This document shows, piece after piece, positions 1 to 64,000 of a stretch of 64,000 bases of DNA. Within the stretch, counting starts at the first letter, position 1; the number at the start of each line of letters is the position of its first letter. The position numbers and the translations under genes were made by a program. This DNA is from Candidatus Hydrogenedentota bacterium (GTDB taxonomy: Bacteria > Hydrogenedentota > Hydrogenedentia > Hydrogenedentales > SLHB01): contig BTUX01000001.1 in NCBI GenBank assembly GCA_045863315.1, positions 6,611-70,610 on the forward strand. The letters are read 5' to 3'. Below the pieces are notes generated by a model that worked only from the letters and a program-made list of their open reading frames with translations, did not search any database and was not told where the DNA came from.

Positions 1-308
1 CGGACACCATTCTATGGGAGGTGCGCGAACTCGTCCACGGCGATCCCGCGATCATGGACCGCAAATCGCCCTACATGCGGGCCGCGCTGGACGCGCTCAA
101 GGCGGTATTCGGCACCGACCCCATCTTCCGTCGCGAAGGCGGCAGTGTGCCCATCGTGAGCCTGCTGCAACAAAAGCTGAAAGCCGACTCCGTCATGCTC
201 GGATTCGCGCTGCCGGACGACGGCATCCACGGCCCCAACGAACGGCAGTACCTGCCCAATTTCTTCCGCGGCATCGAGACCTATATTCATTTCATGGCAA
301 CGCTCTAA
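1..308 (+). CDS. M20-family metallopeptidase (ArgE/DapE/CPG2-like), C-terminal fragment; 5' end outside window
   Basis: Open frame runs from window edge to TAA at 306-308. The C-terminal 95 aa (SVPIVSLLQ...FALPDDGIHGPNE...) resembles the C-terminus of M20 dipeptidases. Confidence 0.45.
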   Translation, partial: DTILWEVRELVHGDPAIMDRKSPYMRAALDALKAVFGTDPIFRREGGSVPIVSLLQQKLKADSVMLGFALPDDGIHGPNERQYLPNFFRGIETYIHFMATL

Positions 309-311
309 GAG

Positions 312-1655
312 ATGGACACCAACGAAACCCAACCCGCGCCGCCGCCCTCGACCTGGCGGGACCTCTACAAACTTGAAGACTGGTGGGCGGTCTGGCTCGG
401 ACTCTTCCTCCTGGGGACGGTCGCGGAGGGATGGGTGACCAAGGTTCCCAAATTGCCGGACTGGCAGTGGGGATCGCTGGCCGCGACATACACCCCGTCC
501 ATGGTTCCGCCGATCGTTGGGCTGGCCGGCGCCCTGGGAATTCTGTACCTGTCCGCCGTCCTCATCTTCGATCGCCGCACGGCCAAGTTCTATCTTCCGG
601 CGTTCTTGGTCGTGTTCTTCCTCGCTTGCGTGGCCTTTCTGTTTGCCAAGGAAAAAAGCGTCAAAGCGGCCGACATCCCCTACGTCTTCTGGGCGTTGGC
701 CCTTGGCATGCTCATCAGCAACACCTTCGGCGCGCCCAAATGGCTGCTCACCGCCGCGCGCACGGAGTTCTATATCAAGACCGGCCTCGTCGTCTTCGGC
801 GCTGAAATCCTCATGGGCAAGATGTTCCATTTCGGCCTGTACGGCATCGCCATCTCCTGGCTCGTTGCGCCGACGGTTATGGTCTTGATGTGGCTGTACG
901 GCACGCGGGTGCTGAAAATGGGCAACAAACCCCTCGTGATGGTGCTGGCCGCTGAAACCGCTGTGTGCGGCGTCTCCGCCGCGATTGCCGCCGGCGCCGC
1001 ATGCAAGGCGAAGAAGGACGACTTGACCGTGGCGATTGGGGTCGGGCTTATCTTCACCGTGCTCATGATGATTGGAATGCCGCCCCTCGCGAAGATGATG
1101 GGCATGAGCGATCTGTTGGCGGGCGCTTGGCTCGGCGGCACCATCGATGCAACCGGCGCGGTCGTCGCCGCGGGCCATGCGCTGGGACCGGAGGCCGAAG
1201 CGGCGGCCGCCATCGTGAAAATGATTCAGAATATTCTGATCGGCGTCGTTGCGTTTACCGTGGCGGTGTTCTGGGTCGGCGCAGTGGAACGAAATTCCCA
1301 CGCGCCACGCCCCTCGCTCCTCGAGATCTGGTACCGCCTGCCCAAGTTCATCCTGGGATTCGTCGTCGCCTCCGTTGTGGCCTCCATTGTCGCCACGACG
1401 CCCGCAGGCGCCGAATGGGTCGACACGTCCATCAAACAGTCCAAAGAATTCCGCGAATGGCTGTTTTGTCTCGCCTTTATTTCGATTGGGCTCGAGTCGA
1501 ACTTGCGCGATCTGTGGCGCCAGATGAGCGGCGGCAAACCGCTCACCCTATACCTCGTCGGACAGGGCGCGAACATCGTGTTGACGCTGATCGTCGCGTG
1601 GCTGGTATTGAGCGGCGCGATCTTCCCTGCGCCCGAAGCGTTGGTCCAACGATGA
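312..1655 (+). CDS. Polytopic inner-membrane protein, YeiH/UPF0324-like putative transporter
   Basis: 447 aa with about 10-12 hydrophobic helices. A TAVCGVSAAIAAGAA segment resembles the conserved CG(A/V)SA motif of the YeiH family. ATG lies 3 nt after the upstream stop. Confidence 0.4.
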   Translation: MDTNETQPAPPPSTWRDLYKLEDWWAVWLGLFLLGTVAEGWVTKVPKLPDWQWGSLAATYTPSMVPPIVGLAGALGILYLSAVLIFDRRTAKFYLPAFLVVFFLACVAFLFAKEKSVKAADIPYVFWALALGMLISNTFGAPKWLLTAARTEFYIKTGLVVFGAEILMGKMFHFGLYGIAISWLVAPTVMVLMWLYGTRVLKMGNKPLVMVLAAETAVCGVSAAIAAGAACKAKKDDLTVAIGVGLIFTVLMMIGMPPLAKMMGMSDLLAGAWLGGTIDATGAVVAAGHALGPEAEAAAAIVKMIQNILIGVVAFTVAVFWVGAVERNSHAPRPSLLEIWYRLPKFILGFVVASVVASIVATTPAGAEWVDTSIKQSKEFREWLFCLAFISIGLESNLRDLWRQMSGGKPLTLYLVGQGANIVLTLIVAWLVLSGAIFPAPEALVQR

Positions 1656-1871
1656 TGCGGACCGTGCGCAACGTCGGCATTTGCGCGGCGGCGATCGGCG
1701 TCGCCATACTGCTGCTTTCTACGGTCCTGCCATGGTTGAGCCAGAACGGGTACGCGGGCCAAGTGATTCAACGCAACTATCGCGATACCATCGATGCCAC
1801 CCCATTGTTCTACACCGAATGCGAACGCACCGCGGAAATCTCGCGCACGGTCGCAAGCCGACGGAGTCCGC

Positions 1872-3056
1872 ATGGCCGGTAGCGAAACGGGAGCAGTTCG
1901 CGTTCGCGGCACGCTGCTGGGCGAGAACACGCCGAACGATATTGTAGTTCGCGGCGGCAGGATTGCGTCGATCGCGCCCGCGGGCAAACAGCGACCTGAC
2001 GCGGGATCCTCGAAGACGATCATCGCGCCGACGCTGTTCGACATTCAGATCAACGGCTGCGGCGGTCACGACCTTCAGCGGCCGGATGTAACGCCGGCAA
2101 CCGTCGCGCGAGTCAGCGACGAGCTGGCGAAAGCAGGCGTATCGCACTGGATTCCGACCTTCATCACGGCGTCGCTTCGCGATCTTGAGCATGGATGCCG
2201 AGTCATTGCGGAAACCCTGCGGGATCGCGCGATGGCGAGGCGCATCCCGGGCGTACACATCGAGGGGCCTTATATCTCGCCGGAGGACGGCCCGCGCGGG
2301 GCCCACGCGAAACGCCACGTGCGCAAACCGGACCTGCGCGAGTTCGATCGCCTGTACAAGGCCGCGGACGGCAAGGTGGCGTACATCACCACTGCGCCCG
2401 AGTTGCCCGGGGCGATTCCGTTCATCAAGGAAGTCGCGTCGCGCGGCGTGGTGGTGTCGCTCGGGCATCACAACGCCACGCCCGACCAGATTCGGCGCGC
2501 AGTGGACGCCGGCGCGCGCCTCTGCACGCACCTCGGCAATGGGCTCGCCGCGCAAATCAACCGCCACCACAACCCGCTCTGGCCGCAACTCGCCGACGAC
2601 CGGCTCGCATGTTCGCTGATCCCCGACCTCGAACATCTGCCCGCGGACGTTTTGAAGATCTTCACACGAGTCAAGGGGCCGCAGGCCTGCATCTTTACAT
2701 CCGACGCCGTACACCTCGCGGGGATGAAACCGGGCCGCTACCAACTCGGCGAGATGCCGGTGGAACTCAAACGGAGCGGCCGGATTTGTCTGGTGGGCAC
2801 CGAACTGTTGGCGGGAAGCGCGATTGGTCTGTTGCAAGGAATCGTCAATGCGGCGCACGTCACGGACTTCAGTCTGAAACATGCCTTCGCTTCCGCGACG
2901 ACCGTCCCCGCGAAACTGTTCCGGCTACCCTACCGCTTCCCGCCTCCTGCCGTCGGCGCACCGGCCAGCTTCATCGCATTCGACATCGTCCCGGCGAGGA
3001 ACCGCCCGCGCGCGGTCCCCCAAGCCGTCTTCATAGACGGCAAACGCTATGCCTGA
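1872..3056 (+). CDS. nagA: N-acetylglucosamine-6-phosphate deacetylase
   Basis: Motifs FDIQINGCGG, HIEGPY and HLGNG are collinear with NagA amidohydrolases. Start placed at ATG 1872 (MAGSE...) rather than the in-frame upstream ATG 1794. Confidence 0.8.
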   Translation: MAGSETGAVRVRGTLLGENTPNDIVVRGGRIASIAPAGKQRPDAGSSKTIIAPTLFDIQINGCGGHDLQRPDVTPATVARVSDELAKAGVSHWIPTFITASLRDLEHGCRVIAETLRDRAMARRIPGVHIEGPYISPEDGPRGAHAKRHVRKPDLREFDRLYKAADGKVAYITTAPELPGAIPFIKEVASRGVVVSLGHHNATPDQIRRAVDAGARLCTHLGNGLAAQINRHHNPLWPQLADDRLACSLIPDLEHLPADVLKIFTRVKGPQACIFTSDAVHLAGMKPGRYQLGEMPVELKRSGRICLVGTELLAGSAIGLLQGIVNAAHVTDFSLKHAFASATTVPAKLFRLPYRFPPPAVGAPASFIAFDIVPARNRPRAVPQAVFIDGKRYA

Positions 3057-3117
3057 CCCCGGCTCCGCAAAACTTTCGTCCAGACCGTCCGTTCAGTCCC
3101 TTGCTTCAGCGCGGCCC

Positions 3118-6100
3118 CTACCCAAGCTCATGCCTCCGCGAGAGGTAGTACAGAATCGGCACCGTCATGCGCGACAGCAACAGCGAAGCAACTTCACCCG
3201 CCATGAGCGAAATCGCCAACCCCTGAAATATCGGATCGAAAAGGATTACCGACGCCCCCACCACGACCGCCGCCGCCGTCAGCATCATTGGCCGAAAACG
3301 CACCGCGCCCGCATCGATCACCGCTTCGGCCAAAGGCATGCCTTGTTGCAGGCGCAACTCGACGAAGTCGACCAGGATGATTGAGTTGCGCACGACGATG
3401 CCCGCACCCGCAATAAAACCAATCATCGACGTCGCGGTGAAGAACGCCCCCATCAGCCAGTGCGCGGGCAGAATCCCTACCAGCGAAAACGGAATCGCCG
3501 CCATAATCACAAACGGCGTCTTCATTGACTGAAACCACCCCACCACCAAAATGAAAATCAGCACCAGCACGGCGGCAAAGGCCAGACCCAAATCGCGAAA
3601 CACTTCAATCGTGATGTGCCACTCCCCGTCCCACTTCACCGCAAACTTCTCGGCGGAAAACGGCTGGCCGGCCGAATACTGCTCGATACCGTAGCCCTCC
3701 GGAATCTCGAGCTTGCCCACAGCATCCATCATCGAAAGAATGACGTACACGGGGCTCTCCGCCGTCCCGCCGACGTCGCCCGTCACGTACACCACCGGCA
3801 TGAGGTTCTTGTGGTAAATGCTCTTGTCCTGAATCGTCTCTTCGATGCGAACAAGCTCGCCGAGCGACACAAGATCGCCTTGTGCGCCCTCCACTTTGAT
3901 GCTCTTCAGCCCTTCCAGATTCGACCGCTGCCCTCGCTCAAGACGCACGAAAATCGCCACATCTTCCTTCTCGTCCGGCATATGCACGAGCCCCGCGCCC
4001 ATCCCGCCCAATGCGATTCGGAGAGTCGCTGAAATCCGGTCCACCGACACGCCGTTGAGCGCGGCCTTCTCCTGGTCGATCTCGAAACGGTACTTCGTTT
4101 GATCGTCTTCGACGTACCAATCCACGTCTACCACGCCCTCGACTCGCTCGAACACATCGAGGACCTGTCGCGCAATCTCGATTTGCCGCTGGTAGTCTGA
4201 CCCGTAAATCTCCGCGACCAAGGTCTGCAACACCGGCGGGCCCGGCGGCACCTCGGCTATCTTCACGCGCGCGTTGTGGCGCTTCGCTATCGCCTGCACC
4301 TCCGGCCGCACGCGCTTGGCAATATCGTGACTTTGGGCATCGCGAGCGTCCTTCGACGCCAGGTTGACTTGGATGTCCGCTACGTTGGGTCCGCTACGCA
4401 AAAAATAGTGCCGCACAAGTCCATTGAAGTTGTGTGGGGAAGCAGCGCCAACGTACATCTGATAGTTGGCCACTTCCGGAACCTGGCGGATGTAATCGGC
4501 GATTTCGCGGGTGACCGCCGCGGTTTCCTCCAGGGTCGTTCCTTCGGGCATATCAATAACGATTTGAAATTCGCTCTTGTTGTCGAACGGCAGCATCTTC
4601 ACCAGCACACGCTGCAGCGGGACCAGCGCGCAGGCCGCGAACAATAGGAGCAGGACCAGCCCGAGAAATCCGTATCGCACGGGCGCATGAAGGAGCAACG
4701 GGCGCATTACGCGCCGGTACACTCGGTCCATCCAGTTTTCGGAATGTCCGTGTCCGCTCGTTGACGCCGGTTTGCCCTTCAGCAGCCGCACCGCCGCCCA
4801 CGGCGTGACAATGAACGACACAAACACGGAAAACACCATCGCCGCCGACGCCCCCACGGGAATCGGCTCCATGTACGGCCCCATCAGCCCCCGCACAAAC
4901 GCCATCGGCAATATCGCCGCGATCACGGTGATCGTCGCGAGCAGCGTCGGGTTGCCGACCTCGTCCACCGCCTCGACCGCCACCTCGTTCCTCGACATCG
5001 ACGCGCTTTCGGGCAGCGCGTAGTGGCGCACAATGTTCTCGACCACCACGATGGCGTCGTCGACCAGAATGCCGATCGAAAAAATCAGCGCGAACAAGGT
5101 CACGCGGTTGATCGTGTAGCCGTAGAAATAGAACACCACGAGGGTCAGCGCAAGCGTGACCGGGATCGCGATGGCGACCGTGCCGGACTCGCGAATGCCG
5201 AGCGTCAACGCGATCAAGATCGACACCGACACAACCGCAAGCAACATGTGGTACAGCAGTTCGTTCGATTTTTCCTGGGCGGTCTCGCCGTAATTTCGGG
5301 TCGCCGTGACGAGCACCCCGGACGGCACCACCTTGCCGCCAAGCTCGCGCACCTTCTCCATCACGGCGTGCGCCACTGTCGTCGCATTGGTGCCTTTGCG
5401 CTTGGCGACCGAAAGCGTCACGGCGGGTGTAGGCTCGTTGCCCGAATGCAGATTCTCGTCGGACCCCAACACGTCATGACCGCCCGGCCCTGACCCTCGG
5501 CCATAGAAGACGTAGTCCACCGGCTCCTGCGGTCCGTCCACGATATCCGCCACATCCCGCAAATACACGGGTTTTCCCTCGTGCACACCGACGACTACGC
5601 TGCCGACCGCTTCCGTATCGGCGAGAAAGCCGCCCGTCTCGACCAGAAACTCGCAGTTGTTCGAGGAAAAGCTCCCCGAAAGCACCTGTTGATTGGCTTG
5701 CGTCAGCTTCGAGACGACGCCCGCGGGCGCCACGCGGTACGCCGCCATCTTCACCGTATCGAGCACGACCTGCGCCTGTCGCCGCTGCCCGCCGATGATC
5801 TTCACCTCGGACACGTTCGGCACTTCCTTGATCGCATCGTGCAATTGCGCGGCGATCCGGCGGAGCATGTAGTGGTCGTACTGCGCGCTGGCCAGCGTCA
5901 ACGCGAGAATCGGCACGTCATCGATCGAACGCGGCTTGACCAGCGGCTCGCTGCCGCCCGGCGGGATCAAATCGAAATTCGCGAACAGCTTCTGGTTCAG
6001 ACGCACAATCGCGTCTTCTTCGTTCTCGCCCACGTAGAACCGCACAACGGTCATCGACTGGCCCGGACTCGACGTCGAGTAAATGTACTCGACGCCCGGA

Positions 6101-6354
6101 ATCTCCCAGATCAGCTTTTCCATCGGCTTCGTGATACGCTCGGCAACCTCCTTCGCGCCCGCCCCCGGCATCTGCACGAAAATGTCGATCATCGGTACGA
6201 TGATCTGCGGCTCTTCCTCGCGCGGCAACACCACCACCGCACCCAACCCCAGCAACAACGACGCGCCTATCAGCAGCGGCGTGAGTTTGGAATCGATGAA
6301 CGCGTGCGCAATGGACCCCGCCAAACCGCGTTTCTTGCCTTCCCCCAAATTCAT
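3118..6354 (-). CDS. RND efflux transporter permease subunit (AcrB/CzcA family)
   Basis: 1078 aa with 12-TM RND topology and two large periplasmic loops. Family resemblance is strong across the full length. Confidence 0.9.
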
Positions 6355-6356
6355 GG

Positions 6357-7568
6357 TCAGCCCAGCGGGGTCACCCGGCTTCCGTCGGCGATACCCGGCG
6401 GCAATTCGGCGACGTACCGCTCGCCCTCACCCAAACCCGACAACACTTCTACGCCGTCGCCCAACGACCGGCCCGTCTTGACGAGACGAAGTTTCGCCAC
6501 CCCGTTCCCGTCGACCACGTAGACCCCGGTAAGCTGCCCCCGGACCGTCACCGCGGATTTCGGCACCGACAAAGTCCGCGATTCGCCCGCGGCAAACCGC
6601 GCGCGCCCGAACATGCCCGACCACAGCCCCTCCCGGGAAGGCAAATCAATCTTGACGGTAACGGTCCGGCTCGATGGGTCCGCCGCGGGAACGACTTCCG
6701 ATACGGTCCCTTCCATCGGCAGCGAGCCCAACGCATCCACCTCCACCGACGCGGGCGAACCCACCCCGACAAGACCCGCCGACGCCACATCGACGCTCGC
6801 CTCCAGCCGGTACCCTTGGTCGTCCTCAATCGTCAGGAGCGTCATGCCCGGCGAAGCCAAATCCCCCACATCGACACTCTTGCCGGTAATCAGCCCGGTA
6901 AAGGGCGCGGTCACCCGGGTATCACTCAGCCGCACCCGCGCAGCGTCCAGTGCCGACTCCGCCTGCTCGACCCCCGCCGCAACCTGCGCGCGTTTCGCCT
7001 CGACCGCCTTCAACGTCTGCGCCGCCGCCTCCGCCGTCGCTGCGGCGGCCTTCAGTTGGGCGTCCGCCTCGTCGAAAACCTGTTTGCTGATCACGTTCTT
7101 GTCGAACAGGCTCCGCTGGCGTTCAAACGTCGCACGGGCGAGATCGCGTCGCGCATCCGCCGCGTCCCGGGCGGACGCCGCGGCCGCAATGGACCGTTCG
7201 ACCTCCTCGAGGGCCCGCCGCGCCTCGGCCACGCCGGCCTCGGCCATGCGCAAGTCCGCCGCCGCGCCGCGCTCGTCAATCTCGACGAGAACCTGCTGCG
7301 CCTCGACCCGATCGCCCGGCGCAACATGCACCGCAAGCACATGGCCCACCGCCTTGCATTGAACGGCGGCAGAAGTTTTCGACCGCACGGTCCCGACATA
7401 CTCGCGCACACCCTGCGCGGACGCCGCCTCGACCGTCGCCACGCGCGCGGTTACCGCAGGCGCCGCTTCGGCCCCGTGGGGCTTCGGCGCGTGCCCTCCG
7501 CCGCAACCCCACGCGACGAAGGCCAACACTGTCCCGCATCCGACACCGATGCGCGCAGCCATTTCCAT
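6357..7568 (-). CDS. RND efflux periplasmic adaptor subunit (HlyD-like membrane fusion protein)
   Basis: 403 aa, N-terminal signal with GCGGG, Ala-rich coiled-coil region and beta-barrel domain. Its stop lies 2 nt before the RND permease start, so the two form an operon. Confidence 0.8.
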
Positions 7569-7747
7569 TCCCCTGCTGGATCGCTCCCGCTTCCTCGCGG
7601 AAGTTCTACAAGTCTACTTGTTTGAAGTATACCAGAATCATCGATTCCGCTTGCGCCGCAAGTGCGCCCGGATGCGCCACTATGCTAGGATTTCCCGCGT
7701 ATTGGCGTGATCGATGTTCGATTCGTCCCCGCCGCAAGAAGGAGCAA

Positions 7748-9451
7748 ATGAGCATGGTCCCTCGCACGCACCTCCCTGCGCACTTCACCGCCGCCTTCCT
7801 CATCCTCGCGGCCTTCGGCTGTGGCGGCCCCACGCCGGCCCGCCAAACCGGCCCTACCGAGTCGCCGGGGCAACCGGCGCCTACGGCCGCCAACACACAA
7901 ACAACGAACGTTGAGCCGCAACCCGGTGATTGGCTGGTCGAAAACCTCGGCGCCGAACCGGCACTTCTCAATCCGATTCTCGACCTCGTCGACGCGGGCG
8001 GCCGCTACATCTGTTCTCGCATCTTCGATACCTTGATTGACTTGGACAACGAGACGCTCGAGTTTATTCCAAATATCGCCGAGAAATGGGAAATTTCGGA
8101 CGATCACCTCGTCTACACGTTCTACTTGCGAAAAGACGCCGTCTATTCGGACGGCGTACCCGTAACGGCCCACGACGTGAAGTTCACTTACGACCTCATC
8201 AAAAATCCCGCCGTCGACGCCGCCGCGGCCCGCAGCTACTTTGTCGATGTTCAGTCCGCGGAACTCGTGGACGACTACACGATCCGGTTTACATGCGTAA
8301 AGCCTTATTTCCGGCACATCCTGACGCTCGGCGCGCTTGAGCCGATTCCTCGTCACGTCTATGGGCAAGGCGATTTCAACCGCCACCCCAATAACCGGCA
8401 TCCCATCGGTTCCGGCCCCTACAAGTTCGAAAAATGGGAAACGGGGCAGCAGATTTCACTGGTCCGAAACGAGCGCTACTGGGGCCCAAAACCCATGCTA
8501 GACAGGCACGTCCTGAAAATCATCACGGACGATAACGCATCCTTCCAAGTCCTGGAACGACACGAGATCGACATCATGCAGATGCAACCCGAGATGTGGA
8601 AACGCCGCGCATCGACACCGCAGTTTGAGAGAGAGTTTGCGAAACTGACCCCACAATCGCCCATACCGGGCTATCTGAGCCGCTTCGGATACATCGGATG
8701 GAACATGCGCAAACCGCAATTCGAAGACAAGCGCGTACGCAGGGCCTTGACGATGCTGCTGGACCGGCAAACCATACTGGATCGAATCTACATGGGGCTG
8801 GGTACGCTGATTTCGGGAGATTGCTTCCCGGGCGAACCTGAATACAATCCCAACGTGAAGCCGCTTCCGTTCGCGCCGCAGGAAGCCGTGAAGTTGCTCG
8901 AACAAGCGGGTTGGATCGATGCCGACCGAGACGGCGTTCGCGAGAAAAACGGCGTACCGTTCACCTTCGAGTTGTCCTACGCCGCCGACATCCCCGAATA
9001 CGACCGCATGGCGACGGTCTATCAAGAGGAACTCACCCGCGCGGGCATCAAGATGTCTCCACGCCCGCTCGAGTGGGCCGTCTTTCAAGAGCGCGTACAG
9101 AAGCGCACGTTTGACGCGTGCATGCTCGCATGGCTGACAACCCCGCTCTATGATCCGTACCAATTGTGGCATTCCAGCCAGGCGGAGGAAGGATCCAATT
9201 ATCCCGGATTCAAGAATGCCGAGGCGGACGCAATCATGGAAAATGCCCGCGTGGAGTTTGATCGGGCCAAGCGCGTGGAAATGTACCACCGGTTCCATGA
9301 GATTCTCGACGAAGAGCAGCCCTATACGTTTCTCTTCAGCCGAAACGGCCTGATTGCGCTGGACAAGCGATTCCAAAACGTGCAGGTATATCCGCTCGGT
9401 CTGGATCCACTCGAATGGTGGGTGCCTGCCGAATTGCGCCGGTATAAATGA
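7748..9451 (+). CDS. ABC transporter substrate-binding protein, family 5 (peptide/nickel; OppA/DppA-like)
   Basis: SBP_bac_5-like sequence throughout with a signal peptide. Start at ATG 7748 (MSMVPRT...) is preceded by AGAAGGAG; the track's 7622 start is probably an upstream extension. Confidence 0.8.
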   Translation: MSMVPRTHLPAHFTAAFLILAAFGCGGPTPARQTGPTESPGQPAPTAANTQTTNVEPQPGDWLVENLGAEPALLNPILDLVDAGGRYICSRIFDTLIDLDNETLEFIPNIAEKWEISDDHLVYTFYLRKDAVYSDGVPVTAHDVKFTYDLIKNPAVDAAAARSYFVDVQSAELVDDYTIRFTCVKPYFRHILTLGALEPIPRHVYGQGDFNRHPNNRHPIGSGPYKFEKWETGQQISLVRNERYWGPKPMLDRHVLKIITDDNASFQVLERHEIDIMQMQPEMWKRRASTPQFEREFAKLTPQSPIPGYLSRFGYIGWNMRKPQFEDKRVRRALTMLLDRQTILDRIYMGLGTLISGDCFPGEPEYNPNVKPLPFAPQEAVKLLEQAGWIDADRDGVREKNGVPFTFELSYAADIPEYDRMATVYQEELTRAGIKMSPRPLEWAVFQERVQKRTFDACMLAWLTTPLYDPYQLWHSSQAEEGSNYPGFKNAEADAIMENARVEFDRAKRVEMYHRFHEILDEEQPYTFLFSRNGLIALDKRFQNVQVYPLGLDPLEWWVPAELRRYK

Positions 9452-9528
9452 CCGGGGTCCCGAAGATGAATTGTAAGGTCGCCGCGCCGCGCAACGATGC
9501 GCCGCCAGCGGGCAAATGGTGAGCGGAC

Positions 9529-10620
9529 GTGAAAGACTACCTGCTTCGCCGGTTCCTTCTGATCGTTCCCACGTTCATCGGCATCAGCCTCGTCACGTTT
9601 CTCGTCGTTCAGTTGGCGCCCGGCAATCCGGTCATGTTGCGGTTGCGCGCCGCCGGCGGCGCCATGGCGTCCGAAGGCGTTACCCAGGAAATCATTGAAC
9701 AAACGAAAAAACTCTACGGACTCGACAAACCCATTCCCGTTCGATACGCGCAATGGCTCGGCCGGCTCGCGACCCTCGATTTCGGCGATTCGTTCAAAGA
9801 CCACCGCCCGGTCCGCTCCAAAATCGCCGAGACGCTCCCCATTACACTCCAAATCAATATCCTGTCCCTGGTCTTCGTGTACCTCATTTCAATACCGGTC
9901 GGCGTGTTCTCCGCCACCCACCGCAACTCGAAACGCGACCGAATGACGAGCGTCACCCTCTTCCTCCTCTACAGCCTGCCGAGTTTCTGGGTGGCCATGC
10001 TGCTCATGTACTTCTTCGGCGGCGGCGGAGGCTCGCGATCTCTCCATTGGCTCTTCGAAAGCCTGTTTTCCACCTGCGGAATACTGGATCGGAAGGCCGT
10101 TCAGTGGCTGCTGAACAGCGTTCTACACTTCAACTGGTTTCCCGTCTTTGGCGTGAACTCCTTCGGCGCGCAGGATTGGCCCTGGCACCGGTGGCTTCTG
10201 GACCGGCTGTGGTATCTCATCCTGCCCGTCTTCTGCCTCAGCTACGCTTCCCTCGCTTCGACATCGCGCTATATGCGCGCAGGCATGATCGAGGCCATCG
10301 GCCAAGACTACGTTCGCACCGCGCGCGCGTATGGGTTTTCCGAGGGAACCGTTGTATACAAGTACGCCATGCGCAACGCACTCATTCCCATCTTGACGCT
10401 CCTTGGCGAAGAACTTCCCCTCCTGATCGGCGGCAGCGTCATCATCGAAAGCATTTTTTCCATACCGGGCATGGGCCGCCTGGCCTTTGAAGCGATCCTG
10501 TCGAGGGACTACCCGCTCATTATGGGTATCCTTTCCATTACCGCGCTTCTCACGCTGCTGGGGCTCATCCTCTCGGACGTTCTGTATGCCCTGACGGACC
10601 CGCGGATCAAATTCGACTGA
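9529..10620 (+). CDS. ABC transporter permease (DppB/OppB-like)
   Basis: 363 aa with 6 TM helices, BPD_transp_1-type permease and a GTG start. Confidence 0.85.
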   Translation: MKDYLLRRFLLIVPTFIGISLVTFLVVQLAPGNPVMLRLRAAGGAMASEGVTQEIIEQTKKLYGLDKPIPVRYAQWLGRLATLDFGDSFKDHRPVRSKIAETLPITLQINILSLVFVYLISIPVGVFSATHRNSKRDRMTSVTLFLLYSLPSFWVAMLLMYFFGGGGGSRSLHWLFESLFSTCGILDRKAVQWLLNSVLHFNWFPVFGVNSFGAQDWPWHRWLLDRLWYLILPVFCLSYASLASTSRYMRAGMIEAIGQDYVRTARAYGFSEGTVVYKYAMRNALIPILTLLGEELPLLIGGSVIIESIFSIPGMGRLAFEAILSRDYPLIMGILSITALLTLLGLILSDVLYALTDPRIKFD

Positions 10621-10629
10621 GCCCCCACG

Positions 10630-11633
10630 ATGGCACCAATCAACTCACAACGCACCAGTTACTGGCAGTTAGTCCGGCGTCAGTTTCGCAAGAACCGGTT
10701 TTCGGTCTTCGCGTTCTGGTTCCTCGCGTTGCTGCTCGTGCTGGCCGTCTTGGCCCCCTTTCTGGCCGGCGACAGGCCCATCATCATGAGGCGCGACGGG
10801 ACGTGGTACTGGTTCCCAAACGTCCTGGAATACAAGGATCTCGTGGACCTGCAAGGGAGATTTCACGAATGGCGGCCCGGCGAGGGAGAATTCGCGTATA
10901 GACCCCCAATACCATACGCGCCGGAGCGTTCGGACCTGTTGCGGGCGCTCGAGGCGCCCAATCGCGAACATTGGCTCGGCACCGACGACCGGGGCCGCGA
11001 TGTCCTGAGCCGCCTCATCTGGGGCACGCGAATCTCGATGAGCGTCGGTTTCGTCGCCGTTGGTATTGCCTGCGTGATCGGCGTGTGCATCGGTGCGCTT
11101 GCCGGGTATTACGGCGGCAAGGTGGATGCGGTCATGCTGCGACTGATCGAGGTCATGAAATGCTTCCCCGTCTTCATCTTCATTCTGACGCTCATCGCCT
11201 TTCTGCCGCAGAGTATCTTCAACATCATGGTCGTGATCGGCGTCACAAGCTGGACGGGCGTCGCGCGGCTGGTCCGCGGCGAGATGCTTCGCCTGCGCGG
11301 GCAGGAATTTGCTGTCGCCGCCAAGGCCGCAGGCCTCGCTGACGCGCGCATCATCTTCCGCCACCTCCTTCCGAATGCGCTCGCTCCCGTCCTTGTATAC
11401 GCCACGTTCGGCGTGGCGAGCGCCATCCTGATTGAAACCGCGCTGAGTTTTCTCGGTTTTGGCGTGCCCCCGCCGATCGCGAGTTGGGGCGAGACGCTTT
11501 CTCAGTCAAAACGGTATATTGACTCCGCGTGGTGGCTCGTGGTGTACCCCGGACTGGCGATTTTCGCGACGGTCACCGCCTTCAACCTCGTGGGCGAAGG
11601 CCTGCGCGACGCCATGGACCCGAGGTTGCGCGA

Positions 11634-11637
<4 letters not shown>
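10630..11637 (+). CDS. ABC transporter permease (DppC/OppC-like)
   Basis: 335 aa, N-terminal OppC-type domain and a permease core with an EAA-like loop. Confidence 0.85.
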
Positions 11638-12674
<1,037 letters not shown>

Positions 12675-12781
12675 CACCATGCGCCGCATTCGACAAGAGA
12701 CGGCCGCAATCGTCAAACGCGGCGCTACGCCGATGCGATCGCACTCGCGACGTCCAACCCCCCGCGTTGTCCCGACAATCC

Positions 12782-13780
12782 ATGACACCTGAACAACAGA
12801 ACAACGGACTCCTCGTCGTCCGCGACCTCGTCAAATTCTTTCCCGTCCGGAAAGGCGTGTTCTCACGCGTTGTGGGGCACGTGCGCGCGGTCGACCGCGT
12901 CAGTTTTTCCATCAAACGCGGCGAGACGCTGAGCCTCGTCGGCGAGAGCGGTAGCGGCAAAACCACCTGCGGCCGCGCCATTCTCCGGCTTGTCGAGCCG
13001 ACTTCCGGCAGCGTGACCTTCGACGGCATCGAGGTCACGACGCTGGGCAAGCGGGAACTCCGCGGCCTTCGCAAACGCATGCAGATTATCTTTCAGGACC
13101 CCTTCGGCTCGCTGAACCCCCGCATGACGGTCTATTCGATGCTCAGCGAGATCCTGCGCACCCACCGGCTCGTGCCCCGCGCCAAACGCCGCGACCGCGT
13201 CGCCGAACTGCTCGACCTCGTCGGCCTATCGCCCGAAGCCGCGGACCGCTACCCCCACGAATTCAGCGGCGGCCAGCGCCAGCGCATCGGCATCGCACGC
13301 GCGCTTGCCGTCGAACCCGACCTCATCGTCGCCGACGAACCCGTCTCCGCCCTTGACGTGTCCATCCAGGCCCAAATCCTGAACCTCATGAAAGACCTCC
13401 AAGACAAACTCGGCCTCACGTACCTATTCATCGGCCACGATCTCAGCGTGATCAAACACATCTCGGATTCCGTCGCCGTCATGTACCTCGGGCGTGTCGT
13501 CGAATACGGAACCGTGCATGACATCTTCGAGCGCCCCGTTCACCCCTACACGAAGGCGCTGCTCGCGGCAGCGCCCGTGGCCGATCCCGACGCCAAACAG
13601 ATGCGCAAACCGCTCGGCGGCGACGTGCCCAGTCCCATCCATCCGCCGTCCGGTTGCCACTTCCACCCGCGCTGCCCCGACGCCGAACCCACCTGCCGCG
13701 AACAAGAGCAGGCCCTGACGGCCTGCGGCCCCCGCCACGCCGCGGCATGTCACATCCACGCGCCGGCAGACCCCTACTAA
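12782..13780 (+). CDS. ABC transporter ATP-binding protein (DppF/OppF-like)
   Basis: Walker [10 protein letters not shown], signature FSGGQRQR, Walker [13 protein letters not shown]. Start placed at ATG 12782 (MTPEQQ...) within a longer upstream open frame. Confidence 0.8.
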
Positions 13781-13910
13781 GAACTTCTAACGAAAAAAAT
13801 GAAATACACCAATCCGACTTCGTGGTGCAGGCATCCATGCCTGCATACTCGGCTTGCGGGAGGCAGCCAGGATGGCCGCACCACAATCACTCACATGCTT
13901 TCTCCAGAGC

Positions 13911-13964
13911 ATTTCTCACCAGTCGCCCCCGTCAACGGGGACGACTGGTGAGAAATCCGGGCTA
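13911..13964. repeat. Short copy of palindromic repeat element (21-bp stem hairpin ATTTCTCACCAGTCGCCCCCG/loop/complement, followed by CCGGGCTA)
   Basis: Near-perfect inverted repeat with a 4-nt loop. The same hairpin core recurs at 32647 and 47814. It sits between convergent gene ends. Confidence 0.7.
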
Positions 13965-14054
13965 TACATTTCGGTATGACCTGTCTCGCGGCCTTGACAA
14001 TGTGGCGGATTGTGTCGAAGCTTGTGGCGGTACCTGGTACGTTAGGCGAGTCGA

Positions 14055-15014
14055 TCAAATGGACAGGTGCGATGATGCATCAACCCGGCGCTTGTACCAC
14101 TCGATGGTCCGTCGCAACCCTTCTTCGACCGCGACAAGGGGCACATAACCGAAAGCGCGTTTCGCCGCGGTCAGGTCCGCCAGGGACCGGGCGATATCAC
14201 CTGGCCGGGGCGGCAGAAATTTAGGTTCGATGCCGGCGCCCAGGAGGGAACTGATCAAGCCGGCCAGGTCGCGTACCGACGTGCTTTCGCCGCACGCGAT
14301 GTTATAGACGCCGGACACCGTCCCTCGTACATCGGCCGCGCGTAGGTTGGCATCCACGACATTGTCCACGAACGTAAAATCGCGCGACTGTAAGCCGTCT
14401 CCGTAAATCACCGGTTGTTCGCCCGACAACATCTTCGAAATGAATAACGGAATGACAGCCGCATACTGCGACTTGAGGTTCTGGCGCGGTCCGAATACAT
14501 TGAAGTATCGAAGGCCAACGATTTCCATCTGATAGAGGCGCGTAAGCACGCGCGCATAGTGGTCGACCGCCGCCTTTGTAATTCCGTACGGGGAGATCGG
14601 GGCCAGCGGACTGCTCTCCGGGGTCGGAATGGGCGCGGAATCCCCGTAGACCGAAGACGACGAGGCGTATACGATTCGCTTCACGCCGGCCGCGCGGCAC
14701 GCCAGAAACACGTTTAGACTACCTTCGACATTGACGCGGTTCGTCGGCCACGGATCGTCCACCGAGCGCGGCACCGAGGTGATCGCGGCAAGATGAAAGC
14801 AAACGTCGATTCCTTGAGTCAGCCGGTTGAGAAGGTGGCGGTCACAGATGCTCCCTTCGACTAGATGAATCTCATCCAGCACACCTTGCAGATTGATTAG
14901 ATTTCCCGAAGAGAAGTCATCGAGGACCAGCACATCATCCCCTCGAATGACCAGCGAATGGGTTAGATTACTGCCTATGAACCCGGCCCCGCCGGTGACA
15001 AGGTATCGTGCCAT
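14055..15014 (-). CDS. NAD-dependent epimerase/dehydratase (UDP-sugar 4-epimerase-like, extended SDR)
   Basis: TGGAGFIGS Rossmann motif, YxxxK-type catalytic region (YGITKAA), 319 aa. Confidence 0.8.
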   Translation of the reverse strand: MARYLVTGGAGFIGSNLTHSLVIRGDDVLVLDDFSSGNLINLQGVLDEIHLVEGSICDRHLLNRLTQGIDVCFHLAAITSVPRSVDDPWPTNRVNVEGSLNVFLACRAAGVKRIVYASSSSVYGDSAPIPTPESSPLAPISPYGITKAAVDHYARVLTRLYQMEIVGLRYFNVFGPRQNLKSQYAAVIPLFISKMLSGEQPVIYGDGLQSRDFTFVDNVVDANLRAADVRGTVSGVYNIACGESTSVRDLAGLISSLLGAGIEPKFLPPRPGDIARSLADLTAAKRAFGYVPLVAVEEGLRRTIEWYKRRVDASSHLSI

Positions 15015-15454
15015 GAAATATTCCCCGGCGGATTATATGGAAGGTACCGACAACAGACAATGCGCTCAGCCAGCCGAAATATAGGGAACTCGAATTTTGG
15101 AGATATTCACAACTTATCCACAGCTTCGCCCTATTTACCTGACTGCTTTCAATTATGGCTAGAAAAATCGATAAAAATTGAACGGCGACAAACTTCAACA
15201 ACATAACCTATTTACGGATAGATATTTATCCAAAATCGAATACGCTGTAAAAAAGTCCACGCCTACGGATTGCTGGCAAGGGTAGAGGTAATGATAAGCG
15301 ATCGGGTCAATAATGAAGTGAAGTTATCCACAGAGCACTGCAACTAGCCGAAAGAAACGGCACACAATATATTGGGGTCAGTGGAGTCTGGCAATCGTCT
15401 GAAAAATTAGGCATCATCCCATCTATTTGCCCGCATTGAGTCCGGACTGACGCC
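15015..15454. other. AT-rich intergenic segment with DnaA-box cluster (putative oriC part 1)
   Basis: Perfect TTATCCACA at 15114-15122 and 15324-15332. Near boxes ATATTCACA at 15103-15111 and TTATCCAAA at 15226-15234. GC is far below the window average. Confidence 0.5.
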
Positions 15455-16564
15455 CTAGATTCGGATCGGCATAATGACGTTCATATACTGGTGGGACGAC
15501 TTCCCTTCGTAGGGCTTAATGAGGCCCGGACTTGATCCGTCCTTGAGAATGAAACAGAGCTTCTCCGTCTCGATTCGTCGAATTACCTCCAAAATAAAGT
15601 CAGGATTGAACGCGACGTCGATACTTCCCCCCTCGAACTCGACCTGCATTTCCTCTTCGTACTCGCCAACCTCCGGGGTAACGACGTGTAACTTAAGAGA
15701 GGAACCGTTAACCGTAAACCGGACGGAGTTGAATTTGTCGTTGGTCATGGTGCGTGTCCGGCGCACCGCTTCAAGAAAAGCCGCTGTTTCGATGACCGCC
15801 TCTTTATCATGCTTCTTGGGAATAACCATATCGTAATTCGGAAAGTTTCCTTCGATAAGAGCCGTCACCAGCCGCACTGAACCGAACTGGAATGCCGCTT
15901 GAGTCTCATCGAGGTATACCTGTACCTCCCCTTCCTCACCCAATAGCCGTTCAAGTTCATTGATCATCTTTCCCGGAATAATCACCTTAATGTTAAGGTC
16001 CTTGGGTATACCCTCCCGTTCACTGAACAGGCTCATGCGGCGCCCGTCCGTAGCGACAGTCGTCAGCTTCCCATCAACAAGCTCACACAGCAACCCGGTC
16101 AGGTTGTAACGCGCCTGGTCTGTACAGATGGCGAAGCTCGTCTTTTGAAACATCCTCTTCAGCAACCGCTGCCCAAGTAAAATAGGTTCAATGCCTTCAC
16201 ACGACCGCACCGGCGGAAACTCCTCGGCGGACATACTGAAGAGCTTCGTGTGAATCTTCCCTGCCGCTTCAATATTGATGACATTGTTGCCTGACAAATC
16301 CAACGTAACCTCACACTCAGGCAACTCCGAAAGAATAGATGACAATCGTTGAGATGAAACGGTAAGGGAACCTTCCTCATCAACGGTACAATCAGCATTG
16401 CACTCGATACTGACCTTCAGGTCGGTAGCGGTCAGTTTCACGGTGCTGTCCTTTGCCTCCATCAGGATATGAGACAGAATCGGCAATGCGGACTTGGGTG
16501 AGACAACCGTCTTTACCTTGTTCACCGCATCGAGAAGGTCTTGACGGGAAATACGGATTTTCAT
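15455..16564 (-). CDS. dnaN: DNA polymerase III beta subunit (sliding clamp)
   Basis: 369 aa, three-domain clamp. N-terminal MKIRISRQDLLDAVNKV is typical of DnaN. GC is about 51%, lower than neighbouring genes. Confidence 0.9.
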   Translation of the reverse strand: MKIRISRQDLLDAVNKVKTVVSPKSALPILSHILMEAKDSTVKLTATDLKVSIECNADCTVDEEGSLTVSSQRLSSILSELPECEVTLDLSGNNVINIEAAGKIHTKLFSMSAEEFPPVRSCEGIEPILLGQRLLKRMFQKTSFAICTDQARYNLTGLLCELVDGKLTTVATDGRRMSLFSEREGIPKDLNIKVIIPGKMINELERLLGEEGEVQVYLDETQAAFQFGSVRLVTALIEGNFPNYDMVIPKKHDKEAVIETAAFLEAVRRTRTMTNDKFNSVRFTVNGSSLKLHVVTPEVGEYEEEMQVEFEGGSIDVAFNPDFILEVIRRIETEKLCFILKDGSSPGLIKPYEGKSSHQYMNVIMPIRI

Positions 16565-17406
16565 TCGTTAGCTCTCCACCGCCGTAAAATGAATGCAAGT
16601 TATGCTTTATTGCGTAGGTGACTTTTGTATATAAAATAAGTAGTCGTAGTAGTCCTTATCTTGAAACTGTGAATAAGTCTCTAAGTGAAGTAAAAGCGCG
16701 GAGTTCCGTGTTGGATAGGTCTTGAGTACGTTGGTGTGCTTATTCACAGTGTTGTGGAAAGGCTTTGTTTTTCTGGATTCACCGTATGAAATCTGCGTTC
16801 TCCGCTGTGGAAAACAGCCGATCTGTCCACTGCCCGCTAACAGCCAATACACCGCACTATCCCCAAATACTTAACAAGCCCTAGAAACTTTACTTATCCA
16901 CCGTTTCAATCGATACAGTTCTAACGCTCCTATTTTCTAGTATGGGATTTTCGATATTTCAATTCCGTCATGCAAACTACTACTCGGAACAATATATAAT
17001 CTCTCTAGTGAAATATATATAAGGTATTTAAATAAAAGACTTTACAAATCCATTAACTAAATCGCCTAATAATTACGAACGCCGGTCCGAAGTCGTAAAA
17101 TCAAGAAAAACAACTGTCTCTATGTGGTGCCTTATTACGACAAACACCTAGAGTTATCAACACGTTATCCACTCCTGAATCAAGTACAGCGAAGGTTCGG
17201 CGCGAAGGTCGGCGACAGGCAACTGCACCGCTATAAACCCTGTAAATCAAAGGCTATACTTGGACTTGTAATCGTATATTACCGGAACCCCGCATGTCAT
17301 GCTAACAGACGGTTCCACGTAATTGCAAGAGACCCTGACCGGATTCATCAAAAATTCATAACGTATTATTATATATATACTTATGTGTTAAGTGAAAGCC
17401 TAAGTA
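16565..17406. other. AT-rich intergenic segment with DnaA-box-like 9-mers and AT tracts (putative oriC part 2)
   Basis: 9-mers with 0-1 mismatch to TTATCCACA: 16668-16676 (reverse strand), 16740-16748, 16806-16814 (reverse strand), 16894-16902, 17154-17162, 17165-17173. AT-rich tracts near 16990-17040 and 17355-17395 are candidate unwinding elements. Confidence 0.5.
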
Positions 17407-19380
17407 TTAGGTTCGGATAACGCGCAGAAACTCTTCCGGCGCCACAATTCCTTGTTTTACCTTGTGCCGGCATTTTTCCGCCATCGTCTTGAGCTTGGCG
17501 GCCTTTGAAATCTTTTCCACCGACTCATCTTCCGAGATGAGACGGCGCAGCTCTTGGGTGATTTCCATAATTTCAAAGATACCGGTACGCCCCTTGTACC
17601 CGGTATGGTAGCAGTTGTCGCACCCCTTGCCGCGGTAGAGTTTTTTTGTGGTTTCCGGCAGATGCAATGATTTCAGTAACGGCTTGGTCGGGGTGAAGCC
17701 TTCCTTGCATTCCGGACATATCTTCCGAACCAGCCGCTGGGCCACCACGGCCGTCAGGGCCGTGGCGATAAGGTAGGAGGGCACCTGCATGTTCCGAAGG
17801 GTGGATATGGCTTCCGGGGCATCATTGGTGTGCAGCGTACTGAAGACCAAATGGCCGGTCATGGCCGCACGAATGGCGATCCGCGCCGTTTCGGAGTCCC
17901 GAATTTCGCCGACCAGCAGCACATCGATATCTTGTCTCAGGGCCGCCCGCAAGGTGTTCGCAAACGTAACATCGATGTCCGTGTCGATCTGTACTTGGTT
18001 AATCCCCGACATCTGGTATTCGACCGGGTCTTCCAGTGTCACAATGCTGTCGGTGAGAACATTTTTCTGGTTCAACGCCGCATAGAGCGTGGTGGTCTTT
18101 CCGCTGCCGGTCGGCCCGGTGACCAGTATCATGCCATACGGTTGCCCGATGACCCGCCGCATGGTGGCCTCATCTTCCGGTTCCAGACCGAGATCCTTAA
18201 TTCCCGCGAGCACCGAAGTCTGGTCTAGCAGTCGCAACACGACGCGTTCCCCGAGGTAGGTTGGGAGCGTCGCAACGCGAACGTCGAACTCTCGGTCTTT
18301 TGATTCAATCCGGATATGGCCGTCCTGCGGCCGCCGCACTTCCGTGATGTCAAGGTCTGCCATAATTTTGATGCGAGAGATCACCGCCGACTCGATGTCG
18401 GGCGAGATACTCATCACGTCGTGCAGGATGCCGTCAATCCGATATCGCACGCGCATTTCTGGTTCCTGCGGATCCATATGGATGTCCGTCGCCCCGGAAT
18501 TGATCGCGCCCTCGATTATCGTCGATACCAGCTTGATGACCGGCGCGCCCTCCGCCTCCTTCGCGATCTCGTCAAAACGTCGTTTGTCCTTGGTTTGCGC
18601 CGCCGTGCTCACGATGGTTTCCACCTCCTTGGGTTCGGGTTTCCGGGTCTTCGTCTTCTGCGGTACAGCCTTTTTTTCCTGCGCCGGTTTGGCTTCCACG
18701 TGCGCCACGTGGTCCCCGGCGGGTTCCTTCCTATGCATGGAAAGCAGACCTCCGCGCTTGACCCCTTTGTATCGCGCGCGAATTTCACTCTTGAAGTCAT
18801 CGCTGTTGGTCAACACCGGGTGAAACCGTTTACCTAGGATTACGCCGAGATTGCCCAGGTCTTCCCGCACCTGCGGCTTCGCGATCAGGCAGGTGATCCG
18901 GTCCCCTTCGATGTGCACCGGCAGCACTTGGTACTTTACCGCGAAGCTCTCCGGCACCGCGTCAAGCGCCGCCTGATCGCTCTGCGTTTCCTCCAACTCG
19001 GAAAACTCGAGCCCGTGCTGCTTCGCCAACGCGACCGAGATCGTCCGGTTCGTTACCAGTCCGCGATCGAGGAGAATCTTGCCCAGCAGCCTGCCGGTGC
19101 GTCCCTGTTCCTCCAGCGCGTCTTTAAGCTGCTCTTCGGTAATGGCATGGAGCTGGACCAGGGTTCGACCCAGCGTTTCCTGTTCGTGTTTGACGGCCCT
19201 CGGATGGTACTCGTAGCGAAGCTGGTCGAACGTGATTTTCCCCAATTGGAGCAGCGATCGGTAGAAGGGAACGCCCGATGTCTGTTCCCGCTTACGCGCG
19301 CTGTCCAACTCCTCGCGCGTGATCACGTCATCCTTGACGAGGTCGTCCCCGAGCCCTGCCCGGCGTTGCTCTTCGGCCAT
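17407..19380 (-). CDS. GspE/PilB family secretion ATPase (type II secretion / type IV pilus assembly)
   Basis: Two N-terminal GSPII_E_N-like domains, Walker A GPTGSGKTT, Asp box, Walker B, His box, and a C-terminal CxxC...CxxC zinc motif. Start set at ATG 19380 (MAEEQRR), preceded by GGAAGGGGA; an in-frame alternative lies at 19446. Confidence 0.8.
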   Translation of the reverse strand: MAEEQRRAGLGDDLVKDDVITREELDSARKREQTSGVPFYRSLLQLGKITFDQLRYEYHPRAVKHEQETLGRTLVQLHAITEEQLKDALEEQGRTGRLLGKILLDRGLVTNRTISVALAKQHGLEFSELEETQSDQAALDAVPESFAVKYQVLPVHIEGDRITCLIAKPQVREDLGNLGVILGKRFHPVLTNSDDFKSEIRARYKGVKRGGLLSMHRKEPAGDHVAHVEAKPAQEKKAVPQKTKTRKPEPKEVETIVSTAAQTKDKRRFDEIAKEAEGAPVIKLVSTIIEGAINSGATDIHMDPQEPEMRVRYRIDGILHDVMSISPDIESAVISRIKIMADLDITEVRRPQDGHIRIESKDREFDVRVATLPTYLGERVVLRLLDQTSVLAGIKDLGLEPEDEATMRRVIGQPYGMILVTGPTGSGKTTTLYAALNQKNVLTDSIVTLEDPVEYQMSGINQVQIDTDIDVTFANTLRAALRQDIDVLLVGEIRDSETARIAIRAAMTGHLVFSTLHTNDAPEAISTLRNMQVPSYLIATALTAVVAQRLVRKICPECKEGFTPTKPLLKSLHLPETTKKLYRGKGCDNCYHTGYKGRTGIFEIMEITQELRRLISEDESVEKISKAAKLKTMAEKCRHKVKQGIVAPEEFLRVIRT

Positions 19381-19708
19381 GCGTGGGTCCCCTTCCTGGA
19401 TCGATAACGCCACCCAAACACTGCACCGTTTGGAACCGGGCCTCATTATATGAATCGTCGGCGCACCGGTAAAGCACGATCTTTACGACGCAAGGCGCCC
19501 CAATTTGGAGTGCGGGCGTACAGGGCAGTGCGAACGGAGTCGTCTGGTTCCGAGTGCGTGCCGCGCTCGGCGAGCGTACGGATGAGGAATGTTGGGTGTT
19601 TCTCAGCAGACTGTGATGGTTTACCACCGGCGAGTGAAAGGGGTGAGAAATGCGGGCTAACGGTTCGCCGTTTTATTCACTTAACGCACCCTGAAACTCG
19701 GGCGAGGT

Positions 19709-19738
19709 TTGACTCAAAGGGGCCGGAAGTCTTATACT
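19709..19738 (+). promoter_or_regulatory. Candidate sigma70-like promoter (TTGACT-N18-TATACT) upstream of rpmH
   Basis: Hexamers read directly from the sequence; about 160 nt upstream of the rpmH start. Promoter consensus for this lineage is unknown. Confidence 0.25.
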
Positions 19739-19900
19739 GGCGGTTTATTAGGCGTTAGGATTGCGTTTTGCCGGCAAAAACCAGCCCCGGACGGTTCCCA
19801 TGCGGCGGGATCACGGTAAGCTGTTTGACTCATCGCAGTTGGAAAGGGCGTTCGCGCTTTATCGGTTGAGGCGTAGGGGACGCGCACGAAGGAGATTGAG

Positions 19901-20035
19901 GTGAAAAGGACGTATCAACCATCAGTCCTGAAGCGGAAGCGAAACCACGGGTTTCTGAAGCGGATGGAAACCGCGGCCGGCCGGGAAGTGATCCGCCGCC
20001 GCAGGGCGAAAGGCCGCAAGCGTCTTTCCGCGTAG
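19901..20035 (+). CDS. rpmH: 50S ribosomal protein L34
   Basis: 44-aa [47 protein letters not shown] matches the L34 consensus. GTG start with AAGGAG at 19889-19894. Below the 60-aa track cutoff. Confidence 0.85.
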
Positions 20036-20062
20036 AAAGAGTGAGTAGGACGTGAAAGTGTT

Positions 20063-20419
20063 GTGCCGGGGCCATGCGCATATCCCAGGTTCGAACGCAT
20101 CACCCGCAAGCGCGACTATCTCGAGGTCTTTGAACAGGGCCAGAAGCGGGTCGGCAGGGCGTTCATTTGTTACGTGGTCCGGCGGGAAGGTCAGGGACGC
20201 AGGTTTGGATTAGCTGTATCGCGCAAGGTTGGCAGCGCCGTCGTTCGCAACCGGGTCAAACGTTATTTGAAAGAGATATACCGCGCGAACCGGTTGCGTC
20301 TCGCGGATGACGCTCGAATCGTCATCGTCGCCCGGCCCGCCGCGGCCAACCTCGATTACCGGCAGTGCGTGAACGCGGTACAGCGGCTCCTCGATGAAGG
20401 AGATGTGCTCCGTGGGTAG
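20063..20419 (+). CDS. rnpA: Ribonuclease P protein component
   Basis: 118 aa, basic, with RNR-like motif region (GLAVSRKVGSAVVRNRVKR). Immediately follows rpmH, as in the canonical arrangement. Confidence 0.85.
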   Translation: MPGPCAYPRFERITRKRDYLEVFEQGQKRVGRAFICYVVRREGQGRRFGLAVSRKVGSAVVRNRVKRYLKEIYRANRLRLADDARIVIVARPAAANLDYRQCVNAVQRLLDEGDVLRG

Positions 20420-20621
20420 TGTTCTGGTTGCGTTCATTCGCGTTTACCAGATCGTGTTGTCTCCTCTGCTCGGGCGGAATTGCCGTTTCCACCCGAGTTG
20501 CTCCCACTATGCCATCGGGGCCATTCAGAAGCATGGCGTATTGCGCGGTATGGTCTATACCGTGCGGCGCATTGCGCGGTGCCATCCGTTCAACGCGGGC
20601 GGCTACGATCCCGTTCCCTAG
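20394..20621 (+). CDS. yidD: Membrane protein insertion efficiency factor YidD
   Basis: 75 aa with YQ..LSPLLG..CRFHPSCSHYA motif characteristic of YidD. Overlaps the rnpA 3' end; alternative starts at ATG 20403 and GTG 20412. Confidence 0.8.
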   Translation: MKEMCSVGSVLVAFIRVYQIVLSPLLGRNCRFHPSCSHYAIGAIQKHGVLRGMVYTVRRIARCHPFNAGGYDPVP

Positions 20622-20743
20622 AACCCGCTCTCCGGCACAGCAGACGCAGCGGCCGAAATGACCAGCCCCACGGCGGAACAGCAACCGCCGGACGGGGCGC
20701 GCGCGGCCCGAACGAACTATCGGGCTCCGAGCAGGAGAGCACG

Positions 20744-22621
20744 GTGTTAGACGACGAACAGGAAAAGCAGCAGGCGCGCAATCAGCTCATTGCGTTCGTG
20801 CTGATGTCGGTTCTCTTGATTGCCTGGCTGCAGTTTCTTCCCAAGCCGCAGCCCGCGCAGCAGCCCCAACCCCTTGTCGGCGAACAGCGGGTGGAAGCCC
20901 CCGTTTCTCCGGTGGACCTCAACGTGGCGGCCGCGCCGGAGGCGGGCGCGGAACCGTCGGGCTGGCCGTATCTTCCGCCCGTTCCTGAGCAGGACAATCC
21001 GGAAGCCGACGAGGTCGTTTTGCGCGATGCGGAAATGGAACTCCTGTTTACGCGCATCGGCGGCAGACTCAAGCGCGCGACGCTCGCGGTCGGCGAACAC
21101 GGCAACGACCGGATTCAGTTGGTTCCCGAGTCGCCCGACTCCCCGGACGTGGAGGCCGTTTACCCCTTTGGCCTGCGGTTCACCAACGAAGCGATTCGAG
21201 ACGAACTCGATCGCCGACGCTTCGACGTGGTCCGCCAGTCTGACCGCGAGGTCGTATTCCGCCTGACCCTGCCCGGCGCGGCGGTAATCACGAAGACCTT
21301 TCAATTGACGGATTCCGCGCACGTGCTGCGCGCCCTCGTCGAGTACAAGAGCCTCGAGGACGCGCCCCGCATCCTGGGTCGTGATCAGGACCCCGCGTAT
21401 ATCCTGAACTGGGGACCCAACGTCGCGTCGCAGGATTTTCAGAAGGGGGTTCGGCAGGCCTTGATCTGGCGGGTGGATGGGAAGAACACCACGCTGGAAA
21501 CCGCGAAAATGGCCGCGGACGAAAACGGCGAGGTGTTCACCCGGCGCATTGTCGGCCCGACATGGATGGGCGTGCGCAGCGCCTATTTCCTCGTGGCGAT
21601 GCGGCCTGAATTCGATGGAGGCGTGGGCTGGGCCCTTGGCGATCCGCACCGGTTCCGGTTCGGCGTGGCGGCACCACGGACCGAAGTGCCCGCGCAAGGT
21701 TCCATCGAGCACTCCTACGAGATTTACCTCGGTCCGATGCAACTGAAGGAACTCAAGGCGGCGTGGCCGACGCTCGATACTTCGCTGCGCTTCTTCTCGT
21801 ATCCCGACTTGATGGACTGGTTCGCGAAGATGCTGCTGCAACTGCTGAACTGGTTCTACGGGATCGTTCCGAATTACGGCGTGGCCATTATTCTGCTCAC
21901 CATTGTCGTCCGCACCGTCATGTTCCCTTTGACCATCAAACAGATTCGAAGCATGAAACGGATGACGCTGCTTGCGCCGGAAATGGAGAAGATCAAGCAG
22001 CAATACGGGGAAGACCCGCAGGAATTCCAGCGCCGGATGATGGAGCTGTACAAAGAACACGGAGTCAATCCCGTCAGCGGATGCCTTCCGCTGTTCCTTC
22101 AGATGCCGGTGTTCATCGCGTTGTACCGCATGTTGTGGAGCGCGTATGAGCTGCGCGGCGCGCCGTTTGCCTTGTGGATCAAGGACTTGTCCGAGCCGGA
22201 CAAGCTGCTGCACATTCCCCCGCTGCACGTGGTGCCCATCTTCGGGCCGTACATTCAATACATCAACGTGTTGCCGTTTCTGGGGGCGCTCGCGATGATC
22301 CTCAGTGTCAAGCTGACCCCGATGCAGAACCCGATCCAGAATCCCCAGCAGAAGATGATGATGACGCTCATGCCGATCGTATTCAGCGTCTTCTGTTATC
22401 CATTGGCGTCGGGACTGAACCTGTACATTCTGGTCAGCACGCTGTTGGGTATCGCGCAAAACTACCTGATTCACGTGAGCGAGGTGGACAAACCCGCCAA
22501 GGTGAAGCCCAGGAAAAGGCAGCACTTTTATACCGCGGCGCTACAGAAGCGCCGCCAAATGGAGCGAGAAGCGCGCGAACGAAAGAAACGCAAGAAGAAA
22601 GTCGACGGCGACGAGGCGTAA
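20744..22621 (+). CDS. yidC: Membrane protein insertase YidC
   Basis: N-terminal TM segment, large periplasmic domain and a conserved C-terminal 5-TM core (..VMFPLTIKQ...MKRM..LAPEM...). Start placed at GTG 20744 after AGGAGA; the track ORF from 20480 would overlap yidD. Confidence 0.8.
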   Translation: MLDDEQEKQQARNQLIAFVLMSVLLIAWLQFLPKPQPAQQPQPLVGEQRVEAPVSPVDLNVAAAPEAGAEPSGWPYLPPVPEQDNPEADEVVLRDAEMELLFTRIGGRLKRATLAVGEHGNDRIQLVPESPDSPDVEAVYPFGLRFTNEAIRDELDRRRFDVVRQSDREVVFRLTLPGAAVITKTFQLTDSAHVLRALVEYKSLEDAPRILGRDQDPAYILNWGPNVASQDFQKGVRQALIWRVDGKNTTLETAKMAADENGEVFTRRIVGPTWMGVRSAYFLVAMRPEFDGGVGWALGDPHRFRFGVAAPRTEVPAQGSIEHSYEIYLGPMQLKELKAAWPTLDTSLRFFSYPDLMDWFAKMLLQLLNWFYGIVPNYGVAIILLTIVVRTVMFPLTIKQIRSMKRMTLLAPEMEKIKQQYGEDPQEFQRRMMELYKEHGVNPVSGCLPLFLQMPVFIALYRMLWSAYELRGAPFALWIKDLSEPDKLLHIPPLHVVPIFGPYIQYINVLPFLGALAMILSVKLTPMQNPIQNPQQKMMMTLMPIVFSVFCYPLASGLNLYILVSTLLGIAQNYLIHVSEVDKPAKVKPRKRQHFYTAALQKRRQMEREARERKKRKKKVDGDEA

Positions 22622-22745
22622 ATCGGGAAGAACGCGGTCCAGTCCGTCTTCAGGACCCGTCTTCGGCACGAGGCCGGCCTTGGGGGTGTGGCGTATGCGC
22701 CGGCGTTTGCGCTGCGTTGCGCAAAGAACAAAGGGAGACCCATAG

Positions 22746-23744
22746 ATGCGAACGGTCGAAGTATCGGCTAAGACACGGGAAGAAGCGATCAAGAAGGCGT
22801 TGCACGAACTGGGGGTGGAGCGGGACGAGGCGCACGTCGAGATTCTGGATGAAGGCAGCCGCGGTATATTCGGATTGGGCGCGCGCGACGTGCGGCTGCG
22901 CGTTTCGAGCGAGGCCGCCAAGGCGAGGCCTTCGCATGCGGCCGGCGACGCCGCGCTCTTGCTGAAGGAAATCATTCAACGAACCGGCATTGAAGCAACG
23001 GTGCGCAGCGAGTCGACCGCCGACGGCGGCATGTGCCTGAAGGTCAGCTCGCCGGATTCGGCGCTGCTGATCGGGCGCAAGGGGCGAAGCCTCAGTTCGC
23101 TCCAGTATCTCATCAACCGCATGATTCATCGCGGCGACAACGATGACACAGAGCGAATCACGATCGACATCGAAGGATATCTCGATCGGCGGCAAGAAGC
23201 CCTCGAGGACCTCGCGCGCCGGCTGGCCCGGCGCGCCAAGGAAACGGGACGCCGGGTCCGCGTGAAACCCATGAGCGCGCAAGAACGGCGGATTATTCAC
23301 GTCGTCCTCGAGAACGATCCGGACGTCAAGACCTTCAGCATCGGCGACGCCGCCATGCGCAGCGTCGTTATCGCCCCGAAAGACGAAAAAACCGGCGAGG
23401 ACGAACGCGGCAGCGAGCGGCATCAGCGGCGGCCCCATCCGCAGCGGCGCGGCGGCGGGCCCCGCCAAGGCGGCGAGCGTCGCGGTCCATCGGCACAACC
23501 GCGACGAGAACACTGGCGAGATCGCCGCGCTCCAGCAGACCGAAGCGGCGGACCGGACCTTGCCGTTCGCGAGGAAGGGGGGGACCGGCCGGATCAGGGC
23601 GAACGCGGGGAACGGGAAAACCGCACGTTCAACGGACCTCGTGGGCGCAGGCGCGGCAGGCGGCGCGGGGGACCGCGGCCCGAACGTCGGGGCCAGGGGC
23701 CCGCGCCCGTAGAGGCGCCGGCCGGTGAACCGCAGGACGCCTGA
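22746..23744 (+). CDS. jag: Jag/KhpB RNA-binding protein (Jag_N + KH + R3H) with long Arg/Gly-rich C-terminal tail
   Basis: N-terminal Jag_N-like region, KH-like GRKGRSLSSLQYLINRMI, R3H-like ERRIIHVVL. The last 130 aa or so are RG/RR low-complexity. Canonical position after yidC. Confidence 0.7.
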   Translation: MRTVEVSAKTREEAIKKALHELGVERDEAHVEILDEGSRGIFGLGARDVRLRVSSEAAKARPSHAAGDAALLLKEIIQRTGIEATVRSESTADGGMCLKVSSPDSALLIGRKGRSLSSLQYLINRMIHRGDNDDTERITIDIEGYLDRRQEALEDLARRLARRAKETGRRVRVKPMSAQERRIIHVVLENDPDVKTFSIGDAAMRSVVIAPKDEKTGEDERGSERHQRRPHPQRRGGGPRQGGERRGPSAQPRREHWRDRRAPADRSGGPDLAVREEGGDRPDQGERGERENRTFNGPRGRRRGRRRGGPRPERRGQGPAPVEAPAGEPQDA

Positions 23745-25104
23745 AGACACCATCGCGGCGATCTCGACGCCGCCGGGCGAAGGCGGCATCGGCATCGTCA
23801 GGCTGAGCGGCCCTCAGGCCATCGCGATCGCGCGCCGCATGTTCGTTTCCTCACGCGGGAAAGACATTCGTGTGGCGAAAGGGCCGGTGTTTCACGGCGA
23901 AATCCGCGACGAACGCGGCACGCTGGACGAAGTGCTTGTTCACGTCATGCGCGCGCCGCACAGCTATACCGCGGAAGACGTGGTCGAGATCAACGGGCAC
24001 GGTGGCGCGGGTCCGCTTCAGTCGATTCTGGAGTTCGCGCTGCGCTGTGGTGCGCGCCTCGCCGAACCGGGCGAGTTTACCAAACGGGCGTTCCTCAACG
24101 GCCGGATCGATCTCGTCCAGGCCGAGGCGGTCATCGATCGTATCCGCGCCCGAACGGACGCCTCGTTGAGGGCCGCCGCGGCCGCGGGCAGCGGCGTTCT
24201 GTCGCAATCCATTCACGCGCTGCGGGAAGTCCTGATTGACGCCCTCGCGCGCGTCGAATCCGCCATCGACTTCCCTGAGGAGGACTTGCCCGAACTCGTG
24301 GATGAAGCCTTGCGCACGCGGCTCGCGCAGGCACGCGACCGCATGTCCGACCTCCTCGCCACCGCCCAGACGGGCCGGCTCTACCGCGAAGGCGCGTCGG
24401 TCGCCATCGCCGGCCGGCCCAACGTCGGCAAATCCAGCCTGTTCAACGCGCTGCTGCGCGACGCCCGGGCCATTGTCACCGCAGTCCCCGGCACGACGCG
24501 CGATTTGCTGGAAGAAGTCATCACGATCGACGGCGTACCCGTCCGCCTCAACGACACGGCGGGATTGCGCGCCACGAGCGACGAAGTCGAGCAAATCGGA
24601 ATGGAACGCGCGCGTTCGGCGCTCCGGGCGGCCGACATCGTGCTGTGCGTGGTGGACGCGTCCGTCCCCTACACGCCCGAGGACGCCGAACTGGCGTGCG
24701 ACTTGGTGGCGCTTGGGCGCCCCGCCGTGCTCGTGCTGAACAAGACCGATCTCGCGCCCTCGCCGCGCCCACCCGATTGGGCCTCGGAATTCCATCATAC
24801 CGTCGCGGTATCGTCGCTCACCGGCGAAGGACTGAAGACCTTGGAACGGACGCTGGGCCGGATGTTGCTCGGCGGCGCGCCGATTGCTCCGGACCAGGGG
24901 CTCATCACACGCGTGCACCAACGCGACAGTTTGCGCCGCGCCCGTGAAGCCCTCGAACGGGTGTTGGAGAACTACAACGCGTCGCCGGAGTTTCTCAGCA
25001 TTGACCTGCGGGACTCTCTCGACGCGCTGGGCGAAATCACCGGCGACACCACGCCGGAAGACGTCCTGGATCGCATTTTCTCCTCGTTCTGCATCGGCAA
25101 GTGA
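23725..25104 (+). CDS. mnmE: tRNA modification GTPase MnmE (TrmE)
   Basis: N-terminal IAAISTPPGEGGIGIVRLSG, G-domain motifs GRPNVGKSSL and DTAG, and the C-terminal CIGK tetrapeptide typical of MnmE. Confidence 0.9.
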   Translation: MNRRTPEDTIAAISTPPGEGGIGIVRLSGPQAIAIARRMFVSSRGKDIRVAKGPVFHGEIRDERGTLDEVLVHVMRAPHSYTAEDVVEINGHGGAGPLQSILEFALRCGARLAEPGEFTKRAFLNGRIDLVQAEAVIDRIRARTDASLRAAAAAGSGVLSQSIHALREVLIDALARVESAIDFPEEDLPELVDEALRTRLAQARDRMSDLLATAQTGRLYREGASVAIAGRPNVGKSSLFNALLRDARAIVTAVPGTTRDLLEEVITIDGVPVRLNDTAGLRATSDEVEQIGMERARSALRAADIVLCVVDASVPYTPEDAELACDLVALGRPAVLVLNKTDLAPSPRPPDWASEFHHTVAVSSLTGEGLKTLERTLGRMLLGGAPIAPDQGLITRVHQRDSLRRAREALERVLENYNASPEFLSIDLRDSLDALGEITGDTTPEDVLDRIFSSFCIGK

Positions 25105-25156
25105 GTGTCTCCTTTGGATCGTCGCCGGGCGCGCCGGTTCCTGTAGAATACGCCCG

Positions 25157-25690
25157 ATGAAACCGCCGAAGAGATTCGAGACCAGCCGCGTCGTGCTCCG
25201 GATGCCCACGCTCGACGACGCGGAATCGATCTTCGAATCGTTCGCGCGCGATCCCGAAGTGACCCGATACCTTTCCTGGAAGCACCACCGCACCATCGAA
25301 CAGACCGACGAATTCCTCGTGGGCTGCCTCGGACGGTGGGAAGACGGCACGGAGTACACATGGGCGATTGTTCCCCGCGGCCGGAACGACTGCATCGGCT
25401 TGATCGCGTTGCGCGTCCGCGATTGCAGGGCCGATCTCGGTTACGTCCTTGCCAGGGCTCATTGGGGGAAAGGGTACATGACCGACGCCGCCCGCACGGT
25501 CGCAGAATGGGCGCTCGCCCAACCTTCGATTTACCGCGTCTGGGCGGTGTGCGATGTGGACAATGTCGCGTCGGCCCGCGTCATGGAGAAGATCGGCATG
25601 ACCCGGGAAGGAATTCTCCGGCGGTGGATGGTCCATCCCGCCCACGGCGAAGTCCCTCGCGACTGCTACTGTTATTCCGTGATCAAGTAG
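25157..25690 (+). CDS. GNAT family N-acetyltransferase (RimJ/RimL-like)
   Basis: 177 aa with an acetyl-CoA binding-like region (RVMEKIGMTREG). Start placed at ATG 25157 within a longer upstream frame. Confidence 0.7.
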   Translation: MKPPKRFETSRVVLRMPTLDDAESIFESFARDPEVTRYLSWKHHRTIEQTDEFLVGCLGRWEDGTEYTWAIVPRGRNDCIGLIALRVRDCRADLGYVLARAHWGKGYMTDAARTVAEWALAQPSIYRVWAVCDVDNVASARVMEKIGMTREGILRRWMVHPAHGEVPRDCYCYSVIK

Positions 25691-25735
25691 CGCGAGATAC
25701 GCGGGTTCGGATAGGATTGCGTGTAGCCTTGGCCA

Positions 25736-26281
25736 ATGAAATCGACCCGGATGCAAAATTCTAGAGCGTCGGATCCTTACGCGGACTACCCCGCCAATTT
25801 CGATTATGCCCATTCCTGCGGCGTGATTTACGGCTGGTTCTCGGCGAAGGGCCTCACCCGCCTTGAACTGCCCCACGCCGAGCGTGGACCAATACACCGC
25901 AGCGTGTTGCACTCCTCGGCCAACGACACGCGGGTGCGCGCCCTGAAGTCCGCACTTGAACGCTATTTCTCCGGTTTGCGCGAAGATTTCAGCGAGGTGC
26001 CTCTCGACCTCGACCACGCGAGCGATTTTCAACGCGAGGTCTGGGAAGGCGCCCGAAATGTGCCGTGGGGACACAGCATGACCTACGGCGAACTGACGAC
26101 CCGATTGAACATGCCCAGAACCGCTTCGCGAGCGGTCGGTCACGCGCTGGGACAGAACCGAATCGCTATCGTCATACCCTGCCACCGGTTCATCGGGGCC
26201 GACGGCAAGTTGCATGGTTTCGCCGCGGGTCTGGCATGGAAGCGCAACCTACTCGCGCTGGAAGGGATTTTATTGCACTGA
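25736..26281 (+). CDS. ogt: Methylated-DNA--protein-cysteine methyltransferase
   Basis: C-terminal DNA-binding domain with the active-site motif IPCHRFIG. Confidence 0.8.
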   Translation: MKSTRMQNSRASDPYADYPANFDYAHSCGVIYGWFSAKGLTRLELPHAERGPIHRSVLHSSANDTRVRALKSALERYFSGLREDFSEVPLDLDHASDFQREVWEGARNVPWGHSMTYGELTTRLNMPRTASRAVGHALGQNRIAIVIPCHRFIGADGKLHGFAAGLAWKRNLLALEGILLH

Positions 26282-26284
26282 CGG

Positions 26285-27415
26285 CTACGCGCTACGCCGG
26301 CGTATGCGCAACGCGATCAGAAGCGCCGCCGTCGACACCACGAGGATGGTGAGGAGAAGTCGTCCGCGTGCTCCAATGCCTGAAGCGTCAGTTGAGGCAG
26401 CGGTCCCGCCCGTTCCCGTCGTGGCAGCGGGGGACTCATTGCTGGACGCAACGTCCGTCCTCGACGCCATCGCGGTGTGGATCGGCCCGTCGTCCGTCCC
26501 ACCGTGCCCTGCGACTGTAGCCGGCGACCTCGACTCATCTGCACGTTGACCGTCCGGGGTTCCGGACGGCCCGTCGTCCGCCATCGAACGATCGCCCGGC
26601 GTCGCCGCGTTCGCTCCGAGGGTCGCTCGAGCAACTTCCAACCGGCGAGTCGCCTCGTTTAACTCTGCGATTCGGTCCGCCATGTCGCCCAGCGGCGCGG
26701 TGTCCGATGCGATACCCGAGACTGCGACCGAGGGCCGGGACGGCGCGGCGGCTGGCAGGGTGGGCTCGCCTGGTCTCCCGACCGGTGCCCGGGTAGGCGG
26801 GGGCGGCGTGCCCGATGGGTCCGGTTCGGGCGACGGTGTCGGTGTGCTGGGTTCGGGAGTTGGAGTAGGGGGGGGCGGATCCTCCTCGTTCCCACTGCCA
26901 TCGTCCGTGGGAGGGGAATCGTTTGGCCCACCCCCGTCGTCCGGCGGAGCGGTCAATACCACAGTCCGTGCGCTTCCTTCTGAGGGAATCTCGAGGCCGT
27001 CCACGGAAGAAAACGTCGTGTTTCGAATGGCCACATCCGACTGGTTGCCGGCCGCCGTCGCGACGCGGCGCAGCGTAACCGACGCTACTTCCCCCGATTG
27101 CATGGTGGTCGGGTTCATTCCGAAGACCAGCACCACGTATTCGCCCGGATTGATCATATTGGACTGGACGTCCTTGCGGGCCGAGCGCGCGGCCGACCCC
27201 GCCTCCGCGCCGACCGGCTCGAAGACGGTGGGATCGTAGCGGAATGTAAAGTCCATTGTGGCGACGCCCGGTCCCACGTCCCCTTGAAGGACCACCGGGA
27301 TTACGACATTGGCGCCGCTTATGCTCGGGTCTCCTGCGACGAGGGTACCCGCCCCGGCGACCGGGATCATGGCCGTCCACGCAGCTAGAACCGGCCATAC
27401 GACGGTAGGTTTCAT
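26285..27415 (-). CDS. Secreted, C-terminally membrane-anchored protein with cohesin-like N-terminal domain and Pro/Thr-rich linker
   Basis: Signal peptide, beta-rich domain of about 150 aa, PTPTPEPSTPTPSPEP linker and a C-terminal hydrophobic helix followed by RIRRRSA. The antisense ORF 26535-27398 is Arg-rich and rejected. Confidence 0.45.
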   Translation of the reverse strand: MKPTVVWPVLAAWTAMIPVAGAGTLVAGDPSISGANVVIPVVLQGDVGPGVATMDFTFRYDPTVFEPVGAEAGSAARSARKDVQSNMINPGEYVVLVFGMNPTTMQSGEVASVTLRRVATAAGNQSDVAIRNTTFSSVDGLEIPSEGSARTVVLTAPPDDGGGPNDSPPTDDGSGNEEDPPPPTPTPEPSTPTPSPEPDPSGTPPPPTRAPVGRPGEPTLPAAAPSRPSVAVSGIASDTAPLGDMADRIAELNEATRRLEVARATLGANAATPGDRSMADDGPSGTPDGQRADESRSPATVAGHGGTDDGPIHTAMASRTDVASSNESPAATTGTGGTAASTDASGIGARGRLLLTILVVSTAALLIALRIRRRSA

Positions 27416-27619
27416 TTGGTACTCCGCAAAAGCCCCGGCCCCAACCGGGGCGTCACGCAGTGGATAACGATCTCAGTATACCGTTTGTTGACGCTCGATA
27501 CCGAGTCGTCGATCCCGGCGTCGGGCGCAGGGCCAGTACCTGCCGGCCGTAGACCCTCTGTCGGCTCCGAGGAAAGAGCCCGCCCCAGGAAAGGCTCGGT
27601 TCACGGAACCCGGCAAGCC

Positions 27620-28255
27620 TCAAAAGAGACCGAGGCGGGCGTATGCGTCCACCTCGACTTCCGCTTGCCAGTCGATGGGCGAGTCGGGAGCCGTGCCTGC
27701 GGCCTGGATCAGCAACTTGGGACAGCCCGTGCCCGGCAAGGACTCGTTCTCGCGTATCAGTTCGAGCAAATCGACGCCCGATCGCGGTTCTATCTCGATC
27801 GCATCCCCAAAGCCGCTAAGGGAGAATGCCCCGCCAAGATTCACGCGGCCAAGTACGCCCCCCGATCTCGGCACAAAGTAAAGTTGAATGGCCTTGACGT
27901 TGCGGAAGTCGCCGCGGTCCGCGCGAATGACTGTAGTCCGAAGTTGGACGCGGCTGAGTCGCACCACGCTGCTCAGGTCAATGTTCCCCGCGACCCGGAA
28001 CACGTCCGTCAACTGGTCTTCAGTCGGCAGGTTGCACAGATCCTGCTCGACCGAGCCGGCCAGCAGCGGCAGATTGGCGTCATTCGCGAAAACCGACGGA
28101 TCCATCGTGCCCGCGCCCATGGGGATCGCAAAGGAGATCGGCCCAATTTCCAGACCGTTCTTGACGCCGCAGCCGGCTGCCAGCGCCGCCGCGAGGAGAA
28201 CCAAGATCACGAGGCGCATTAGATTACGCTCCACACTCTCCGTATCCATTGCCAT
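27620..28255 (-). CDS. Hypothetical lipoprotein
   Basis: Signal peptide with lipobox LAAGC; true start is possibly Met at 28219. The overlapping plus-strand ORF 27416-28222 is Arg-rich and not protein-like. Confidence 0.5.
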   Translation of the reverse strand: MAMDTESVERNLMRLVILVLLAAALAAGCGVKNGLEIGPISFAIPMGAGTMDPSVFANDANLPLLAGSVEQDLCNLPTEDQLTDVFRVAGNIDLSSVVRLSRVQLRTTVIRADRGDFRNVKAIQLYFVPRSGGVLGRVNLGGAFSLSGFGDAIEIEPRSGVDLLELIRENESLPGTGCPKLLIQAAGTAPDSPIDWQAEVEVDAYARLGLF

Positions 28256-28415
28256 TCCCGCACCGCTTCAGGTAGATTCGAGGGGCTCCACCGACGATAC
28301 AACCGATTCGGGGCAGTATTACGCGGAAATCCCGCAAAATTCTCGGTTTGAACAGGTTACACGGTGCGTCCGACCGGCTGTCGGGGAGCCGTGCCGCGTG
28401 CCCCACGAGCTAACT

Positions 28416-30116
28416 ATGACCAAGAAAGAAGTTGCCGCCGTACTCGAAGAAATCGCGATCCTGCTCGAACTGTGCGGCGAAAATCCGTTCAAGGCCCGCT
28501 CTTATCAGAACGTGGCGCGGGCGCTCGAGCAGCATGAGGAAGACCTGGACACGCTCGTGCGCGAAAAGCGGCTGCGGGAAGTCAAAGGCGTCGGCGACGC
28601 CCTGGAACAGAAAATCGAGGAACTGGTCACGACGGGAAAGCTGGGCTACCACCAGGAGTTGAGGGCCAAGTTTCCGGAGACGCTTTTCGAAATGTTCGTA
28701 ATACCGGGCCTCGGCGCAAAACGGATAAAGACCTTGTATGAAGACCTGAAGATTCAATCGCTGGGGGAGCTCGAGTACGCGTGCCGGAAAGGAAAGATCG
28801 CCGGACTGAAGGGGTTTGGCGAAAAGATGCAGCAGAAGATTCTTGAGGGCATCGCGTTCTCCAAGAAACACCAGGGACTGTATCTATTTCACAAGGCCCT
28901 CGAAGAAGCCACCCGGCTCCGGGAATGGATTGAGAAGGACAAGGCGGTCATCCGGATCGAGGTCGCGGGCAGCCTGCGCCGGCGAAAGGAAGTCGTGAAG
29001 GACATCGACATCGTTGCCTCGTCGAACAAGCCCGAGACCCTGATGCGGCGGTTCGTCGGGGCCGAAGGCGTGGAACGGGTCACCGGCCACGGCGAAACCA
29101 AATCGAGTGTTGTGCTCAAGTCGGGCATGGCGGCGGATCTGCGCGTCGTCACCGCTGCCGAGTTCCCCTATGCGCTCCACCATTTCACCGGCAGCAAAGC
29201 ACACAACGTCGCCATGCGGCAGCGCGCCAGAGACCTCGGTTTGAAAATGAACGAGTACGGTTTGTTCCGCGGCGACACCTTGATCAAATGCAAGGACGAG
29301 CGCGCGCTATTCAAGGAATTGGGTCTGCCGTTCATTCCTCCGGAACTGCGCGAAGACATGGGCGAACTCGAGTTGAACACGGAGCCGGCGCTTGTCGAGC
29401 GAACGGATCTCGTCGGCCTGATCCACTGTCATACGAACTACAGCGACGGCGCCGCCACCGTCGCGCAGATGGCCGAAGCCGCTAAACAGGAGGGTTACCA
29501 ATACCTCGTGCTGGCCGATCACAGCCAGAGCGCCGCCTACGCCGGCGGGCTCTCGCCCACGACGGTAAAGAAACAGCACAAGGAGATCGACGCGATCAAC
29601 TCCAAGATGAAAGGCTTCCGGATCATCAAAGGAATCGAATCGGATATCCGCGCGGACGGGTCGCTCGACTACGATGAGAGCATTCTGAAATCGTTCGAGG
29701 TGATCATCGCGTCGGTGCACAGCGGGTTGAACATGTCCGAAGCCGACGCGACGCGACGCGTCGTGAAGGCGATTGAAAACTCCTATACCACAATACTGGG
29801 GCACCCGACCGGACGCCTCCTGCTCATGCGCGAAGGGTACCCGCTGGATTACGAAAAGGTGTTTGATGCTGCGGTGGCCAACCGGGTGGCAATCGAGATC
29901 AATGCCAACCCGCACCGCCTCGACCTTGATTGGCGATACATCAAGCGCGCCCGCGACAAGGGCGTCATGTTCAGCATTGGACCGGACGCGCACAGCGTGG
30001 AAGGCATTGCGGACGTTCAATTCGGCGTGGGCATCGCGCGGAAGGGATGGCTTGCGCCCGAACACCTTCTGAACGCGATGACCGCGCAGCAACTCCTCGC
30101 ATGGAAGACGCGCTGA
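28416..30116 (+). CDS. polX: DNA polymerase X family protein with C-terminal PHP phosphoesterase domain
   Basis: N-terminal Pol-beta-like HhH and palm regions (GSLRRRKEVVKDIDIV) and a C-terminal PHP domain (HCHTNYSDG...ADHSQSAAY). Start at ATG 28416 (MTKKEV). Confidence 0.85.
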   Translation: MTKKEVAAVLEEIAILLELCGENPFKARSYQNVARALEQHEEDLDTLVREKRLREVKGVGDALEQKIEELVTTGKLGYHQELRAKFPETLFEMFVIPGLGAKRIKTLYEDLKIQSLGELEYACRKGKIAGLKGFGEKMQQKILEGIAFSKKHQGLYLFHKALEEATRLREWIEKDKAVIRIEVAGSLRRRKEVVKDIDIVASSNKPETLMRRFVGAEGVERVTGHGETKSSVVLKSGMAADLRVVTAAEFPYALHHFTGSKAHNVAMRQRARDLGLKMNEYGLFRGDTLIKCKDERALFKELGLPFIPPELREDMGELELNTEPALVERTDLVGLIHCHTNYSDGAATVAQMAEAAKQEGYQYLVLADHSQSAAYAGGLSPTTVKKQHKEIDAINSKMKGFRIIKGIESDIRADGSLDYDESILKSFEVIIASVHSGLNMSEADATRRVVKAIENSYTTILGHPTGRLLLMREGYPLDYEKVFDAAVANRVAIEINANPHRLDLDWRYIKRARDKGVMFSIGPDAHSVEGIADVQFGVGIARKGWLAPEHLLNAMTAQQLLAWKTR

Positions 30117-30793
30117 TGCCGCCGCTCAAGAACACGCTCGAGGGAAAGCGATCGCGCGCGGCCGAAGTCCTGCGCCGCCTGCGCGCCGAGTATCCCGATG
30201 CGACATGCTCGCTCGATTTCAAGGATCCCCTGCAGCTTCTGGTCGCCACGATTCTGGCGGCGCAGTGTACCGATGAGCGCGTGAACATCGTCACGAAGTC
30301 GCTGTTCAAGAAGTATCGCCGGCCCGCGGACTACGTGAACGCCCCTGTCGGCGAACTCGAGGAAGACATCCGCACCTGCGGCTTCTTCAATCAGAAGGCG
30401 AAAAGCATCCGCCATGCGTGCAGAACGATCATCGAGCGGTACGGCGGCAAAGTCCCCGGCACTATGGAGGAACTCCTGACCCTGGACGGCGTGGGCCGCA
30501 AGACCGCCAACGTCATCCTCGGCGAATGTTTCGGCGTTCCCGGCGTCATTGTCGACACACACTGCACCAGGCTGGCCAACCGCCTGGGGTTCACCCGGAA
30601 CACCGACGCGGGCAAGATCGAACAGGACATCATGAGAATCGTTCCCCGAGAGGACTGGAACATCTTCTCGCATTGCCTCGTGTTTCATGGACGCGCCGTC
30701 TGCAACGCCCGCGCCCCGCGGTGTTCCGAATGTGTCGTCAATACGCTCTGCCCCTTCCCCGCTACGCCGCAGGGCAGGAAGATCGCGAAGTGA
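30116..30793 (+). CDS. nth: Endonuclease III
   Basis: HhH-GPD motif LDGVGRKTANV and 4Fe-4S cluster loop CxxxxxxC..C..C. The start ATG overlaps the polX stop by 1 nt. Confidence 0.9.
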   Translation: MPPLKNTLEGKRSRAAEVLRRLRAEYPDATCSLDFKDPLQLLVATILAAQCTDERVNIVTKSLFKKYRRPADYVNAPVGELEEDIRTCGFFNQKAKSIRHACRTIIERYGGKVPGTMEELLTLDGVGRKTANVILGECFGVPGVIVDTHCTRLANRLGFTRNTDAGKIEQDIMRIVPREDWNIFSHCLVFHGRAVCNARAPRCSECVVNTLCPFPATPQGRKIAK

Positions 30794-30805
30794 AGGGGAT
30801 GGTCC

Positions 30806-31507
30806 ATGCCTGAAACCGCCCCGTCGAGCGGGAACCGGTCCGCATACTTTATCGTTTCGTATGTGGCGGTGGTCCTCCTGATCGACGCGCTCGCAACCAA
30901 CCGCGTCCACTGGGACCTCGACCTCGGCGTCGTGCAATGGTCAATCGAGTGGCGAAACTTCATGTGGCGTCACGATGACCAGTTCGACTCGTTCAAGTTT
31001 GTCCTCTGGTTGGTCGTTCCGTTCGCCTACAGCCTCGGTTCGGGGATGGACTGGGGCTACTTCGGCTTCGGGCGGTGGAAAAAAAACGATCTCCTGCTGC
31101 TCGCAGGCTTGATCGTCCTCGGCGGGCTGGCGGTCGGCGCCATCGCGTTCATCCCCGCGCTGCGCGAGTATTATCCTTCTCAGCGCGCGCTCTCGTGGCA
31201 TTCGAAGAACAAACTGCTCTACATGCAGTTGATGTGGAACCTCTCGTGGCTTCCGGGTTGGGAGTTCCTGCACCGCTATTTCCTGCTCAATGCCGTCCAA
31301 TCGCGTTGGCCGCGGTTCGGCTGGGTCCTTGTCCCTGTCGCCGAGGGACTCTACCACCTGCAAAAGCATTGGACGGAAATGCTCGCCATGGTCGCCGCGT
31401 CCGTCTTTTTCACGCAGTGGACCATGCGCCGCAAGAACTTGATGCTCCCGTTCATCGTCCACGCCGCTGTCGAGTTGGGCCTGGCCGCATTCCGAATTCT
31501 GGTGTAG
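30806..31507 (+). CDS. CPBP-family (CAAX protease-like/Abi) intramembrane protein
   Basis: Multi-TM protein with EFLHR, GLYHL and HAAVE motifs consistent with the CPBP EExxxR/FxxxH/HxxxN pattern. Confidence 0.5.
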   Translation: MPETAPSSGNRSAYFIVSYVAVVLLIDALATNRVHWDLDLGVVQWSIEWRNFMWRHDDQFDSFKFVLWLVVPFAYSLGSGMDWGYFGFGRWKKNDLLLLAGLIVLGGLAVGAIAFIPALREYYPSQRALSWHSKNKLLYMQLMWNLSWLPGWEFLHRYFLLNAVQSRWPRFGWVLVPVAEGLYHLQKHWTEMLAMVAASVFFTQWTMRRKNLMLPFIVHAAVELGLAAFRILV

Positions 31508-31864
31508 GTAGGCGCAGCGGGGCCGCGGCGGTTGCCTTGCATGGTCGGCGGCCTACAGATTCGCCTGGACTCGCTTACGAAGAACATTGAGGCGTTCAGC
31601 AAGAAGTTTCGGGTGGTGAACCCGCAAATGCATTTTCAGCCACCGATACACACCGATGAACACCGATGGCCGAGGGGCCGTGGTCGGTCCGTGTTGGTGT
31701 TTCCGTGGCTCGAGTGGATGGTTCGCGCGGCGCGCAGCGCGGCAGACCGCAGCCCCTCAGAACGCGGGCGGGCTGAACACAGCGCCCGCACAACGGCGCA
31801 CAGCGCGACAGGAGCGCAACCGGACGGAGAGCAACCGGACCGATCACAATTCGACAAAGCACAG

Positions 31865-32276
31865 CGCCCGCCCCCTCTGTCATTCCGAAGCGAAGCGAGG
31901 AATCTGGGTATACCGAGGACCACGTGCCCGCACACGACCGACACTATTACGTGTACATTATGGCCAGCCTATCCAAGGTCCTGTACGTGGGAGTGACGAA
32001 CAACCTTGACCGACGCGTATACGAACACAAGCAAGGCCAAACGCCCGGTTTCACGTCGCGCTACAAAGTCAACCGCCTTGTGTACTTCGAGGTGTTCAAC
32101 GACATCCGGTACGCGATCATGCGCGAGAAACAGATTAAGTCTTGGCGAAGGGAAAGATTGCGTTGATCAAGTCGCAGAACCCCTCCTGGTCCGATCTGTC
32201 GGCGGCAGACGACGGCTGAGTGCCGAAGCAGATTCCTCCTTCGCGAAGCGCGCCGTCGGAATGACAGGCGGGGGCG
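31865..32276 (+). mobile_element. GIY-YIG mini-element: 80-aa GIY-YIG gene bounded by about 45-bp imperfect terminal inverted repeats
   Basis: Left end CGCCCGCCCCCTCTGTCATTCCGAAGCGAAGCGAGGAATCTG (31865-31906). Right end is its inverse complement with a differing central segment (32229-32276). The enclosed ORF is 31924-32166. Confidence 0.4.
31924..32166 (+). CDS. GIY-YIG nuclease family protein (small, UPF0213/YhbQ-like)
   Basis: HYYVYIMAS...LYVGVTNNLDRRVYEHKQG...EKQIKSW matches the GIY-YIG core, including the Arg and Glu. GTG start. Confidence 0.75.
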   Translation: MPAHDRHYYVYIMASLSKVLYVGVTNNLDRRVYEHKQGQTPGFTSRYKVNRLVYFEVFNDIRYAIMREKQIKSWRRERLR

Positions 32277-32398
32277 TTCTTAAGGGTCGGTAAGGCTCGG
32301 TCGTGATACCGCTGCAGTCGAGGACAAAGTCTGATGCGCGAGTATAATCAGATACTGCGCGTCTATCCCGCATGGTGCGCGACTGCCCTCTGCCATAC

Positions 32399-32463
32399 CG
32401 CCCGCCCCTTCTGTCATTCCGACGCGAAGCGAGGAATCCGGGCGAACCGAGAACCCCGTGCCC
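32399..32463 (+). repeat. Solo direct copy of the GIY-YIG element left end (about 88% identical over about 60 bp to 31865-31929)
   Basis: Direct alignment of the two stretches. The downstream frame is degenerate, with no GIY-YIG ORF. Confidence 0.6.
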
Positions 32464-32646
32464 CCTGGCGTTCGGTGTTCGCCTTGTACGCTGTGGTCAT
32501 CGCATCGTTCTATCGTGGCGCTTACGACGGGCGATAGACACGTTCAGCACGAGGTATCGAATCGTGAACCCGTCGTGGCGTACGGCATGGCGCAGCGTGT
32601 TGCGGTCTCCGCCGCCCGTCTTCCGCGACAGGCGGCGCTATCCCGC

Positions 32647-32828
32647 ATTTCTCACCAGTCGCTCCCGATGACGGGAGCGACTGGTGAGAAATGCTCAGGA
32701 GATAGCATAGAAGTCAATCGGGTGAGGATTTTTCACACCAACAGCCCGTTTTCCCTGTGGCTGCATAAAGGTATGTGACGCACGAAGCTGTATCCTTCAT
32801 TGCCCGCGGGTGCGAAAAATCCGGGCTA
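32647..32828. repeat. Long copy of palindromic repeat element (hairpin core + 136-bp insertion + CCGGGCTA)
   Basis: Same 20-bp stem hairpin as 13911. About 95% identical to 47814-47995. Ends immediately at the stop codon of the minus-strand Rieske gene. Confidence 0.75.
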
Positions 32829-33158
32829 TCACTCTTCTTCCACCGGAAGCAACGTGATGTAAATGTCCTCTCCTTCGACTTTCAAGCCGTACCGCCTCAG
32901 CCGGGTGGACTCGTGCGTGAGGCACTCTCCCGTGCGGACGTTGTAGACCCAACCGTGGCGCGGGCAGGTCACGATGTCGCCGTCGAACCGGCCCGTCGTG
33001 AGGTCCCAGTTTTGGTGCTTGCAACTGATTTCCGTGGCAAAAAAGGACCCGTCCGGGTCGCGGAAGACGGCCACGTTTCTCGCTAGCAACTTGAATTTGC
33101 GAAATCGTTGCCCCTCAAAGTCCGAGGTCTTGGCAATCTTGACGTACTGCCGCTCCAT
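32829..33158 (-). CDS. Rieske [2Fe-2S] domain protein
   Basis: 109 aa with CKHQ...CPRHG cluster ligands. The track ORF extends to 33644 but that part overlaps the FHA-GGDEF gene; start placed at ATG 33158 (MERQYV). Confidence 0.7.
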   Translation of the reverse strand: MERQYVKIAKTSDFEGQRFRKFKLLARNVAVFRDPDGSFFATEISCKHQNWDLTTGRFDGDIVTCPRHGWVYNVRTGECLTHESTRLRRYGLKVEGEDIYITLLPVEEE

Positions 33159-33261
33159 ACCGCGCCATTGTACCACGCGCAGGACCGCCGGCCCGGCCCC
33201 TCGTTGCGTGTCGGGCCATCCGCTGGTAGTATAAGCGGGTTTACGAGGCAATCCGCGGACG

Positions 33262-34185
33262 ATGTCTGAACACCAAAAACCCAGTGGCGATACGACCCGA
33301 TTGGTACTGGCGGAGGAACTGGCCAGCCTGCGCGCCCGCATGCAAGGGCGGCGCGCGAGCCTCATCGTGCTTTCGGGCTGGCAGATCGGCCACGAATTTG
33401 CCTTGGAAGGCGCCAACTGGACCATTGGCCGCTCACCCGATGTCGAGATCACGATCAATCTGCCGTCCGTCTCCAGACAACACGCGCGAATTTCGCGGGC
33501 GCGAGACGACGAAGCCGAGTACTTCGAGATCACCGATCTCGGGAGTATGAACGGCACCCACGTGAACAACGAACTCATTTCGCCGTCCGTCCGCTTGAAC
33601 AACGGCGACAAAATCCAACTCGGCGACGTCGTCGTGAAATTCATGCTCCAGGATGCCGTCGAGGCCGAGTTCCATCAGGAAGTCGCCCGCCGGATTCACT
33701 ACAACCAATTGACCGGCCTGCTCACCCTCGAGTCGTTCAAGCCGCATCTCGCCGAGGAGATCGCCCACGCGAAGCCCGGTACTCGTTTCACCATCGCAAT
33801 GACCGACCTCGACGGGCTCAAGAAGGTGAACGACACCTTCGGCCACCTTATGGGCAGCCGGATCATTCAGGAGATGGGCGCGGTGATGCGCGGTATCCTG
33901 CGGCAAAGGGACCGCGCCGGCTTGTACGGGGGCGATGAGGCCATCCTCCTGTTTCCCGACACGCCTATCGACAAGGCCCTCGAGATCGCGGAATCGCTCC
34001 GAATCGGGATCGCCGACTGCAAGTTCGAAGCCGGCGGGCAAACCTTCGGGGTGACCATCAGCCAAGGCCTTGCCGAATTCCCCACGCACGGGGATACGGT
34101 GGAGAAGCTCATCGCCGCGGCGGACGGAGCCCTGTATGCCGCCAAAGGAGCGGGACGCAACTGCGTGCGCGTCGTGGAGGGCTGA
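33262..34185 (+). CDS. FHA domain-GGDEF domain protein (diguanylate cyclase-like; motif reads GGDEA)
   Basis: N-terminal FHA (GRSPDVEITI...SRQHARI...NGT) and a C-terminal GGDEF fold with RYGGDEA in place of GGDEF and a possible I-site region. Confidence 0.75.
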   Translation: MSEHQKPSGDTTRLVLAEELASLRARMQGRRASLIVLSGWQIGHEFALEGANWTIGRSPDVEITINLPSVSRQHARISRARDDEAEYFEITDLGSMNGTHVNNELISPSVRLNNGDKIQLGDVVVKFMLQDAVEAEFHQEVARRIHYNQLTGLLTLESFKPHLAEEIAHAKPGTRFTIAMTDLDGLKKVNDTFGHLMGSRIIQEMGAVMRGILRQRDRAGLYGGDEAILLFPDTPIDKALEIAESLRIGIADCKFEAGGQTFGVTISQGLAEFPTHGDTVEKLIAAADGALYAAKGAGRNCVRVVEG

Positions 34186-34186
34186 A

Positions 34187-34966
34187 ATGCCCCCCATCGT
34201 GACCTTGACCACGGATTTCGGCACCCGCGATTCGTATGTCGCGGTGATGAAGGGCGTGCTGCTCAGCGCCTGCCCGGACCTGCGCATCGTCGATCTGACC
34301 CATGACATCGCTCCCCAGGACGTATTCGGCGCCGCGTATTTCCTGGCGGAAGCCGCCACGTGGTATCCGGAAGGCACAATCCACTGCGCCGTCATTGATC
34401 CCGGCGTGGGCACCACGCGGCTGCCCATAGTCGTCCGCGCCCGAAACTACTTTTTTGTCGGGCCGGACAACGGTCTGTTGACGTTCATCTCAAAGAAAAT
34501 CTCGATTGACGAGGCGCGCAGCATCACCAATCCCCGCTTCATGCTGCCCGAGATCAGCGCGACGTTCCACGGCCGAGACATTTTTGCGCCCACGGCCGCA
34601 TGCCTGGCCCGCGGCGCGCCCATGGAGGAAGCCGGCGATCGGCTGACCGCCCTCACGATGCTCGAAATACCCTGCGCAAAGGTCGACGAGAACGGCAATC
34701 TGTGCGGGGTCGTGGTGCATGTGGACCGCTTCGGCAACGCCATCACGAACATTCATCGCTCGCAAGTGCCCGAACGCAAGGACGTGACGGTCCGCATCGG
34801 AAGCGAATCCGTCTACGGCATTCACGAGACCTACGGCGATGTCGATCCCGGTCGGTCCGTGGCCCTCTTCGGCAGCGCGGATTACCTCGAAATCGCAATC
34901 CACCGCGGGAACGCCGCGGACAAGTTCGGGGCGCACCGCGGCACCCGCGTCGAAATCAGGCGGTAA
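34187..34966 (+). CDS. SAM hydroxide adenosyltransferase family protein (DUF62)
   Basis: N-terminal IVTLTTDFGTRDSYVAVMKGV and DPGVG motifs. ATG lies 1 nt after the GGDEF gene stop. Confidence 0.7.
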   Translation: MPPIVTLTTDFGTRDSYVAVMKGVLLSACPDLRIVDLTHDIAPQDVFGAAYFLAEAATWYPEGTIHCAVIDPGVGTTRLPIVVRARNYFFVGPDNGLLTFISKKISIDEARSITNPRFMLPEISATFHGRDIFAPTAACLARGAPMEEAGDRLTALTMLEIPCAKVDENGNLCGVVVHVDRFGNAITNIHRSQVPERKDVTVRIGSESVYGIHETYGDVDPGRSVALFGSADYLEIAIHRGNAADKFGAHRGTRVEIRR

Positions 34967-34969
34967 GAG

Positions 34970-36223
34970 TTGAAGTCCGTTGCGATACGGCCGCGCGGCC
35001 CGCTCGACGCGCAGGTCGCCATTCCCGGTTCGAAGAGCTGTACCGCGCGCGCGTTGATCATGGCGGGTTTGACGCGCGGTGAAAGCGCCTTGCTCGAACC
35101 CGCGGACTGCGACGACACCGATTATATGGTGGCCGGCCTGCGCGGCCTCGGAGTGCAAGTCCAGCGCGAGGGCAATACATTGCGCGTCGGCGGCGGCCCG
35201 CTCCGGCCCCCGTCGAAGCCTTTGTTCCTAGGCAATTCCGGCACCGCCGTTCGGTTCCTCGCGGCGGCCTGCGCCACGCTCGATGGCGAAGCCACGCTCG
35301 ACGGCTCGCCGCGGATGCGGGAACGCCCCATTCGCGACTTGGCGGATGCTCTAGCTTCGTGGGGCGTGGAAACGCGCAGCGCAACCGGATGCCCCCCGCT
35401 TCTCGTGCGCTCGACCGGAGCATTCGGAGGTTCGACCTCGGTCAAGGGCAGCGCCAGCAGCCAGTATCTCTCGGGCCTGCTCATGGTCGCCCCCTGCGCC
35501 ACACTCGACGCAACGATTGCGATCGAGGGCGAGCTGGTGTCAAAGCCGTATGTCGACCTCACGATCGCCATGATGGCCGAACGTGGCGTGGCCGTGTTCA
35601 ACGAAGACTATCACCGTTTCCACATCCCGTCCGGTCAGCCGTATAGGCCGGGCCCGTACCCTATCGAAGCCGATGCGTCGGGCGCATCCTACTTCTTCGC
35701 TGCGGCGGCCGTCGCAGGCGGGCGCGTGCGCGTCTTGAATTTGTCGAAAGCATCGCACCAGGGCGACGCGCGCTTTCCCCGCGTGCTCGAACAAATGGGC
35801 TGTACCGTGACGGAAGGGCCGGACTGGATCGAAGTCGCGGGATCCGGCGAACTGAGCGGCATCGACATCGATCTGAACGCCATGCCCGACATGGCGCAAA
35901 CGCTCGCCGTCGTCGCGTTGTTCGCCAAGGGACCCACCCGGATTCGGAACGTGGCCAACCTGCGCATCAAGGAAACCGACCGCATCGCCGCCACCGCCGC
36001 CGAACTGCGCAAACTCGGCGCCACCGTGCATGAATTCGACGACGGTCTCGAGATCGCACCCGGGAAACCGCGCGCCGCCGCCATCGACACCTACGACGAC
36101 CACCGCATGGCGATGAGCTTCGCCGTCGCCGGATTGCGCATTCCCGGCGTGGCGATCCACGAGCCCGGCTGCGTGTCGAAAACGTTTCCGGATTTCTTCG
36201 CGCGATTCGAGTCTCTCCAATAG
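34970..36223 (+). CDS. aroA: 3-phosphoshikimate 1-carboxyvinyltransferase (EPSP synthase)
   Basis: IPGSKS, LGNSGT(A)VRFL and RMRERPI motifs across 417 aa. TTG start. Confidence 0.9.
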   Translation: MKSVAIRPRGPLDAQVAIPGSKSCTARALIMAGLTRGESALLEPADCDDTDYMVAGLRGLGVQVQREGNTLRVGGGPLRPPSKPLFLGNSGTAVRFLAAACATLDGEATLDGSPRMRERPIRDLADALASWGVETRSATGCPPLLVRSTGAFGGSTSVKGSASSQYLSGLLMVAPCATLDATIAIEGELVSKPYVDLTIAMMAERGVAVFNEDYHRFHIPSGQPYRPGPYPIEADASGASYFFAAAAVAGGRVRVLNLSKASHQGDARFPRVLEQMGCTVTEGPDWIEVAGSGELSGIDIDLNAMPDMAQTLAVVALFAKGPTRIRNVANLRIKETDRIAATAAELRKLGATVHEFDDGLEIAPGKPRAAAIDTYDDHRMAMSFAVAGLRIPGVAIHEPGCVSKTFPDFFARFESLQ

Positions 36224-36331
36224 GGCGCCCGCATGTCGCCATCCGCCCGGACGGCCGCGGCGGCTTACCATGGTTGTCCGCGCGACAGGAATGGCGCCGA
36301 CCGCTCCGTATTCGCCCGCGCAGCGTTCTGT

Positions 36332-36359
36332 TTGCAACGTCTTCGCTGCCGGTTATAAT
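36332..36359 (+). promoter_or_regulatory. Candidate promoter TTGCAA-N16-TATAAT upstream of oxidoreductase gene
   Basis: Hexamers read from the sequence, about 45 nt upstream of ATG 36403. Confidence 0.25.
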
Positions 36360-36402
36360 GGCGGGATTGTTTCCCGGTCGTTCCATTGCAGGAGGGAGAG
36401 TT

Positions 36403-37569
36403 ATGGCCAAAAAGACGTTGAATGTCGCCCTGATCGGCACGAAATTCATGGGCAAGGCGCACAGCAACGCGTTCCGGCAGGTGAACCGTTTCTTCGATTT
36501 GCCGTATGAACCGGTGATGAAAGTCATCTGCGGGCGCAGTGCGGATGAGACCCGCGCGGCGGCGAAAAAGTTCGGGTGGGAGGAAGCCGACACCAACTGG
36601 CGGCGCGTCATCAACCGGGCGGACATCGATATCGTGGATATCGCCGCCTCGGGCGACATGCACCACCCCATGGCGATCGCCGCCGCCAAGGCCGGCAAGC
36701 ACGTCATCTGCGAAAAGCCGCTCGCAAACACCCTCAAGCAGGCGGAAGAGATGACCGCGGCGGTGAAAAAGGCCGGGGTCAACCACATGTGCGGGTTCTC
36801 GTACCGCTTCGCGCCGGCGGTCGCCACGATCAAACAGATGATCCAGAACGGGGAACTCGGCGAAATCTACCATTTCCGCGCCTGTTACCAACAGGACTGG
36901 ATCGTCGATCCCGAGTTTCCCTTGAACTGGCGCCTGCAAAAGAAGACCGCCGGCAGCGGCACGTTGGGCGATATCGGCGCGCATATCACGGACATGTGCC
37001 ACAATCTCCTCGGACCGGTTGACTCCGTTTCCTCGATCATGCGCACCTTCGTCACCGAGCGGCCCCTGGCCGACCGCGCCGCCACCATCGCGGCGAAATC
37101 CGGCCACAAGAAGACTTCCAAGAAGGGCAAGGTCGACGTGGACGACGCCGCCGTTTTCATCGCCACGATCAAGGGGTCGAGGGCGTTGGCCACGTTCGAG
37201 GCGACGCGCTTCGCGCCGGGACGGCGCAACTACAACTGCATCGAGATTTACGGCAGCAAAGGCAGCGTGATCTGGAACCAGGAAGACATGAACGTCTTTC
37301 ATTTCTACAATTGCGCGGACCCGGGGCACGTGCAGGGGTTCCGCCGCATCCACGCGACCGACCCGGGGCACCCGTACATCCATGCGTGGTGGCCCAGCGC
37401 GCACATCATCGGCTATGAGCATCTGTTCGTGCATGAGGTGTACGATTTCATCACGCAGCTCGGGAAGAAGAAGGTGACCTATCCGACGTTCGAAGACGGG
37501 CTTGCGTGCCAGAAGGTGCTGGCGGCCGTGGAAAAGTCGAGCAAGAGCAGGAAGTGGGAAAAAGTATAG
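36403..37569 (+). CDS. Gfo/Idh/MocA family oxidoreductase
   Basis: N-terminal Rossmann fold (LNVALIGTKFMGKAH) and EKP motif. 388 aa; RBS GGAGGGA. Confidence 0.85.
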   Translation: MAKKTLNVALIGTKFMGKAHSNAFRQVNRFFDLPYEPVMKVICGRSADETRAAAKKFGWEEADTNWRRVINRADIDIVDIAASGDMHHPMAIAAAKAGKHVICEKPLANTLKQAEEMTAAVKKAGVNHMCGFSYRFAPAVATIKQMIQNGELGEIYHFRACYQQDWIVDPEFPLNWRLQKKTAGSGTLGDIGAHITDMCHNLLGPVDSVSSIMRTFVTERPLADRAATIAAKSGHKKTSKKGKVDVDDAAVFIATIKGSRALATFEATRFAPGRRNYNCIEIYGSKGSVIWNQEDMNVFHFYNCADPGHVQGFRRIHATDPGHPYIHAWWPSAHIIGYEHLFVHEVYDFITQLGKKKVTYPTFEDGLACQKVLAAVEKSSKSRKWEKV

Positions 37570-37813
37570 GGAGTTGAGCACGGGGAATCTGGGGAAGGAA
37601 TGTGATCGGGCAGCTCACTTACTTTTCCCGCGATCGAAACTAGTTTGAAATCTATGGCCAGGAAACAAAAGAGAGCGCCGCATCGTGCCGAGGTATTGGA
37701 CGGTGCTCCGATCCGTTATGCGCCGGAGAACGGGCAGTTCTGAGGGAACTCACATTCCGAATTCCCCCGTGTTTCCCGTGTCCCCGTGGTGTAATGAAAG
37801 GGAGGAGAGGAAA

Positions 37814-38779
37814 ATGAAACTGGGCTTTTTGACGGTGATGTTCAGCGATTTGCCGCTGACGAAGGTGATGGACATTATTCGTCCGATGGGGTTGCAGACG
37901 GTTGAATTGGGCACGGGCAACTATCCCGGCAATGCGCACTGCAATCTGAAGGAGATGCTGGAGTCAAAACCGAAGCGCGACGAACTCAAGGCGATGCTGA
38001 AAGGCGAAGGCCTCGAGATCAGCGCCTTGAGCTGCCACGGCAACTGCCTTCATCCGGACGAGGCCTTTGCGAAGAAGAACATTCAGGTGCAGACGGACAC
38101 GATCAAACTGGCGAACCTTTTGGGCGTGAAAGTGGTGATCGATTTCTCCGGTTGTCCGGGGTCGGACGAGAAATCAACGAAACCGAACTGGGTGACCTGT
38201 CCCTGGCCTCCGGATTACCTCGAGATTCTGGAATGGCAGTGGGCCAAGAAAGTCATTCCCTATTGGACAAAGCAGGCGAAGTTCGCCGCCGACAACGGCG
38301 TGAAGATGGCCTTCGAGGCGCACCCCGGCTTTGTGGTGTACAACCCGGAGACGCTGCTGAAACTGCGCAAGGAATGCGGCGCGAACATCGGGGCAAACTT
38401 CGACCCGAGCCACTTCTTCTGGCAGGGGATCGATCCCGTCGATGCGGTGCGCGCGCTGGGCGGAAAGGCCATATTCCACGTGCACGCGAAGGACTCGAAA
38501 GTCTACACGCAGAACGCGACTGTGAACGGAGTGCTCGACACCAAGCACTACGGCGACGAACTCAACCGGTCCTGGATCTTCCGTACGGTCGGCTATGGAC
38601 ACAGCGTCGAGTGGTGGAAGGATTTCGCCTCCACGCTGCGGATGGTCGGCTACGACGGCGCCATCTCGATCGAGCATGAAGACTCGCTCATGTCGCGCAC
38701 CGAAGGACTCAAGAAAGCGGTGGAAGTCCTCAAACAGTGCCTCATTTTCGACAAGAAGACGGCGATCACGTGGGCGTGA
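37814..38779 (+). CDS. Sugar phosphate isomerase/epimerase (xylose isomerase-like TIM barrel)
   Basis: AP_endonuc_2-like TIM barrel with its metal-binding Glu/His/Asp pattern. RBS GGAGGAGAGG. Confidence 0.75.
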   Translation: MKLGFLTVMFSDLPLTKVMDIIRPMGLQTVELGTGNYPGNAHCNLKEMLESKPKRDELKAMLKGEGLEISALSCHGNCLHPDEAFAKKNIQVQTDTIKLANLLGVKVVIDFSGCPGSDEKSTKPNWVTCPWPPDYLEILEWQWAKKVIPYWTKQAKFAADNGVKMAFEAHPGFVVYNPETLLKLRKECGANIGANFDPSHFFWQGIDPVDAVRALGGKAIFHVHAKDSKVYTQNATVNGVLDTKHYGDELNRSWIFRTVGYGHSVEWWKDFASTLRMVGYDGAISIEHEDSLMSRTEGLKKAVEVLKQCLIFDKKTAITWA

Positions 38780-38788
38780 TAATATAGT

Positions 38789-38819
38789 GTGAGGCTGGGA
38801 GGCAGGTTCCCAGCCTCAC
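38789..38819 (+). terminator. Stem-loop (11-bp stem GTGAGGCTGGG/CCCAGCCTCAC) just downstream of the isomerase gene; no U-tract
   Basis: Inverted repeat read directly from the sequence. No U-tract follows, so intrinsic-terminator activity is uncertain. Confidence 0.3.
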
Positions 38820-38840
38820 ATAGACAACCCATCTGGAGTC

Positions 38841-40016
38841 GTGGCATTGCGCTTGACCAGGCTGTGTGCAAGGAGATACCGGTCACTCTACGATATCGAT
38901 TGGCGTCTTGGCCCGCTCAATGTTTTGATTGGTCCCAATGCGGGCGGCAAATCAAATGTTCTGGATCTCTTGGAGTTGGTTCGTGATGCCGCCTGGGGTC
39001 ACCTGAAGGAATCAATTCTATCGCGCGGTGGAATTACTTCTGTGTTTTTCGACGGTGAAGGGCCAAGTTTCTCGATGAAACTTGAACATGAGGCCACGCG
39101 AGGTCTTGGCCGGCTCATCTACGACGTGGAAGTCTCCCGGGTCGCGAAATACGAAGACCCCCTCGTGCGGAGGGAGTCACTCATTCAAATTGATTCGAGC
39201 GGCGCGAAGACACCCCTAATTAGCAGAAGTTCGGGAACTGCGACGTTTTTCAATAACCGAACGAGGGCGACCGAGAAGCTCCCTATGGCCGAATCGCTGA
39301 GCGAAACGGCTCTGCACGAATTTGTGCGAATTGGAAACCCGGCGCTTCCGCAGCGAAAGTACCAGAAATGCTTGGGCCGCTTCGAGGTATTCAAACACTT
39401 TGACACCGGACCAAACGCGCCGGTTCGAAGCGCCTGCGTGACGAGCTATGATCGCTGGTTATTCGCCGACGGCAGCAATCTAACGCAATACCTGCACACG
39501 CTTACCGCGGAAAGCAAGGAGTTCCGGGCTAATCTTCGGGCCGCCATGGACGCCGCATTTGCAGGCGAGTTCGAAGAAGCAATCTTTGCCCCCGTTGCGG
39601 ACCAGAGGATTCAACTGAAGATTCGCTGGAAGCACCTCAAGAAACCCCGGTCTGCATCGGAGCTTTCGGACGGAACGATTCGGTTTCTTTACCTGATCTC
39701 AATCCTGTTGGACCCGGAACCACCCCCGCTTATCGCGATAGATGAACCGGAAACGGGACTCCACCCGCGAATGATGGCGATTATCGCGGAGCTTGCGGTG
39801 GAGGCGTCTCGCCGGACACAAGTCATTTTTGTAACCCATTCGCCCGACTTTCTCGACGCGTTCGGCCATGATGCCCCATTGTCGACGACAGTGATGGAAC
39901 TGGCCGACGGAAAAAGCCAGTTGCACATGCCCACGGAGAGTGAGCTTCGTCACTGGCTCAGCGAATACTCTCTGGGTGAAATCTTTCGATCAGGCACACT
40001 TGAAGGTTTGGTATGA
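38841..40016 (+). CDS. ABC-type ATPase of the AAA_21/AAA_15 class (RecF/SMC-like; OLD/PARIS-AriA/Septu-PtuA-like)
   Basis: Walker A GPNAGGKSN, signature-like LSDGT, Walker B LIAIDEPETGLHP, H-loop VTHSP. GC is about 50%, well below the window average. Confidence 0.75.
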   Translation: MALRLTRLCARRYRSLYDIDWRLGPLNVLIGPNAGGKSNVLDLLELVRDAAWGHLKESILSRGGITSVFFDGEGPSFSMKLEHEATRGLGRLIYDVEVSRVAKYEDPLVRRESLIQIDSSGAKTPLISRSSGTATFFNNRTRATEKLPMAESLSETALHEFVRIGNPALPQRKYQKCLGRFEVFKHFDTGPNAPVRSACVTSYDRWLFADGSNLTQYLHTLTAESKEFRANLRAAMDAAFAGEFEEAIFAPVADQRIQLKIRWKHLKKPRSASELSDGTIRFLYLISILLDPEPPPLIAIDEPETGLHPRMMAIIAELAVEASRRTQVIFVTHSPDFLDAFGHDAPLSTTVMELADGKSQLHMPTESELRHWLSEYSLGEIFRSGTLEGLV

Positions 40017-40639
40017 GGTTTGTCCTCATCGCGGAAGGGGAAACCGAACGACGTGCCCTTCCCGGGTTCCTCGGCCGTTGGCTTAACCCCAAACTCACCA
40101 GACCTGTCGGGATACGCGTTGACAACATGCGAAGTTCAGCCACATTGCTTCGCGAGATCGTTCGGAGGTCAAAGACACATCTTTCATCACCGGTCGCGGC
40201 AAACGACCTCGCTGGCGTGATCGGTCTGGTGGATTTTCGGGATGTCCCATTTCCGCCGAAATGCAAATCCGTCCTTTCCCGATACGCTTGGATTACCGAG
40301 AAGGTTCAAAGGGAGGTCGCCCATCCCAGGTTTCGTATGCACTGCGCAGTGCACGAATTGGAAGCTTGGATTCTAAGTCAACCAGGAATACTTCCGACCG
40401 CCGTTGCCCATGCGCTTCCAAAAAGGGCGTCGAACCCCGAAGAACTAAACTTTGATAGGCCTCCTTCACGAATTCTCCAGCGATTGTACTGGGAAAAGCG
40501 GCGCCATCGTTTCATGAAGACGATTGACGGTGTTAACTTGATTCAAAAACTCGATCCTGACGTTGCATATGGCAAATGCCCTTTTCTCCAGCGCTTGTTG
40601 GATGACATGCTATATCTTGCAAGAAGGAAGGGCCAATGA
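40013..40639 (+). CDS. DUF4276-like small protein (N-terminal IAEGETE then GLVDFRD: possible Toprim-like E...DxxD)
   Basis: 208 aa with an ATGA overlap onto the ATPase gene. The N-terminal acidic motif and an HELEAW segment fit DUF4276-type partners of AAA_21 ATPases. Confidence 0.55.
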   Translation: MRFVLIAEGETERRALPGFLGRWLNPKLTRPVGIRVDNMRSSATLLREIVRRSKTHLSSPVAANDLAGVIGLVDFRDVPFPPKCKSVLSRYAWITEKVQREVAHPRFRMHCAVHELEAWILSQPGILPTAVAHALPKRASNPEELNFDRPPSRILQRLYWEKRRHRFMKTIDGVNLIQKLDPDVAYGKCPFLQRLLDDMLYLARRKGQ

Positions 40640-42228
40640 ATGCCTTCCCGTTTCGCGCCTCTTCGTTTGTCTTGATTATCCACGCATTAACGTTCCACGT
40701 TGGCGAATTCACCGCATTCGCGCAGGAGCATGAGCCCGGCAACCGCGGCATGATCATGCGGCGCGACACACGGCCCCCCGAGCCGCCGCCACCGCCGCCG
40801 GAGCCTGAACACAAGCGCGACGCCGAACCTCCTCCGCCGCCGAGGCGCGGACTCGCTGACGCGCCGCCGGACTCGTCCGCATGGGCGGTGGGTCTCAACG
40901 AGTATTTCGAGACCCACCTGGCGAATCCCACCCCCGACGAGGTGCTGGGCGCGCTTGTCACGCGGATGAACCGCGCGACACTGGCGGGAACGGCGCCGGG
41001 AAGAGAGTTCGTCGCGTTCTCGGAATGGCTCAAGACCTTTCGACGCTCGCTGCCGAAGAACGAATCCGAAACGAAATCGGTCGAAGGTCTTTACCGAAAC
41101 GTGTCGGACTGGGTCGCGCTTGAATCGGAATACCACGACGGCGGGGACCGATCGGTGTTGAAACGCCTCGTCAGAGTCGTCCAGTCGCAGGCGGAACTCG
41201 ATCCCGGGCTTGATCCGGAGCGCCGGCAGCGCATCATCAACACGATTGAGAAGGACGGACTGTTTGTTCCCGCGGGCATACTTTTCGGTTACTCGGTGCT
41301 GCCCTACCGCAACGTGAAGGTCCCGGCGGGATACGTACCGCTCGAGGTCCCCGTTCAGCCCCGATTCGTAGACGTCGAGCGCAGGGCCATGGCGAACTAT
41401 GACTTTCTCGAAGCGCCTGGGCCGATTTTCCGGGTCGATTTCGACACGCTGCACTCCGTCGCGGTCCGCGTCGAACAGAGCGCGGACGGACAGAACTACT
41501 CGGTGGTCCAGGAGTGGACTTCGCAGCACCCCGGCGGGGTGCGGGGGCCGGTCATCCTCCAGCGGCCATTCCGTGCGCGCTACGCGCGCGTGACCTGCGA
41601 ATCGCAACGCGAAACGGCCATATTGCGCAATCCGCGCATATTCGCGTTGAAGGAACCGGCCGCCGCAATCTGTCCGTCGTCGAATGCCGTTCCCGTGCTC
41701 GATGCGTCGTTCAAGGAAAAGCCGTGGCCGTTAAAGGCGCAGATTGACGGCTTCGTCAACGTGGACCAGAAGGCGTTCGCGGAATCGCAGACCACGGTCC
41801 GTATCGTACGTACCAGCGGCGCTCTCTACATCGGCGCGTACTGTCGAGAAGCACGCATGGACACGATGGCCGCCGGGATGGACGCGCACGACGCACCGCT
41901 GTGGGACGAAGAGTCGTTCGAGGTGCGAATCCGCCCCGAGGGCGGGCCTGTGCACCGATTCATCGTTAATCCGCGCGGAGCGCGGTTCGAGAGCCGCGAC
42001 GGTGAAGATTCGTGGGACGGCGAGTGGAGCGCCGTGTGCAAGTCGTACCCGCTCGGCTGGGCCGCGGAAATTGAGATTCCCTTCGCCACGCTCGGCGCAA
42101 GACCGTCCACATCGGATTGGAGGATGGACTGCGCGCGGGTCCGCCACAATGTGGCCCGAGAACACTCGGTTTGGGCCTACGGCGCCGACGGCCCCGAATC
42201 GAACGGCGGACTGCTGATTTTCGAGTAG
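40636..42228 (+). CDS. Hypothetical secreted protein with Pro-rich region and CBM9/DOMON-like C-terminal domain
   Basis: Hydrophobic N-terminus, PPEPPPPPPEPE stretch and a beta-rich C-terminal half. ATGA overlap with the upstream gene, but native high GC. Confidence 0.4.
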   Translation: MNAFPFRASSFVLIIHALTFHVGEFTAFAQEHEPGNRGMIMRRDTRPPEPPPPPPEPEHKRDAEPPPPPRRGLADAPPDSSAWAVGLNEYFETHLANPTPDEVLGALVTRMNRATLAGTAPGREFVAFSEWLKTFRRSLPKNESETKSVEGLYRNVSDWVALESEYHDGGDRSVLKRLVRVVQSQAELDPGLDPERRQRIINTIEKDGLFVPAGILFGYSVLPYRNVKVPAGYVPLEVPVQPRFVDVERRAMANYDFLEAPGPIFRVDFDTLHSVAVRVEQSADGQNYSVVQEWTSQHPGGVRGPVILQRPFRARYARVTCESQRETAILRNPRIFALKEPAAAICPSSNAVPVLDASFKEKPWPLKAQIDGFVNVDQKAFAESQTTVRIVRTSGALYIGAYCREARMDTMAAGMDAHDAPLWDEESFEVRIRPEGGPVHRFIVNPRGARFESRDGEDSWDGEWSAVCKSYPLGWAAEIEIPFATLGARPSTSDWRMDCARVRHNVAREHSVWAYGADGPESNGGLLIFE

Positions 42229-42253
42229 GCCGGCCGTCTACTTCGGCATCGAG

Positions 42254-43222
42254 TCAGAATTGCGTACCCACCACCGTGCCGTCGTTGTTCTGCGTGGGCA
42301 GGGCGCTGGACACCTTGACCGTTCCGTCGTCTTCGACAAACAAGTACCACACCGTGCCGTTCGGCGACGCCATCTTGATGCACCCGGGCGCGTTACCGCC
42401 GCTGCCGTCCCACGCCGTGATCACGCCGCGCATGCCTCCGTCGGTCCCCGCAACGACATCGCCGCCCTGGAACGTGCCGTCTCCGGTGAAGTCGGCGTTG
42501 CCCGTTGAGCCGTCCAACGCAATCTTGATCGTCGATACGCCGTTATACACGACGTAGGAAGGCGCGGAGCCCACGGTGAACACATGGCTCAAATCGGTCG
42601 AGTTGTTTCCGGAATGGAGCGTGAACTTCTTCGAGCCGGTCGTGTTGGTGGCGCGGAACATGCGAAACGACGCGTTGCTCGAGCCGTCCGCGGGCGCCGG
42701 CGTCAGATCGATCAAGGCCGCTCCGCTCGATGCGTTCTGCCGAAGATCCAACTGTGTTCCCGTCTGCACGAGCTGCGTCGATCCGGTCGAACTCAACGTG
42801 AGACTGCCAAGCAGGGTCACCCCCGCGCTCCCCTTCGCGATCTCCATGGCCTTGACCGGCGTGGACGAGCCATTGCGCGTGCCGAGGTGCAGCTTGTCGT
42901 TGGCCCCGTCAAACCACAGTGCGCCGCCGTTCTGCGCATCGGCTTCGTTCAAATTCAGATAGGTCGATCGTCCCGAGCCGGCCTGAATGGTCGCGGAGTG
43001 GTTCGCGGCATTGAATGCGCCGACTTCGAGGTCGCCACCAACCGCCGCGTTTCCATCGGTCAGGATGTCGCCGTTCTTCTCGAAGTCCGCGCCCCCGTCG
43101 ACGGGCTCGCCATATCCTCCGCCGACTCGCAATTCCTCGAGGTACCTCGGGTTCGCCCCCACCGCCACCAGCGCCAGCGCGCTCACCACAATCGCCACGC
43201 ACAAGAGCATGCGTCTACCCAT
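42254..43222 (-). CDS. Hypothetical secreted Gly/Ser/Thr-rich protein
   Basis: Signal peptide MGRRMLLCVAIVVSALALVAVGA, then repetitive G/S/T/N-rich beta-like sequence. Confidence 0.45.
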   Translation of the reverse strand: MGRRMLLCVAIVVSALALVAVGANPRYLEELRVGGGYGEPVDGGADFEKNGDILTDGNAAVGGDLEVGAFNAANHSATIQAGSGRSTYLNLNEADAQNGGALWFDGANDKLHLGTRNGSSTPVKAMEIAKGSAGVTLLGSLTLSSTGSTQLVQTGTQLDLRQNASSGAALIDLTPAPADGSSNASFRMFRATNTTGSKKFTLHSGNNSTDLSHVFTVGSAPSYVVYNGVSTIKIALDGSTGNADFTGDGTFQGGDVVAGTDGGMRGVITAWDGSGGNAPGCIKMASPNGTVWYLFVEDDGTVKVSSALPTQNNDGTVVGTQF

Positions 43223-43312
43223 GACTCGTCTCCCCCTGGATGTCGCAACGCGCCCCCTCACACGATCGGTCTGTCCACCCGGTCGGCCCGCGCGTTGCAG
43301 TCACGTACGTTG

Positions 43313-44068
43313 TCAGGGGTTTGGGATCGCTCCCTCGGCGACGATGGCTTCCCGGCGTTTGCGGGCGGACTCGAGCCTCCATCCGGAGCCGTGGGGAATG
43401 TATTGATCGAGCAGGCGCAGGGCCTCCAGGGTCCTTCCCCGCGCCTGAAGAAGGGCCGCTGCATGGAAGGTATTGTGGCTGGCCGGGTCGAGTCGGCTCC
43501 CCTCGAGGTAGGCGCTGAGCGCGGCATCGGTGTCGTCGAGCGCTTCCAGCGCGGCCCCGATATGGTAATAGGCCAGCGCCCGGATCGGGTTGTCCTTCGC
43601 GAATGCAAGAAACGCATTGGCCGCCCGCAGCGCGGCCTCGTGCTCGCCGGATTGAAACAGTGCGGCGCACAACAAGTCGTGAACGCGCGCGTCGGGAAAC
43701 GTGGCAAGACACTCGCGCAACACGGGGACCGCTTCGTCCGGACGTTGCTTGCGAATGAGCAAACCGCCGAAATCCATCAGCGCCCATTCGCGCTGCCGCG
43801 GATCCTCGAACGGCACTTGAAAGGCCTGCCGGTAGGCAGCGACGGCGCCCTCCACGTCCCCCGCTTCGACAAGGCCCTTTGCGCGTTCCACGATCAATTC
43901 GCCGATGTTGCCGCTCAGCCGATCGACCAGCGGGCCTCCCCGGTGGGCATACGCGTACACACCGGCCGTAAAGAAGGCGAATGCGAGGACGCACACGGCC
44001 AGATACCCCGCGCGGGGCAACCGTTCCTCGTGGTATGGTCCTGGATGTTCCGGGTTTACTCGATCCAT
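43313..44068 (-). CDS. TPR-repeat protein with N-terminal membrane anchor
   Basis: Single TM helix, then several TPR-like helix pairs (AYRQAF, ALRAANAFLAFA, ALSAYLEG). Confidence 0.5.
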   Translation of the reverse strand: MDRVNPEHPGPYHEERLPRAGYLAVCVLAFAFFTAGVYAYAHRGGPLVDRLSGNIGELIVERAKGLVEAGDVEGAVAAYRQAFQVPFEDPRQREWALMDFGGLLIRKQRPDEAVPVLRECLATFPDARVHDLLCAALFQSGEHEAALRAANAFLAFAKDNPIRALAYYHIGAALEALDDTDAALSAYLEGSRLDPASHNTFHAAALLQARGRTLEALRLLDQYIPHGSGWRLESARKRREAIVAEGAIPNP

Positions 44069-44146
44069 CGATAGACTCGTTCCCAATGGCGACGTATACT
44101 ATTATGAGTGAATATCACGACCGAACGGCAACTTCAGATTCGTTGA

Positions 44147-45214
44147 TTGCAGGAAACCCGTCACTTGTCCGTACTTACCCTTGATCCGTTGACCGATGAC
44201 CGATGGACGTCCTTTATCGAAGGGCATCCCGAGGCGTCGATCTTCCATACGCGCGGCTGGCTCCGGGCCTTACACCGCACCTACGGATACGAGCCGACCG
44301 TTTTCACGACTACGCCTCGCGATCAGCCGCTGAAGAACGGGGTCGTATGCTGCCGCGTATCGAGTTGGCTCACGGGCAAACGCCTGGTTTCGCTGCCGTT
44401 TTCGGACCATTGCGAGCCGCTCGCGCCAACTCCGGACGAGCTTCGTGAGATTTTATGCGGCATTCAACAATGCGCGGATGATTCCGGTCTGAAATACGTT
44501 GAGCTTCGACCGCGAGTCCCGATAGCCGGCATCGCGGCCGTCGCGCCGGATTTCGGCGCCGGTGAATCATTCGCCCTGCACCGCATCGACCTCGCCGCGG
44601 ATGAAGACACCCTGTTCAAGAACCTGCACAACGACTGCGTGCGACGCAAGGTCCGCAAGGCGGAGCGCGAAAACATCGAGTACGAATCCGGCGCCTCCGA
44701 CCGGCTGCTCGACGAATTTTACGCGCTGACCCTGTTCACACGGCGCAAACACCAACTGCCGCCGCAGCCGCGCGCGTGGTTTCGCCACGTGCGGGACGGA
44801 CTGGGCGCGCGCGCGCGGGTACTGATCGCGCGGAAGAACGGCAGGGCGATCGCGTCGCTGTTCATCACGTCGTTTGGCAACACACACTACTACAAGTACG
44901 GCAGTTCCGATCCCGAATACGCAAACCTTGGCGCGACGCCGGCGTTGTTCTGGCGCGCAATTACCGAGGCGAAACAGGCTGGAGCGCGCTGGCTGGATCT
45001 GGGGCGCAGCGAACTGTCGAATGAGGGGCTGCTGGTGTTCAAGGACCGTCTTGGCGCGACGCGGTCTCCATTGACGTATTACCGCTTCCCCGCTCCCGTT
45101 GCCGCCGAAACCAACGGGGACTGGAAGACCGCCGCCGCGAAGCGCGTGTTCGCCGCAATGCCGGACCGCGCCCTGATCGTCGCCGGCACCCTCCTCTACC
45201 GGCACATGGGATAA
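44147..45214 (+). CDS. FemAB/BioF2-like GNAT-fold acyltransferase (peptidoglycan bridge / EPS-locus type)
   Basis: 355 aa with Acetyltransf_6-like collinearity (ASIFHTRGWLRAL...YVELR...FKDRLGA). Confidence 0.55.
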   Translation: MQETRHLSVLTLDPLTDDRWTSFIEGHPEASIFHTRGWLRALHRTYGYEPTVFTTTPRDQPLKNGVVCCRVSSWLTGKRLVSLPFSDHCEPLAPTPDELREILCGIQQCADDSGLKYVELRPRVPIAGIAAVAPDFGAGESFALHRIDLAADEDTLFKNLHNDCVRRKVRKAERENIEYESGASDRLLDEFYALTLFTRRKHQLPPQPRAWFRHVRDGLGARARVLIARKNGRAIASLFITSFGNTHYYKYGSSDPEYANLGATPALFWRAITEAKQAGARWLDLGRSELSNEGLLVFKDRLGATRSPLTYYRFPAPVAAETNGDWKTAAAKRVFAAMPDRALIVAGTLLYRHMG

Positions 45215-45251
45215 CGCGCGTGCGCCGCCTCACCCCCGGAAGGATAGCCCC

Positions 45252-46463
45252 ATGAACGACGCGCGCAAACGCATCGCGATGGTGGGGTACACCTTTTACG
45301 CTTCGGACGAGCGACTGAAGCGCCACGTGGCGAATCTCCTCGACGCGGGGTACGCGGTCGATGTCGTCACCTTGATCGATCCTCGGGGGGCCCGCGAGAC
45401 CGACGAAGAACACGTCTCGTTCTTCTTGCCGATGGCGCGGCATTTCGAGCGCCAGGGAAAAGTCCGCATGTTTCTGGAATACGCGCGGTTCACGGTGTTG
45501 GCGGGCCTCATCCTGCTGCGCAATCATCTTTTCCGAAATTCGTATGCCCTGATTCACATCAACAACATGCCCAATTTCATCCTGTTTGGCGCCCTCCCCC
45601 TGCGACTGCTCGGAGTGCCGGTGCTGCTGGACGTCCACGACACGATGCCCGAGATCTACCAAAACAAGGCAGGCGTGCCGGAGAGACATTGGATGATTCG
45701 CGCGTTGTTCGTTGAAGAACGGGTGTGCATGAAACTGGCGAGTTTTGTCATCACGACGGAGCACACGAAGTGGGAGCGCCTGCTCGAAAACGGCCTGAGG
45801 AAAGAGAAGTCGGCGGTCACCCTGAACCTTGCCGACCCGTCGCTGTTCCCTCGCTTCGATATCCCAGACGGACCCGTCCCGGCAAAACCCCACTTCCGGC
45901 TTGTCTATCATGGCACCTTGACCCATCGCCTGGGAATGGACATTGCCATTCGCGCCGTCGCCCTGGCTCGGAGCAGAATCCCCCATATCCGCCTTGAGAT
46001 CACCGGCGACGGCGAACAGCGACCGGAACTTCTCGCCCTGACACAGGAACTGGGGATCCAAGACGCCGTGCATTTCAGCGACGGTTTTGTACCGACAGAA
46101 GAACTAACGGAGTTGCTGAAGGGGGCGGACCTCGCGGTCGTGCCGTCCCGGAACAACATCGCGACCAGCCTGATGCTTCCGGTGAAGTTGTTGGAATATG
46201 TGCAGCTTGGCATACCGGTGGTGACCGTCGCCACGCCCACGATCACGCGATATTTCACCGAGGGCATGGTCCACTTCGTTCCTCCGGAAAATCCCGAAGC
46301 GCTCGCCGACAAAATCGTCTACCTGTACGAGCGGCCCGAATTGCGGCTCGAAACCGCGCGTAAGGCGCGGACCTTCTTCGAGCGGCACAACTTTGAAACC
46401 GAACGCGATACCTACCGCGCCGTCGTGCGCCGGTTGCTGAAAGAACCTTCCGATTCGCAATGA
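45252..46463 (+). CDS. Glycosyltransferase family 4
   Basis: GT-B fold with a C-terminal EX7E-like region (LMLPVKLLEYVQLGIPVV). Confidence 0.8.
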   Translation: MNDARKRIAMVGYTFYASDERLKRHVANLLDAGYAVDVVTLIDPRGARETDEEHVSFFLPMARHFERQGKVRMFLEYARFTVLAGLILLRNHLFRNSYALIHINNMPNFILFGALPLRLLGVPVLLDVHDTMPEIYQNKAGVPERHWMIRALFVEERVCMKLASFVITTEHTKWERLLENGLRKEKSAVTLNLADPSLFPRFDIPDGPVPAKPHFRLVYHGTLTHRLGMDIAIRAVALARSRIPHIRLEITGDGEQRPELLALTQELGIQDAVHFSDGFVPTEELTELLKGADLAVVPSRNNIATSLMLPVKLLEYVQLGIPVVTVATPTITRYFTEGMVHFVPPENPEALADKIVYLYERPELRLETARKARTFFERHNFETERDTYRAVVRRLLKEPSDSQ

Positions 46464-47854
46464 CAAACACCTTCCGCCAATACTTTCGCTGCCCGGACGA
46501 GTTCGACTGCTTTCGGATCACCACCTCCGCCGCGGCCGACCAGGGCTTTTTCCGCTTCGGAAACGACGCCATATGCTTCGGCCGCGTGGACCACGCGGAA
46601 CAATCCGTTTCGATGCCGGACGCCTTGTGGGATGCGTGTCTCGAATGCCGAATCCGCGGCGGTGTCTGCGATCTGCCGTTCGACCCGGATGAGGTGGCAC
46701 GAAACCTTCGTCATGAGAAATATGTACTTGGGGATACGGCGAGCGTCACATCAGGCGGTATGGCCGGCAAGCTCGTTCGCGGCGCGTACTACGCCGTCCG
46801 GCCCTTGCTGCCCGTCAACGTCCGCAAGCACCTTCAGCGGCGCGCGCTGCGCGGGTGGGACCGCATCCCGTTTCCGCGCTGGCCGGTGGATGTATCGGTC
46901 GACGCACTGATGCAGGAGTTGATGTCGCTCTCGATTCGCGCGAGGGACGGCGACTCGGTCCCGTTCATCTGGTTCTGGCCGGACGGCTATAGGGGAGCGC
47001 TGATCATCACGCATGACGTCGAGACCGCGGCCGGGCGCGACTACTGTTCGACCCTGATGGACGTGACAGCCGCGCGCGGGTTCCGATCGTCGTTCCAGAT
47101 TGTGCCCGAGCGGCGCTACGACGTGCCCGACTCGTACCTCGACGAAATCCGGTCGCGCGGGTTCGAGGTGAACTTGCACGGCTTGTACCACGACGGGCAT
47201 TTGTTCCGAAGCGGACCCGAGTTCAAGGCCCGTGCGACGCAGATCAACGCATACGCGAGGAAGTGGGGGGCGGCGGGGTTTCGTTCGCCGGTGCTGTATC
47301 GCAACGCGGATTGGATGGATGCGCTCGAGTTTGAATATGACCTGACGTTTCCGAATGTGGCGCATTTGGATCCGCAACGCGGGGGGTGCTGCACGGTGAT
47401 GCCGTACTTCCTTGGGCGCATGGTCGAACTGCCGCTCACGACGACGCAAGACTATTCGCTGTTTCACATCCTGCGGACCCATTCGCTCGACCTGTGGAAG
47501 CAGCAAGTGGATCGGATTCTGGCGAACGATGGGCTCGTGTCGATTCTTGTGCACCCCGATTACGTGATCGACGAGAAGCCGAGAGCCGCGTACGCGGCCC
47601 TGCTTGATTATCTTCGCGAGGTGTGCGACGCGCGGCGCGTGTGGGCCGCCCTGCCCCGAGACGCCGCGTCCTGGTGGCGCCGCCGCAACGAGCTTAAACT
47701 GGTCCAGCGCGACGGCTTGTGGAGGGTCGAGGGTGAAGGCGCCGAACGCGCGCGAGTGGCATTCGCGCGAATCAGCGACGACGCCCTGTGCTTTGATGTG
47801 GATGCTAGCCCGCATTTCTCACCAGTCGCTCCCGTTGACGGGAGCGACTGGTGA
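46460..47854 (+). CDS. Polysaccharide deacetylase-like protein (EPS-locus type) with N-terminal extension
   Basis: ITHDVETAAG and NLHGLYHD motifs resemble the NodB-homology catalytic motifs. ATGA overlap with the GT4 gene. The stop codon lies inside the downstream repeat hairpin. Confidence 0.5.
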   Translation: MTNTFRQYFRCPDEFDCFRITTSAAADQGFFRFGNDAICFGRVDHAEQSVSMPDALWDACLECRIRGGVCDLPFDPDEVARNLRHEKYVLGDTASVTSGGMAGKLVRGAYYAVRPLLPVNVRKHLQRRALRGWDRIPFPRWPVDVSVDALMQELMSLSIRARDGDSVPFIWFWPDGYRGALIITHDVETAAGRDYCSTLMDVTAARGFRSSFQIVPERRYDVPDSYLDEIRSRGFEVNLHGLYHDGHLFRSGPEFKARATQINAYARKWGAAGFRSPVLYRNADWMDALEFEYDLTFPNVAHLDPQRGGCCTVMPYFLGRMVELPLTTTQDYSLFHILRTHSLDLWKQQVDRILANDGLVSILVHPDYVIDEKPRAAYAALLDYLREVCDARRVWAALPRDAASWWRRRNELKLVQRDGLWRVEGEGAERARVAFARISDDALCFDVDASPHFSPVAPVDGSDW

Positions 47855-47995
47855 GAAATGCTCAGGAGATAGCAGAGAAGTCAATCGGGTGAGGATTTTT
47901 CACGCCAACAGCCCGTTTTTCCCGTCGCTGCATAAAGGTATGTGCCGCACGAAGCTGTATCCTTCATTGCCCGCGGGTGTGAAAAATCCGGGCTA
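47814..47995. repeat. Long copy of palindromic repeat element (hairpin core + 136-bp insertion + CCGGGCTA)
   Basis: About 95% identical to 32647-32828. Provides the TGA of the upstream deacetylase-like gene and the TAG of the downstream minus-strand methyltransferase. Confidence 0.75.
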
Positions 47996-48691
47996 GGATG
48001 GCTTCCTCGCCGCAATGAGCAGCCACGGACTCTGGCCGATCCATCGGCCGAGGCCCAGCGCGTTTTCAAAAAAGGCGAACAGCGGCACGAGGCGCGAATT
48101 CGAGCTGGCATGGAACGGCATCCAGACGAACCCCTCCATTCGGATCGTGTCGAACCCCGCCGTCCGCAATGCGTTCACGTAGTCGGCCGGGCGGCCCACG
48201 TTGTATTCCACGTTTCTCGATCCGCGCAGCGCCCGCAACGCATAGCGCCAGCTCCGGCCGTTGAGTTCGGTGAACACAAACCATCCGCCCGGCTTCAGGT
48301 GCGAATGAATTTTGCCGAAGAGTTCCTCGAACCGCACCGAAGTGAACGATTGGACCGATTCAATGCCGATCACCGCGTCGAACGGCTGGTCGAAGGATTG
48401 TGTCAGAAAATCGCCGCAAACGGTAGTGACGCCGGGAAGCTTTCGATCGCGCAGAATATTCAGGGCCGCTTCCGAAATGTCCGCGACCGTCACGCTGTGT
48501 CCGCGCTCGGCCAGCGGCGCGGCGAACCGCCCGCTACCGCCGCCTACATCGAGAATCCGCAGCTTCTCCCCGTGGAGGTGTTCAAGGAGAAACGCCAACT
48601 CCTTGCGCGTTTTGTAACGTCCCATGGCGTTCGCGTAGCCCCGCGGATTATTGACATCCCAAAGGTACGCATTCGTTTTCGCTTCTGCCAT
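47993..48691 (-). CDS. Class I SAM-dependent methyltransferase
   Basis: Motif I LDVGGGSGR, acidic motif II VADIS and motif post-I region. 232 aa. Confidence 0.8.
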   Translation of the reverse strand: MAEAKTNAYLWDVNNPRGYANAMGRYKTRKELAFLLEHLHGEKLRILDVGGGSGRFAAPLAERGHSVTVADISEAALNILRDRKLPGVTTVCGDFLTQSFDQPFDAVIGIESVQSFTSVRFEELFGKIHSHLKPGGWFVFTELNGRSWRYALRALRGSRNVEYNVGRPADYVNALRTAGFDTIRMEGFVWMPFHASSNSRLVPLFAFFENALGLGRWIGQSPWLLIAARKPS

Positions 48692-48766
48692 TGCATTCGC
48701 CCTGTCGTGAACGCACCGGAAAGAAAGATATTCTAGGCCACGTTTGCGAGTCGTGTAAAGGCGGCC

Positions 48767-51400
48767 TCATGGTTGCCGTAACGTTTGGATGGATTGCCGG
48801 ATCCGCTCGTGGGTGGCGGCATCGAGTTGGAAGTCCCGTGTCACCATCTCGAATTCAAACAACGCCTCGTTTCGCCGGCCGCAGAACGCGAGCAGTTCGG
48901 CGTAGGCCAGCCGAATGTCCAAGTCCGCCGGCTTTTCCAGCGCGAGCGGCCGCATCAGGGCCGACGCCTCGTCGCACCGATCAAGCTTCGCGATGATGCG
49001 CGCGCGAAACACGGCACATCGCGCCCGATCGTCCGCGTCGAGTACCGCCTCGGCGCGAAGGAGTGAATGCTCGGCCGCTGCGTACTCGCCCGTGTAATCG
49101 AGGATTGCGGCGAGATCGACGAGTGTTTGCGCGTCGTCCGGATTTTCGACCTTGAACGCGTCTGCCGCCGCATACAGGCTTAGCCCGGCCCATGCAAACT
49201 GCGACGCGGCGCCCGCGCCGGAACGCCGCACGGCGTCGGCCAGCGTGTGGATCGCTTCCGGCAGCGCGCTCTCGCCGCGCCTCCACACACGGGACACGGC
49301 TGTGACGTCATCGGGTGCGGGCAGTTGCCTCGCGGCCAGCGCGTCGGCATAGCGTTCCACGGATTGCTGAAACGGAAGGAGGCGACGGTTCGCTGCGGCC
49401 CAACGGTAGAATTCCGTCAAGACCAACGGATCCACGGGAAGCGCTTGCAGGGCCAGATCAAAGTAATCGCTTACGTCGTTCGCCTCATCCAGAATCATGG
49501 CCGTCTGCGCGAGCAGGCGATATAGTTCGCTTCGGTTCTCCGCTCCGTACGCCAGCGCGGCGGTGAAATGGGACCGTGCCGCACGGGCCGCTTCCTTCTC
49601 GTCTCTCGCCTGGCTGGCATCGCGCAGCGCTCCGGTCGCGTGTGCCAGCGCGATCCGCCCCGACACGTCTTCCGAATCCGGCAATACAGGACACAGCCGC
49701 GCCGCCGCATCCAGATGGCGGCGACATCTCGATAGGAATTCCTGAGAATCCGCGCCCGGTTTGGCGGCGGCCGCGATGAAGTATTCTTTTGCGAGCGCGA
49801 TATGCGCGGGAATGTAATTGGGGTGGCGAGTCAGTGCGTATTCGTAGTTCGCGATTGCGTTCTCGTGTTGGGCCTGCGCCGCCCACAGGTTGCCCGCGTG
49901 ATACGGCGGCAACCAGTTCCAGGGCGCCCACCGGTGCGCGGCATTCAGCACCCGAATCGCGCCTTCGTAGTCCTTCCAATAGACGGCGCCCAGTCCCTGT
50001 TGCAACCGGACCTGCGACGCGAAGATCCGAAGGCCCATCGTCCCCGTGAATGCGGCCATCGTAAGAACCGCGAGCGCGACGGCGCCGCGTTGGACCATGC
50101 CGGGCACAATAGTCTCCCCCCGACTCGAAACGGCGCCGCGGGAAACGGCCCCGTCCAGCGCGCCCGCGATCAGAGCGAATAGGGTGGCCGATGCGGGCGC
50201 GCGCAGATTGAATCCGAAAACGCCGTCCACGAGCATGGCTGTGAAGAACGCGGTCAGCAACGCCCCGACTTGCCGCCTCCCGCCGGGCTCGGGCGTGAAC
50301 ATGAAGTACACGCCGTAGAAAATGCCGGACAGCATCAGGGCGAGATACGCCAGCGCCCCGGGCAGACCCGCGTCTATGCCGGCCTGCAACGGTTCGCAAT
50401 GGGTGTGCCGGTTATAGAGCCGCTTGCGCGCGAAGTGCTCCTGCTCGTGGCGGGTCCAGTACGGCGGGTTTTCGATTTCGTAGTTGCCGGGTCCGAACCC
50501 GGTCAGCGGGGCGTCTACGATCATGTGCGATCCGCTGTAGATCGAGTTGTAGCGCAGCAGCAGCGAGGAATCGAGCGCGGCGCCGCCCCCGCCGCCGGAT
50601 GCGAGTATGCCCAACCCGATCGCGACGAACGCCGCGGCCGCCAAACCAAGCCCCGCGCAGAATGCGAGCGCCCCGCGCGCAGGGTTTTTCACCACGCGGG
50701 ACGCCGCCAGTGCGCCCGCAACGACGACGCCGGATGCAGCCAGCGATACAAGACTGGCACGGTGTTGCGCGAGGACCAAATGCAACAGATAGACGGGGGG
50801 AAGTAACGCAGTCCAACGCCACCCCGGCTGGGTCGCGAGGAAAATGCTGAGCACGTTGGCAAGCAGCAGGGCATGTCCCGCGAGATTGGGATTGCCGAAC
50901 GTTGCGGGCAGGTTCCGGTATTCATCGAGTTCCAGGTACGCCGGGTCCCAGGGAAACGGATCCACTCCCGCCTTCTGCAGCATTCCATACAGAGACGCGA
51001 GGAATACCGCGACGCAGTACGCGGCAATCAACGGTCGCGCCTGTTCCAAATTCGAGTACGCCTGTGATGCGACCCAGTACAACAAAAACAAAGCCACAAT
51101 CCGACCGGACTCCGCGAGGCTGTTGCCGGGGTATGCGGAGAGCAGCGAGGCTGATACGCTGATGAGCGCAAACGCCGAAAACGGCCAGAACACTAGAACA
51201 CCGCGGTGGGCGCGGACCGATCCCCGCGCCGCGGCAACCGCGTACGATGCCCCCAACACCGCCGCGGCGCCCGCCAACAGCAGGTTCTTGATGTCGACGG
51301 CAGGCTCAGGACTGACGGGAAACAAAACTAATACCTGCGCAAACGCGACAGTAGCCGCAGCCAGTCGCGCGTATCCGTGAATCCGCGTCAGTTCAGGCAT
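48767..51400 (-). CDS. O-antigen ligase-like (Wzy_C) polytopic membrane protein fused to C-terminal TPR repeats
   Basis: N-terminal half has 10 or more TM helices with a Wzy_C-like loop. The C-terminal 450 aa or so form TPR-like helical repeats. Confidence 0.65.
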   Translation of the reverse strand: MPELTRIHGYARLAAATVAFAQVLVLFPVSPEPAVDIKNLLLAGAAAVLGASYAVAAARGSVRAHRGVLVFWPFSAFALISVSASLLSAYPGNSLAESGRIVALFLLYWVASQAYSNLEQARPLIAAYCVAVFLASLYGMLQKAGVDPFPWDPAYLELDEYRNLPATFGNPNLAGHALLLANVLSIFLATQPGWRWTALLPPVYLLHLVLAQHRASLVSLAASGVVVAGALAASRVVKNPARGALAFCAGLGLAAAAFVAIGLGILASGGGGGAALDSSLLLRYNSIYSGSHMIVDAPLTGFGPGNYEIENPPYWTRHEQEHFARKRLYNRHTHCEPLQAGIDAGLPGALAYLALMLSGIFYGVYFMFTPEPGGRRQVGALLTAFFTAMLVDGVFGFNLRAPASATLFALIAGALDGAVSRGAVSSRGETIVPGMVQRGAVALAVLTMAAFTGTMGLRIFASQVRLQQGLGAVYWKDYEGAIRVLNAAHRWAPWNWLPPYHAGNLWAAQAQHENAIANYEYALTRHPNYIPAHIALAKEYFIAAAAKPGADSQEFLSRCRRHLDAAARLCPVLPDSEDVSGRIALAHATGALRDASQARDEKEAARAARSHFTAALAYGAENRSELYRLLAQTAMILDEANDVSDYFDLALQALPVDPLVLTEFYRWAAANRRLLPFQQSVERYADALAARQLPAPDDVTAVSRVWRRGESALPEAIHTLADAVRRSGAGAASQFAWAGLSLYAAADAFKVENPDDAQTLVDLAAILDYTGEYAAAEHSLLRAEAVLDADDRARCAVFRARIIAKLDRCDEASALMRPLALEKPADLDIRLAYAELLAFCGRRNEALFEFEMVTRDFQLDAATHERIRQSIQTLRQP

Positions 51401-51917
51401 TCCGCCCCCGCTGTCGGGTCCGAGTTTACCACGTCTACGTTGCGCCGATACTCGTGCTTTGACTCAATGGATTGGTGGCACATGCGTTCGAGAGTATACG
51501 AAGAAGCGGGGCGGCGGGTAATTCCTGGATACGTCCAAAGTGATACGGCAAAGGCGGCCGTTTCTTGCGGGTTGCGCCACGCATTTGCCGTCCCGCTCAC
51601 AAGCTCGGCTTTCCGTTGTATAATTGGCGCAAAGAATAACAACTCGCAAACCCTTGCGTCCGTCTGCAATAGACGCGTCACGGACGCGCGTTGCCGCTCG
51701 TGCGCGGGGTGGCGACGAGTCAATCGGCCGTCCGGTACGTGGCGCATTGCAAGGTGCTTCTGCATGCCAGGCGAAGCACTCCAATACCGGATGGCCGCCA
51801 GTGATTCTGCGCTACCAGGAAGGTTGCTTGTAATTCATGGGCGCGGGCGGTATCCTGCCGACCGCATGCGCAGGTCCTCCACCCGTAGACGGACACCGCA
51901 GCACAACCGGACGAAGA

Positions 51918-52817
51918 ATGATGGGTCTTCAGGAAATGCGTGGGCAACGGGCGCCGCTCCTCATGTTGGCGCTGGCGGCCGCCTTGGCCGTGCCCGCCCA
52001 GGAACCGTTCAAACCCAACGGCTCCGTGATACTCCTCACGGACTATGGCTCCGATTCCGTATACGTCGGCATTCTGAAAGGGGCGATCTACTCAAAGTTC
52101 GGAGGCGCCCGCATCGACGCCATTACCAATGCGGTCCCGCCCTTCGACATCGTGTCGGGGGCGTATCTGCTGGCGGAAGCGGCCGGCGAGTTTCCGAAGG
52201 GCACCGTCTTTACGTGCATCGTCGATCCCGGCGTGGGGACGGCGCGAAAATCCATCGCGGTCGAAACGATGAACGGCTATTGTTTCGTAGGGCCGGACAA
52301 CGGTTTGATGAGTCTGGCGGCGCAACGTTTCGGCATCCGACAGGTCCGCGAGTTGACCAACAAGAAGTTTTGGCGGGCCGACACGATTTCCACGGTGTTC
52401 CACGGAAGGGACATCTATGGGCCGGTTTCGGCTTCGATAGCGGGCGGCGTACCGATCGAAGACGTGGGGACCCCGCTGGACCGACTCGTGGAACTGGATC
52501 TGCCCCGTAGCCGCGTGGAAAACGGAAAAGCGCACGGCGTCATCATTCGCACGGATCCCTACGGCAATATGGTATCGAACATCACCGCACCGGACCTCGA
52601 CGCTATTGGCGCAAGACAGGGCGACCCGATAAAGGTGCAAATCGGTGCGGCGGCCTTTTCCGCGCCGTTCATGCGCACCTATGCCGAAGTTCCCGAAGGG
52701 GAACGGCTCGTCGTGCTGCAAAGCTCGGGATTCGTCGAGTTCGCCATCAACAAGGCCAGTCTCACGGACGCCATCCGCGAGGGTAACGGAGCGGCAGTCA
52801 CCATCGAACGGGAATGA
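51918..52817 (+). CDS. SAM hydroxide adenosyltransferase family protein (DUF62) paralog with signal peptide
   Basis: LTDYGSDSVYVGILKGAI and DPGVG motifs. N-terminal LLMLALAAALAVPAQEP signal peptide. Start placed at ATG 51918 (MMGLQE). Confidence 0.65.
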   Translation: MMGLQEMRGQRAPLLMLALAAALAVPAQEPFKPNGSVILLTDYGSDSVYVGILKGAIYSKFGGARIDAITNAVPPFDIVSGAYLLAEAAGEFPKGTVFTCIVDPGVGTARKSIAVETMNGYCFVGPDNGLMSLAAQRFGIRQVRELTNKKFWRADTISTVFHGRDIYGPVSASIAGGVPIEDVGTPLDRLVELDLPRSRVENGKAHGVIIRTDPYGNMVSNITAPDLDAIGARQGDPIKVQIGAAAFSAPFMRTYAEVPEGERLVVLQSSGFVEFAINKASLTDAIREGNGAAVTIERE

Positions 52818-52877
52818 GGCCCGCGCGATGCGCCTCGCGCCTCCCGCACCGCGTTGCCGCCTGAATCTACCCTCGCG

Positions 52878-53957
52878 TCACTCGCGTTCGATCGGGCGCA
52901 CCCAGGACACCTGTGTGACAAGGTGCTGCAAGGCTGCATACGAAATCGCGGCGTTGGTCGCGTAGGCCGGGGATGTGTTGGAAGGAAAGGTGGCGAGCGT
53001 GGCGTCCCCCACAAGGAACACGTTGAAATCGTTCGAGAGATTTTCATATCCCGCCGTGGTGGACTTGTAGCACATGTCTGCGGCGTATCCCGCCAGCAAC
53101 ACATGGCGAACGCCGTTTTCCTTCAGGAAATTCTTGAGCACGTCATAGCCTTCGGCGTCGTAAATCAGCACGTCGTCGGGGCGGGTTTCGATGGATTTCA
53201 CCACCGGAATCGGCAATTCCCAGAATCCCGGCGGATCATACCGCGGGCCGGAGTCCAGTCCGGGGAACTGCTTGAAGTAGTCGATCACGGGCGTCACCGC
53301 GTTCAGCGTCAGCTCGGCGGGCAGCGCTTCGCCGGTGTAATCGAAGCGGTTCAGTTTTGCGTGCAATTCCTTCCTGCCCTGCTCCTGCTCTTCGGGAGTC
53401 GGCTGACGACGCACGGAGCGATACAGCTTCTTGCGGATGGGGTCCTCCGGGCCGGGCTGGCTGTACATCACGAACGCCACCTTGCCCCGCATCGATTGGA
53501 TGAAGGGGTTCAACACTTTTACGATGTGTTCGTGTGAGAGATGGTTCTTGATCGGCGTGCAGAAATCGGCGACGCCGGCCGGTTCAGGCGTGCGCCAACC
53601 CTGCCCGTCATCGATTCCCCAGGGATGCACGACGATCAGGGCCGTCTGGTCGCCCCGCAGCCGGTTCGGCATTTCGATGATGCCGCGCGCGTTGTAGGAG
53701 AACCGCCACGCGCGCACCTCGAGGTCCGCGTCATTGTCATCCACTATGGCCGGCGCCTCGAAATGCGCCTCTTCGATTACGGGCTGAAAAAACTCCGGGT
53801 GATCGCACAGGATCGGTTTGGGATCCTCGATGCGGACCAGCCGGTTCTCATACCGCCGCGTCTCCCCGGGAACCGGACCCGCCGCCCGGGCAGGCGCCGC
53901 AATGATCGAAGTAGCCGCGCAGGCCAGCAACGCCGGATAAAGCAAATGGTTCCTCAT
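52878..53957 (-). CDS. Secreted isochorismatase-family cysteine hydrolase-like protein
   Basis: Signal peptide. C-terminal LLAGYAADMCYKST...VFLVGDATLATF fits the isochorismatase-fold Cys-containing motif. Confidence 0.45.
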   Translation of the reverse strand: MRNHLLYPALLACAATSIIAAPARAAGPVPGETRRYENRLVRIEDPKPILCDHPEFFQPVIEEAHFEAPAIVDDNDADLEVRAWRFSYNARGIIEMPNRLRGDQTALIVVHPWGIDDGQGWRTPEPAGVADFCTPIKNHLSHEHIVKVLNPFIQSMRGKVAFVMYSQPGPEDPIRKKLYRSVRRQPTPEEQEQGRKELHAKLNRFDYTGEALPAELTLNAVTPVIDYFKQFPGLDSGPRYDPPGFWELPIPVVKSIETRPDDVLIYDAEGYDVLKNFLKENGVRHVLLAGYAADMCYKSTTAGYENLSNDFNVFLVGDATLATFPSNTSPAYATNAAISYAALQHLVTQVSWVRPIERE

Positions 53958-53969
53958 GTTCCTCGTCCC

Positions 53970-56900
53970 TCATTCGTTGGCCGCCAGGGGTCCCGGACTC
54001 TGCATGTAGGCGAACAAGTCGCGGATCTCGTCCCCCGGCAGCGGCGTAATCAGGCCTTCCGGCATCAACGATTGATCGGACTCGCGGATCTCCGCGATCT
54101 CGCCCGCGGGGATGCTCGTCCGTTCCGCATTCGCATTGATGAGCGTAACGCTTCCCGTGCCCCGTTCCGCGATGAGTCCGTTATACAGTCCGCCGTCCCT
54201 CGTCTCGACGACGTATTGCAGGTACTCCTTGCGAATCGTCAGACTGGGATCCACCAGGCTGACCAGCAGGTACTCGCGGTCCATCCGGTTGCTTTGCGTC
54301 AGGTCCGGACCGACGAGCGAGCCTTCCCCGAAAAAGGTGTGGCATTTCGCGCAGTTGTTCTTGAATGACTCGCGGCCCTTTCGCGGATCGCCCGCGCCCG
54401 CGTTCAGTTCGTTGTTCAGGCGGCGCATCTCCGCAAGTTTCTCTTCGGGCGTACCCGCCCGCACCGCCCCCCAGTGCTTTTCCACGAGTGCCTTGAGATT
54501 CGCATCTTCGTGTTGCGCAAGCGCGCGCAGTTGCGTCAGCGGAATGTCTTCCAACGGAATATCTCCGCGATCGATCGCCTGCACAAACTCCATACTCCAC
54601 GGAGCGCGCGAAAACAGCGCGTCGCGCGCCCGCGTTCTCATGCCTTCGTCCAGTTTCGGGTACAGTGCAATCAAGGCGGACGACGTGCGAGCGTCGGGGA
54701 TTCGGCGCAACGCATCGAGCGCGGCTTCCCGGATCTTGACCGAAGAATTTCCCGCCACCAGTCCGAGCAACAGGGGGACTGCGTCCTGTCCGCCGAACTG
54801 ACCGATGGTTTTGATCTGTTCGACGCGGACGGCCTCGGGGGCGTCCGCTCTTTCCGCCACTGATCCGGCATGCACAATCGCCGCCGGGTTTCCGACCCGC
54901 GCGGCCAGCCGAAGCAGGACGGCGTCGTCCCGATCGGATTCCCATTCGGCGTTCAGAAGCGACTTCAATTCCTCGTGAACCGGCGCCGCGTCTTTCTTCG
55001 ATGGCTTGTCGGCCGCCCCTTCGGCGGCGTACGAGGCAAAAAGCGAACCCATCGCATCTGCCGATTCCCCCGTGATGCGATCCTGCAATCCTAAGTCGAG
55101 CGCGACGAACAGGTCCTTACCCACGCGGGCCGGCCCATTCGCGCGCAGTAACTCCGTGCACTTCAAGTCCCCCCGCTCGGAGCCGTCCGCGGCATAGCGG
55201 CGCACGAGCCGGGGAATGATTATCTCCCGTAAGACTTTCGATTCCTCCGCCGCGGGACCCGTCACCAGCGCCGCTATCTGACCCTCATCGCGCATCGCGT
55301 GCGCCTCGAAGGCCCACCACAACAGCAGGGGAACGTGCGGGTCGCCGGCGTCTGCCGACTGCTCTGCCATGCGGCACGCGATCGCGAGGCCCGCGGAGGG
55401 GTCGAGACGCTTCGCGCTCGCCGCCAACTGAGCGCGCACGCGAACATCCGACTCGCCGCCCGCCATCACCAACAGTTTCTCCAATTGCCTGGAGGTGGGT
55501 TTGCGGCCGTCCCCGATGAATCGCACCGCCCATTTTCGCTGAACGGGATTCGGCGACTGCAACAACCGCGTCAGCGCCGCGTCGTCCAGCCCTCCGCTGA
55601 CATGAAGCGCAAACATGCTGTTAACTGCCGACGCGGCATTATCGTGATGGAACATCTGCCGCTTGAGGCGACTGTACGCCGACTTGTCGCGGCGTTCCGC
55701 CAGCAAGGTGAGGGCGCGGCGCACGTGCCACTTGTTGGGATGCTCGAGCAGGTCCACCAGTTGGTCCGTCGCAAGTGACGTCAGATCGAACGCCGGCGCG
55801 CGCTTTGCGTTCTCGTGCGACAGGCGGTAGATGCGCCCGTTGCTGCGGTCCCACTCCGCGTCGGGATCGGGGTGGGCCGTACGCCTGTCGTGCCAGTCCG
55901 CGACGTACAGGCACCCGTCGGGTCCGAGTGTCATGTCGCTCGGCGCGAACGACGCGTCGTGGCTGTCCACGAATTGGCCCCGATTCACGGTCTCGAACGT
56001 CGAACCGGCCGGCTTCAAATCGTTCCAGTAGAGATCGTGCGAAAGCAGGTTGGCGAAAATGTAGGAGCCGCGGAATTCCGACGGATACGCGTCCGCTTCG
56101 TATACGATGCCGCCGACGGCCACGTGGCCGCCCTGCGGATCCGTGTGCGTCATGTGCTCGAAGAATCCGTATGCGAAGGGATTGTGCAGCGCGCCGTGTT
56201 TGCCGAATTGTTTCCAGTAGTACGCCCCCTGCACGCCGTGCAGCCCGATGAACCCCCCCACGTTCGTGCTCGCGAAAAGGTTCCCGTCGCGATCGAAGTC
56301 AAGCCCCCACATGTTGCCGCCGCCTTCGCAGAACAGCTCGAATTCCTTGGTCACCGGATGGTATCTCCAGATGCCCTGTTGAAATTCGATGCCGCGGATG
56401 TTGGCGGTCACCGTGCTGCCCTGCAATCCATACAACCAGCCGTCCGGCCCCCAAGTGAGCGAATTCGCGACGGAGTGGGCATCTTCCATGCCAAAGCCGG
56501 TCAGCAGTACCTCCGGGTTTGCGTCCGGCACGTCGTCACGGTCCGCATCGGGATAAAACAAGAGGTAGGGGACATTCACGACGAAAACGCCGCCGTAGCC
56601 AAACGCCAGGCCCGTGCACAGGTTCAAGCCTTCCACGAAGTTCTTCGCCGAGTCCGCGGGGCCGTCGCCATCGGTATCTTCAAGAATCGTGATCGCATCC
56701 GCGCCGCGCGGTCCGAAGGGCGGCGGCTCGGGCACCCGGTCGTAGGTCGTGCGGGAGTACCGATCGACCTTCACCCGCTTCAGGCCCTCGGGGTTTGGAT
56801 ATTGCAGATATTGGATCACCCAGAGGCGCCCCCGATCGTCGAACTCGATGCAAACTGGCTGCACCACCATCGGCTCGCACGCAACCAGGTCGATCGAAAA

Positions 56901-57017
56901 CCCGGACAGCGTCGTCATGCGGGAGGGCGCCTCGTCAGCAGGATAGCCCTGCCCGAAGGCGATGCATGTAGCGGCCCACAAAACGGAACTCACGCCATAC
57001 ACACCGCGAAATCTCAT
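53970..57017 (-). CDS. PVC-type membrane-bound dehydrogenase: beta-propeller + HEAT repeats + C-terminal cytochrome c domain
   Basis: 1015 aa with signal peptide, N-terminal glucose/sorbosone dehydrogenase-like propeller, a central HEAT/ARM-like region and a CAKCH haem-binding motif near the C-terminus. Confidence 0.75.
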   Translation of the reverse strand: MRFRGVYGVSSVLWAATCIAFGQGYPADEAPSRMTTLSGFSIDLVACEPMVVQPVCIEFDDRGRLWVIQYLQYPNPEGLKRVKVDRYSRTTYDRVPEPPPFGPRGADAITILEDTDGDGPADSAKNFVEGLNLCTGLAFGYGGVFVVNVPYLLFYPDADRDDVPDANPEVLLTGFGMEDAHSVANSLTWGPDGWLYGLQGSTVTANIRGIEFQQGIWRYHPVTKEFELFCEGGGNMWGLDFDRDGNLFASTNVGGFIGLHGVQGAYYWKQFGKHGALHNPFAYGFFEHMTHTDPQGGHVAVGGIVYEADAYPSEFRGSYIFANLLSHDLYWNDLKPAGSTFETVNRGQFVDSHDASFAPSDMTLGPDGCLYVADWHDRRTAHPDPDAEWDRSNGRIYRLSHENAKRAPAFDLTSLATDQLVDLLEHPNKWHVRRALTLLAERRDKSAYSRLKRQMFHHDNAASAVNSMFALHVSGGLDDAALTRLLQSPNPVQRKWAVRFIGDGRKPTSRQLEKLLVMAGGESDVRVRAQLAASAKRLDPSAGLAIACRMAEQSADAGDPHVPLLLWWAFEAHAMRDEGQIAALVTGPAAEESKVLREIIIPRLVRRYAADGSERGDLKCTELLRANGPARVGKDLFVALDLGLQDRITGESADAMGSLFASYAAEGAADKPSKKDAAPVHEELKSLLNAEWESDRDDAVLLRLAARVGNPAAIVHAGSVAERADAPEAVRVEQIKTIGQFGGQDAVPLLLGLVAGNSSVKIREAALDALRRIPDARTSSALIALYPKLDEGMRTRARDALFSRAPWSMEFVQAIDRGDIPLEDIPLTQLRALAQHEDANLKALVEKHWGAVRAGTPEEKLAEMRRLNNELNAGAGDPRKGRESFKNNCAKCHTFFGEGSLVGPDLTQSNRMDREYLLVSLVDPSLTIRKEYLQYVVETRDGGLYNGLIAERGTGSVTLINANAERTSIPAGEIAEIRESDQSLMPEGLITPLPGDEIRDLFAYMQSPGPLAANE

Positions 57018-57219
57018 GGCACCCTCACAAGTGCGGCCCCGGAACCAGAATGGCAGCCTGCCGCCCTTTGAACTTCATCGCATGTTTGCCGCCGAGAGTT
57101 CAAGTGGAAGTTGTCGTCCCTCTTTTGACCGGCATTTCATTTGCGCCCTATTATCGCAGCGGCGCATATGGGTCGGCGGGCCCGCCGAAAACGACGGTCT
57201 GCCATAGGAAGCCACGCAC

Positions 57220-58749
57220 ATGAGAAAACAGATTACACGCAGGGAGTTGCTTCGCGCTACCAGGGCTGCCGCCGTTTCGTCGGCCCTGGTTTCCGTTGCC
57301 GGGCGTGCCCCGCGCGCTCAAATGCCCCGCCACGCCAATCTGCTGCTCGTCTTTCCCGATCAGCACCGCTACGACTGGACCTCGCTGGATGGCGCCATCC
57401 CCGTACGCACGCCGAACCTCGCGCGGCTGGCGGAGGAGGGCGCCCGGTTCGAGCGGGCGTTTTGTCCCGCGCCGGTGTGCGCCGCTTCGCGGGCATGCCT
57501 TGCGCTTGGTCGCGAATACGGCCGCACCGGCGTGGCCGGCAACGAGCACGACTTGGCGGAAGACGCGCGCACGTTCTACGCCATGTTGCGTGACGCGGGG
57601 TACCGCGTCGGGTCGACCGGAAAACTCGACCTGCGCAAGAAATCCCACGATTGGGGCCCGGACGGGATGCACCGAGTCAACGGACGCGAGTTCTACCGCG
57701 AATGGGGGTTCACGGACGGGTTCGACAGCGAGGGGAAGGGGGATTCGTTTCGCGGGATCCGGCATCGAGACGGCACGGGCGAGCCCTATGGCGAATCGCC
57801 CTACACCAAGATGCTGACGGATCGCAATGACGGGTCTCTGCAGCGATACATTCAATGGCGGGACGACCGCGAAAAGTCCGGGCTGCCCATCAACGGCTTT
57901 TCCTACACGAAGCCGATTGAACTTGCAGACGAGGCCTACAATGACAATTGGGTCGGGCAGAACGCGCTCGACCTGATAGAGGATTTCCCGAAGGACAAGC
58001 CGTGGTTTCTCCAGGTCAATTTCCCCGGACCGCACAATCCGATGGACATCACACCGACGATGGCGCCTTGGTACAAGGACACGAAATTTGATCAGCCCTT
58101 CAAGAACACACAGTTGCCGCCGGACGTGCATCTCGAGATCCGGCGGAACTACTCCGCCATGGTCGACAACATAGATCGATGGCTGGGCAGGTATCTCGAC
58201 GCGATCGACCGGCGCGGTGAACTCGACACCACCCTTGTGGTGTTCAGCAGCGATCACGGCGAGATGTTGGGTGACCATAACCGCTGGGGGAAGACGGTGC
58301 CGTACCAACCGTCCGCGGGCGTGCCGATGGTCGTGCGCGGGCCGGGGGTCAAGAAAGGGATCGTGCACAAGGGACCCACCGAGACGCTGGACCTGACGGC
58401 GACGTTTCTTGATTATGCCGGCGTCCCGGTCCCCGACTCGATGGACAGCCGATCGCTGCGGCCGTTGCTTGAAGGCCATGCCGACGCGGCGCGCAAGCAT
58501 GCCGTCTCGGGTCTGAAGGAATGGCGGCTCGTTTGCGACGGGCGCTACAAACTGGTCCGCGGGTTCAACGCAAGCAAGCCCGATAAGCGGGCGAGCGGGG
58601 AGTATCAGGACCCGGAGAGCGGGACCGCCGAGAGCAACTCGACACTCCAGTTGTTTGATCTGGAGGCCGATCCGGTCGAAAGCACGAACATCGCCGAGAA
58701 ACATCCGGAGATCGTGAAGCTGTTGGAGCCGTTACTCCCGCGTACGTAA
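57220..58749 (+). CDS. Sulfatase (arylsulfatase family), Tat signal
   Basis: RRELLRA twin-arginine motif. FGly motif reads CAASR (the C-x-A-x-R variant) and is followed by LALGR. C-terminal sulfatase domain present. Confidence 0.85.
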   Translation: MRKQITRRELLRATRAAAVSSALVSVAGRAPRAQMPRHANLLLVFPDQHRYDWTSLDGAIPVRTPNLARLAEEGARFERAFCPAPVCAASRACLALGREYGRTGVAGNEHDLAEDARTFYAMLRDAGYRVGSTGKLDLRKKSHDWGPDGMHRVNGREFYREWGFTDGFDSEGKGDSFRGIRHRDGTGEPYGESPYTKMLTDRNDGSLQRYIQWRDDREKSGLPINGFSYTKPIELADEAYNDNWVGQNALDLIEDFPKDKPWFLQVNFPGPHNPMDITPTMAPWYKDTKFDQPFKNTQLPPDVHLEIRRNYSAMVDNIDRWLGRYLDAIDRRGELDTTLVVFSSDHGEMLGDHNRWGKTVPYQPSAGVPMVVRGPGVKKGIVHKGPTETLDLTATFLDYAGVPVPDSMDSRSLRPLLEGHADAARKHAVSGLKEWRLVCDGRYKLVRGFNASKPDKRASGEYQDPESGTAESNSTLQLFDLEADPVESTNIAEKHPEIVKLLEPLLPRT

Positions 58750-58765
58750 GTGGCGAACGTCTTTT

Positions 58766-60940
58766 CTATCGGCGGGCGTGCTGAATTACCTTTTTCAGGG
58801 CGTCCACTACTTCCTTCACGTTCTTGTCCGTCAACCGGGGGTGCAACGGCAAGGACAGAATCTCCTCCGACGCGGCCGAGGCGTGGGGGAGATCCTCGCG
58901 CCCGTAGCCCAGCGTGTCCCGATAGTATTTGTGCAAGTGCAGCGCCGTGAAATGGACTCCCGTGCCGACGTTTTCCTGCCGTAACGCCTGCATAATTGCA
59001 TCGCGCGATTGGGCGAGTCTACCGAGTTTCAGGCGAATGACGAACAAGTGCCACGCATGATCGACGCCGTCGATGACCTTTGGCATGGCGATTTCGTCGA
59101 TGGTGGACAGGGCCAGCGCGTACATCTTCGCCAGCCGCCTGCGCGCGGAGACAAACCCGTCAAGCCTTTTTAGCTGCTCCAAGCCCATCGCGGCGCTGAC
59201 ATTCGTCATGTTGTATTTGAAGCCAGGCCGCACGACTTCCGGCGTCGAGGGCGGCGCATCGCCGCTGTAGCGATTCCACGCGAGCGTGCTCAGGCCGTTG
59301 TGGGCCAACAACCGCAGCGTTTTCGCCTGTTGCTGGTCGCGCAGCGTGATTATGCCTCCTTCGATGGTTGTAATGTTCTTGACGGGATAAAAGCTGAAAC
59401 AGGTCGGCCCGCCGCAGTTGCCGACCGGCGTGCCGCGGTAGCGGGCGCCGAGGGCGTGCGCGGCGTCTTCAATCACGGCGACTCCGTGCTTCCTGCCTAT
59501 CGCATAGACCGCGTCGAGGTCGCAGGGTTGACCCGCGAGGTGCACGGGCACGATGGCTTTGGTCCTCGGCGTGATTGCGCGTTCGATCGCCGCGGGATCG
59601 ATGTTCAATGTGTCGGGGTTGATATCGGCCAGCACGAGTTTCGCGCCCATGTTCACGATCGTGTTCGCCGTCGACACCCACGTGATGGGAGACGAGATCA
59701 CCTCGTCGCCGGGCTGCACGCCCGCTTCCACCAGACACAGGTGCAAAGCCGCTGTGCACGAAGACACCGCCACGGCGTGCGGGGCCTCCACCTCCTTCGC
59801 GAAAGCCTCTTCAAACTCGGTCACTTTGGCGCCGGTCGTGAGCCATCCGCTCCGCAATACCTCGATCACCGCGCGTTCTTCTTCCTCGCCGATGGTCGGC
59901 GGCGACAGCGCGATGAATCGCGATGCGACGGGTTCGCCGCCCTGCGCCACGGGAAGTTCAAGCAACTGTTTCATACGGCGGACGTTGAAGTAGATTGTGT
60001 CAAAGGGATCGATGGACGGGTCCTTGAGCCAATCGCGAATCTCGAGGGCGCCGCGTTCCGCCGTCCATTCGGGCTCGAACCCGAGCACGCGTTGGATCTT
60101 GTCGAACTGCACGTGATAACTGCGCAGGTCCTCGTCGTCTTTCACGACGTCGATCGCGACGCCCTCGAGCAGCCGCGATATGAGGTGCGCGAGATCGACG
60201 ATTCGGTAATTGTTCGCATCGGACCCGACATTGAACACTTCGCCGCTCACGTCGGCTGCCGCCGCTTCCAGCATGTTCACAAACGCGCGCGCCGCGTCGC
60301 GTACGTGTACGAAGGGCCGCCACTGACCTCCGCCTCCGTATACACGGATGCGCCCCTGCCTCGAGGCCGTCGCCACCATGAGATTGATGGCGAGGTCGAA
60401 GCGCATGCGCGGCGACCAGCCGAACAGGGTGGCAGGCCGCGCAATGACAGGTTCAAACGTCGGCCCCCTCATACTCAGCAGCGCATTTTCCGACGCCAGC
60501 TTGCTTTCCGCATACACGGATACCGGGTTTGTCGGGCTATCCTCGTCCAGCACGTCGAACACGCCCTTTCCGTACACACTGCACGATGACGCATACACGA
60601 AGCGCCTCACCCCTGCCGCCGCGGCCCGCTCGGCAAGGGCCCGGGTGCTGCGAAAGTTTACGTCCAGCGCCATTTCGGGGTCGAGGTCGCAGGACGGATC
60701 GTTGGCGAGACCGGCGAGATGAACGACGCCTTCGACGCCGTCGAGCAGATTCGGATGTTCCGACAGTCTCCGAATGTCGCCCCGCACAAGTTCGAACGCC
60801 GGAAGGGATGACAACTCGCCTACGGCGTTTTCACCGAAACACAGACGATCGAACGCGCGGACCGCATGCCCGCGCTCGATCAACAGGCGCGCCACGTGAT
60901 TGCCCAGATACCCGCCGCCGCCCGTCAACAACACCCGCAT
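58766..60940 (-). CDS. Bifunctional fusion: NAD-dependent sugar epimerase/dehydratase (N-terminal) + DegT/DnrJ/EryC1-family PLP aminotransferase (C-terminal)
   Basis: LLTGGGGYLGNH Rossmann motif with a YAESK catalytic dyad in the first 330 aa or so. DegT-like region follows, with the conserved Lys region (FSFYPVKNITTIEGG). Confidence 0.75.
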   Translation of the reverse strand: MRVLLTGGGGYLGNHVARLLIERGHAVRAFDRLCFGENAVGELSSLPAFELVRGDIRRLSEHPNLLDGVEGVVHLAGLANDPSCDLDPEMALDVNFRSTRALAERAAAAGVRRFVYASSCSVYGKGVFDVLDEDSPTNPVSVYAESKLASENALLSMRGPTFEPVIARPATLFGWSPRMRFDLAINLMVATASRQGRIRVYGGGGQWRPFVHVRDAARAFVNMLEAAAADVSGEVFNVGSDANNYRIVDLAHLISRLLEGVAIDVVKDDEDLRSYHVQFDKIQRVLGFEPEWTAERGALEIRDWLKDPSIDPFDTIYFNVRRMKQLLELPVAQGGEPVASRFIALSPPTIGEEEERAVIEVLRSGWLTTGAKVTEFEEAFAKEVEAPHAVAVSSCTAALHLCLVEAGVQPGDEVISSPITWVSTANTIVNMGAKLVLADINPDTLNIDPAAIERAITPRTKAIVPVHLAGQPCDLDAVYAIGRKHGVAVIEDAAHALGARYRGTPVGNCGGPTCFSFYPVKNITTIEGGIITLRDQQQAKTLRLLAHNGLSTLAWNRYSGDAPPSTPEVVRPGFKYNMTNVSAAMGLEQLKRLDGFVSARRRLAKMYALALSTIDEIAMPKVIDGVDHAWHLFVIRLKLGRLAQSRDAIMQALRQENVGTGVHFTALHLHKYYRDTLGYGREDLPHASAASEEILSLPLHPRLTDKNVKEVVDALKKVIQHARR

Positions 60941-60995
60941 GTGGACTGCTCCCGAATGATTCGATGGCTGTGGAAAGGAAAGAGTATAGCAGGTT

Positions 60996-61778
60996 TTAGG
61001 CAGGTGGTTTCTCGTTGCCGCCGGCCGCGAGGCGCTGAAGATTCCACAGCTTGGCGTACTTTGTGAACACGGAGAACGCGGCCAGGCCGCACAGCACCGC
61101 GCCGTGGTACCCGTCGAGGAACCCCCGCCGCAGCACGTACATCTTAATGAACCGCGACACCGGGCGAATTGTGAGGTCGAAGAGCGTGGCGCGCTTGCCC
61201 ATGTCGAACAGGTCCTGCGCGGACCACGTCGTGAACCGCTGGAACGTGGCGAAGTACTCCTCGAAGTTGCGTTTGTCGTCGTGGTACATCGGCTCGTCGA
61301 TCCGGCCCATTGCGCCGTCGATATCGATAGTCGAGTGCACGCGCTGCTCGCGGTACCGCCCTTTCTTCGTCCGGAACAACCGGACGTTATAATCGCGGTC
61401 CCACCCGCAATGACGGATCAGCTTTCCGAAAAAGTACGACTCGCGCTTGATCGCGTACCCGTCGCAGCTCGATGGCGACCCGATGACCTCGCGGATCTTC
61501 GCCGCCAACGCTTCGGAGACCCACTCGTCCGCGTCCAGCACCAGCGTCCACTCCGTCTCGATCTGCGGGATCGCCCAATTGCACTGATTGGCCTTGTTCA
61601 CGTATTCGTGCGTCACCACATGCGCCGTATACCGCCGCGCCACCTCGTCCGACCCGTCCGTCGTATTCGGATCCACCACGCAGAACAAATCGTCCGCCCA
61701 GCGCACGCTCTCCAGACACCGCGCCAGACGGTCTCCCGCGTTGGGGACGAGGATCAAGACTGTGAGTGAACCGGCCAT
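60996..61778 (-). CDS. Glycosyltransferase family 2
   Basis: GT-A fold with a DxD-like LDADE motif. 260 aa. Confidence 0.75.
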   Translation of the reverse strand: MAGSLTVLILVPNAGDRLARCLESVRWADDLFCVVDPNTTDGSDEVARRYTAHVVTHEYVNKANQCNWAIPQIETEWTLVLDADEWVSEALAAKIREVIGSPSSCDGYAIKRESYFFGKLIRHCGWDRDYNVRLFRTKKGRYREQRVHSTIDIDGAMGRIDEPMYHDDKRNFEEYFATFQRFTTWSAQDLFDMGKRATLFDLTIRPVSRFIKMYVLRRGFLDGYHGAVLCGLAAFSVFTKYAKLWNLQRLAAGGNEKPPA

Positions 61779-61937
61779 GCAAGGTCAGATGATACATCCG
61801 CCAATGGATTGATGCGACCCCGCGGGGCGCCGCATTCGCAGCAGGCTCGGGTGTGGGGTCGCCGCCGGCTTCGTCGATTACGCAGGAGCCGCCAGCCTGG
61901 CGAGCCGGGTGTTGTGGCTGCAATCGTGGATGTCGCT

Positions 61938-63470
61938 CTACGCGAAATGTTCCTGCAGGAACGCGAGGTCCAATTCCGGGTAGACGGGATAACGATCCAG
62001 CAGGGCTTTCACACGGCCGCGCGCTTCGTCAAGCGCCTTCGCGTCGATTACATAATGGATCTTGCTGGGTTTGCCCTTGTTTTCGCCCTTCTCGACCACG
62101 CCCGCCTTCGTGCCGGACAACGCCAGCTTGATGATTGCGGCGATTTCCCTCATTTCATCCTTGCCCATGCCCAGTGTCGTGACGGCCGGCGTACCGAGCC
62201 GCAGGCCGCTCGTGATCATCGGCGAATTGGCGTCGAAGGGGACCGCGTTCTTGTTCAGCGTGATGCCGCACTCGCGGAGCGCGCCCGCGCCCTGGCGGCC
62301 CGTCAGGCCGAAACTCGTCACGTCGATCAGCATGAGGTGGTTGTCCGTGCCGTTCGAGACGACCTTCATGCCGAGCGAGATGCACTCTTCGGCGAGGGTC
62401 CGTGCGTTCTCGACGATGCGATGTGCGTATGCCTTGAACGCAGGGGTATTCGCCTCCGTGAACGCAACGGCCTTGGCCGCCATGACGTGCGGCAGCGGAC
62501 CGCCGAGGACCATCGGGCACCCCTTGTCCACGTACTCGCCGAATTCGCGGGTCGACAGCACGACGCCGCCTCGCGGTCCCCGCAGGGTCTTATGGGTCGT
62601 CGAGGTGACGACCTGCGCGTACGGGAACGGACTGAAATCGCCCGTGAACACGCCCCCCGCGACAAGCCCCGCGAAGTGGGCCATGTCCACCATGAGCACG
62701 GCGCCGGCCTTGTCGGCGATTTCGCGCATGCGGCGGAAGTTGATCGCACGCGGATAGGCGCTGTACCCGGCGAGAAGTATGAGGGGTTTCACTTCCATCG
62801 CCTGCCGTTCGATGGCGTCGTAATCGAGCAGGTGCGTGTCCTTGTCCACGCCGTACGTGTGCGCCTCGAACATCTTGCCCGAGACGTTATGGCGGTAACC
62901 GTGCGTGAGGTGTCCGCCCGCGGCGAGGTTGAGGCCCAGCAGACGTTGATTGCCCATTTGCTGTCGGATGCGCTCCCAATCCTGCCGCGAAAGCGCGCCC
63001 GGATCCTTGACGTCGAGCTTGGCCATTTCCGGCGTGCCGACGCGCGCCTGCAGGATCGCCCAGAACGCCACCATGTTCGCGTCCGCGCCGCTGTGCGGCT
63101 GCACGTAGGCGTGCTCGCACCCAAAAAGCCGGCGCGCCTGCTCGCAGGCGTAGGCCTCGACGGTGTCGACATTGTCGCATCCCTCGTAGAACCGCGAGCC
63201 GGGAAAGCCCTCCGCATACTTGTCGGTCAACAAATTGCCCATCGCGAGTTGCGTGGCGAGCGAGCAATAGTTCTCGCTCGCGATGAGTTTGAGGTAGGCG
63301 CGCTGGTCCGCCAATTCCTGCACGATGGCCCGAGCGATCTCCGGCGCAACCGTCGCCACTTGCGACAAATTGGCGATGTACGCCAGAAGTCCCGGATGAA
63401 TTTGGTCCGGTTCGCTCTTCGCCAGATACGACGCAATAGCGGATTGGGCTCGGGAAACGGTAACGGCCAC
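61938..63470 (-). CDS. glyA: Serine hydroxymethyltransferase
   Basis: LIASENY, the PLP-Lys region TTHKTLRGPRGG and overall SHMT collinearity. Carries an N-terminal extension of about 35 aa. Confidence 0.9.
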   Translation of the reverse strand: MAVTVSRAQSAIASYLAKSEPDQIHPGLLAYIANLSQVATVAPEIARAIVQELADQRAYLKLIASENYCSLATQLAMGNLLTDKYAEGFPGSRFYEGCDNVDTVEAYACEQARRLFGCEHAYVQPHSGADANMVAFWAILQARVGTPEMAKLDVKDPGALSRQDWERIRQQMGNQRLLGLNLAAGGHLTHGYRHNVSGKMFEAHTYGVDKDTHLLDYDAIERQAMEVKPLILLAGYSAYPRAINFRRMREIADKAGAVLMVDMAHFAGLVAGGVFTGDFSPFPYAQVVTSTTHKTLRGPRGGVVLSTREFGEYVDKGCPMVLGGPLPHVMAAKAVAFTEANTPAFKAYAHRIVENARTLAEECISLGMKVVSNGTDNHLMLIDVTSFGLTGRQGAGALRECGITLNKNAVPFDANSPMITSGLRLGTPAVTTLGMGKDEMREIAAIIKLALSGTKAGVVEKGENKGKPSKIHYVIDAKALDEARGRVKALLDRYPVYPELDLAFLQEHFA

Positions 63471-63660
63471 GGGATCGCCTCCTCACTCGCGAAAGCCCGG
63501 TGGCGGAACGCGTCGGGCTCAAACTCGCAGCACCGATATAGTAGCGCGGCGACGGCAACCCAATCAAAGACGCGTGAAATCCAATAAAAGAGAAATGCGT
63601 CGCGAAAGTAGGACTGTTGTTGTTCGGCCACACCGTCGCACTGTCAACCGGCCCGCCCAG

Positions 63661-63844
63661 TATCGGCACGCGGCGAGGCTCAAGCCGCACGCTATGGAGT
63701 GCGCAATATCGGTCCGCGGCGAGACTCAAGCCGCGCGCTATGGAGTGCGCAATATCGGTCCGCGGCGAGGCTCAAGCCGCACGCTGTGGAGTGCGCAATA
63801 TCGGTCCGCGGCGAGACTTTCACCGCGCGCTGTGGAGTGCGCAA
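63661..63844. repeat. Tandem direct repeat, 4 x 46 bp (TATCGGTCCGCGGCGAG[A/G]CTCAAGCCGC[A/G]CGCT[A/G]TGGAGTGCGCAA)
   Basis: Four head-to-tail copies with 2-5 substitutions each. Each unit contains a GCGGC-N11-GCCGC dyad. Lies 190-375 bp upstream of glyA. Confidence 0.8.
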
Positions 63845-64000
63845 GCTCGCTTGCGCCTTCCCGAAGGAGCCGGCTGCGGGTCCTCGAGCCTCTCGGCACA
63901 AAGCCAAAAGCGCGTTGTGCTTGTCGGTGTAGGAAACACGGCAAAATGCCGCCGTGTTTCTTAGGAGTGCGCCGACGTGAGCCGAGTCTCCACACGCGGA

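Follow-up and report, generated by a model that had tools for sequence, protein, structure and literature searches.

A long hairpin at convergent gene ends in a Hydrogenedentota bacterium is probably the left-end module of a 184-bp MITE

Within a 64-kb stretch of DNA (64,000 nucleotides, 61% G+C; hereafter the window), a long hairpin recurs at three sites, each lying between two genes that run toward it, and this raises the question of what kind of sequence would be found repeatedly in such a place. The initial annotation of the locus offered several readings at once, namely a REP-like element, a bidirectional terminator or stabilizer of mRNA, and a non-autonomous mobile element. The evidence assembled here indicates that the hairpin is very probably the left-end module of a 184-bp MITE and that the host is "Candidatus Hydrogenedentota bacterium AMXMBFR4," with the proteins encoded beside the copies being exact matches to locus tags AMXMBFR4_00110 to _00440.

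The three hairpins, designated c1, c2, and c3 in order of position, share a 17-mer, CATTTCTCACCAGTCGC, that occurs on both strands at 13910/13941, 32646/32677, and 47813/47844 and so forms three palindromes. Shuffled sequences gave a mean of 0.19 matches, and none of 100 shuffles reached six, so that the three-copy hairpin that had been annotated is well founded. The stems begin at 13911, 32645, and 47812 and extend over 22–24 bp (22 nt at 95% in c1, 24 nt at 100% in c3), closing a loop that varies among TTGA, ATGA, and ACGA. Folded as single strands of DNA, the hairpins reach -22 to -32 kcal/mol, with z-scores of -8 to -12; RNA folding, which had been suggested as a check, gives z-scores of -6.6 to -8.7 for the whole of the element described next.

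The hairpin makes up just the first quarter of a longer repeat. Two segments of 192 nt, 32637-32828 and 47804-47995, which comprise the element together with a short duplication of its target, are 95% identical to each other, and the element proper is 184 nt long in both of its complete copies, c2 and c3 (Table 1). Its terminal inverted repeats are imperfect (CCCGSATTTYTCAC) and include the pair CCCGCATTTCTCAC / GTGWGAAAAATCCGGG. At the scale of the 192-nt repeat the two ends are likewise mutually inverted (TAGCCCGCATTTCTCAC versus GTGAAAAATCCGGGCTA), with 86% agreement over 21 nt between 47802-47822 and 47979-47999 when the target duplication is counted in, and the 15-mer at the right end recurs inverted at the left end with two or three mismatches. 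Each element contains two stem-loop modules, A on the left and B on the right, of which A consists of the left terminal repeat and a perfect inverted copy of it, separated by 2–4 nt. Stop codons interrupt five of the six reading frames, the sole open frame having 63 codons. Taking under about 500 bp and non-coding as the size criterion for MITEs, every testable attribute of this class is present: the element is small and codes for nothing, its ends are inverted repeats, its target duplication is verified, and its copies are dispersed and polymorphic.

Table 1. Coordinates of element copies, flanking tetranucleotides, and modules in the window
Feature	Position	Strand	Basis or remark
c3, full 184-nt element, CCCGCATTTC...AAAAATCCGGG	47809-47992	+	95% identical to c2; element plus 4 nt absent in contig L020
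c3, left target-site duplication CTAG	47805-47808		sequence; empty site in L020 with single CTA(C)
c3, right target-site duplication CTAG	47993-47996		its CTA provides the methyltransferase stop codon TAG
c3, module A, left-end hairpin	47812-47861	+	24-nt arms, 100% complementary
c3, module B	47893-47989	+	internal GGATTTTTCACGCC (47893-47906) pairs with right terminal repeat GGTGTGAAAAATCC (47976-47989); RNA fold
c2, full 184-nt element	32642-32825	+	hairpin 32645-32694; absent in contigs L026-L028
c2, left target-site duplication CTAT	32638-32641		empty site ggcgCTATcattc, single CTAT
c2, right target-site duplication CTAT	32826-32829		1-nt overlap with the Rieske TGA
c1, inverted partial older copy	13877-13961	-	left terminus, hairpin (13911-13956), and linker
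Tetranucleotide CTAT flanking the left terminus of c1	13962-13965		sequence
Unoccupied target CTAA	14042-14045	-	9 nt after the epimerase stop; occupied in contigs L002/L003/L005 (TTAA, then CCCGCATTTC...)
Decayed remnant (fourth copy)	19598-19661	-	18/18 match to left terminus TAGCCCGCATTTCTCACC; BLAST 100% over 18 nt

This anatomy also accounts for a motif that had been placed directly after the hairpin. At 13911 the hairpin is indeed followed by CCGGGCTA; at the other two sites it is succeeded by GCTCAGGAGATAGC, and CCGGGCTA lies about 130 nt beyond the hairpin, at the right end of the 184-nt element. The motif at 13911 is the reverse complement of the left terminus (TAGCCCGG) because c1 is inverted.

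Copy c1 matches positions 3–90 of the element model at 82–83% identity, that is, the first ~90 nt only. The nhmmer match on the minus strand (E=6e-19, positions 3–90) is far stronger than that on the plus strand (4e-10), which covers the palindrome alone, and read on the minus strand c1 opens with TAGCCCGGATTTCTCACC. One recognizable end is present; neither a right terminus nor a second copy of the duplication was found for c1. When the remainder of the interval, 13781-13876, was aligned to the body of c2 and c3, 477 of 500 shuffles scored at least equally well, so the two are unrelated. Copy c1 retains module A and the linker, and the position of module B is taken by a different, unrelated stem-loop (13822-13884). 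This long stem-loop, with arms at 13822-13836 and 13870-13884, is formed by the part of the intergenic region that does not match the element (13781-13884) and is followed on the minus strand by CATTTTTTTCG; it may be either another module or native intergenic sequence. The fourth copy is more decayed still, having lost its hairpin (fold z=0.45) and giving an nhmmer E of 0.09, and lies in a divergent region between the gene for a T2SSE ATPase (start 19446, minus) and rnpA (20063, plus).

Evidence that the repeat inserts as a unit comes from a related strain, whose orthologs are 84% identical in protein and whose Logan contigs span both loci that hold full copies in the window. Both loci are empty there. 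The sequences flanking the empty sites align at ~88–90% on both sides, and what is missing is exactly the element together with one copy of the 4-bp repeat, which identifies the repeat as a target-site duplication. At the Rieske locus, the related contigs read ...ggtggcgCTATcattcttcttcc... with a single CTAT, and the window reads ...ggcggcgCTAT-(CCCGC...184 nt...CCGGG)-CTATcactcttcttcc...; at the methyltransferase locus, the related strain reads gtggatACTACgagggcttcc with a single CTA(C), and the window reads gtggatgCTAG-(184 nt)-CTAGgatggcttcc. The comparison of orthologous intergenic regions that had been proposed therefore yields precise empty sites for c2 and c3. For c1 no empty site can be defined, because the gene order downstream of the nearest epimerase ortholog (P0011, 79% identity) is different. 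As read from the two pairs of junctions, the duplication is most likely 4 bp long; it may alternatively be 3 bp (TAK) next to a constant terminal C, both DNA-level pairs having C at -4.

Occupancy also differs among strains that share the window's epimerase protein. In three Logan contigs whose epimerase protein is 100% identical to the window's (L002, L003, and L005), an extra copy follows the epimerase gene 9 nt after its stop, at the junction ...gactcgcTTAA / CCCGCATTTCTCACCGGTCGCTCCCGACGACGGGAGCGACCGGTGAGAAATGCTCAGG. Two other contigs, L001 and L004, resemble the window in having an empty CTAA after the epimerase gene and c1 77 nt further on. Derivation of the extra copy from c1 by deletion was considered and rejected: in L005 both linker and stem apex match the c2/c3 type and not the c1 type, so that this copy represents an independent insertion.

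Additional copies outside the window were located by translating the element and searching protein collections. Three open reading frames run into such copies, two on other contigs of the MAG AMXMBFR4 (P0001 and P0002) and a third, P0158. The first (AMXMBFR4_01030) reads through the element from its left end, P0158 has the junction TTA-ACC-CGC, and P0002 (AMXMBFR4_13600) enters the element from its right end; a further candidate, P0159, proved to be an unrelated repeat protein. The copy in AMXMBFR4_13600 interrupts and truncates a coding sequence, since the ortholog in the related strain (P0008, contig L019) continues for 46 residues past ...GDAAY, the junction lying at gcCTATcc. In this conserved gene of 350 aa, interrupted at CTAT (L019, 3130-3145), the last 46 residues have given way to a tail of 30 residues encoded by the element; AMXMBFR4_13600 is probably a pseudogene, its gene call also lacking the first ~88 residues. 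Moreover, eight short-read contigs (L001, L004, L006-L008, and L021-L023) end 23–60 nt inside an element end, as is expected of a multi-copy repeat. The element has been recently active, its occupancy differing among strains. Terminal repeats, duplications, two precise empty sites, a polymorphic insertion, and an intragenic copy together bear out the suggestion that it is a non-autonomous mobile element.

Why such an element should be found between convergent genes is a separate issue. A gene map based on G+C at the third codon position gives 39 junctions in the window, of which 7 are convergent, 6 divergent, and 26 tandem. Copy c1 lies between genes for an ABC ATPase and an epimerase, c2 between a GIY-YIG region and a Rieske gene, and c3 between a gene of 464 aa and a methyltransferase gene, all three pairs convergent; were copies placed at random among junctions, the chance of this would be about (7/39)^3 = 0.006. 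The description of the hairpins as always convergent thus holds for c1, c2, and c3 and fails for the decayed copy in the divergent region, and the element is absent at four of the window's seven convergent junctions.

The targets themselves offer part of an explanation. At the eight or so known sites (those of c1–c3, the remnant, the L005 insertion, P0001, P0002, and P0158; two of these came by way of open reading frames, which tilts the sample toward gene ends), the targets are CTAG twice, TTAA twice, TTAG once, and CTAT/ATAG three times. All conform to NTAN with an invariant central TA, and the three of eight that are CTAT/ATAG fall outside strict YTAR. In the window, YTAR occurs at 3.07 per kb in non-coding and 0.95 per kb in coding sequence, each site reading as a stop codon on both strands. 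In a genome of 61% G+C, a TA-centered target would be about three times denser outside genes and would be supplied by TAA and TAG stops on either strand; insertions between convergent 3' ends would spare promoters and hence persist. We infer that the positional bias combines this target preference with tolerance at 3' ends.

Contacts between the copies and stop codons follow the same pattern, since YTAR sites read as stops and are denser outside genes. As the initial annotation stated, such contacts occur at two copies. In c3, the 464-aa gene terminates at a TGA (47852-47854) within the right hairpin arm, and the methyltransferase gene (47993-48691, minus) has its TAG stop (47993-47995) in the duplicated target; in c2, the TGA of the 109-aa Rieske gene (32829-32831, minus) overlaps the duplication by 1 nt. 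The 464-aa gene, whose ancestral tail is gone, ends 16 codons into the element, and its ortholog in the related strain has 456 aa with another tail, ...TTRASSPQ; there, in L020, the two convergent genes at the methyltransferase locus overlap by 26 nt. These effects on neighboring genes, namely the new 16-aa C terminus of the 464-aa protein and the truncation of AMXMBFR4_13600, would be by-products of insertion.

A further feature to be explained is the upkeep of the palindrome. Relative to c2 and c3, the stem of c1 shows one truly compensated pair, T-A to C-G, and one one-sided change, which leaves G.U (G.T in DNA) on the sense strand of the element and C.A on the other; the compensatory change that had been reported for the 13911 copy is therefore real, in a single pair. 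The L005 copy shows another mirrored change, A-T to G-C at one pair. By simulation, two random stem substitutions compensate each other with probability 0.007, and among four the probability of one or more compensated pairs is 0.044. In an alignment of six stems, 92.5% of cells are paired and six pairs are doubly changed, a result equaled by none of 500 shuffles; homology is uncertain for two of the six rows, the remnant and a metagenomic hairpin discussed below. Mirrored changes in independent copies support the view, read from the stem alignments, that the palindrome is maintained, whether by selection, as had been proposed, or by some symmetrizing process.

Selection may act on the hairpin as DNA or as RNA, or the upkeep may reflect arm-to-arm repair within the palindrome. 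The 23-bp stem, composed of the left repeat and its perfect inverted copy, would be effectively a minimal two-end unit, and the palindrome would be kept for transposition, through recognition of ends or a hairpin in single-stranded DNA, or through arm-to-arm repair. A near-perfect 23-bp sub-terminal hairpin with mirrored substitutions is no standard requirement of cut-and-paste DDE transposition. It is conceivable, and on balance unlikely, that the sub-terminal 23-bp palindrome is a functional requirement and not a historical accident, serving either mobilization through a single-stranded DNA hairpin with target duplication or as a beneficial, portable RNA structure for 3' ends. For an element that has terminal inverted repeats and duplicates its target, the former mechanism would be unusual; the latter, if it conferred a selectable benefit, would account for the mirrored substitutions and for the survival of the module in the otherwise reduced c1. 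The maintained sub-terminal palindrome is the one feature of this element that deserves follow-up.

A stronger claim for RNA would have the hairpin selected by the host as a bidirectional factor-independent terminator or stabilizer of 3' ends, with mobility merely its means of spreading. The location at 3' ends, with all three hairpin copies in convergent junctions, is consistent with this, as are the great stability of the stem and of the folded RNA (z-scores given above), the conservation of the stem alongside a varied loop, and the one-sided change in c1, which is a G.U wobble on the strand that would be co-transcribed with the epimerase gene. However, the bases directly after the hairpin are GCTCAGG on one strand and GCGGGCTA on the other, with no T/U tract on either; scans for terminators and promoters on both strands returned nothing at the three hairpins. 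Convergent junctions do without a copy in four of seven cases in the window, both full-copy loci are empty in the related strain, where the genes simply overlap, and among the remaining copies one is intragenic and the remnant sits in a divergent promoter region. Nor did an Rfam search with the element give any match at the gathering threshold; matches at an E-value threshold were sub-threshold hits to eukaryotic miRNA precursors and were discarded as generic hairpin matches. With no positive support for termination or stabilization, a host-selected RNA role is quite improbable as the basis of the family. The hairpin may still have a side effect on 3' ends.

Even less probable is an origin of the REP/REPIN type known from Pseudomonas and Escherichia coli, in which a domesticated HUH tyrosine transposase (RAYT) would recognize the palindrome in single-stranded DNA and spread it. 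In common with REPs, the sequence is a strong, palindromic, extragenic repeat with a maintained stem and an enrichment between convergent genes, and the mirrored changes in its stem point to recognition of a hairpin; enrichment of REPs has been described for junctions between convergent and unidirectional open reading frames (PMC3733652). REPs are, however, palindromes of 20–40 bp that bear a GTAG or CGTC tag at one end and are linked to RAYT transposases (PMC3733652). In the present element the palindrome extends over 48–50 nt, with a stem about twice as long as that of a REP, and the tag is absent beside the stem, the flanks being CTAG, CTAT, or TTAA and then CCCG. It is, moreover, embedded in a mobile unit of 184 nt that, according to the empty sites, has terminal inverted repeats and duplicates its target. 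No RAYT-like gene adjoins any copy, the Pfam-scanned neighbors having other functions. The REP-like label in the initial annotation is accordingly withdrawn. Elements of the IS200/IS605 type have sub-terminal hairpins without terminal inverted repeats or target duplication, and HUH transposition of this type is not known to produce such a target duplication; these were excluded as relatives on the same two features. Least credible of all is the proposal that the copies are non-mobile remnants of ancestral intergenic sequence, duplicated by recombination and deleted in the related strain: presence and absence alone give no direction of change and c1 is partial, without a second end, but the absence is exactly that of the element and one 4-bp repeat copy at two unrelated loci, the copies have terminal inverted repeats within unrelated flanks, one copy interrupts a conserved reading frame whose intact form exists, and a new copy is present in strains with an identical neighboring protein.

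If the repeat is a MITE, as the evidence very largely indicates, a DDE transposase encoded by a full-length IS with the same ends, elsewhere in the genome, would move it in trans. Within the 64-kb window, no transposase gene or full-length IS bearing the element ends, and no further termini, were found. By analogy, an IS5-like parent is a reasonable guess from the YTAR-like target and the 4-bp duplication only: IS5 duplicates a 4-bp YTAR target (PMC5009759), and IS711 also uses a YTAR target (PMC2266754). The element resembles bacterial MITEs derived from DDE insertion sequences, those of IS5 type in particular, in being short (184 bp) and non-coding, in having imperfect terminal repeats and a short duplication at a TA-centered tetranucleotide, and in its multiple copies and insertion polymorphism between strains. 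It differs from them in termini that start with CCCG, in the CTAT/ATAG targets at three of eight sites, and in the perfect 23-bp inverted self-copy at one end.

Other families of small repeats provide instructive comparisons. The Correia repeat-enclosed elements of Neisseria, of ~100–150 bp, have terminal inverted repeats, insert at TA-containing sites, often adjoin or overlap gene ends, and are co-transcribed and folded into long hairpins; their duplication is confined to TA, and a single hairpin takes up the entire element. The present element is likewise small, with terminal inverted repeats, TA-containing sites, and contact with gene ends, but it has two separate stem-loop modules, a probable 4-bp duplication, and an unrelated sequence in an unrelated phylum. 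The BIMEs of enterobacteria are arrays of REPs with defined linker motifs, without terminal inverted repeats or target duplication. Their modular make-up is echoed here by c1, which shares module A and the linker and has another second stem-loop; unlike BIMEs, the element has both terminal inverted repeats and a target duplication.

Searches for relatives elsewhere returned little. A scan of viral contigs and BLAST searches of plasmids and phages found nothing similar, and an exact 22-mer scan of metagenome contigs gave no match. A looser hairpin pattern gave ten hits, roughly the number estimated by chance for unrelated hairpins with 11-bp stems, and only one of these shares additional flanking bases. 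That hairpin (L010, positions 441-495; JGI Ga0114923_10267114, from a marine metagenome) has the stem base CCCGCATTCCTCACCAGTCG...CGACTGGTGAGGAATGC in common with module A, but its 12-nt apex differs and one pair has changed in mirrored fashion from T-A to C-G. No other hairpin outside this genome was found to share the extended stem base. The rest of the 1.2-kb contig is without similarity, and the hairpin is possibly related, at a distance, to module A.

Several other features of the window were noted. Near c2, a GIY-YIG nuclease gene (31924-32166, plus; PF01541, E=3e-16) is apparently frameshifted near its 3' end and is bracketed by inverted copies (31871-31888 and 32256-32273) of a second repeat family, GTCATTCCGA(A/C)GCGAAGCGAGGAATC, a third copy of which lies at 32405-32424. 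The contigs that carry the empty Rieske site, L026-L028, all begin inside this second repeat, which is probably multi-copy for that reason, and the GIY-YIG region (31860-32470) is possibly a mobile cassette in its own right. A 46-bp unit near the window's edge is repeated four times in tandem at 63661-63844 (90% match, consensus TATCGGTCCGCGGCGAGACTCAAGCCGCACGCTATGGAGTGCGCAA) without spacers. DnaA-box-like 9-mers number 14 in the window against 4.85 expected, nine of them in 15114-15332 and 16668-17173; these clusters flank dnaN (15455-16564, minus), and rnpA (20063-20419) and yidC (20480-22621) are nearby. The window probably spans the replication origin. Both c1 and the strain-specific TTAA insertion lie ~1 kb from this probable origin.

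The element constitutes an apparently new MITE family, an ordinary kind of element and no new kind of system; in the sequence collections searched, no description of it was found. Its polymorphic copies nevertheless provide evidence of recent transposon activity in the Hydrogenedentota, a phylum for which metagenome bins are almost the only source of knowledge, and its repetition accounts for the fragmenting of short-read assemblies at these loci. Of broader relevance to annotators, a TA-centered target in a G+C-rich genome steers insertions onto stop codons, leaving rewritten C termini, as in AMXMBFR4_00430, and truncated genes, as in AMXMBFR4_13600.

Follow-up and report, generated by a model that had tools for sequence, protein, structure and literature searches.

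The stretch between positions 15015 and 17406 of the DNA analysed here (the window, 64 kb from a metagenome-assembled genome of a Candidatus Hydrogenedentota bacterium) is very probably the chromosomal origin of replication, oriC, of this bacterium, and DnaA-dependent (probability roughly 0.88). Candidate DnaA boxes, DnaA-trios and an AT-rich stretch are arranged in it around dnaN. The sequence-only reading of this DNA had proposed an oriC organised around dnaN rather than dnaA, and we found support for this in a box array conserved across the phylum, an unwinding module, a switch in GC skew and a locus (L018) in which the boxes stay with dnaN although its usual neighbour has moved away. Origins that are linked to dnaN, with dnaA elsewhere, are already known from cyanobacteria, and for this reason the prediction is sound yet unsurprising. 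Searches of the literature retrieved no origin description for Hydrogenedentes or Hydrogenedentota, and nothing relevant on these names in combination with DnaA.

DnaA boxes are enriched in two AT-rich spacers flanking dnaN

The window has a mean GC content of 61.3% and falls below 45% GC only in the two spacers that flank dnaN, in line with the AT-rich segments that had been reported on either side of this gene. The putative oriC core is the main spacer of 842 bp (16565–17406, 40.0% GC) between the stop codon of an ATPase gene and the start of dnaN. The downstream spacer of 440 bp (15015–15454, 43.4% GC), between the dnaN stop codon and an epimerase gene, is a candidate second sub-origin or accessory DnaA-box cluster. 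Together, the two spacers contain nine DnaA boxes with at most one mismatch in 1.28 kb. Two of these are perfect copies of TTATCCACA (15114–15122 and 15324–15332), while the boxes starting at 15226, 16668, 16740, 16806, 16894, 17154 and 17165 each have one mismatch; the earlier count of two perfect boxes and at least seven 9-mers with one mismatch or fewer was therefore correct.

We assessed this enrichment with composition-matched dinucleotide shuffles of each spacer alone (n=2000). The upstream spacer has six boxes with one mismatch or fewer compared with 0.22 expected, a number reached in 0 of 2000 shuffles, and the downstream spacer has three compared with 0.11 expected, reached in 1 of 2000. 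The whole window holds 14 boxes, compared with 4.85 ± 2.07 in shuffles, and no further DnaA-box cluster was found elsewhere in the 64 kb. Promoter and terminator scans of the spacers gave results not above those of shuffles, the parS consensus had no match at three mismatches or fewer, and Rfam and tRNA scans of the window returned nothing.

The upstream spacer carries a conserved box array and a predicted unwinding module

The comparison across species drew on loci in the genomes of 38 GTDB species and on metagenome contigs. In about 40 other Hydrogenedentota species, the upstream boxes occupy fixed positions relative to the dnaN ATG (−610/−599, −335, −250, −184 and −112), and their orientations are likewise fixed. 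In the loci compared, an AT-rich spacer with 1–10 boxes precedes dnaN, against 0.05–0.3 boxes per kb in the flanking DNA. The array in the window comprises about eight boxes over ~620 bp. Beyond the tandem boxes closest to dnaN, which belong to the module described below, it includes TTATTCACA at 16740–16748 (+ strand, position −184), TTTTCCACA at 16806–16814 (− strand, −250), TTATCCACC at 16894–16902 (+ strand, −338) and a distal tandem pair, TTATCAACA and TTATCCACT, at 17154–17173 (+ strand, 11-bp step, −598 and −609). No other block of the alignment is as well conserved as this distal pair (cTGTGgATAAc.TGTGgAtAA), which lies at about −610/−599 in most loci. The box consensus in these origins is TGTGGATAA/TTATCCACA, and the cyanobacterial motif TTTTCCACA is just one of several variants. 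Some relatives have a box ~30 bp before the dnaN ATG.

The end of the array nearest to dnaN forms a predicted unwinding module (16619–16676). Its tandem boxes (16659–16676, − strand) consist of TTATTCACA at 16668–16676 (one mismatch) and a degenerate GTTTCAAGA at 16659–16667 (four mismatches), followed by a 6-bp spacer (16653–16658), a DnaA-trio array (16638–16652, − strand) and an adjoining AT-rich stretch (16619–16637, consensus gTTTTATATA). The trios read 5'-CTA CTA CGA CTA CTT-3' in the sense of dnaN, which is 3'-GAT GAT GCT GAT GAA-5' on the + strand of the window. The order box, box, spacer, CTACTACGACTACTT, TTTTATATA recurs across the phylum at about −113 to −55, with gTTtTCCAC..tTTcCACA..ccCTA as the consensus of the trio-proximal boxes, and nearly all of the ~40 loci have the trio array at about −88 relative to the ATG, where conservation of single columns reaches 1.7 bits.

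The published definition of a basal unwinding system (BUS) asks for at least three consecutive 3'-NAN-5' trios, with the consensus 3'-GAT-5', and for a DnaA box with at most two mismatches located 0–16 bp from the first trio (PMC8287927). In the window, TTATTCACA, with its single mismatch, ends 15 bp before the trios, the degenerate box and the 6-bp spacer lying in between. A central A is present in four of the five triplets, and the third (CGA) interrupts a strict run of three NAN; this interruption is itself conserved, with a central A at trio 3 in 13% of loci. The published BUS search pattern was matched in 20 of 39 loci, compared with 3.7 ± 1.9 in shuffles.

Between −80 and −40 relative to the ATG, the phylum has its strongest conserved AT peak (mean AT 0.75), which coincides with 16619–16637. 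When the 40-mers of the 64 kb are ranked by stability, this stretch lies inside the third lowest, and all three lowest-ranking 40-mers fall in the upstream spacer. The other two correspond to the AT tracts at 16990–17040 and 17355–17395 that had been put forward as unwinding elements, and the least stable of all belongs to a distal AT-rich element (16990–17046) with conserved TAA...TTA ends and a second conserved AT peak (−480 to −450). Although both tracts are real, neither is the stretch adjacent to the trios, and only 16990–17040 overlaps a conserved AT peak; 17355–17395 was rejected as an unwinding element on the grounds that it is not conserved in relatives. Instead, position and conservation point to 16619–16637, beside the trios, as the likely unwinding element. 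Matches to the IHF consensus were found in some relatives at about −140 and, within the distal AT-rich element, at about −480, with an enrichment there that is weak in the window itself. A further match at −603 arises from the tandem DnaA boxes and was therefore not accepted as an IHF site.

A second box cluster downstream of dnaN is present in about half of the species

A tandem box pair had been described at 15103–15122 (+ strand). It is present, with the qualification that its first member, ATATTCACA (15103–15111), has two mismatches; it lies 2 bp from the perfect TTATCCACA, in an 11-bp step that is seen again at 17154/17165 and in relatives. Single boxes follow on the + strand at 15226–15234 (TTATCCAAA, one mismatch) and 15324–15332 (TTATCCACA, perfect). 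The window thus has two clusters split by dnaN, at 15103–15332 and 16659–17173, with trios and an AT stretch solely in the upstream one. A comparable downstream cluster was detected in ~22 of 40 species, in which, counted from the dnaN stop codon, the tandem pair falls around +110 to +140 and the single box around +290 to +330. The earlier claim of a bipartite origin therefore holds as far as two clusters flank dnaN in the window, but the downstream one varies between lineages, and because it occurs in about half of the species we regard a bipartite organisation as plausible but unproven.

Alternatively, the origin may be monopartite, with only the upstream spacer serving as oriC and 15103–15332 forming a separate cluster, unneeded for initiation, whose role would be DnaA titration or control of the adjacent gene, as with the DnaA-box clusters that Bacillus subtilis has outside its origin. 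This alternative deserves serious consideration, at a little below even odds. The ~18 of 40 species without a downstream cluster all keep the full upstream array and the trio module; the cluster itself lacks both trios and a conserved AT peak, and it sits in the promoter region of a co-directional gene (the epimerase gene here, PIG-L in L002 and L004). A monopartite origin is, however, harder to reconcile with a downstream geometry that is kept whatever gene follows (an 11-bp tandem pair and a single box ~180–210 bp further), with the one orientation common to 54 of 58 downstream boxes in the relatives that have the cluster, and with the way in which the cluster mirrors the distal upstream tandem pair. 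Moreover, bipartite origins that loop around a gene are known (PMC3479198). We consider the downstream cluster to be probably an accessory DnaA-binding part of the origin.

GC skew switches at the locus and dnaA probably lies elsewhere

Averaged over 38 loci, GC skew lies below zero in the interval −10 to −4 kb relative to dnaN and above zero between 0 and +6 kb, which is, at this local scale, the polarity of an origin. In 27 of 32 loci, skew was higher downstream than upstream (p = 4e-5). The gene-strand bias is unchanged at the locus (0.46 vs 0.44), and the skew switch is therefore not a coding-strand artefact. In the window itself, the left arm has a skew of −0.10, also where genes run on the + strand, and values of +0.03 to +0.08 follow immediately to the right of the origin. 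Several observations count against the assignment as oriC: on the right arm beyond ~24 kb the skew is near zero and not clearly positive, no switch in gene co-orientation was found at the locus, dnaA was not recovered in the DNA searched, the strict run of trios is interrupted in the window, and about half of the species lack the downstream cluster.

The layout conserved among the sampled Hydrogenedentota loci has oriC directly upstream of dnaN, with dnaA not adjacent. That the window lacks dnaA had been noted before, and tblastn and Pfam scans of its ~40 ORFs agreed. Using E. coli and B. subtilis DnaA as tblastn queries, we found no dnaA within ±10 kb of dnaN in 43 loci, nor in the total of 861 kb formed by the window and 45 loci. 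The best match in these 861 kb (E = 0.019) was spurious and lies inside rpoC. The DnaA query had been validated separately. We also scanned metagenome contigs with YidC of the window for the rpmH-yidC neighbourhoods of relatives; dnaA was absent beside rpmH-yidC in eight Hydrogenedentota-like contigs, while the query recovered it there in seven contigs of other lineages, which served as a positive control.

Both clusters could instead be regulatory or titrating DnaA sites, left over from control of a dnaA-dnaN operon or forming a locus of the datA/DARS type. The true oriC would then be at another site, for example next to dnaA. Clusters of DnaA boxes outside oriC exist in other bacteria (PMC3245932), and the box shortly before the dnaN ATG in some relatives resembles promoter control. 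Yet a conserved trio array and AT-rich stretch at fixed spacing are not expected of regulatory clusters, the array extends over 620 bp with fixed geometry, the skew polarity switch falls at this very spacer across species, and no competing DnaA-box cluster was found beside rpmH-yidC in relatives. We therefore judge a regulatory role with an origin elsewhere to be improbable.

Neighbouring genes and the low GC content of dnaN

The gene bordering the origin spacer (17407–19446, − strand, probable start 19380) encodes a PilB/GspE-family secretion ATPase with an MshEN c-di-GMP-binding motif (Pfam T2SSE, 1.9e-129, and MshEN). Walker A and tetracysteine motifs are present, and the protein scores below the NCBIfam equivalog cut-offs for both PilB and GspE. 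The ATPase gene adjoins oriC-dnaN in ~35 of 43 loci, all other neighbours changing, and occupies the usual dnaA slot in most sampled species. It had been described as lying on the opposite strand, which proved incorrect: it is on the strand of dnaN, the one that dnaA would use, and is opposite only to rpmH. Since it takes the slot and orientation of dnaA and is linked to oriC-dnaN in most sampled species, the ATPase gene is possibly not a passive neighbour. Functional coupling to the origin, via transcription into it or by linking c-di-GMP signalling or envelope/pilus assembly to initiation or origin positioning, is nevertheless a long shot, and very improbable in our view. In a milder version, dnaN looped out between two DnaA-bound clusters could mechanically couple clamp expression and initiation. 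Where the ATPase gene is separated from dnaN (L018 and L044; by 370 kb in L018), the boxes remain with dnaN.

The rpmH-rnpA-yidD-yidC-jag-mnmE cluster (19901–25104, + strand; rpmH 19901–20035, yidD 20394–20621) is divergent from the ATPase gene. It had been taken as origin context and its genes are indeed nearby, but this genome is the only one sampled in which they adjoin the origin (they do so at 0 of 43 other loci), so the cluster is not general supporting context.

The dnaN gene (15455–16564, − strand) encodes the beta clamp of DNA polymerase III (369 aa; Pfam DNA_pol3_beta domains 1–3; TIGR00663 with 300 bits vs a cut-off of 138). At 50.4% GC, it is as far below the window mean as the earlier estimate of about 51% had suggested. 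Its product is 57–82% identical to DnaN of other Hydrogenedentota and, judged by this similarity, is vertically inherited within the phylum. Its low GC content is for the most part inherent to the gene throughout the phylum and does not mark it as foreign DNA: GC at codon positions 1+2 of dnaN is below that of the neighbouring genes in 35 of 35 loci. The idea that dnaN and both spacers, 10–20 GC points below the window mean, form a horizontally acquired or mobile island bearing the boxes of its own replicon has almost no probability left and is effectively refuted by the comparative data, as ~40 Hydrogenedentota species keep the layout, DnaN similarity follows phylum membership, the GC trough at the locus is phylum-wide, the low GC content of dnaN resides mainly at codon positions 1+2, and integrase, repeats and tRNA were not found nearby.

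Proposed mechanism and implications

Motif content, enrichment, conservation and skew polarity are direct observations, and from the sequence we infer DnaA binding, unwinding and looping at this locus as follows. DnaA, presumably encoded elsewhere in the genome, would occupy the array of ~8 boxes over ~620 bp upstream of dnaN. The tandem boxes at 16659–16676 would guide an ATP-DnaA filament onto the trios at 16638–16652, and the filament would open 16619–16637, ~55–75 bp before the dnaN start codon. Unwinding would thus proceed as in the B. subtilis basal unwinding system and in the same place, just upstream of dnaN. The downstream cluster (3–4 boxes, 15103–15332) may loop to 17154–17173, enclosing dnaN.

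The result is a testable origin map of a candidate phylum, in which boxes, trios and the proposed unwinding stretch are placed to the base. The map can be used to orient and quality-check closed MAG chromosomes, and it helps to estimate growth rates in metagenomes from peak-to-trough coverage. For the view that bacteria share an ancestral box-trio unwinding module, Hydrogenedentota are another independent lineage, and there is a hint of a variant in the form of a split origin that encloses dnaN. Current understanding is not overturned by this origin.

Comparison with known origins

In the E. coli oriC, an IHF site is flanked by DnaA boxes close to the unwinding element. Matches to the IHF consensus at about −140 and −480 make some Hydrogenedentota origins similar to it, a likeness that is weak in the window. 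In contrast to the origin described here, oriC of E. coli is not next to dnaN; as here, dnaA is unlinked from it, and its BUS score is weak (PMC8287927).

Helicobacter pylori, like the window, has two box clusters (oriC1 and oriC2) on either side of a single gene, which measures ~1.1–1.4 kb in these two cases, and only one cluster contains the unwinding element, a predicted one in the window (PMC3479198). The gene enclosed is dnaA in H. pylori and dnaN in the window. Both sub-origins of H. pylori are needed in vivo, and DnaA binding is supercoiling-dependent (PMC3479198), whereas the second cluster is not universal in Hydrogenedentota. By analogy, the looping of the H. pylori sub-origins might serve as a model for the interaction of the two clusters here.

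Module order is shared with B. subtilis, in which tandem boxes, a short spacer, 3'-GAT-5' trios and an AT-rich stretch likewise follow one another immediately upstream of dnaN (PMC8287927, PMC6669920). The B. subtilis oriC is also split by a gene, but encloses dnaA, whereas the two clusters of the window enclose dnaN and have no dnaA upstream. The Hydrogenedentota module further differs in its third trio, a conserved non-consensus CGA, and is predicted from sequence.

The cyanobacterial origins of Synechococcus elongatus PCC 7942, Anabaena PCC 7120 and Cyanothece ATCC 51142 share with those of Hydrogenedentota the location directly upstream of dnaN with dnaA elsewhere, the phylum-wide conservation, and DnaA boxes together with an AT-rich stretch by the dnaN start (PMC4009838, PMC4674748). 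The cyanobacterial box motif is TTTTCCACA, whereas the Hydrogenedentota consensus is of the E. coli type, TTATCCACA/TGTGGATAA; the TTTTCCACA motif is a lineage trait of cyanobacteria and not a mechanistic requirement. Cyanothece oriC has three boxes, compared with ~8 at fixed positions over 620 bp in Hydrogenedentota. These also differ from cyanobacteria in the further cluster that about half of their species have downstream of dnaN, and in a conserved PilB/GspE-type ATPase gene as the upstream neighbour. Hydrogenedentota would be the second case at the scale of a phylum, after cyanobacteria, in which dnaA has moved away and oriC has stayed with dnaN.

Results

The minus-strand gene at 15455-16564 of the window is dnaN: its product has all three beta-clamp Pfam domains, scores 300 bits with TIGR00663 (cut-off 138), and is 100% identical to a Candidatus Hydrogenedentota MAG protein and 57-82% identical to DnaN across the phylum. 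The gene is flanked by a downstream spacer of 440 bp (15015-15454, 43.4% GC) and an upstream spacer of 842 bp (16565-17406, 40.0% GC), the only segments of the 64 kb below 45% GC (window mean 61.3%). Beyond the upstream spacer, a 679-codon ORF (17407-19446, minus strand) encodes an ATPase of the PilB/GspE family that carries an MshEN motif for c-di-GMP binding; rpmH (19901-20035) diverges from it and is followed by rnpA, yidD, yidC, jag and mnmE (whole cluster, 19901-25104). The sequence-only reading, which placed oriC at 15015-17406, had described the AT-rich flanks and this cluster correctly; it also rightly put the ATPase in the usual place of dnaA, but on the opposite strand, whereas the ATPase is encoded on the strand of dnaN. 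Also near the origin are genes for a PHP-domain polymerase of the PolX family (27888-30116, plus strand) and for a protein with an O6-methylguanine methyltransferase domain (25736-26281, plus strand). On its downstream side, dnaN is followed by an NAD-dependent epimerase gene and an oligopeptide ABC transporter operon (7622-13780, plus strand), which is inverted relative to dnaN in comparison with another Hydrogenedentota locus (L004, 12495-18425). An AAA_21/AAA_15 ATPase gene at 38841-40016 (plus strand; family name putative AbiEii toxin) has a GC3 of 0.61 against 0.77-0.83 in its neighbours and, on that ground, may be a recent acquisition.

The window has 14 copies of the DnaA box TTATCCACA with no more than one mismatch, compared with 4.85 ± 2.07 in shuffles, and nine of these boxes fall inside the two spacers. 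Because AT-rich DNA could inflate box counts, each spacer was also shuffled separately with dinucleotides preserved. The three downstream boxes (perfect at 15114 and 15324, one mismatch at 15226) compare with 0.11 expected, a count of three being reached in 1 of 2000 shuffles, and the six upstream boxes (one mismatch each; 16668, 16740, 16806, 16894, 17154 and 17165) with 0.22 expected, none of 2000 shuffles reaching six. The two perfect boxes and seven near-matches noted earlier thus exceed what the composition of the spacers would yield.

We then compared dnaN loci from a scan of GTDB species genomes (38 loci) and from exact-sequence look-ups of homologues (5 loci). In nearly all of them the upstream spacer is 630-930 bp long, AT-rich and carries 1-10 boxes, against 0.05-0.3 per kb in flanking DNA. 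Distances from the dnaN ATG and orientations are fixed among the loci compared, with a tandem pair at an 11-bp step (around -610/-599) and single boxes at around -335, -286, -250, -184, -155 and -112; those of the window lie at -609, -598, -338, -250, -184 and -112. The conserved blocks in a MAFFT alignment of 35 upstream spacers are these fixed-position boxes. Seven relatives (perfect in L028, L033 and L035, one mismatch in L020, L024, L030 and L031), but not the window, have a further box at around -30, past the AT-rich stretch but ahead of the dnaN ribosome-binding site, which may reflect DnaA control of dnaN expression. Relatives such as L028, L033, L035 and L038 also carry two copies, at about -480 and -140, of a conserved TAA-N4-TTGAT...TTA element fitting the IHF consensus YAANNNNTTGATW; each copy is found in 8 of 37 loci (at most one mismatch; background 0.46 per kb), and the lineage of the window itself matches weakly (around 17020-17046).

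Almost all loci share a module some 80-90 bp before the dnaN ATG, which reads on the dnaN sense strand as a box, a weaker second box 11 bp on, a 4-6 bp spacer ending in ccCTA, the repeat CTA CTA CGA CTA CTT (3'-GAT GAT GCT GAT GAA-5' on the complementary strand) and gTTTTATATA. In the window these are the trio-proximal box (16668-16676), the degenerate box (16659-16667), the spacer (16653-16658), the DnaA-trios (16638-16652) and the AT stretch (16619-16637). Both the trio consensus 3'-GAT-5' and the box-spacer-trio-AT order agree with the basal unwinding system (PMC8287927), whose published search pattern is satisfied in 20 of 39 loci compared with 3.7 ± 1.9 in shuffles; the window departs from the strict trio rule solely through its third triplet, CGA, an interruption conserved across loci. 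The phylum-averaged AT profile has its main peak beside the trios (-80 to -40) and a second at -480 to -450. Two AT tracts proposed earlier as unwinding elements have the lowest stability of any 40-mers in the window; one (16990-17040) overlaps the second peak, while the other (17355-17395) has no counterpart in the profile and is not conserved.

When every locus is turned so that dnaN reads forward, GC skew averages between -0.02 and -0.055 over -10 to -4 kb, and between +0.02 and +0.07 over 0 to +6 kb. Of 32 loci, 27 have a higher value downstream than upstream (p = 4e-5), a switch with origin polarity. It is not due to coding strand, since gene-strand usage is alike on both sides (0.46 vs 0.44); for the same reason, gene co-orientation adds no independent support for an origin. 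In the window itself, skew averages about -0.10 along the left arm, plus-strand genes included, and is +0.03 to +0.08 immediately beyond the origin on the right arm, with values near zero at greater distance. The GC content of dnaN is 50.4%, as low as had been claimed (about 51%). Foreign DNA as its source is countered by codon positions 1 and 2, at which dnaN is below its neighbours in 35 of 35 cases (GC3, 27 of 35), and by a phylum-wide GC trough about ±3 kb around the origin; low GC is an intrinsic feature of dnaN.

An E. coli DnaA query, validated on solved DnaA structures of Bacillus, Aquifex and Thermotoga (matched at 1e-65 to 1e-119), retrieved no dnaA from the window or from any ±10 kb locus around dnaN, and among about 40 ORFs of the window scanned against Pfam there was likewise none, bearing out its reported absence from the window. 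Metagenome contigs retrieved with YidC of the window fell into two groups: eight Hydrogenedentota-like contigs with upstream flank, in which neither dnaA nor a box cluster adjoins rpmH-rnpA, and seven contigs of other lineages with canonical dnaA there (E 1e-100 to 1e-174). Hence neither dnaN nor rpmH has dnaA linked to it in the Hydrogenedentota loci and contigs examined. A phylum without DnaA would be very unlikely, as the conserved boxes and trios are DnaA-specific binding motifs. Among the loci compared, the rpmH-mnmE cluster adjoins the origin in this genome only; on the Hydrogenedentota-like contigs it has no dnaN beside it either.

Boxes occur within 600 bp past the dnaN stop in about 22 of 40 species, the usual set being a tandem pair with an 11-bp step (+110 to +140) plus one box farther on (+290 to +330); 54 of 58 of these boxes share one orientation irrespective of the following gene. 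The window (+123 with a two-mismatch partner, +221 and +333) agrees with this layout. The remaining species have no downstream cluster, and a split origin with dnaN inside it is no more than plausible, on the model of the origins of B. subtilis and H. pylori, which enclose dnaA.

Of 43 loci, about 35 have the ATPase (61-75% identity across the phylum) adjoining the dnaN origin with its orientation kept, whereas the remaining neighbours differ from locus to locus; the ATPase holds the slot and orientation of dnaA in the canonical rpmH | dnaA-oriC-dnaN layout. No pilus or secretion partner genes are adjacent to it in the window, and an FHA-GGDEF diguanylate cyclase gene (33262-34185, plus strand) lies 14 kb away. 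In one genome (L018) the ATPase is 370 kb from dnaN, with which the boxes remain; nrdD is found close to each breakpoint, and a recombinase fragment close to the relocated ATPase gene (L044, contig CAXXYE010000009.1), suggesting a rearrangement broken between ATPase and origin. The two most divergent loci have instead a T2SSF (PilC/GspF) gene upstream and a pilin-like N_methyl/DUF1559 gene downstream (L038, 8018-9091; L039, 3427-4500 and 6779-7552; all minus strand), a hint that the origin once had a secretion or pilus gene cluster next to it. The simplest reading is that the ATPase is a relic of such a cluster; a functional link to the origin is conceivable.

Discussion

Phylum-conserved boxes, the box-trio-AT module and the skew switch together support the proposal that 15015-17406 is an oriC organised around dnaN, a prediction to which we assign a probability of about 0.88. 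Its architecture is unusually well conserved in Hydrogenedentota. Cyanobacteria as a rule have their origin linked to dnaN and their dnaA at another site, as experiments have confirmed (PMC4009838, PMC4674748), and the predicted Hydrogenedentota origin is of this type, dnaA not being adjacent. Given this precedent and the wide spread of the box-trio module, reported for 85% of predicted origins (PMC8287927), the origin belongs to a known kind. What may be a variant is the candidate split origin, which would enclose dnaN, whereas those of B. subtilis and H. pylori enclose dnaA.

Follow-up and report, generated by a model that had tools for sequence, protein, structure and literature searches.

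Ssn proteins are nucleases that consist of a single GIY-YIG domain. In single-stranded DNA (ssDNA), they bind their cognate hairpin, the Ssn-related motif (SRM), and cleave a short distance upstream (Chenal et al., Nat Commun 2025; PMC11893778); their domain is catalogued as cd10448 (GIY-YIG_unchar_3) in CDD. Thousands of homologs have been reported, and SRMs lie near 71% of SsnA homologs generally and on both sides of 42% (PMC11893778). In Neisseria, SsnA restricts incoming transforming ssDNA. The determinants mapped there are a GTC 5' of the palindrome, a C 3' of it, and an oriented, non-palindromic flank, and changing the sequence of the palindrome while keeping the hairpin abolishes activity (PMC11893778). 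The authors of that study noted that the hairpin-gene-hairpin arrangement resembles an insertion sequence (IS), and they also drew a parallel to REP/RAYT systems. The name Hydrogenedentota is absent from the main text of PMC11893778.

Here, we analyze a 64-kb stretch of DNA from a Candidatus Hydrogenedentota bacterium (the window). An original prediction had proposed that it carries a small mobile or homing unit, or decayed relics of one, built from a GIY-YIG gene between terminal inverted repeats. Judging from its sequence, the locus is very likely a member of the Ssn family, comprising a single-domain GIY-YIG nuclease gene and three cognate SRM copies. It is a real element of an already known kind, represented by a slightly decayed copy.

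Anatomy of the locus

Three copies of a hairpin motif with the core GTCATTCC…GGAATC are present in the window, at 31879-31904 (+), 32231-32265 (-), and 32413-32438 (+). The first two are mutually inverted and bracket a GIY-YIG open reading frame (ORF). The left end (31865-31906) reads CGCCCGCCCCCTCTGTCATTCCGAAGCGAAGCGAGGAATCTG and belongs to the 5' SRM (31865-31907, + strand), in which a G+C-rich conserved 5' flank is followed by GTC, a 5-bp stem (ATTCC/GGAAT) around the interior GAAGCGAAGCGA, and then CTG. A 26-mer identical to its core occurs in a metagenome-assembled genome (MAG) of the Chloroflexia (L057). The right end, or 3' SRM (32229-32276, - strand), is an imperfect inverse complement of the left end. 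It keeps the frame of GTC, ATTCC..GGAAT, and C around a longer 21-nt interior that includes CTTCGCGAAG and forms a small hairpin of its own; long nested interiors of this kind are common in the SRMs of relatives. All three copies read GTC-ATTCC..GGAAT-C. The left end, the right end with its palindromic-centre interior, the ORF, and the third copy were thus all found where the original prediction had placed them. Its terminal repeats of about 45 bp are real as inverted copies, but the shared part consists of the conserved 5' flank and both arms of a hairpin stem, and the interiors differ.

The repeat finder recovered the inverted arms at 31871-31888 and 32256-32273 (18 nt, 89%), together with a direct repeat at 31860-31929 and 32394-32463 (70 nt, 86%). 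With up to three mismatches allowed, the 26-nt core is found only in the two direct copies (0 expected from 100 shuffles), and the relaxed core GTCATTCC..GGAATC occurs exactly three times in 64 kb. The third, or solo, SRM (32394-32463, + strand; core 32413-32438) is 86% identical to 31860-31929 and is accompanied by a duplicated leader, Shine-Dalgarno (SD)-like ribosome-binding site, and GTG start region. Here the 5' end of the unit, comprising the 5' hairpin and leader, has been partially duplicated in tandem. The original prediction put the repeat at about 88% identity over about 60 bp. The degenerate coding frame said to follow it has no statistical support: tblastn and family HMM searches at maximum sensitivity for a second or third decayed GIY-YIG gene, after the solo copy or upstream near 31586, returned only insignificant traces (E = 0.02-0.5 in a search space of one sequence). 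The window holds one copy of the gene, among chromosomal neighbours (PolX, Nth, an Rce1-like gene, and a Rieske gene). Beyond the three copies at the gene, no motif copy occurs in the 64 kb, and there is no sign of a genome-wide expansion of the Neisseria type.

The ORF (31924-32166, + strand) has 80 codons and matches Pfam PF01541 with an E value of 3e-16. An SD-like GAGGA (31915-31919, + strand; GAGAA in the solo copy) lies 4 nt before its GTG start; in a related locus, L001, the intact ortholog has its ATG at the corresponding position. The product is 100% identical to a protein from a Hydrogenedentota MAG (P0001). Comparison with the intact ortholog P0002 exposes a frameshift: the 80-residue ORF that had been predicted is indeed present, but as the product of a 4-nt deletion in a gene of about 99 codons. 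The break falls after about residue 77, and the net deletion lies near 32153-32157 relative to L001 (aligned lengths, 412 versus 416 nt). The remaining C-terminal codons continue in another frame as ..IALIKSQNPSWSDLSAADDG*, with the stop at 32217-32219; this remainder (32151-32219, + strand) matches positions 75-92 of the family HMM with an E value of 2.9e-7. Proteins of relatives have 91-110 residues.

The Pfam GIY-YIG domain spans residues 8-77, almost all of the 80-residue ORF, with no further domain. The catalytic equivalents Y11, Y21, and E68, invariant in family alignments, are present. AlphaFold models the intact ortholog as a single compact domain (pLDDT 87), and the segment lost by the frameshift includes the invariant N87 and W90 as well as helix 76-86 (pLDDT ~94). 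Since the deletion removes this conserved, confidently folded C-terminal helix, the locus in the window is probably decaying or inactive, and its gene would have lost activity. PADLOC, PHROGs, and NCBIfam gave no informative match for the protein.

Family membership and proposed activity

Published Ssn homologs were defined by a BLASTP match to Neisseria SsnA that has an E value below 1e-10 and covers 75% or more of the query (PMC11893778). As the query, we used the 94-residue ortholog of N. gonorrhoeae recovered here, not Nm CAX49033.1 itself. In tblastn, P0002 matched a single locus of an N. gonorrhoeae chromosome (E = 2e-16 in a 7.3-Gb database; 91% coverage), which encodes the 94-residue protein with Y6, Y17, and E64 and has 9 NTS copies around it. 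In BLASTP, the alignment of P0002 with gonococcal SsnA takes in 85 of 94 residues (5-89) at 47% identity and scores 78 bits; this coverage of 90% places P0002 within the published homology criterion. The ORF of the window aligns at the same identity with 65 bits over 68 residues (5-72); its coverage of 72% falls just under the threshold because of the frameshift. Y11, Y21, and E68 align with Y6, Y17, and E64 of SsnA.

The motifs point in the same direction. GTC, palindrome, and C are present in all three copies, as in the NTS (CGTCATTCCCGCG..CGCGGGAATCYRG), and the outer determinants, GTCATTCC...GGAATCYRG, are identical. Also as in Ssn systems, the protein is a single GIY-YIG domain of about 95-100 residues when intact, motifs stand on both sides of the gene, and dispersed copies are mostly intergenic. 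The two motif types differ within this frame: the NTS has a 9-bp perfect stem and a 3-nt loop, whereas the window type has a 5-bp outer stem and an interior of 12-21 nt, either of the GA + GCGAAGC + GA type or a nested hairpin. Arrangement differs as well. The copies flanking the window gene are inverted, 5'(+) and 3'(-), whereas all NTS detected within ~100 nt downstream of gonococcal ssnA are direct (+), with one regex-positive inverted copy ~220 nt downstream. Unlike the gonococcal locus, that of the window has a frameshifted gene and shows no motif expansion in 64 kb.

Might the protein instead be a free-standing homing endonuclease of the I-TevI type, or a UPF0213/YhbQ housekeeping nuclease, and have unrelated repeats beside it by chance? 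We consider this extremely improbable. The catalytic domain is of the type found in GIY-YIG homing endonucleases, and a weak match to the group I intron endonuclease model TIGR01453 exists (E = 0.0075), but its score of 16 bits is far below the cut-off of 56. GIY-YIG homing endonucleases have a long linker and DNA-binding domains, cut double-stranded DNA, and are encoded within introns or by free-standing genes of phages. A linker, a DNA-binding domain or extension, and an intron, intein, or phage context (PHROGs) were sought at the window locus and none was found, so the homing reading of the original prediction falls away. As for UPF0213, the fold of the model is nearest to B. halodurans BH0048 (PDB 1ZG2, the closest solved structure; E. 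coli YhbQ type) and to the Slx1 nuclease domain, which belong to the same GIY-YIG fold branch. The relationship is distant: similarity to UPF0213 reaches only E = 1e-5, with 25-28% identity in structural alignments, against 47% identity to SsnA. Slx1 needs Slx4, and its substrate is branched double-stranded DNA; to our knowledge, neither UPF0213 proteins nor Slx1 have cognate hairpin repeats. Literature on COG2827 and UPF0213 yielded nothing relevant. The about 16-fold association of repeat and gene among 80 relatives, described below, also speaks against coincidence.

By analogy with Neisseria SsnA, the Ssn-type protein would bind the motif only in ssDNA with an extruded hairpin, recognizing the stem sequence and the bases that adjoin it, GTC on the 5' side and C on the 3' side. 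It would cut a few nucleotides upstream of the hairpin and only on the strand that carries GTCATTCC..GGAATC, namely, the + strand at the 5' and solo copies and the - strand at the 3' copy. The predicted ssDNA cut at the 5' SRM lies a few nucleotides 5' of TGTC, near 31874/31875, and that at the 3' SRM near 32269/32270 on the - strand; at both gene-flanking copies, the cleavage side would face outward from the gene. Cleavage of ssDNA by the protein encoded here is itself predicted from the same analogy. Given that the Neisseria enzyme loses its activity on an altered palindrome, every Ssn may be restricted to its own motif, and the cutting details from Neisseria are therefore not transferable here.

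The motif beyond the window

The published SRM pattern, HGTCWYN(0-2)YYVSBRHN(0-5)WNVSBRGN(0-2)RNCYNB within 500 bp on both sides (PMC11893778), has 0 matches in the 64-kb window; the same pattern does match the NTS consensus. Because it misses all three copies, the motif described here is a variant outside the operational definition of SRMs. Among the loci of 80 metagenomic relatives, it matches only 2. Two homologs (L192 and L200; 60% and 54% identity) have SRMs that match the published pattern in a window-like geometry, and they bridge the window-type motif to the published definition. Exact 25-mers of the motif had no match in the literature text searched.

When the core is defined by the mapped determinants and stem complementarity, a motif is found within 400 nt of the gene in 53 of the 80 relatives (66%) and on both sides in 35 (44%), compared with the published 71% and 42% for SsnA homologs generally. 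Its density is 1.97 per kb near the gene and 0.12 per kb further off, about a 16-fold difference. The orientation is the same as in the window, 5' copies being mostly + (51:16) and 3' copies mostly - (45:16). The stem covaries across copies: the pairs are TTCT/AGAA (106 instances), TTCC/GGAA (36), TCCT/AGGA (7), CCCT/AGGG (4), and TCCC/GGGA (4), with only 4 instances of non-complementary stems. The original prediction was right to tie the repeats to the GIY-YIG gene and to regard such genes as multicopy and repeat-associated.

Exact 25-26-mers of the motif also occur in many bacterial phyla among the matches listed from species-representative genomes. They define at least 120 motif-anchored loci, with none from Hydrogenedentota among the matches listed, and these contain 255 motifs compared with 2 in a shuffled control. 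Inverted (+,-) doublets, mostly gene-less, dominate (72, versus 17 in the (-,+) order and 10 in tandem), and their geometry is that seen around the gene; some doublets among the loci listed have extended outer inverted repeats. No ssn-like gene was present within the 8 kb fetched in 118 of 120 loci among the matches listed. Long open frames cover 86% of the DNA of the listed loci and include 38% of the motifs. Across 2.9 million viral contigs, the motif (49 stretches) and close homologs of the protein (about 15) are both rare; phages are not the main home of the motif or the gene.

This distribution bears on another explanation, in which the hairpins serve only as common cis-regulatory structures of the gene, for example as a 5' leader attenuator and a 3' terminator, without any relationship to the nuclease. 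Their positions would suit such a role. The distance from the 5' SRM is 10 nt to the SD-like site and 17 nt to the start codon, the 3' SRM lies 10 nt past the restored stop codon, and the 3' copy of relatives often overlaps the stop codon. Neither hairpin, however, is followed by a T-run, and a terminator scan passes over both; single-copy RNA folds are no more stable than those of shuffled sequence (z from -1.8 to +1.7), so that the hairpin is supported by covariation between copies and not by single-copy folding. Conservation across phyla extends to sequence and not structure alone, including the unpaired GTC and C. With many copies far from any ssn gene, the cis-regulatory reading is disfavoured, and we regard it as very improbable. 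Rfam returned nothing above gathering thresholds for the whole window and no matching family. A permissive Rfam scan of 31500-32850 produced chance microRNA-type matches on an unrelated perfect hairpin.

Mobility and the REPIN analogy

Identification as an Ssn locus is compatible with mobility, which would add a function: the hairpin-gene-hairpin unit may be, or may recently have been, an autonomous mobile element, IS-like or RAYT/REPIN-like, whose GIY-YIG protein mobilises the unit and the gene-less doublets. The architecture resembles that of an IS, a likeness that the Ssn authors point out themselves (PMC11893778), and the motif is duplicated locally both in the window (5' hairpin and leader) and in L001 (3' hairpin and the last ~15 nt of the gene). 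The spread of exact motif matches over phyla, the prevalence of doublets with gene-like geometry, and the extended outer repeats of some of them are also consistent with movement. Furthermore, other Hydrogenedentota (L202, L203, L205, and L206) have the orthologous Rce1-like gene without the nuclease gene downstream.

Several observations argue against this reading. No target-site duplication is seen at the unit boundaries of either the window, where aaagcacag precedes CGCCCGCC and ttcttaagg follows CGGGGGCG, or L001, where the flanks end in ggaaggcag and begin with tggtctttg; neither pair shares a direct repeat. The gene occupies the same syntenic position in both, with ~89% DNA identity, and the window has only one copy of it. 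In L202, homology ends exactly at the stop codon of the upstream neighbour, and the whole downstream region and its genes differ. L203, L205, and L206 are without the unit, and the neighbouring protein there is only 55-58% identical. Since the relatives lacking the gene differ in the whole downstream region, the homologs of the upstream Rce1-like gene searched offer presence/absence differences only, and none of them shows a clean junction. The protein consists of a nuclease domain alone, without known strand-transfer activity, and the unit encodes no transposase, integrase, or recombinase. Overall, we consider a mobile unit unlikely: of the original prediction, the association of gene and repeats stands, whereas no target-site duplication is visible and the homologs searched offer no clean empty-site junction.

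In IS200/IS605 elements, both ends are on one strand, where a Y1 transposase cuts and rejoins them. Like these elements, the window unit is a small gene bracketed by hairpins that would be recognised as ssDNA; unlike them, it has inverted hairpins, a nuclease domain only, and no target-site signature. Its flanking hairpins would be cut on opposite strands, whereas IS200/IS605 excision has a same-strand geometry. From their sequence, the window repeats appear to be recognition hairpins for a site-specific ssDNA nuclease and not demonstrated transposon ends.

There are also parallels to REP/REPIN-RAYT systems. Both kinds of system have short, dispersed hairpin repeats, mostly intergenic and often in inverted doublets, and in both, inverted copies stand on either side of the associated enzyme gene; the inverted-doublet feature was seen in the other genomes examined. 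The enzyme differs, being a GIY-YIG nuclease and not an HUH/Y1 transposase. It is conceivable, though rather unlikely, that the GA-GCGNAGC-GA type of SRM forms a REPIN/RAYT-like system driven by a GIY-YIG nuclease. Hairpin(+)-ssn-hairpin(-) would then be the autonomous form, gene-less (+,-) doublets would be non-autonomous derivatives spread or kept by Ssn-dependent ssDNA cleavage, and the locus in the window would be a master copy in decay.

For the window itself, the finding matters little, the locus being a single frameshifted member of its family. For the family, the published pattern overlooks the kind of motif found beside the genes of this large clade of homologs, and SRM counts per genome obtained with it may therefore be underestimates outside Proteobacteria. 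The identity between the gene-flanking geometry and that of the dominant doublets makes the REP/RAYT analogy drawn by the Ssn authors more specific and testable. Finally, natural interiors that vary on a fixed GTC-stem-C frame are raw material for choosing enzyme/site pairs for ssDNA tools.

Hairpin copies and a frameshifted nuclease gene

One recognizable gene and three motif copies lie in the 1.3 kb that separate a + strand gene for an Rce1-like membrane protease (ending at 31507) from a - strand Rieske-domain gene (ending at 32829). The gene is an open reading frame at 31924-32166 whose product matches the Pfam GIY-YIG domain (E = 3e-16). Copies of the motif core GTCATTCC..GGAATC are found at 31879-31904 (+, 5' copy), 32231-32265 (-, 3' copy), and 32413-32438 (+, solo copy) and nowhere else in the 64-kb window; the chance expectation for an exact 26-mer with up to 3 mismatches is 0. 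Thus, the coordinates of the original prediction and its description of the repeats and the GIY-YIG gene are correct. The 5' and solo copies form a 70-nt repeat (31860-31929 and 32394-32463; 86% identity) that covers the hairpin with its G+C-rich 5' flank as well as an SD-like site and a GTG start codon. The 3' copy has in common with them the flank CGCCCCCGCC, then TGTCATTCCGA, and GGAATCTG, but its interior measures 21 nt against their 12 nt.

The window ORF is identical to P0001, an annotated protein of a Candidatus Hydrogenedentota MAG, and protein relatives range from 91 to 110 aa. Its closest relative with a longer product, P0002 (99 aa; 90% identity), continues with the tail ..WRREKKVALIKAQNPSWSDLSAVDDG, whereas the window ORF ends after ..WRRERLR. 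The missing tail sits in another frame with a stop at 32217-32219, where it is matched by the family HMM (positions 75-92; E = 2.9e-7). The unit is 412 nt long in the window and 416 nt in the syntenic relative locus L001, and the deletion site reads GGGAGAAGAAGGTCGCG in L001 and GGGAAAGATTGCG in the window; thus, an apparent net 4-nt deletion shifted the frame. This loss, within a short AAG/GAAG repeat, could stem from replication slippage, if it is not an assembly error. The segment removed holds the invariant residues N87 and W90, several nearly invariant ones, and a confidently predicted helix (residues 76-86; pLDDT ~94); therefore, the window gene is probably impaired.

Identification as an Ssn locus

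Ssn proteins are single-domain GIY-YIG proteins (CDD cd10448) that bind a hairpin repeat only as single-stranded DNA and make their cut a few nucleotides 5' of the hairpin (Chenal et al. 2025, PMC11893778). The Neisseria repeat is named NTS (CGTCATTCCCGCGMAVGCGGGAATCYRG), and such repeats in general are Ssn-related motifs (SRM), found near 71% of ssnA homologs and on both sides of 42% (PMC11893778). In N. meningitidis, the C directly after the palindrome is the base most critical to binding, the three bases preceding the palindrome govern cleavage, and Y6A, Y17A, or E64A abolishes cutting (PMC11893778). All three window copies share GTC-ATTCC..GGAAT-C, with TGG, CGG, or TGC as the next bases; their outer part is thus identical to NTS, with the inner stem replaced.

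Searching the N. gonorrhoeae chromosomes in PLSDB with P0002 yielded one locus (E = 2e-16; 91% coverage). Its 94-aa product has Y6, Y17, and E64, and nine NTS copies surround the gene within 3.3 kb, in agreement with the description of SsnA. By BLASTP, this protein is 47% identical to P0002 over 85 of 94 residues and 47% identical to the window ORF over 68 residues, and Y11, Y21, and E68 of the latter align with the catalytic Y6, Y17, and E64. The gonococcal locus (L300, NZ_CP119140.1 1880757-1884041; also NZ_CP119142.1) is without annotation in the distributed gene table. In PLSDB, a plasmid collection, complete N. gonorrhoeae chromosomes of 2.17 Mb are labelled as plasmids, and several further records also span multiple megabases. 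In a fold search, the nearest solved structures were UPF0213 protein BH0048 and the Slx1 nuclease domain; no Ssn protein has a solved structure. The readings as a homing endonuclease or as a UPF0213 protein agree with neither the domain content nor the similarity of the product. The locus is a real feature of the kind described in 2025, in a slightly decayed copy.

Each motif could fold while its region is single stranded, as in replication, in DNA uptake or transfer, or perhaps in transcription. By analogy with Neisseria, the stem together with its GTC and C flanks would be the binding site of an active Ssn, which would cut about 3 nt 5' of the base before GTC, a placement based on oligonucleotide data (37-nt versus 28-nt substrates; PMC11893778). 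The predicted cuts fall near 31874/31875 (5' copy, +), 32408/32409 (solo copy, +), and 32269/32270 (3' copy, -), uncertain by a few nucleotides because cut offsets differ between Ssn homologs (PMC11893778).

Local history and neighboring repeats

L001 is ~89% identical to the window at the DNA level and keeps the order PolX-Nth-Rce1-like-ssn with an intact ssn. Its unit combines a single 5' SRM with a tandem pair of inverted 3' SRMs, between which the last ~15 nt of the gene are duplicated. These 3' hairpins lie at 5311-5435, and the contig stops at 5560 within a further, third copy of GTCATTCC that has diverged, possibly because the assembly broke at the repeat. Across the Rce1-like gene, L202 is 84% identical; it loses similarity exactly at the stop codon of that gene and continues with other genes and no SRM. 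In the more distant Hydrogenedentota loci L203, L205, and L206, ssn is missing, and a convergent gene for 270 aa follows the Rce1-like gene at a distance of 61 nt; thus, not every member of the lineage has the unit. That the unit is, besides being an Ssn locus, a mobile element, as originally proposed, appears unlikely: no target-site duplication is visible at its boundaries in the window or L001, these five relatives offer no clean empty site, and no direct test performed supports mobility. The visible local changes are tandem duplications of a hairpin plus a piece of the adjacent gene end.

Other repeats surround the unit. A 15-nt tandem pair, GGAGCGCAACCGGAC twice (31811-31840), just upstream of the 5' hairpin, corresponds in L001 (4708-4940) to ~230 nt of tandem repeats whose periods are 15, 45, and 60 nt; this is a length-variable minisatellite. 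A 39-nt direct repeat (77% identical) lies upstream of the unit (31586-31624; conserved in L001 at ~4545-4585) and after the solo motif (32534-32572); each copy encodes F-S-x-[KR]-[FY]-R-[VI]-V-N-P, whose faint resemblance to the nuclease segment GFTSRYxVxRLVY is not significant. An imperfect hairpin of short repeats (cacaccgatgaacaccgatgg..ccgtggtcggtccgtgttggtg) occupies 31640-31700, and 32460-32480 can likewise pair with one of its arms (21 nt, 81%); a similar short-period repeat, gacaggattaacaggattgacaggatg, occurs in an unrelated intergenic region of L202 (~1030-1060). Between the solo motif and the Rieske stop codon, a perfect 23-bp inverted repeat (GCATTTCTCACCAGTCGCTCCCG atga CGGGAGCGACTGGTGAGAAATGC; 4-nt loop; 32645-32694) is followed by no T-run on either strand; microRNA-type Rfam matches there, the only ones in a permissive scan, are due to chance. 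The single sigma-70-like promoter match in the 1.45 kb scanned (AGGACA, 16 nt, TATAAT; 10/12; +) lies at 32321-32348, upstream of the solo copy. The PolX-type polymerase ORF, called mechanically at 27888-30116, has 742 codons, against 566-567 aa in relatives, where HHH_8, DNA_pol_B_thumb, and PHP domains are found; its first ~175 codons are thus probably not translated.

Motif variation and distribution

The published degenerate SRM pattern matches the NTS consensus, none of the three window copies, and only 2 of 80 loci encoding relatives (54-70% identical). An alternative core built from the binding and cleavage determinants, GTCAYYYY..RRRRTC, lies within 400 nt of the gene in 53 of these 80 and on both sides in 35, fractions close to the published Ssn figures. 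It occurs 1.97 times per kb close to the gene and 0.12 times per kb at greater distances. As in the window, the + orientation prevails among 5' copies (51:16) and the - orientation among 3' copies (45:16). The 3' copies often overlap the stop codon (offset -23), which accounts for C-terminal sequences like ..DPSLRSG in P0102. The instances have the consensus YTGTCAYYCYGAGCGNAGCGARGRRTCTS. Their outer stem covaries (ATTCC/GGAAT, ATCCT/AGGAT, ACCCT/AGGGT, ATCCC/GGGAT, ATTTC/GAAAT) and is complementary in 159 of 163 instances in a wider count, while the interiors have GAGCGAAGCGA at one extreme and long nested hairpins resembling the window 3' copy at the other. Homolog loci L192 and L200 carry perfect-stem SRMs matching the published pattern in the same 5'(+)/3'(-) arrangement, so the motif types intergrade within a single protein family.

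Species-representative genomes scanned for exact matches to GTCATTCYGA(N)GCGAAGCGARGAATC gave at least 120 stretches. The matches listed span Nitrospirota, Acidobacteriota, Chloroflexota, Planctomycetota, Bacteroidota, Firmicutes, Cyanobacteria, Patescibacteria, Campylobacterota, and others. An Ssn-like gene is present in the 8 kb fetched for only 2 of these 120; hence, the majority of motif copies lie away from the gene. A purely regulatory role for the hairpins would leave unexplained these many distant copies and the conservation of unpaired bases across phyla. The 120 listed loci contain 255 stem-complementary cores, versus 2 in a shuffled control, and these avoid long open frames (38% inside, versus 86% of DNA covered). 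Adjacent pairs are inverted (+,-) in 72 cases, (-,+) in 17, and tandem in 10; (+,-) doublets are separated by 15-45 nt, and some carry further outer inverted repeats. Doublets at L017, L031, L035, and L064, from several Acidobacteriota MAGs and one Saccharimonadales bin, are nested in a longer inverted repeat (..CAGGCTGCGGAAAAA.. / ..TTTTTCCGCAGCCTG..), forming a ~130-nt MITE-like element. In viral contigs, the motif and close homologs are both rare.

The sequence d(GCGAAGC) is reportedly a classic, unusually stable DNA mini-hairpin (Hirao and colleagues, early 1990s), and such stability would suit a motif obliged to fold in single-stranded DNA. The wider comparison suggests that the published SRM search pattern is too restrictive and that the geometry of the gene-flanking hairpins recurs in the inverted doublets. 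With this window, the Ssn family gains a new host phylum and a variant of its hairpin.

Follow-up and report, generated by a model that had tools for sequence, protein, structure and literature searches.

[quoted passage not shown] Published tests of the family have given mixed results. The representative selected by its discoverers provided no protection against any phage tried (bioRxiv 10.1101/2024.01.29.577857), whereas in another study E. coli B carrying one representative was protected from one or more of the phages T4, T5, and T7 (bioRxiv 10.1101/2024.09.26.614923). In MADS, the methylation-associated defense system of Pseudomonas aeruginosa, Mad3 and Mad4 likewise combine an AAA_15/21 ABC ATPase and a DUF4276 protein (PMC12065111; PMC11464382), and deletion of mad3 or mad4 reduces MADS defense (bioRxiv 10.1101/2023.03.30.534895). 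One study assigns DUF4276 to Toprim (PMC12065111), and AbiL and MADS3-4 were grouped with the ABC-ATPase and TOPRIM systems in a phylogeny of PARIS (PMC11464382).

In a 64,000-nucleotide stretch of a Candidatus Hydrogenedentota genome (hereafter the window), an ATPase gene followed by a gene for a putative nuclease had been predicted to constitute a candidate anti-phage module. The features of this locus are as follows.

37811..38779, + strand: left flank, a native xylose-isomerase-like TIM-barrel gene, outside the module (Pfam AP_endonuc_2, 2.2e-36)
38788..38820, no strand assigned: hairpin with a perfect 13-bp stem, bordering the insertion on its left (dG -31.6 kcal/mol, z -4.5)
38841..40016, + strand: ABC-type ATPase (HEC-01A-like; AAA_21), 391 aa, GTG start as called
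40002..40016, + strand: translational-coupling junction, a Shine-Dalgarno-like GAAGG in the last ATPase codons followed by ATGA
40013..40639, + strand: DUF4276 protein (HEC-01B-like), a putative metal-dependent nuclease of Toprim fold, 208 aa
40636..42228, + strand: right flank, a native 530-aa secreted protein, outside the module (GC3 0.77, genome-typical)

Comparison with PADLOC placed both proteins in a single candidate defense system, HEC-01. The ATPase matches model PDLC04175 HEC-01A (E 1.1e-62, 210 bits), with residues 4-389 aligned to profile positions 5-360 of 363, and four more HEC-01A models each match below 1e-40. Residues 2-200 of the small protein align to positions 14-224 of 230 in PDLC04188 HEC-01B (E 6.3e-10), and HEC-01B models are its only matches in PADLOC. 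The Pfam families anticipated in the original prediction were returned as well, AAA_21 (6.5e-34) and AAA_15 for the ATPase and DUF4276 (6e-22, the sole Pfam match) for its partner. As in HEC-01, the ABC ATPase is followed by a TOPRIM/DUF4276 protein on the same strand in an adjacent gene, both HMMs are matched near full length, and the predicted folds are consistent with the published description of the family. These profile matches place the pair in HEC-01, which PADLOC already lists as a candidate anti-phage family, and support the predicted role of the module in defense. Unlike HEC-01 as first described, the pair stands alone between housekeeping genes, outside an Hma or other defense system, and it is a divergent representative, coming from a phylum that is uncultured. 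The Hma embedding in which HEC-01 was discovered is lacking in the window, and is probably not a requirement for detection of HEC-01. There is no sign of a defense island, as none of 10 neighboring genes matches PADLOC and neither a helicase nor a methylase is encoded nearby.

The ATPase retains all motifs for ATP binding and hydrolysis. GPNAGGKSN (aa 31), LSDGT (aa 275), IDEPETGLHP (aa 300), and VTHSP (aa 331), together with VLIAEGETE (aa 4) and GLVDFRD (aa 71) of the DUF4276 protein, were all located where the original prediction had placed them. The predicted structure of the ATPase (pLDDT 92.1) resembles the heads of Smc and Rad50 and the defense ATPases of retron Ec83, PtuA, and AriA. The protein is unusually divergent (long-branch), deviating at 16 of 117 conserved columns, compared with a median of 3.

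Proteins of the Toprim superfamily are built on a parallel sheet of four strands; a Glu is conserved after strand 1, and a DxD motif follows strand 3. The model of the DUF4276 protein (pLDDT 93) has a Toprim/OLD-like fold, in line with the likeness first proposed from its motifs. Its best superposition is with class 2 OLD (6NK8, 6NJV), over the entire C-terminal region, which consists of the Toprim core and a helical region; the model also matches the Toprim regions of GajA and AriB. By sequence, the DUF4276 profile has no meaningful match among PDB chains, and the putative link to OLD is one of fold comparison only. Six residues are near-invariant in the family (E8, E12, D74, H114, E115, and E117), and the signature across 135 diverse members is E-G-x-T-E / D / H-E-x-E-A-W, including an invariant HExE after strand 4. 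The small protein deviates at 2 of 28 conserved columns (family median 1). The acidic E...DxxD core that had been proposed is therefore only partly borne out: E8 and E12 (after strand 1) and D74 (the first Asp) are more than 97% conserved, but the second Asp, D77, is not, its position being Gly in 103 of the 135 members. The canonical DxD is absent from the subfamily, which has the consensus D-L-Y-G with Tyr or Gly in place of the second Asp. Since this Asp is missing, nuclease activity of the DUF4276 protein is not guaranteed.

The pair is related to Mad3-Mad4 of MADS and to AbiL. The window ATPase matches the PADLOC mad3 model (3.7e-24) and the NCBIfam MAD3 model NF047739 (7.6e-28), but the latter score (97.8 bits) falls well below the cut-off of 420, so the protein is not a MAD3 equivalog. 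Further, mad1, mad2, and mad5-8 (methylase, kinase, and others) are not found nearby, the mandatory MAD6, MAD7, and MAD8 being among those missing, and the DUF4276 protein matches HEC-01B rather than MADS models. AbiL, a two-gene abortive-infection system of Lactococcus, likewise combines an AAA_21-type ATPase with a partner of the Toprim superfamily, and the window ATPase matches the AbiLi HMM (5.3e-20). The partner of AbiLi is not a DUF4276 protein, and the small protein has no match to AbiLii, which is RloB-like.

Parallels to PARIS, Septu, and OLD/Gabija that had been drawn for this locus are fair as analogies, but the pair belongs to none of these systems. In PARIS, the AriA ABC ATPase acts with AriB, a DUF4435 Toprim nuclease of about 300 aa, whereas the window effector is a DUF4276 protein of 208 aa without an AriB HMM match, and the AriA match of the ATPase is far weaker than its HEC-01A matches. 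Septu pairs the PtuA ATPase with an HNH nuclease, PtuB; here the partner has a predicted Toprim fold and no HNH family match, and the NCBIfam PtuA score (14.4 bits) falls short of the cut-off of 500. The ATPases of OLD and GajA are related to that of the window, with Old, GajA, and ATPase-Toprim HMMs matching at about 1e-13 (GajA and Old partially), and the DUF4276 model fits the class 2 OLD C-terminal region. However, OLD and GajA fuse ATPase and Toprim in one polypeptide, whereas the window pair consists of separate genes, and the small protein has a single Asp and the HExE motif instead of the canonical DxD. Class 2 OLD and Gabija additionally have a UvrD-type helicase, which the window neighbors lack. 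Membership in PARIS, Septu, Gabija, MADS, and AbiL was thus excluded in each case by the partner protein or the score.

The ATPase and DUF4276 genes are translationally coupled. The ORF calls agree with the two proteins of 391 and 208 aa predicted to overlap by ATGA; the ATPase stop and the DUF4276 start share 4 nt on the same strand (40013-40016), and the junction at 40002..40016 reads cttGAAGGtttggtATGA. All nine other homologous loci examined share an NTGA overlap with GAGG or GGAGG ahead of it (10 of 10 including the window). A second ATGA overlap (40636-40639) joins the DUF4276 stop to the start of the 530-aa gene. The ATPase more likely begins at TTG 38847 (389 aa), which aligns with the Met of homologues and lies 9 nt downstream of GGAG; gene calling on an independent assembly chose the same TTG. 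No sigma-70-like promoter was found upstream of the pair.

The composition of the pair differs from that of its surroundings, though less than originally estimated (about 50% against 65-68% GC). The GC content is 54.0% for the pair (ATPase 54.8%, DUF4276 gene 52.3%), 61.3% on average for the window, and from 57.4% (TIM-barrel gene) up to 63.9-65.9% for flanking genes. The contrast resides mostly at third codon positions; GC3 is 0.61 for the ATPase and 0.53 for the DUF4276 gene (z-scores -3.6 and -5.3), compared with a mean of 0.771 (SD 0.046) for the 36 other ORFs, confirming the atypical codon usage of the pair.

This aberrant GC3 coincides with an empty site in the two closest Hydrogenedentota relatives (L012 and L013), where the pair is missing from the syntenic locus and the neighboring genes are collinear with 70-88% amino acid identity. 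The pair was therefore acquired horizontally, as originally suspected, and is not a core function. Orthologues of the TIM-barrel gene are 88-89% identical in metagenome-assembled Hydrogenedentota genomes, and nucleotide homology to relatives stops at its stop codon. In both relatives, orthologues of the 530-aa protein (49-55% identity) are encoded directly 3' of the TIM-barrel gene, in agreement with the earlier view that the downstream secreted gene is native and unrelated to the module. These orthologues were identified by tblastn in loci fetched via the TIM-barrel gene; a peptide-pattern scan of genome contigs with the 530-aa protein recovered no relative, and the protein has no match in Pfam, PADLOC, or NCBIfam. 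The acquired cassette spans approximately 1.86 kb, with an inexact right-hand edge, as the signal-peptide region of the 530-aa protein is too diverged for nucleotide alignment. A search for target-site duplications and terminal inverted repeats around the insertion yielded only short repeats at chance level. The same post-TIM site is occupied by a different HEC-01 pair in another Hydrogenedentota lineage (40% identical, one of the most distant in the comparison), and in a third lineage by a RelE/HigB-like toxin and an XRE antitoxin (assigned by eye).

The stem-loop that had been noticed just upstream of the pair is real, with a perfect stem that none of 200 shuffled sequences folds as well. 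No T-tract follows it on the + strand. Unrelated hairpins with T-tracts occupy the corresponding position behind the TIM stop codon in L012 and L013, so the hairpin is most likely a terminator or stabilizer belonging to the upstream TIM-barrel gene rather than a component of the module. A regulatory role in the module was rejected on the same grounds.

The nearest homologues of the pair, only 47-51% identical, come from Acidobacteriota, Planctomycetota, Bacillota, Armatimonadota, and other phyla. At most homologous loci the context is housekeeping, and in seven of the nine examined the pair stands alone, suggesting that it works autonomously. For example, it is inserted between RND membrane-fusion and pump genes within an operon in L008, and lies beside MazE/PemK inside a pentose-phosphate cluster in L093. 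In L092, the gene for one of the closest DUF4276 homologues (47% identity) is flanked by those for a ResIII helicase and an N6/N4 methyltransferase, the latter of which it overlaps. The neighborhoods in L092 and L093 thus associate relatives of the pair with defense, in favor of such a role. In L011 the second gene is no longer recognizable as DUF4276. Carriers of the DUF4276 subfamily were absent from PLSDB plasmids and INPHARED phages, and none was detected in IMG/VR viral contigs using two peptide patterns, a search of limited sensitivity.

With moderate confidence, we interpret the locus as a stand-alone, horizontally acquired candidate anti-phage pair of the HEC-01 family, in which an SMC/Rad50-like ABC ATPase is combined with a DUF4276 nuclease of Toprim fold. 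By analogy with PARIS, OLD/Gabija, and retron-Septu, the ATPase would oligomerize in an ATP-dependent manner and keep the bound nuclease inactive. A phage cue sensed by the ATPase would then release or activate the nuclease, and metal-dependent cutting of tRNA or DNA may follow. Such cleavage could halt phage replication, possibly at a cost to the cell. The sensor, release, and cleavage steps are proposed purely by analogy.

The pair might instead be a selfish, toxin-antitoxin-like cassette without a dedicated anti-phage role, in which the Toprim nuclease is a toxin neutralized by the ATPase and the genes persist and spread because their loss is harmful. Its small size, its two coupled genes, and its stand-alone occurrence in housekeeping contexts, including inside the operons of L008 and L093, are consistent with addiction, as are the toxin and antitoxin genes at the post-TIM site of the third lineage and the failure of the first HEC-01 tested to provide defense. 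In addition, mad5 of MADS could not be deleted unless mad2 or mad3 was removed with it (bioRxiv 10.1101/2023.03.30.534895), which points to an ATPase-dependent toxic activity. We consider this explanation unlikely, however, as one HEC-01 representative did protect, Mad3 and Mad4 contribute to defense, and the searches for plasmid or phage carriers found none, while classical addiction modules are typically enriched there; addiction and abortive-infection defense can also coexist. A system resembling restriction-modification (Hma, MADS, or type III-like) might also have left the pair behind as an orphaned accessory module, non-functional or decaying without helicase and methylase partners, but this is likewise doubtful. 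The embedding of HEC-01 in Hma systems, the helicase and methyltransferase flanking the L092 homologue, the function of Mad3 and Mad4 within the eight genes of MADS, and the lack of such partners near the window pair would fit an orphan, and so would the long branch of the ATPase and the unrecognizable second gene of L011. Against decay, both ORFs are intact, the near-invariant nuclease residues and every ATPase motif are kept, and homologous pairs mostly stand alone.

The combination of an ATPase with a Toprim protein also parallels RecF (ABC ATPase) and RecR (Toprim), and the ATPase has a weak N-terminal match to TIGR00611 RecF in NCBIfam. A housekeeping role in DNA repair or maintenance is nevertheless barely conceivable, being largely refuted by the empty syntenic site of the closest relatives. 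The RecF score is 21 bits against a cut-off of 172, the small protein is similar to nuclease regions of the OLD type and was not matched to RecR, the codon usage is atypical, and the distribution is patchy across phyla at 40-50% identity. A further, highly improbable idea is that HEC-01-type pairs are self-mobilizing cassettes whose own Toprim nuclease and SMC-like ATPase drive seamless insertion into intergenic DNA immediately downstream of terminator hairpins. This would explain the independent arrival of two unrelated pairs (40% identical) at one post-TIM site in two lineages, the pairs inside operons with stop/start overlaps to the downstream gene of the host, and the lack of integrases, transposases, and flanking repeats beside them.

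As a candidate defense pair, the locus extends HEC-01, a catalogued but weakly validated family of obscure mechanism, to the uncultured phylum Hydrogenedentota, although in itself it is the expected kind of cargo gene and unsurprising. Occupied and empty sites in close relatives, together with the second pair at the same site elsewhere, provide a natural experiment, and the E-G-x-T-E / D / H-E-x-E-A-W signature offers concrete residues for mutagenesis. If sequestration and release as in PARIS hold true, the pair would be among the smallest ABC-ATPase and Toprim immune modules. Elsewhere in the window, the stretch of lowest GC content (about 15-17.5 kb) was considered as another island and rejected; it contains dnaN with clusters of DnaA boxes and is probably oriC.

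Two co-oriented open reading frames, joined by an ATGA overlap, encode an ABC ATPase and a DUF4276 protein, and the DUF4276 gene in turn overlaps, again by ATGA, a gene for a 530-aa protein:

38841..40016, forward strand: ABC ATPase, 391 aa when read from GTG
40013..40639, forward strand: DUF4276 protein, 208 aa
40636..42228, forward strand: 530-aa protein, predicted to be secreted

The original prediction, an ATPase plus DUF4276-like candidate anti-phage module, had located both overlapping frames and their ATGA correctly. The motifs stand at the spacing it quoted: Walker A (GPNAGGKSN, aa 31), signature (LSDGT, aa 275), Walker B/D-loop (IDEPETGLHP, aa 300), and H-loop (VTHSP, aa 331) in the ATPase, and VLIAEGETE (aa 4) and GLVDFRD (aa 71) in the small protein. 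The ATPase more probably starts at TTG 38847 (389 aa) than at GTG, since this codon falls on the initiator Met in an alignment to 49 homologues, has GGAG 9 nt before it, and was also chosen as gene start on an independent metagenome assembly with the same locus.

The ATPase matches Pfam AAA_21 over the full profile (6.5e-34) and also AAA_15, while the small protein matches DUF4276 (6e-22, positions 1-191 of 192), the families that had been expected. In PADLOC-DB, the top matches of the ATPase are five near-full-length models of HEC-01A (1.1e-62 to 7.6e-41), the ATPase of the candidate defense system HEC-01 (Hma-embedded candidate 01), with scores far above those of AriA, mad3, AbiLi, GajA, and Old. 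The small protein matches HEC-01B models only (best 6.3e-10, full length). The nearest NCBIfam model for the ATPase is the MADS ATPase MAD3, at 97.8 bits versus a cut-off of 420. The pair very probably belongs to the HEC-01 family; it adds a new, divergent member to a group that PADLOC already lists, and it is related to Mad3-Mad4, AbiL, and PARIS. HEC-01 has been described as an ABC ATPase with a TOPRIM protein, among the "Hma-embedded candidate" systems (bioRxiv 10.1101/2024.01.29.577857). DUF4276 has been assigned to the Toprim superfamily, with Mad4 of MADS as a homologue (PMC12065111), and AbiL and MADS3-4 have been placed among the ABC-ATPase plus TOPRIM systems in the PARIS structure paper (PMC11464382). 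Apart from its GC figures and the "DxxD" motif, the earlier observation was essentially right and its interpretation is supported; the present analysis adds a precise family address, acquisition via an empty site, and a recurrent insertion site.

Orthologues of the TIM-barrel gene on the left flank of the pair are 88-89% identical in Candidatus Hydrogenedentota MAGs, which places the window in this phylum. In the closest relative, L012 (JAWXCN010000173), the genes for a GGDEF protein, AroA, a Gfo/Idh/MocA oxidoreductase, the TIM barrel, and the 530-aa protein are in the order seen in the window, with identities of 49-88%. In this genome the TIM-barrel stop codon is followed by about 70 nt with a terminator hairpin and then by the 530-aa gene, with neither an ATPase nor a DUF4276 gene between the two. 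The site is likewise empty in a second relative, L013, which has the same arrangement. Since the collinear relatives have an empty site, two native genes have been separated by insertion of the pair as a cassette of about 1.86 kb, and the empty site is direct proof of its horizontal acquisition. A search around the insertion for flanking repeats, a recombinase gene, or a promoter-like site gave none, and its right-hand boundary is placed no more finely than 40636 to about 40735. A stem-loop had been noted upstream of the pair; it has a 13-bp perfect stem (38788-38820; -31.6 kcal/mol, z = -4.5 versus shuffles) and is at the position of the TIM-barrel gene's terminator, where L012 and L013 also have a hairpin.

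The 530-aa gene had been thought unrelated to the pair, and it is indeed native, because it directly follows the TIM-barrel gene in the relatives without the pair. Its product, which has a proline-rich linker and no match in Pfam, NCBIfam, or PADLOC, is kept beside the TIM-barrel gene in related Hydrogenedentota (49-55% identity). With the cassette in place, the 530-aa gene starts in overlap with the stop codon of the DUF4276 gene, so that its expression may now depend on the acquired DNA.

Downstream of the TIM-barrel gene lies a synteny breakpoint across the phylum. In L015 (JACQVH010000077), a Hydrogenedentota MAG of a third lineage, an ATPase-DUF4276 pair (11095-12992) directly follows the orthologous TIM-barrel gene (80% identical product), at the same position as in the window. 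This pair is only 40% identical to the window pair, and among the collected homologues it comes 103rd of 122 and 24th of 24; by this sequence comparison it was most likely acquired independently at the same intergenic site, which points to a local hotspot. The post-TIM-barrel position of another locus, L027 (CAZPMT010000001, 10995-11800), holds two small overlapping genes that by eye resemble a toxin of the RelE/HigB type and an HTH antitoxin of the XRE family.

The pair had been described as low in GC, which is correct in direction, but the size was overstated: the pair has 54.0% GC versus 61.3% in the window and 57-66% in flanking genes. The contrast resides in third codon positions, where GC3 is 0.61 (z = -3.6) for the ATPase and 0.53 (z = -5.3) for the DUF4276 gene versus 0.771 ± 0.046 for the comparison set of 36 other ORFs, each 200 aa or longer. 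At all ten homologous loci compared (the window, L005, L007, L008, L010, L011, L015, L092, L093, and L094) the GC of the pair is 3 to 14 percentage points below that of the remaining locus, irrespective of host-genome GC, which suggests either that transfer has been recent and recurrent or that the family has a compositional bias of its own.

Near-identical copies occur in several metagenomes (SRR17284924, DRR491769, SRR17284922, SRR8556133). Outside the same organism, the nearest homologues are 47% (ATPase) and 51% (DUF4276) identical, and named matches include Bryobacteraceae, Planctomycetota (including Blastopirellula marina), Thermoanaerobaculia, Sedimentisphaerales, Syntrophomonadaceae, and Armatimonas. 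No relatives of the window's DUF4276 subfamily were found in IMG/VR, PLSDB, or INPHARED. The order ATPase then DUF4276 is constant across nine further loci, all of which have an NTGA overlap, with a GAGG-like element ahead of it in the last ATPase codons; at one of them the second gene is no longer recognizable as DUF4276. This recurrence is good evidence that the two genes are translationally coupled, and from the constant order and overlap we infer that their products may form a stoichiometric complex. The surroundings of these pairs vary and are mostly housekeeping. In L008 (6774-12991) the pair lies between an RND membrane-fusion gene and a pump gene, about 10 nt from either, and in L094 (464-7008) it lies just upstream of an RND membrane-fusion gene; this association may be coincidental, or the two organisms may be related.

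The DUF4276 structure, predicted with an alignment of 21 homologues, is confident (pLDDT 93.2, pTM 0.89); a four-stranded alpha/beta core leads into a C-terminal half made up of helices. Its only two convincing Foldseek matches in the PDB, 6NJV (E 9.3e-4) and 6NK8 (E 2.8e-3, TM about 0.5), both come from class 2 OLD nucleases and cover their C-terminal region, made of Toprim and helical parts. An exhaustive profile search yielded 1,473 clusters at 50% identity (E ≤ 1e-3). Across 135 full-length members, E8, G9, T11, E12, D74, H114, E115, E117, A118, W119, P142, E143, K169, and C189 are near-invariant. The proposed E...DxxD motif held for the Toprim Glu and the first Asp, but the second Asp, D77, is peculiar to the window sequence, the family residue in this column being Gly (G-L-L-D-L-Y-G). 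The subfamily therefore lacks a canonical DxD, while strand 4 is followed by HExEAW, which is invariant; the geometry of the Glu, the Asp, and the HExEAW residues is putative. These positions provide a residue-level signature of a family for which sequence searches detect no solved structure. The ATPase of the window is a long-branch member, with a mean identity to other members of 42% versus 52% among the others, and deviates, mostly conservatively, at 16 of 117 well-conserved columns (median 3).

The ATPase is an ABC ATPase of the SMC/Rad50 type, catalytically intact by its motifs, and its modeled partner appears to be a Toprim-fold protein like the nuclease region of OLD proteins, with conserved acidic and His residues. 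In PARIS, AriB stays sequestered by AriA until AriA senses a phage protein; once released, AriB cleaves tRNA (PMC11464382). By likeness to PARIS (AriA/AriB), OLD/Gabija, and retron-Septu complexes, the ATPase would oligomerize, bind and restrain the nuclease, and sense infection; the nuclease, once freed or activated, would cleave RNA or DNA in a metal-dependent manner. We consider such a defense mechanism, with an ATPase sensor restraining a Toprim nuclease, rather probable. An HEC-01 representative gave no protection in E. coli according to the family's authors (bioRxiv 10.1101/2024.01.29.577857); in a later study, E. coli B was reportedly protected from one or more of the phages T4, T5, and T7 by an HEC-01 cluster of cold-seep metagenomic origin (bioRxiv 10.1101/2024.09.26.614923). 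Deletion of mad3 or mad4 weakens defense by MADS, in which deletion of the methylase gene mad5 succeeded only when mad2 or mad3 was removed as well (bioRxiv 10.1101/2023.03.30.534895).

One homologous pair among the nine further loci adjoins MazE/PemK; that the window pair is a purely selfish addiction cassette appears unlikely. A DUF4276 homologue among the closest (L092, 47% identity) lies inside a ResIII-helicase and DNA-methyltransferase cluster and overlaps the methyltransferase gene, the arrangement through which HEC-01 came to light. None of the ten neighboring genes in the window has a PADLOC match. We regard an orphaned accessory of an R-M-like system as an improbable identity for the pair. 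A RecF/RecR-like housekeeping function is very improbable, as the empty site and patchy distribution largely exclude it. At L092 (5123-9849), the genes on either side of the pair match different parts of type III methyltransferase models: the 218-aa gene immediately upstream covers the N-terminal portion only, and the 741-aa gene immediately downstream covers the remainder, so the pair may have inserted into, or sit between pieces of, a methyltransferase gene.

Elsewhere in the window, the stretch of lowest GC (15000-17450, about 45% over 1.8 kb) contains the following gene, flanked on both sides by AT-rich non-coding DNA:

15455..16564, reverse strand: dnaN, with three DNA_pol3_beta domains

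DnaA-box-like sites (TTATCCACA, at most one mismatch) number 14 in the window versus 4.85 expected, and 9 of the 14 lie in the AT-rich flanks of dnaN. No dnaA gene is adjacent; the stretch is probably a chromosomal replication origin split around dnaN.
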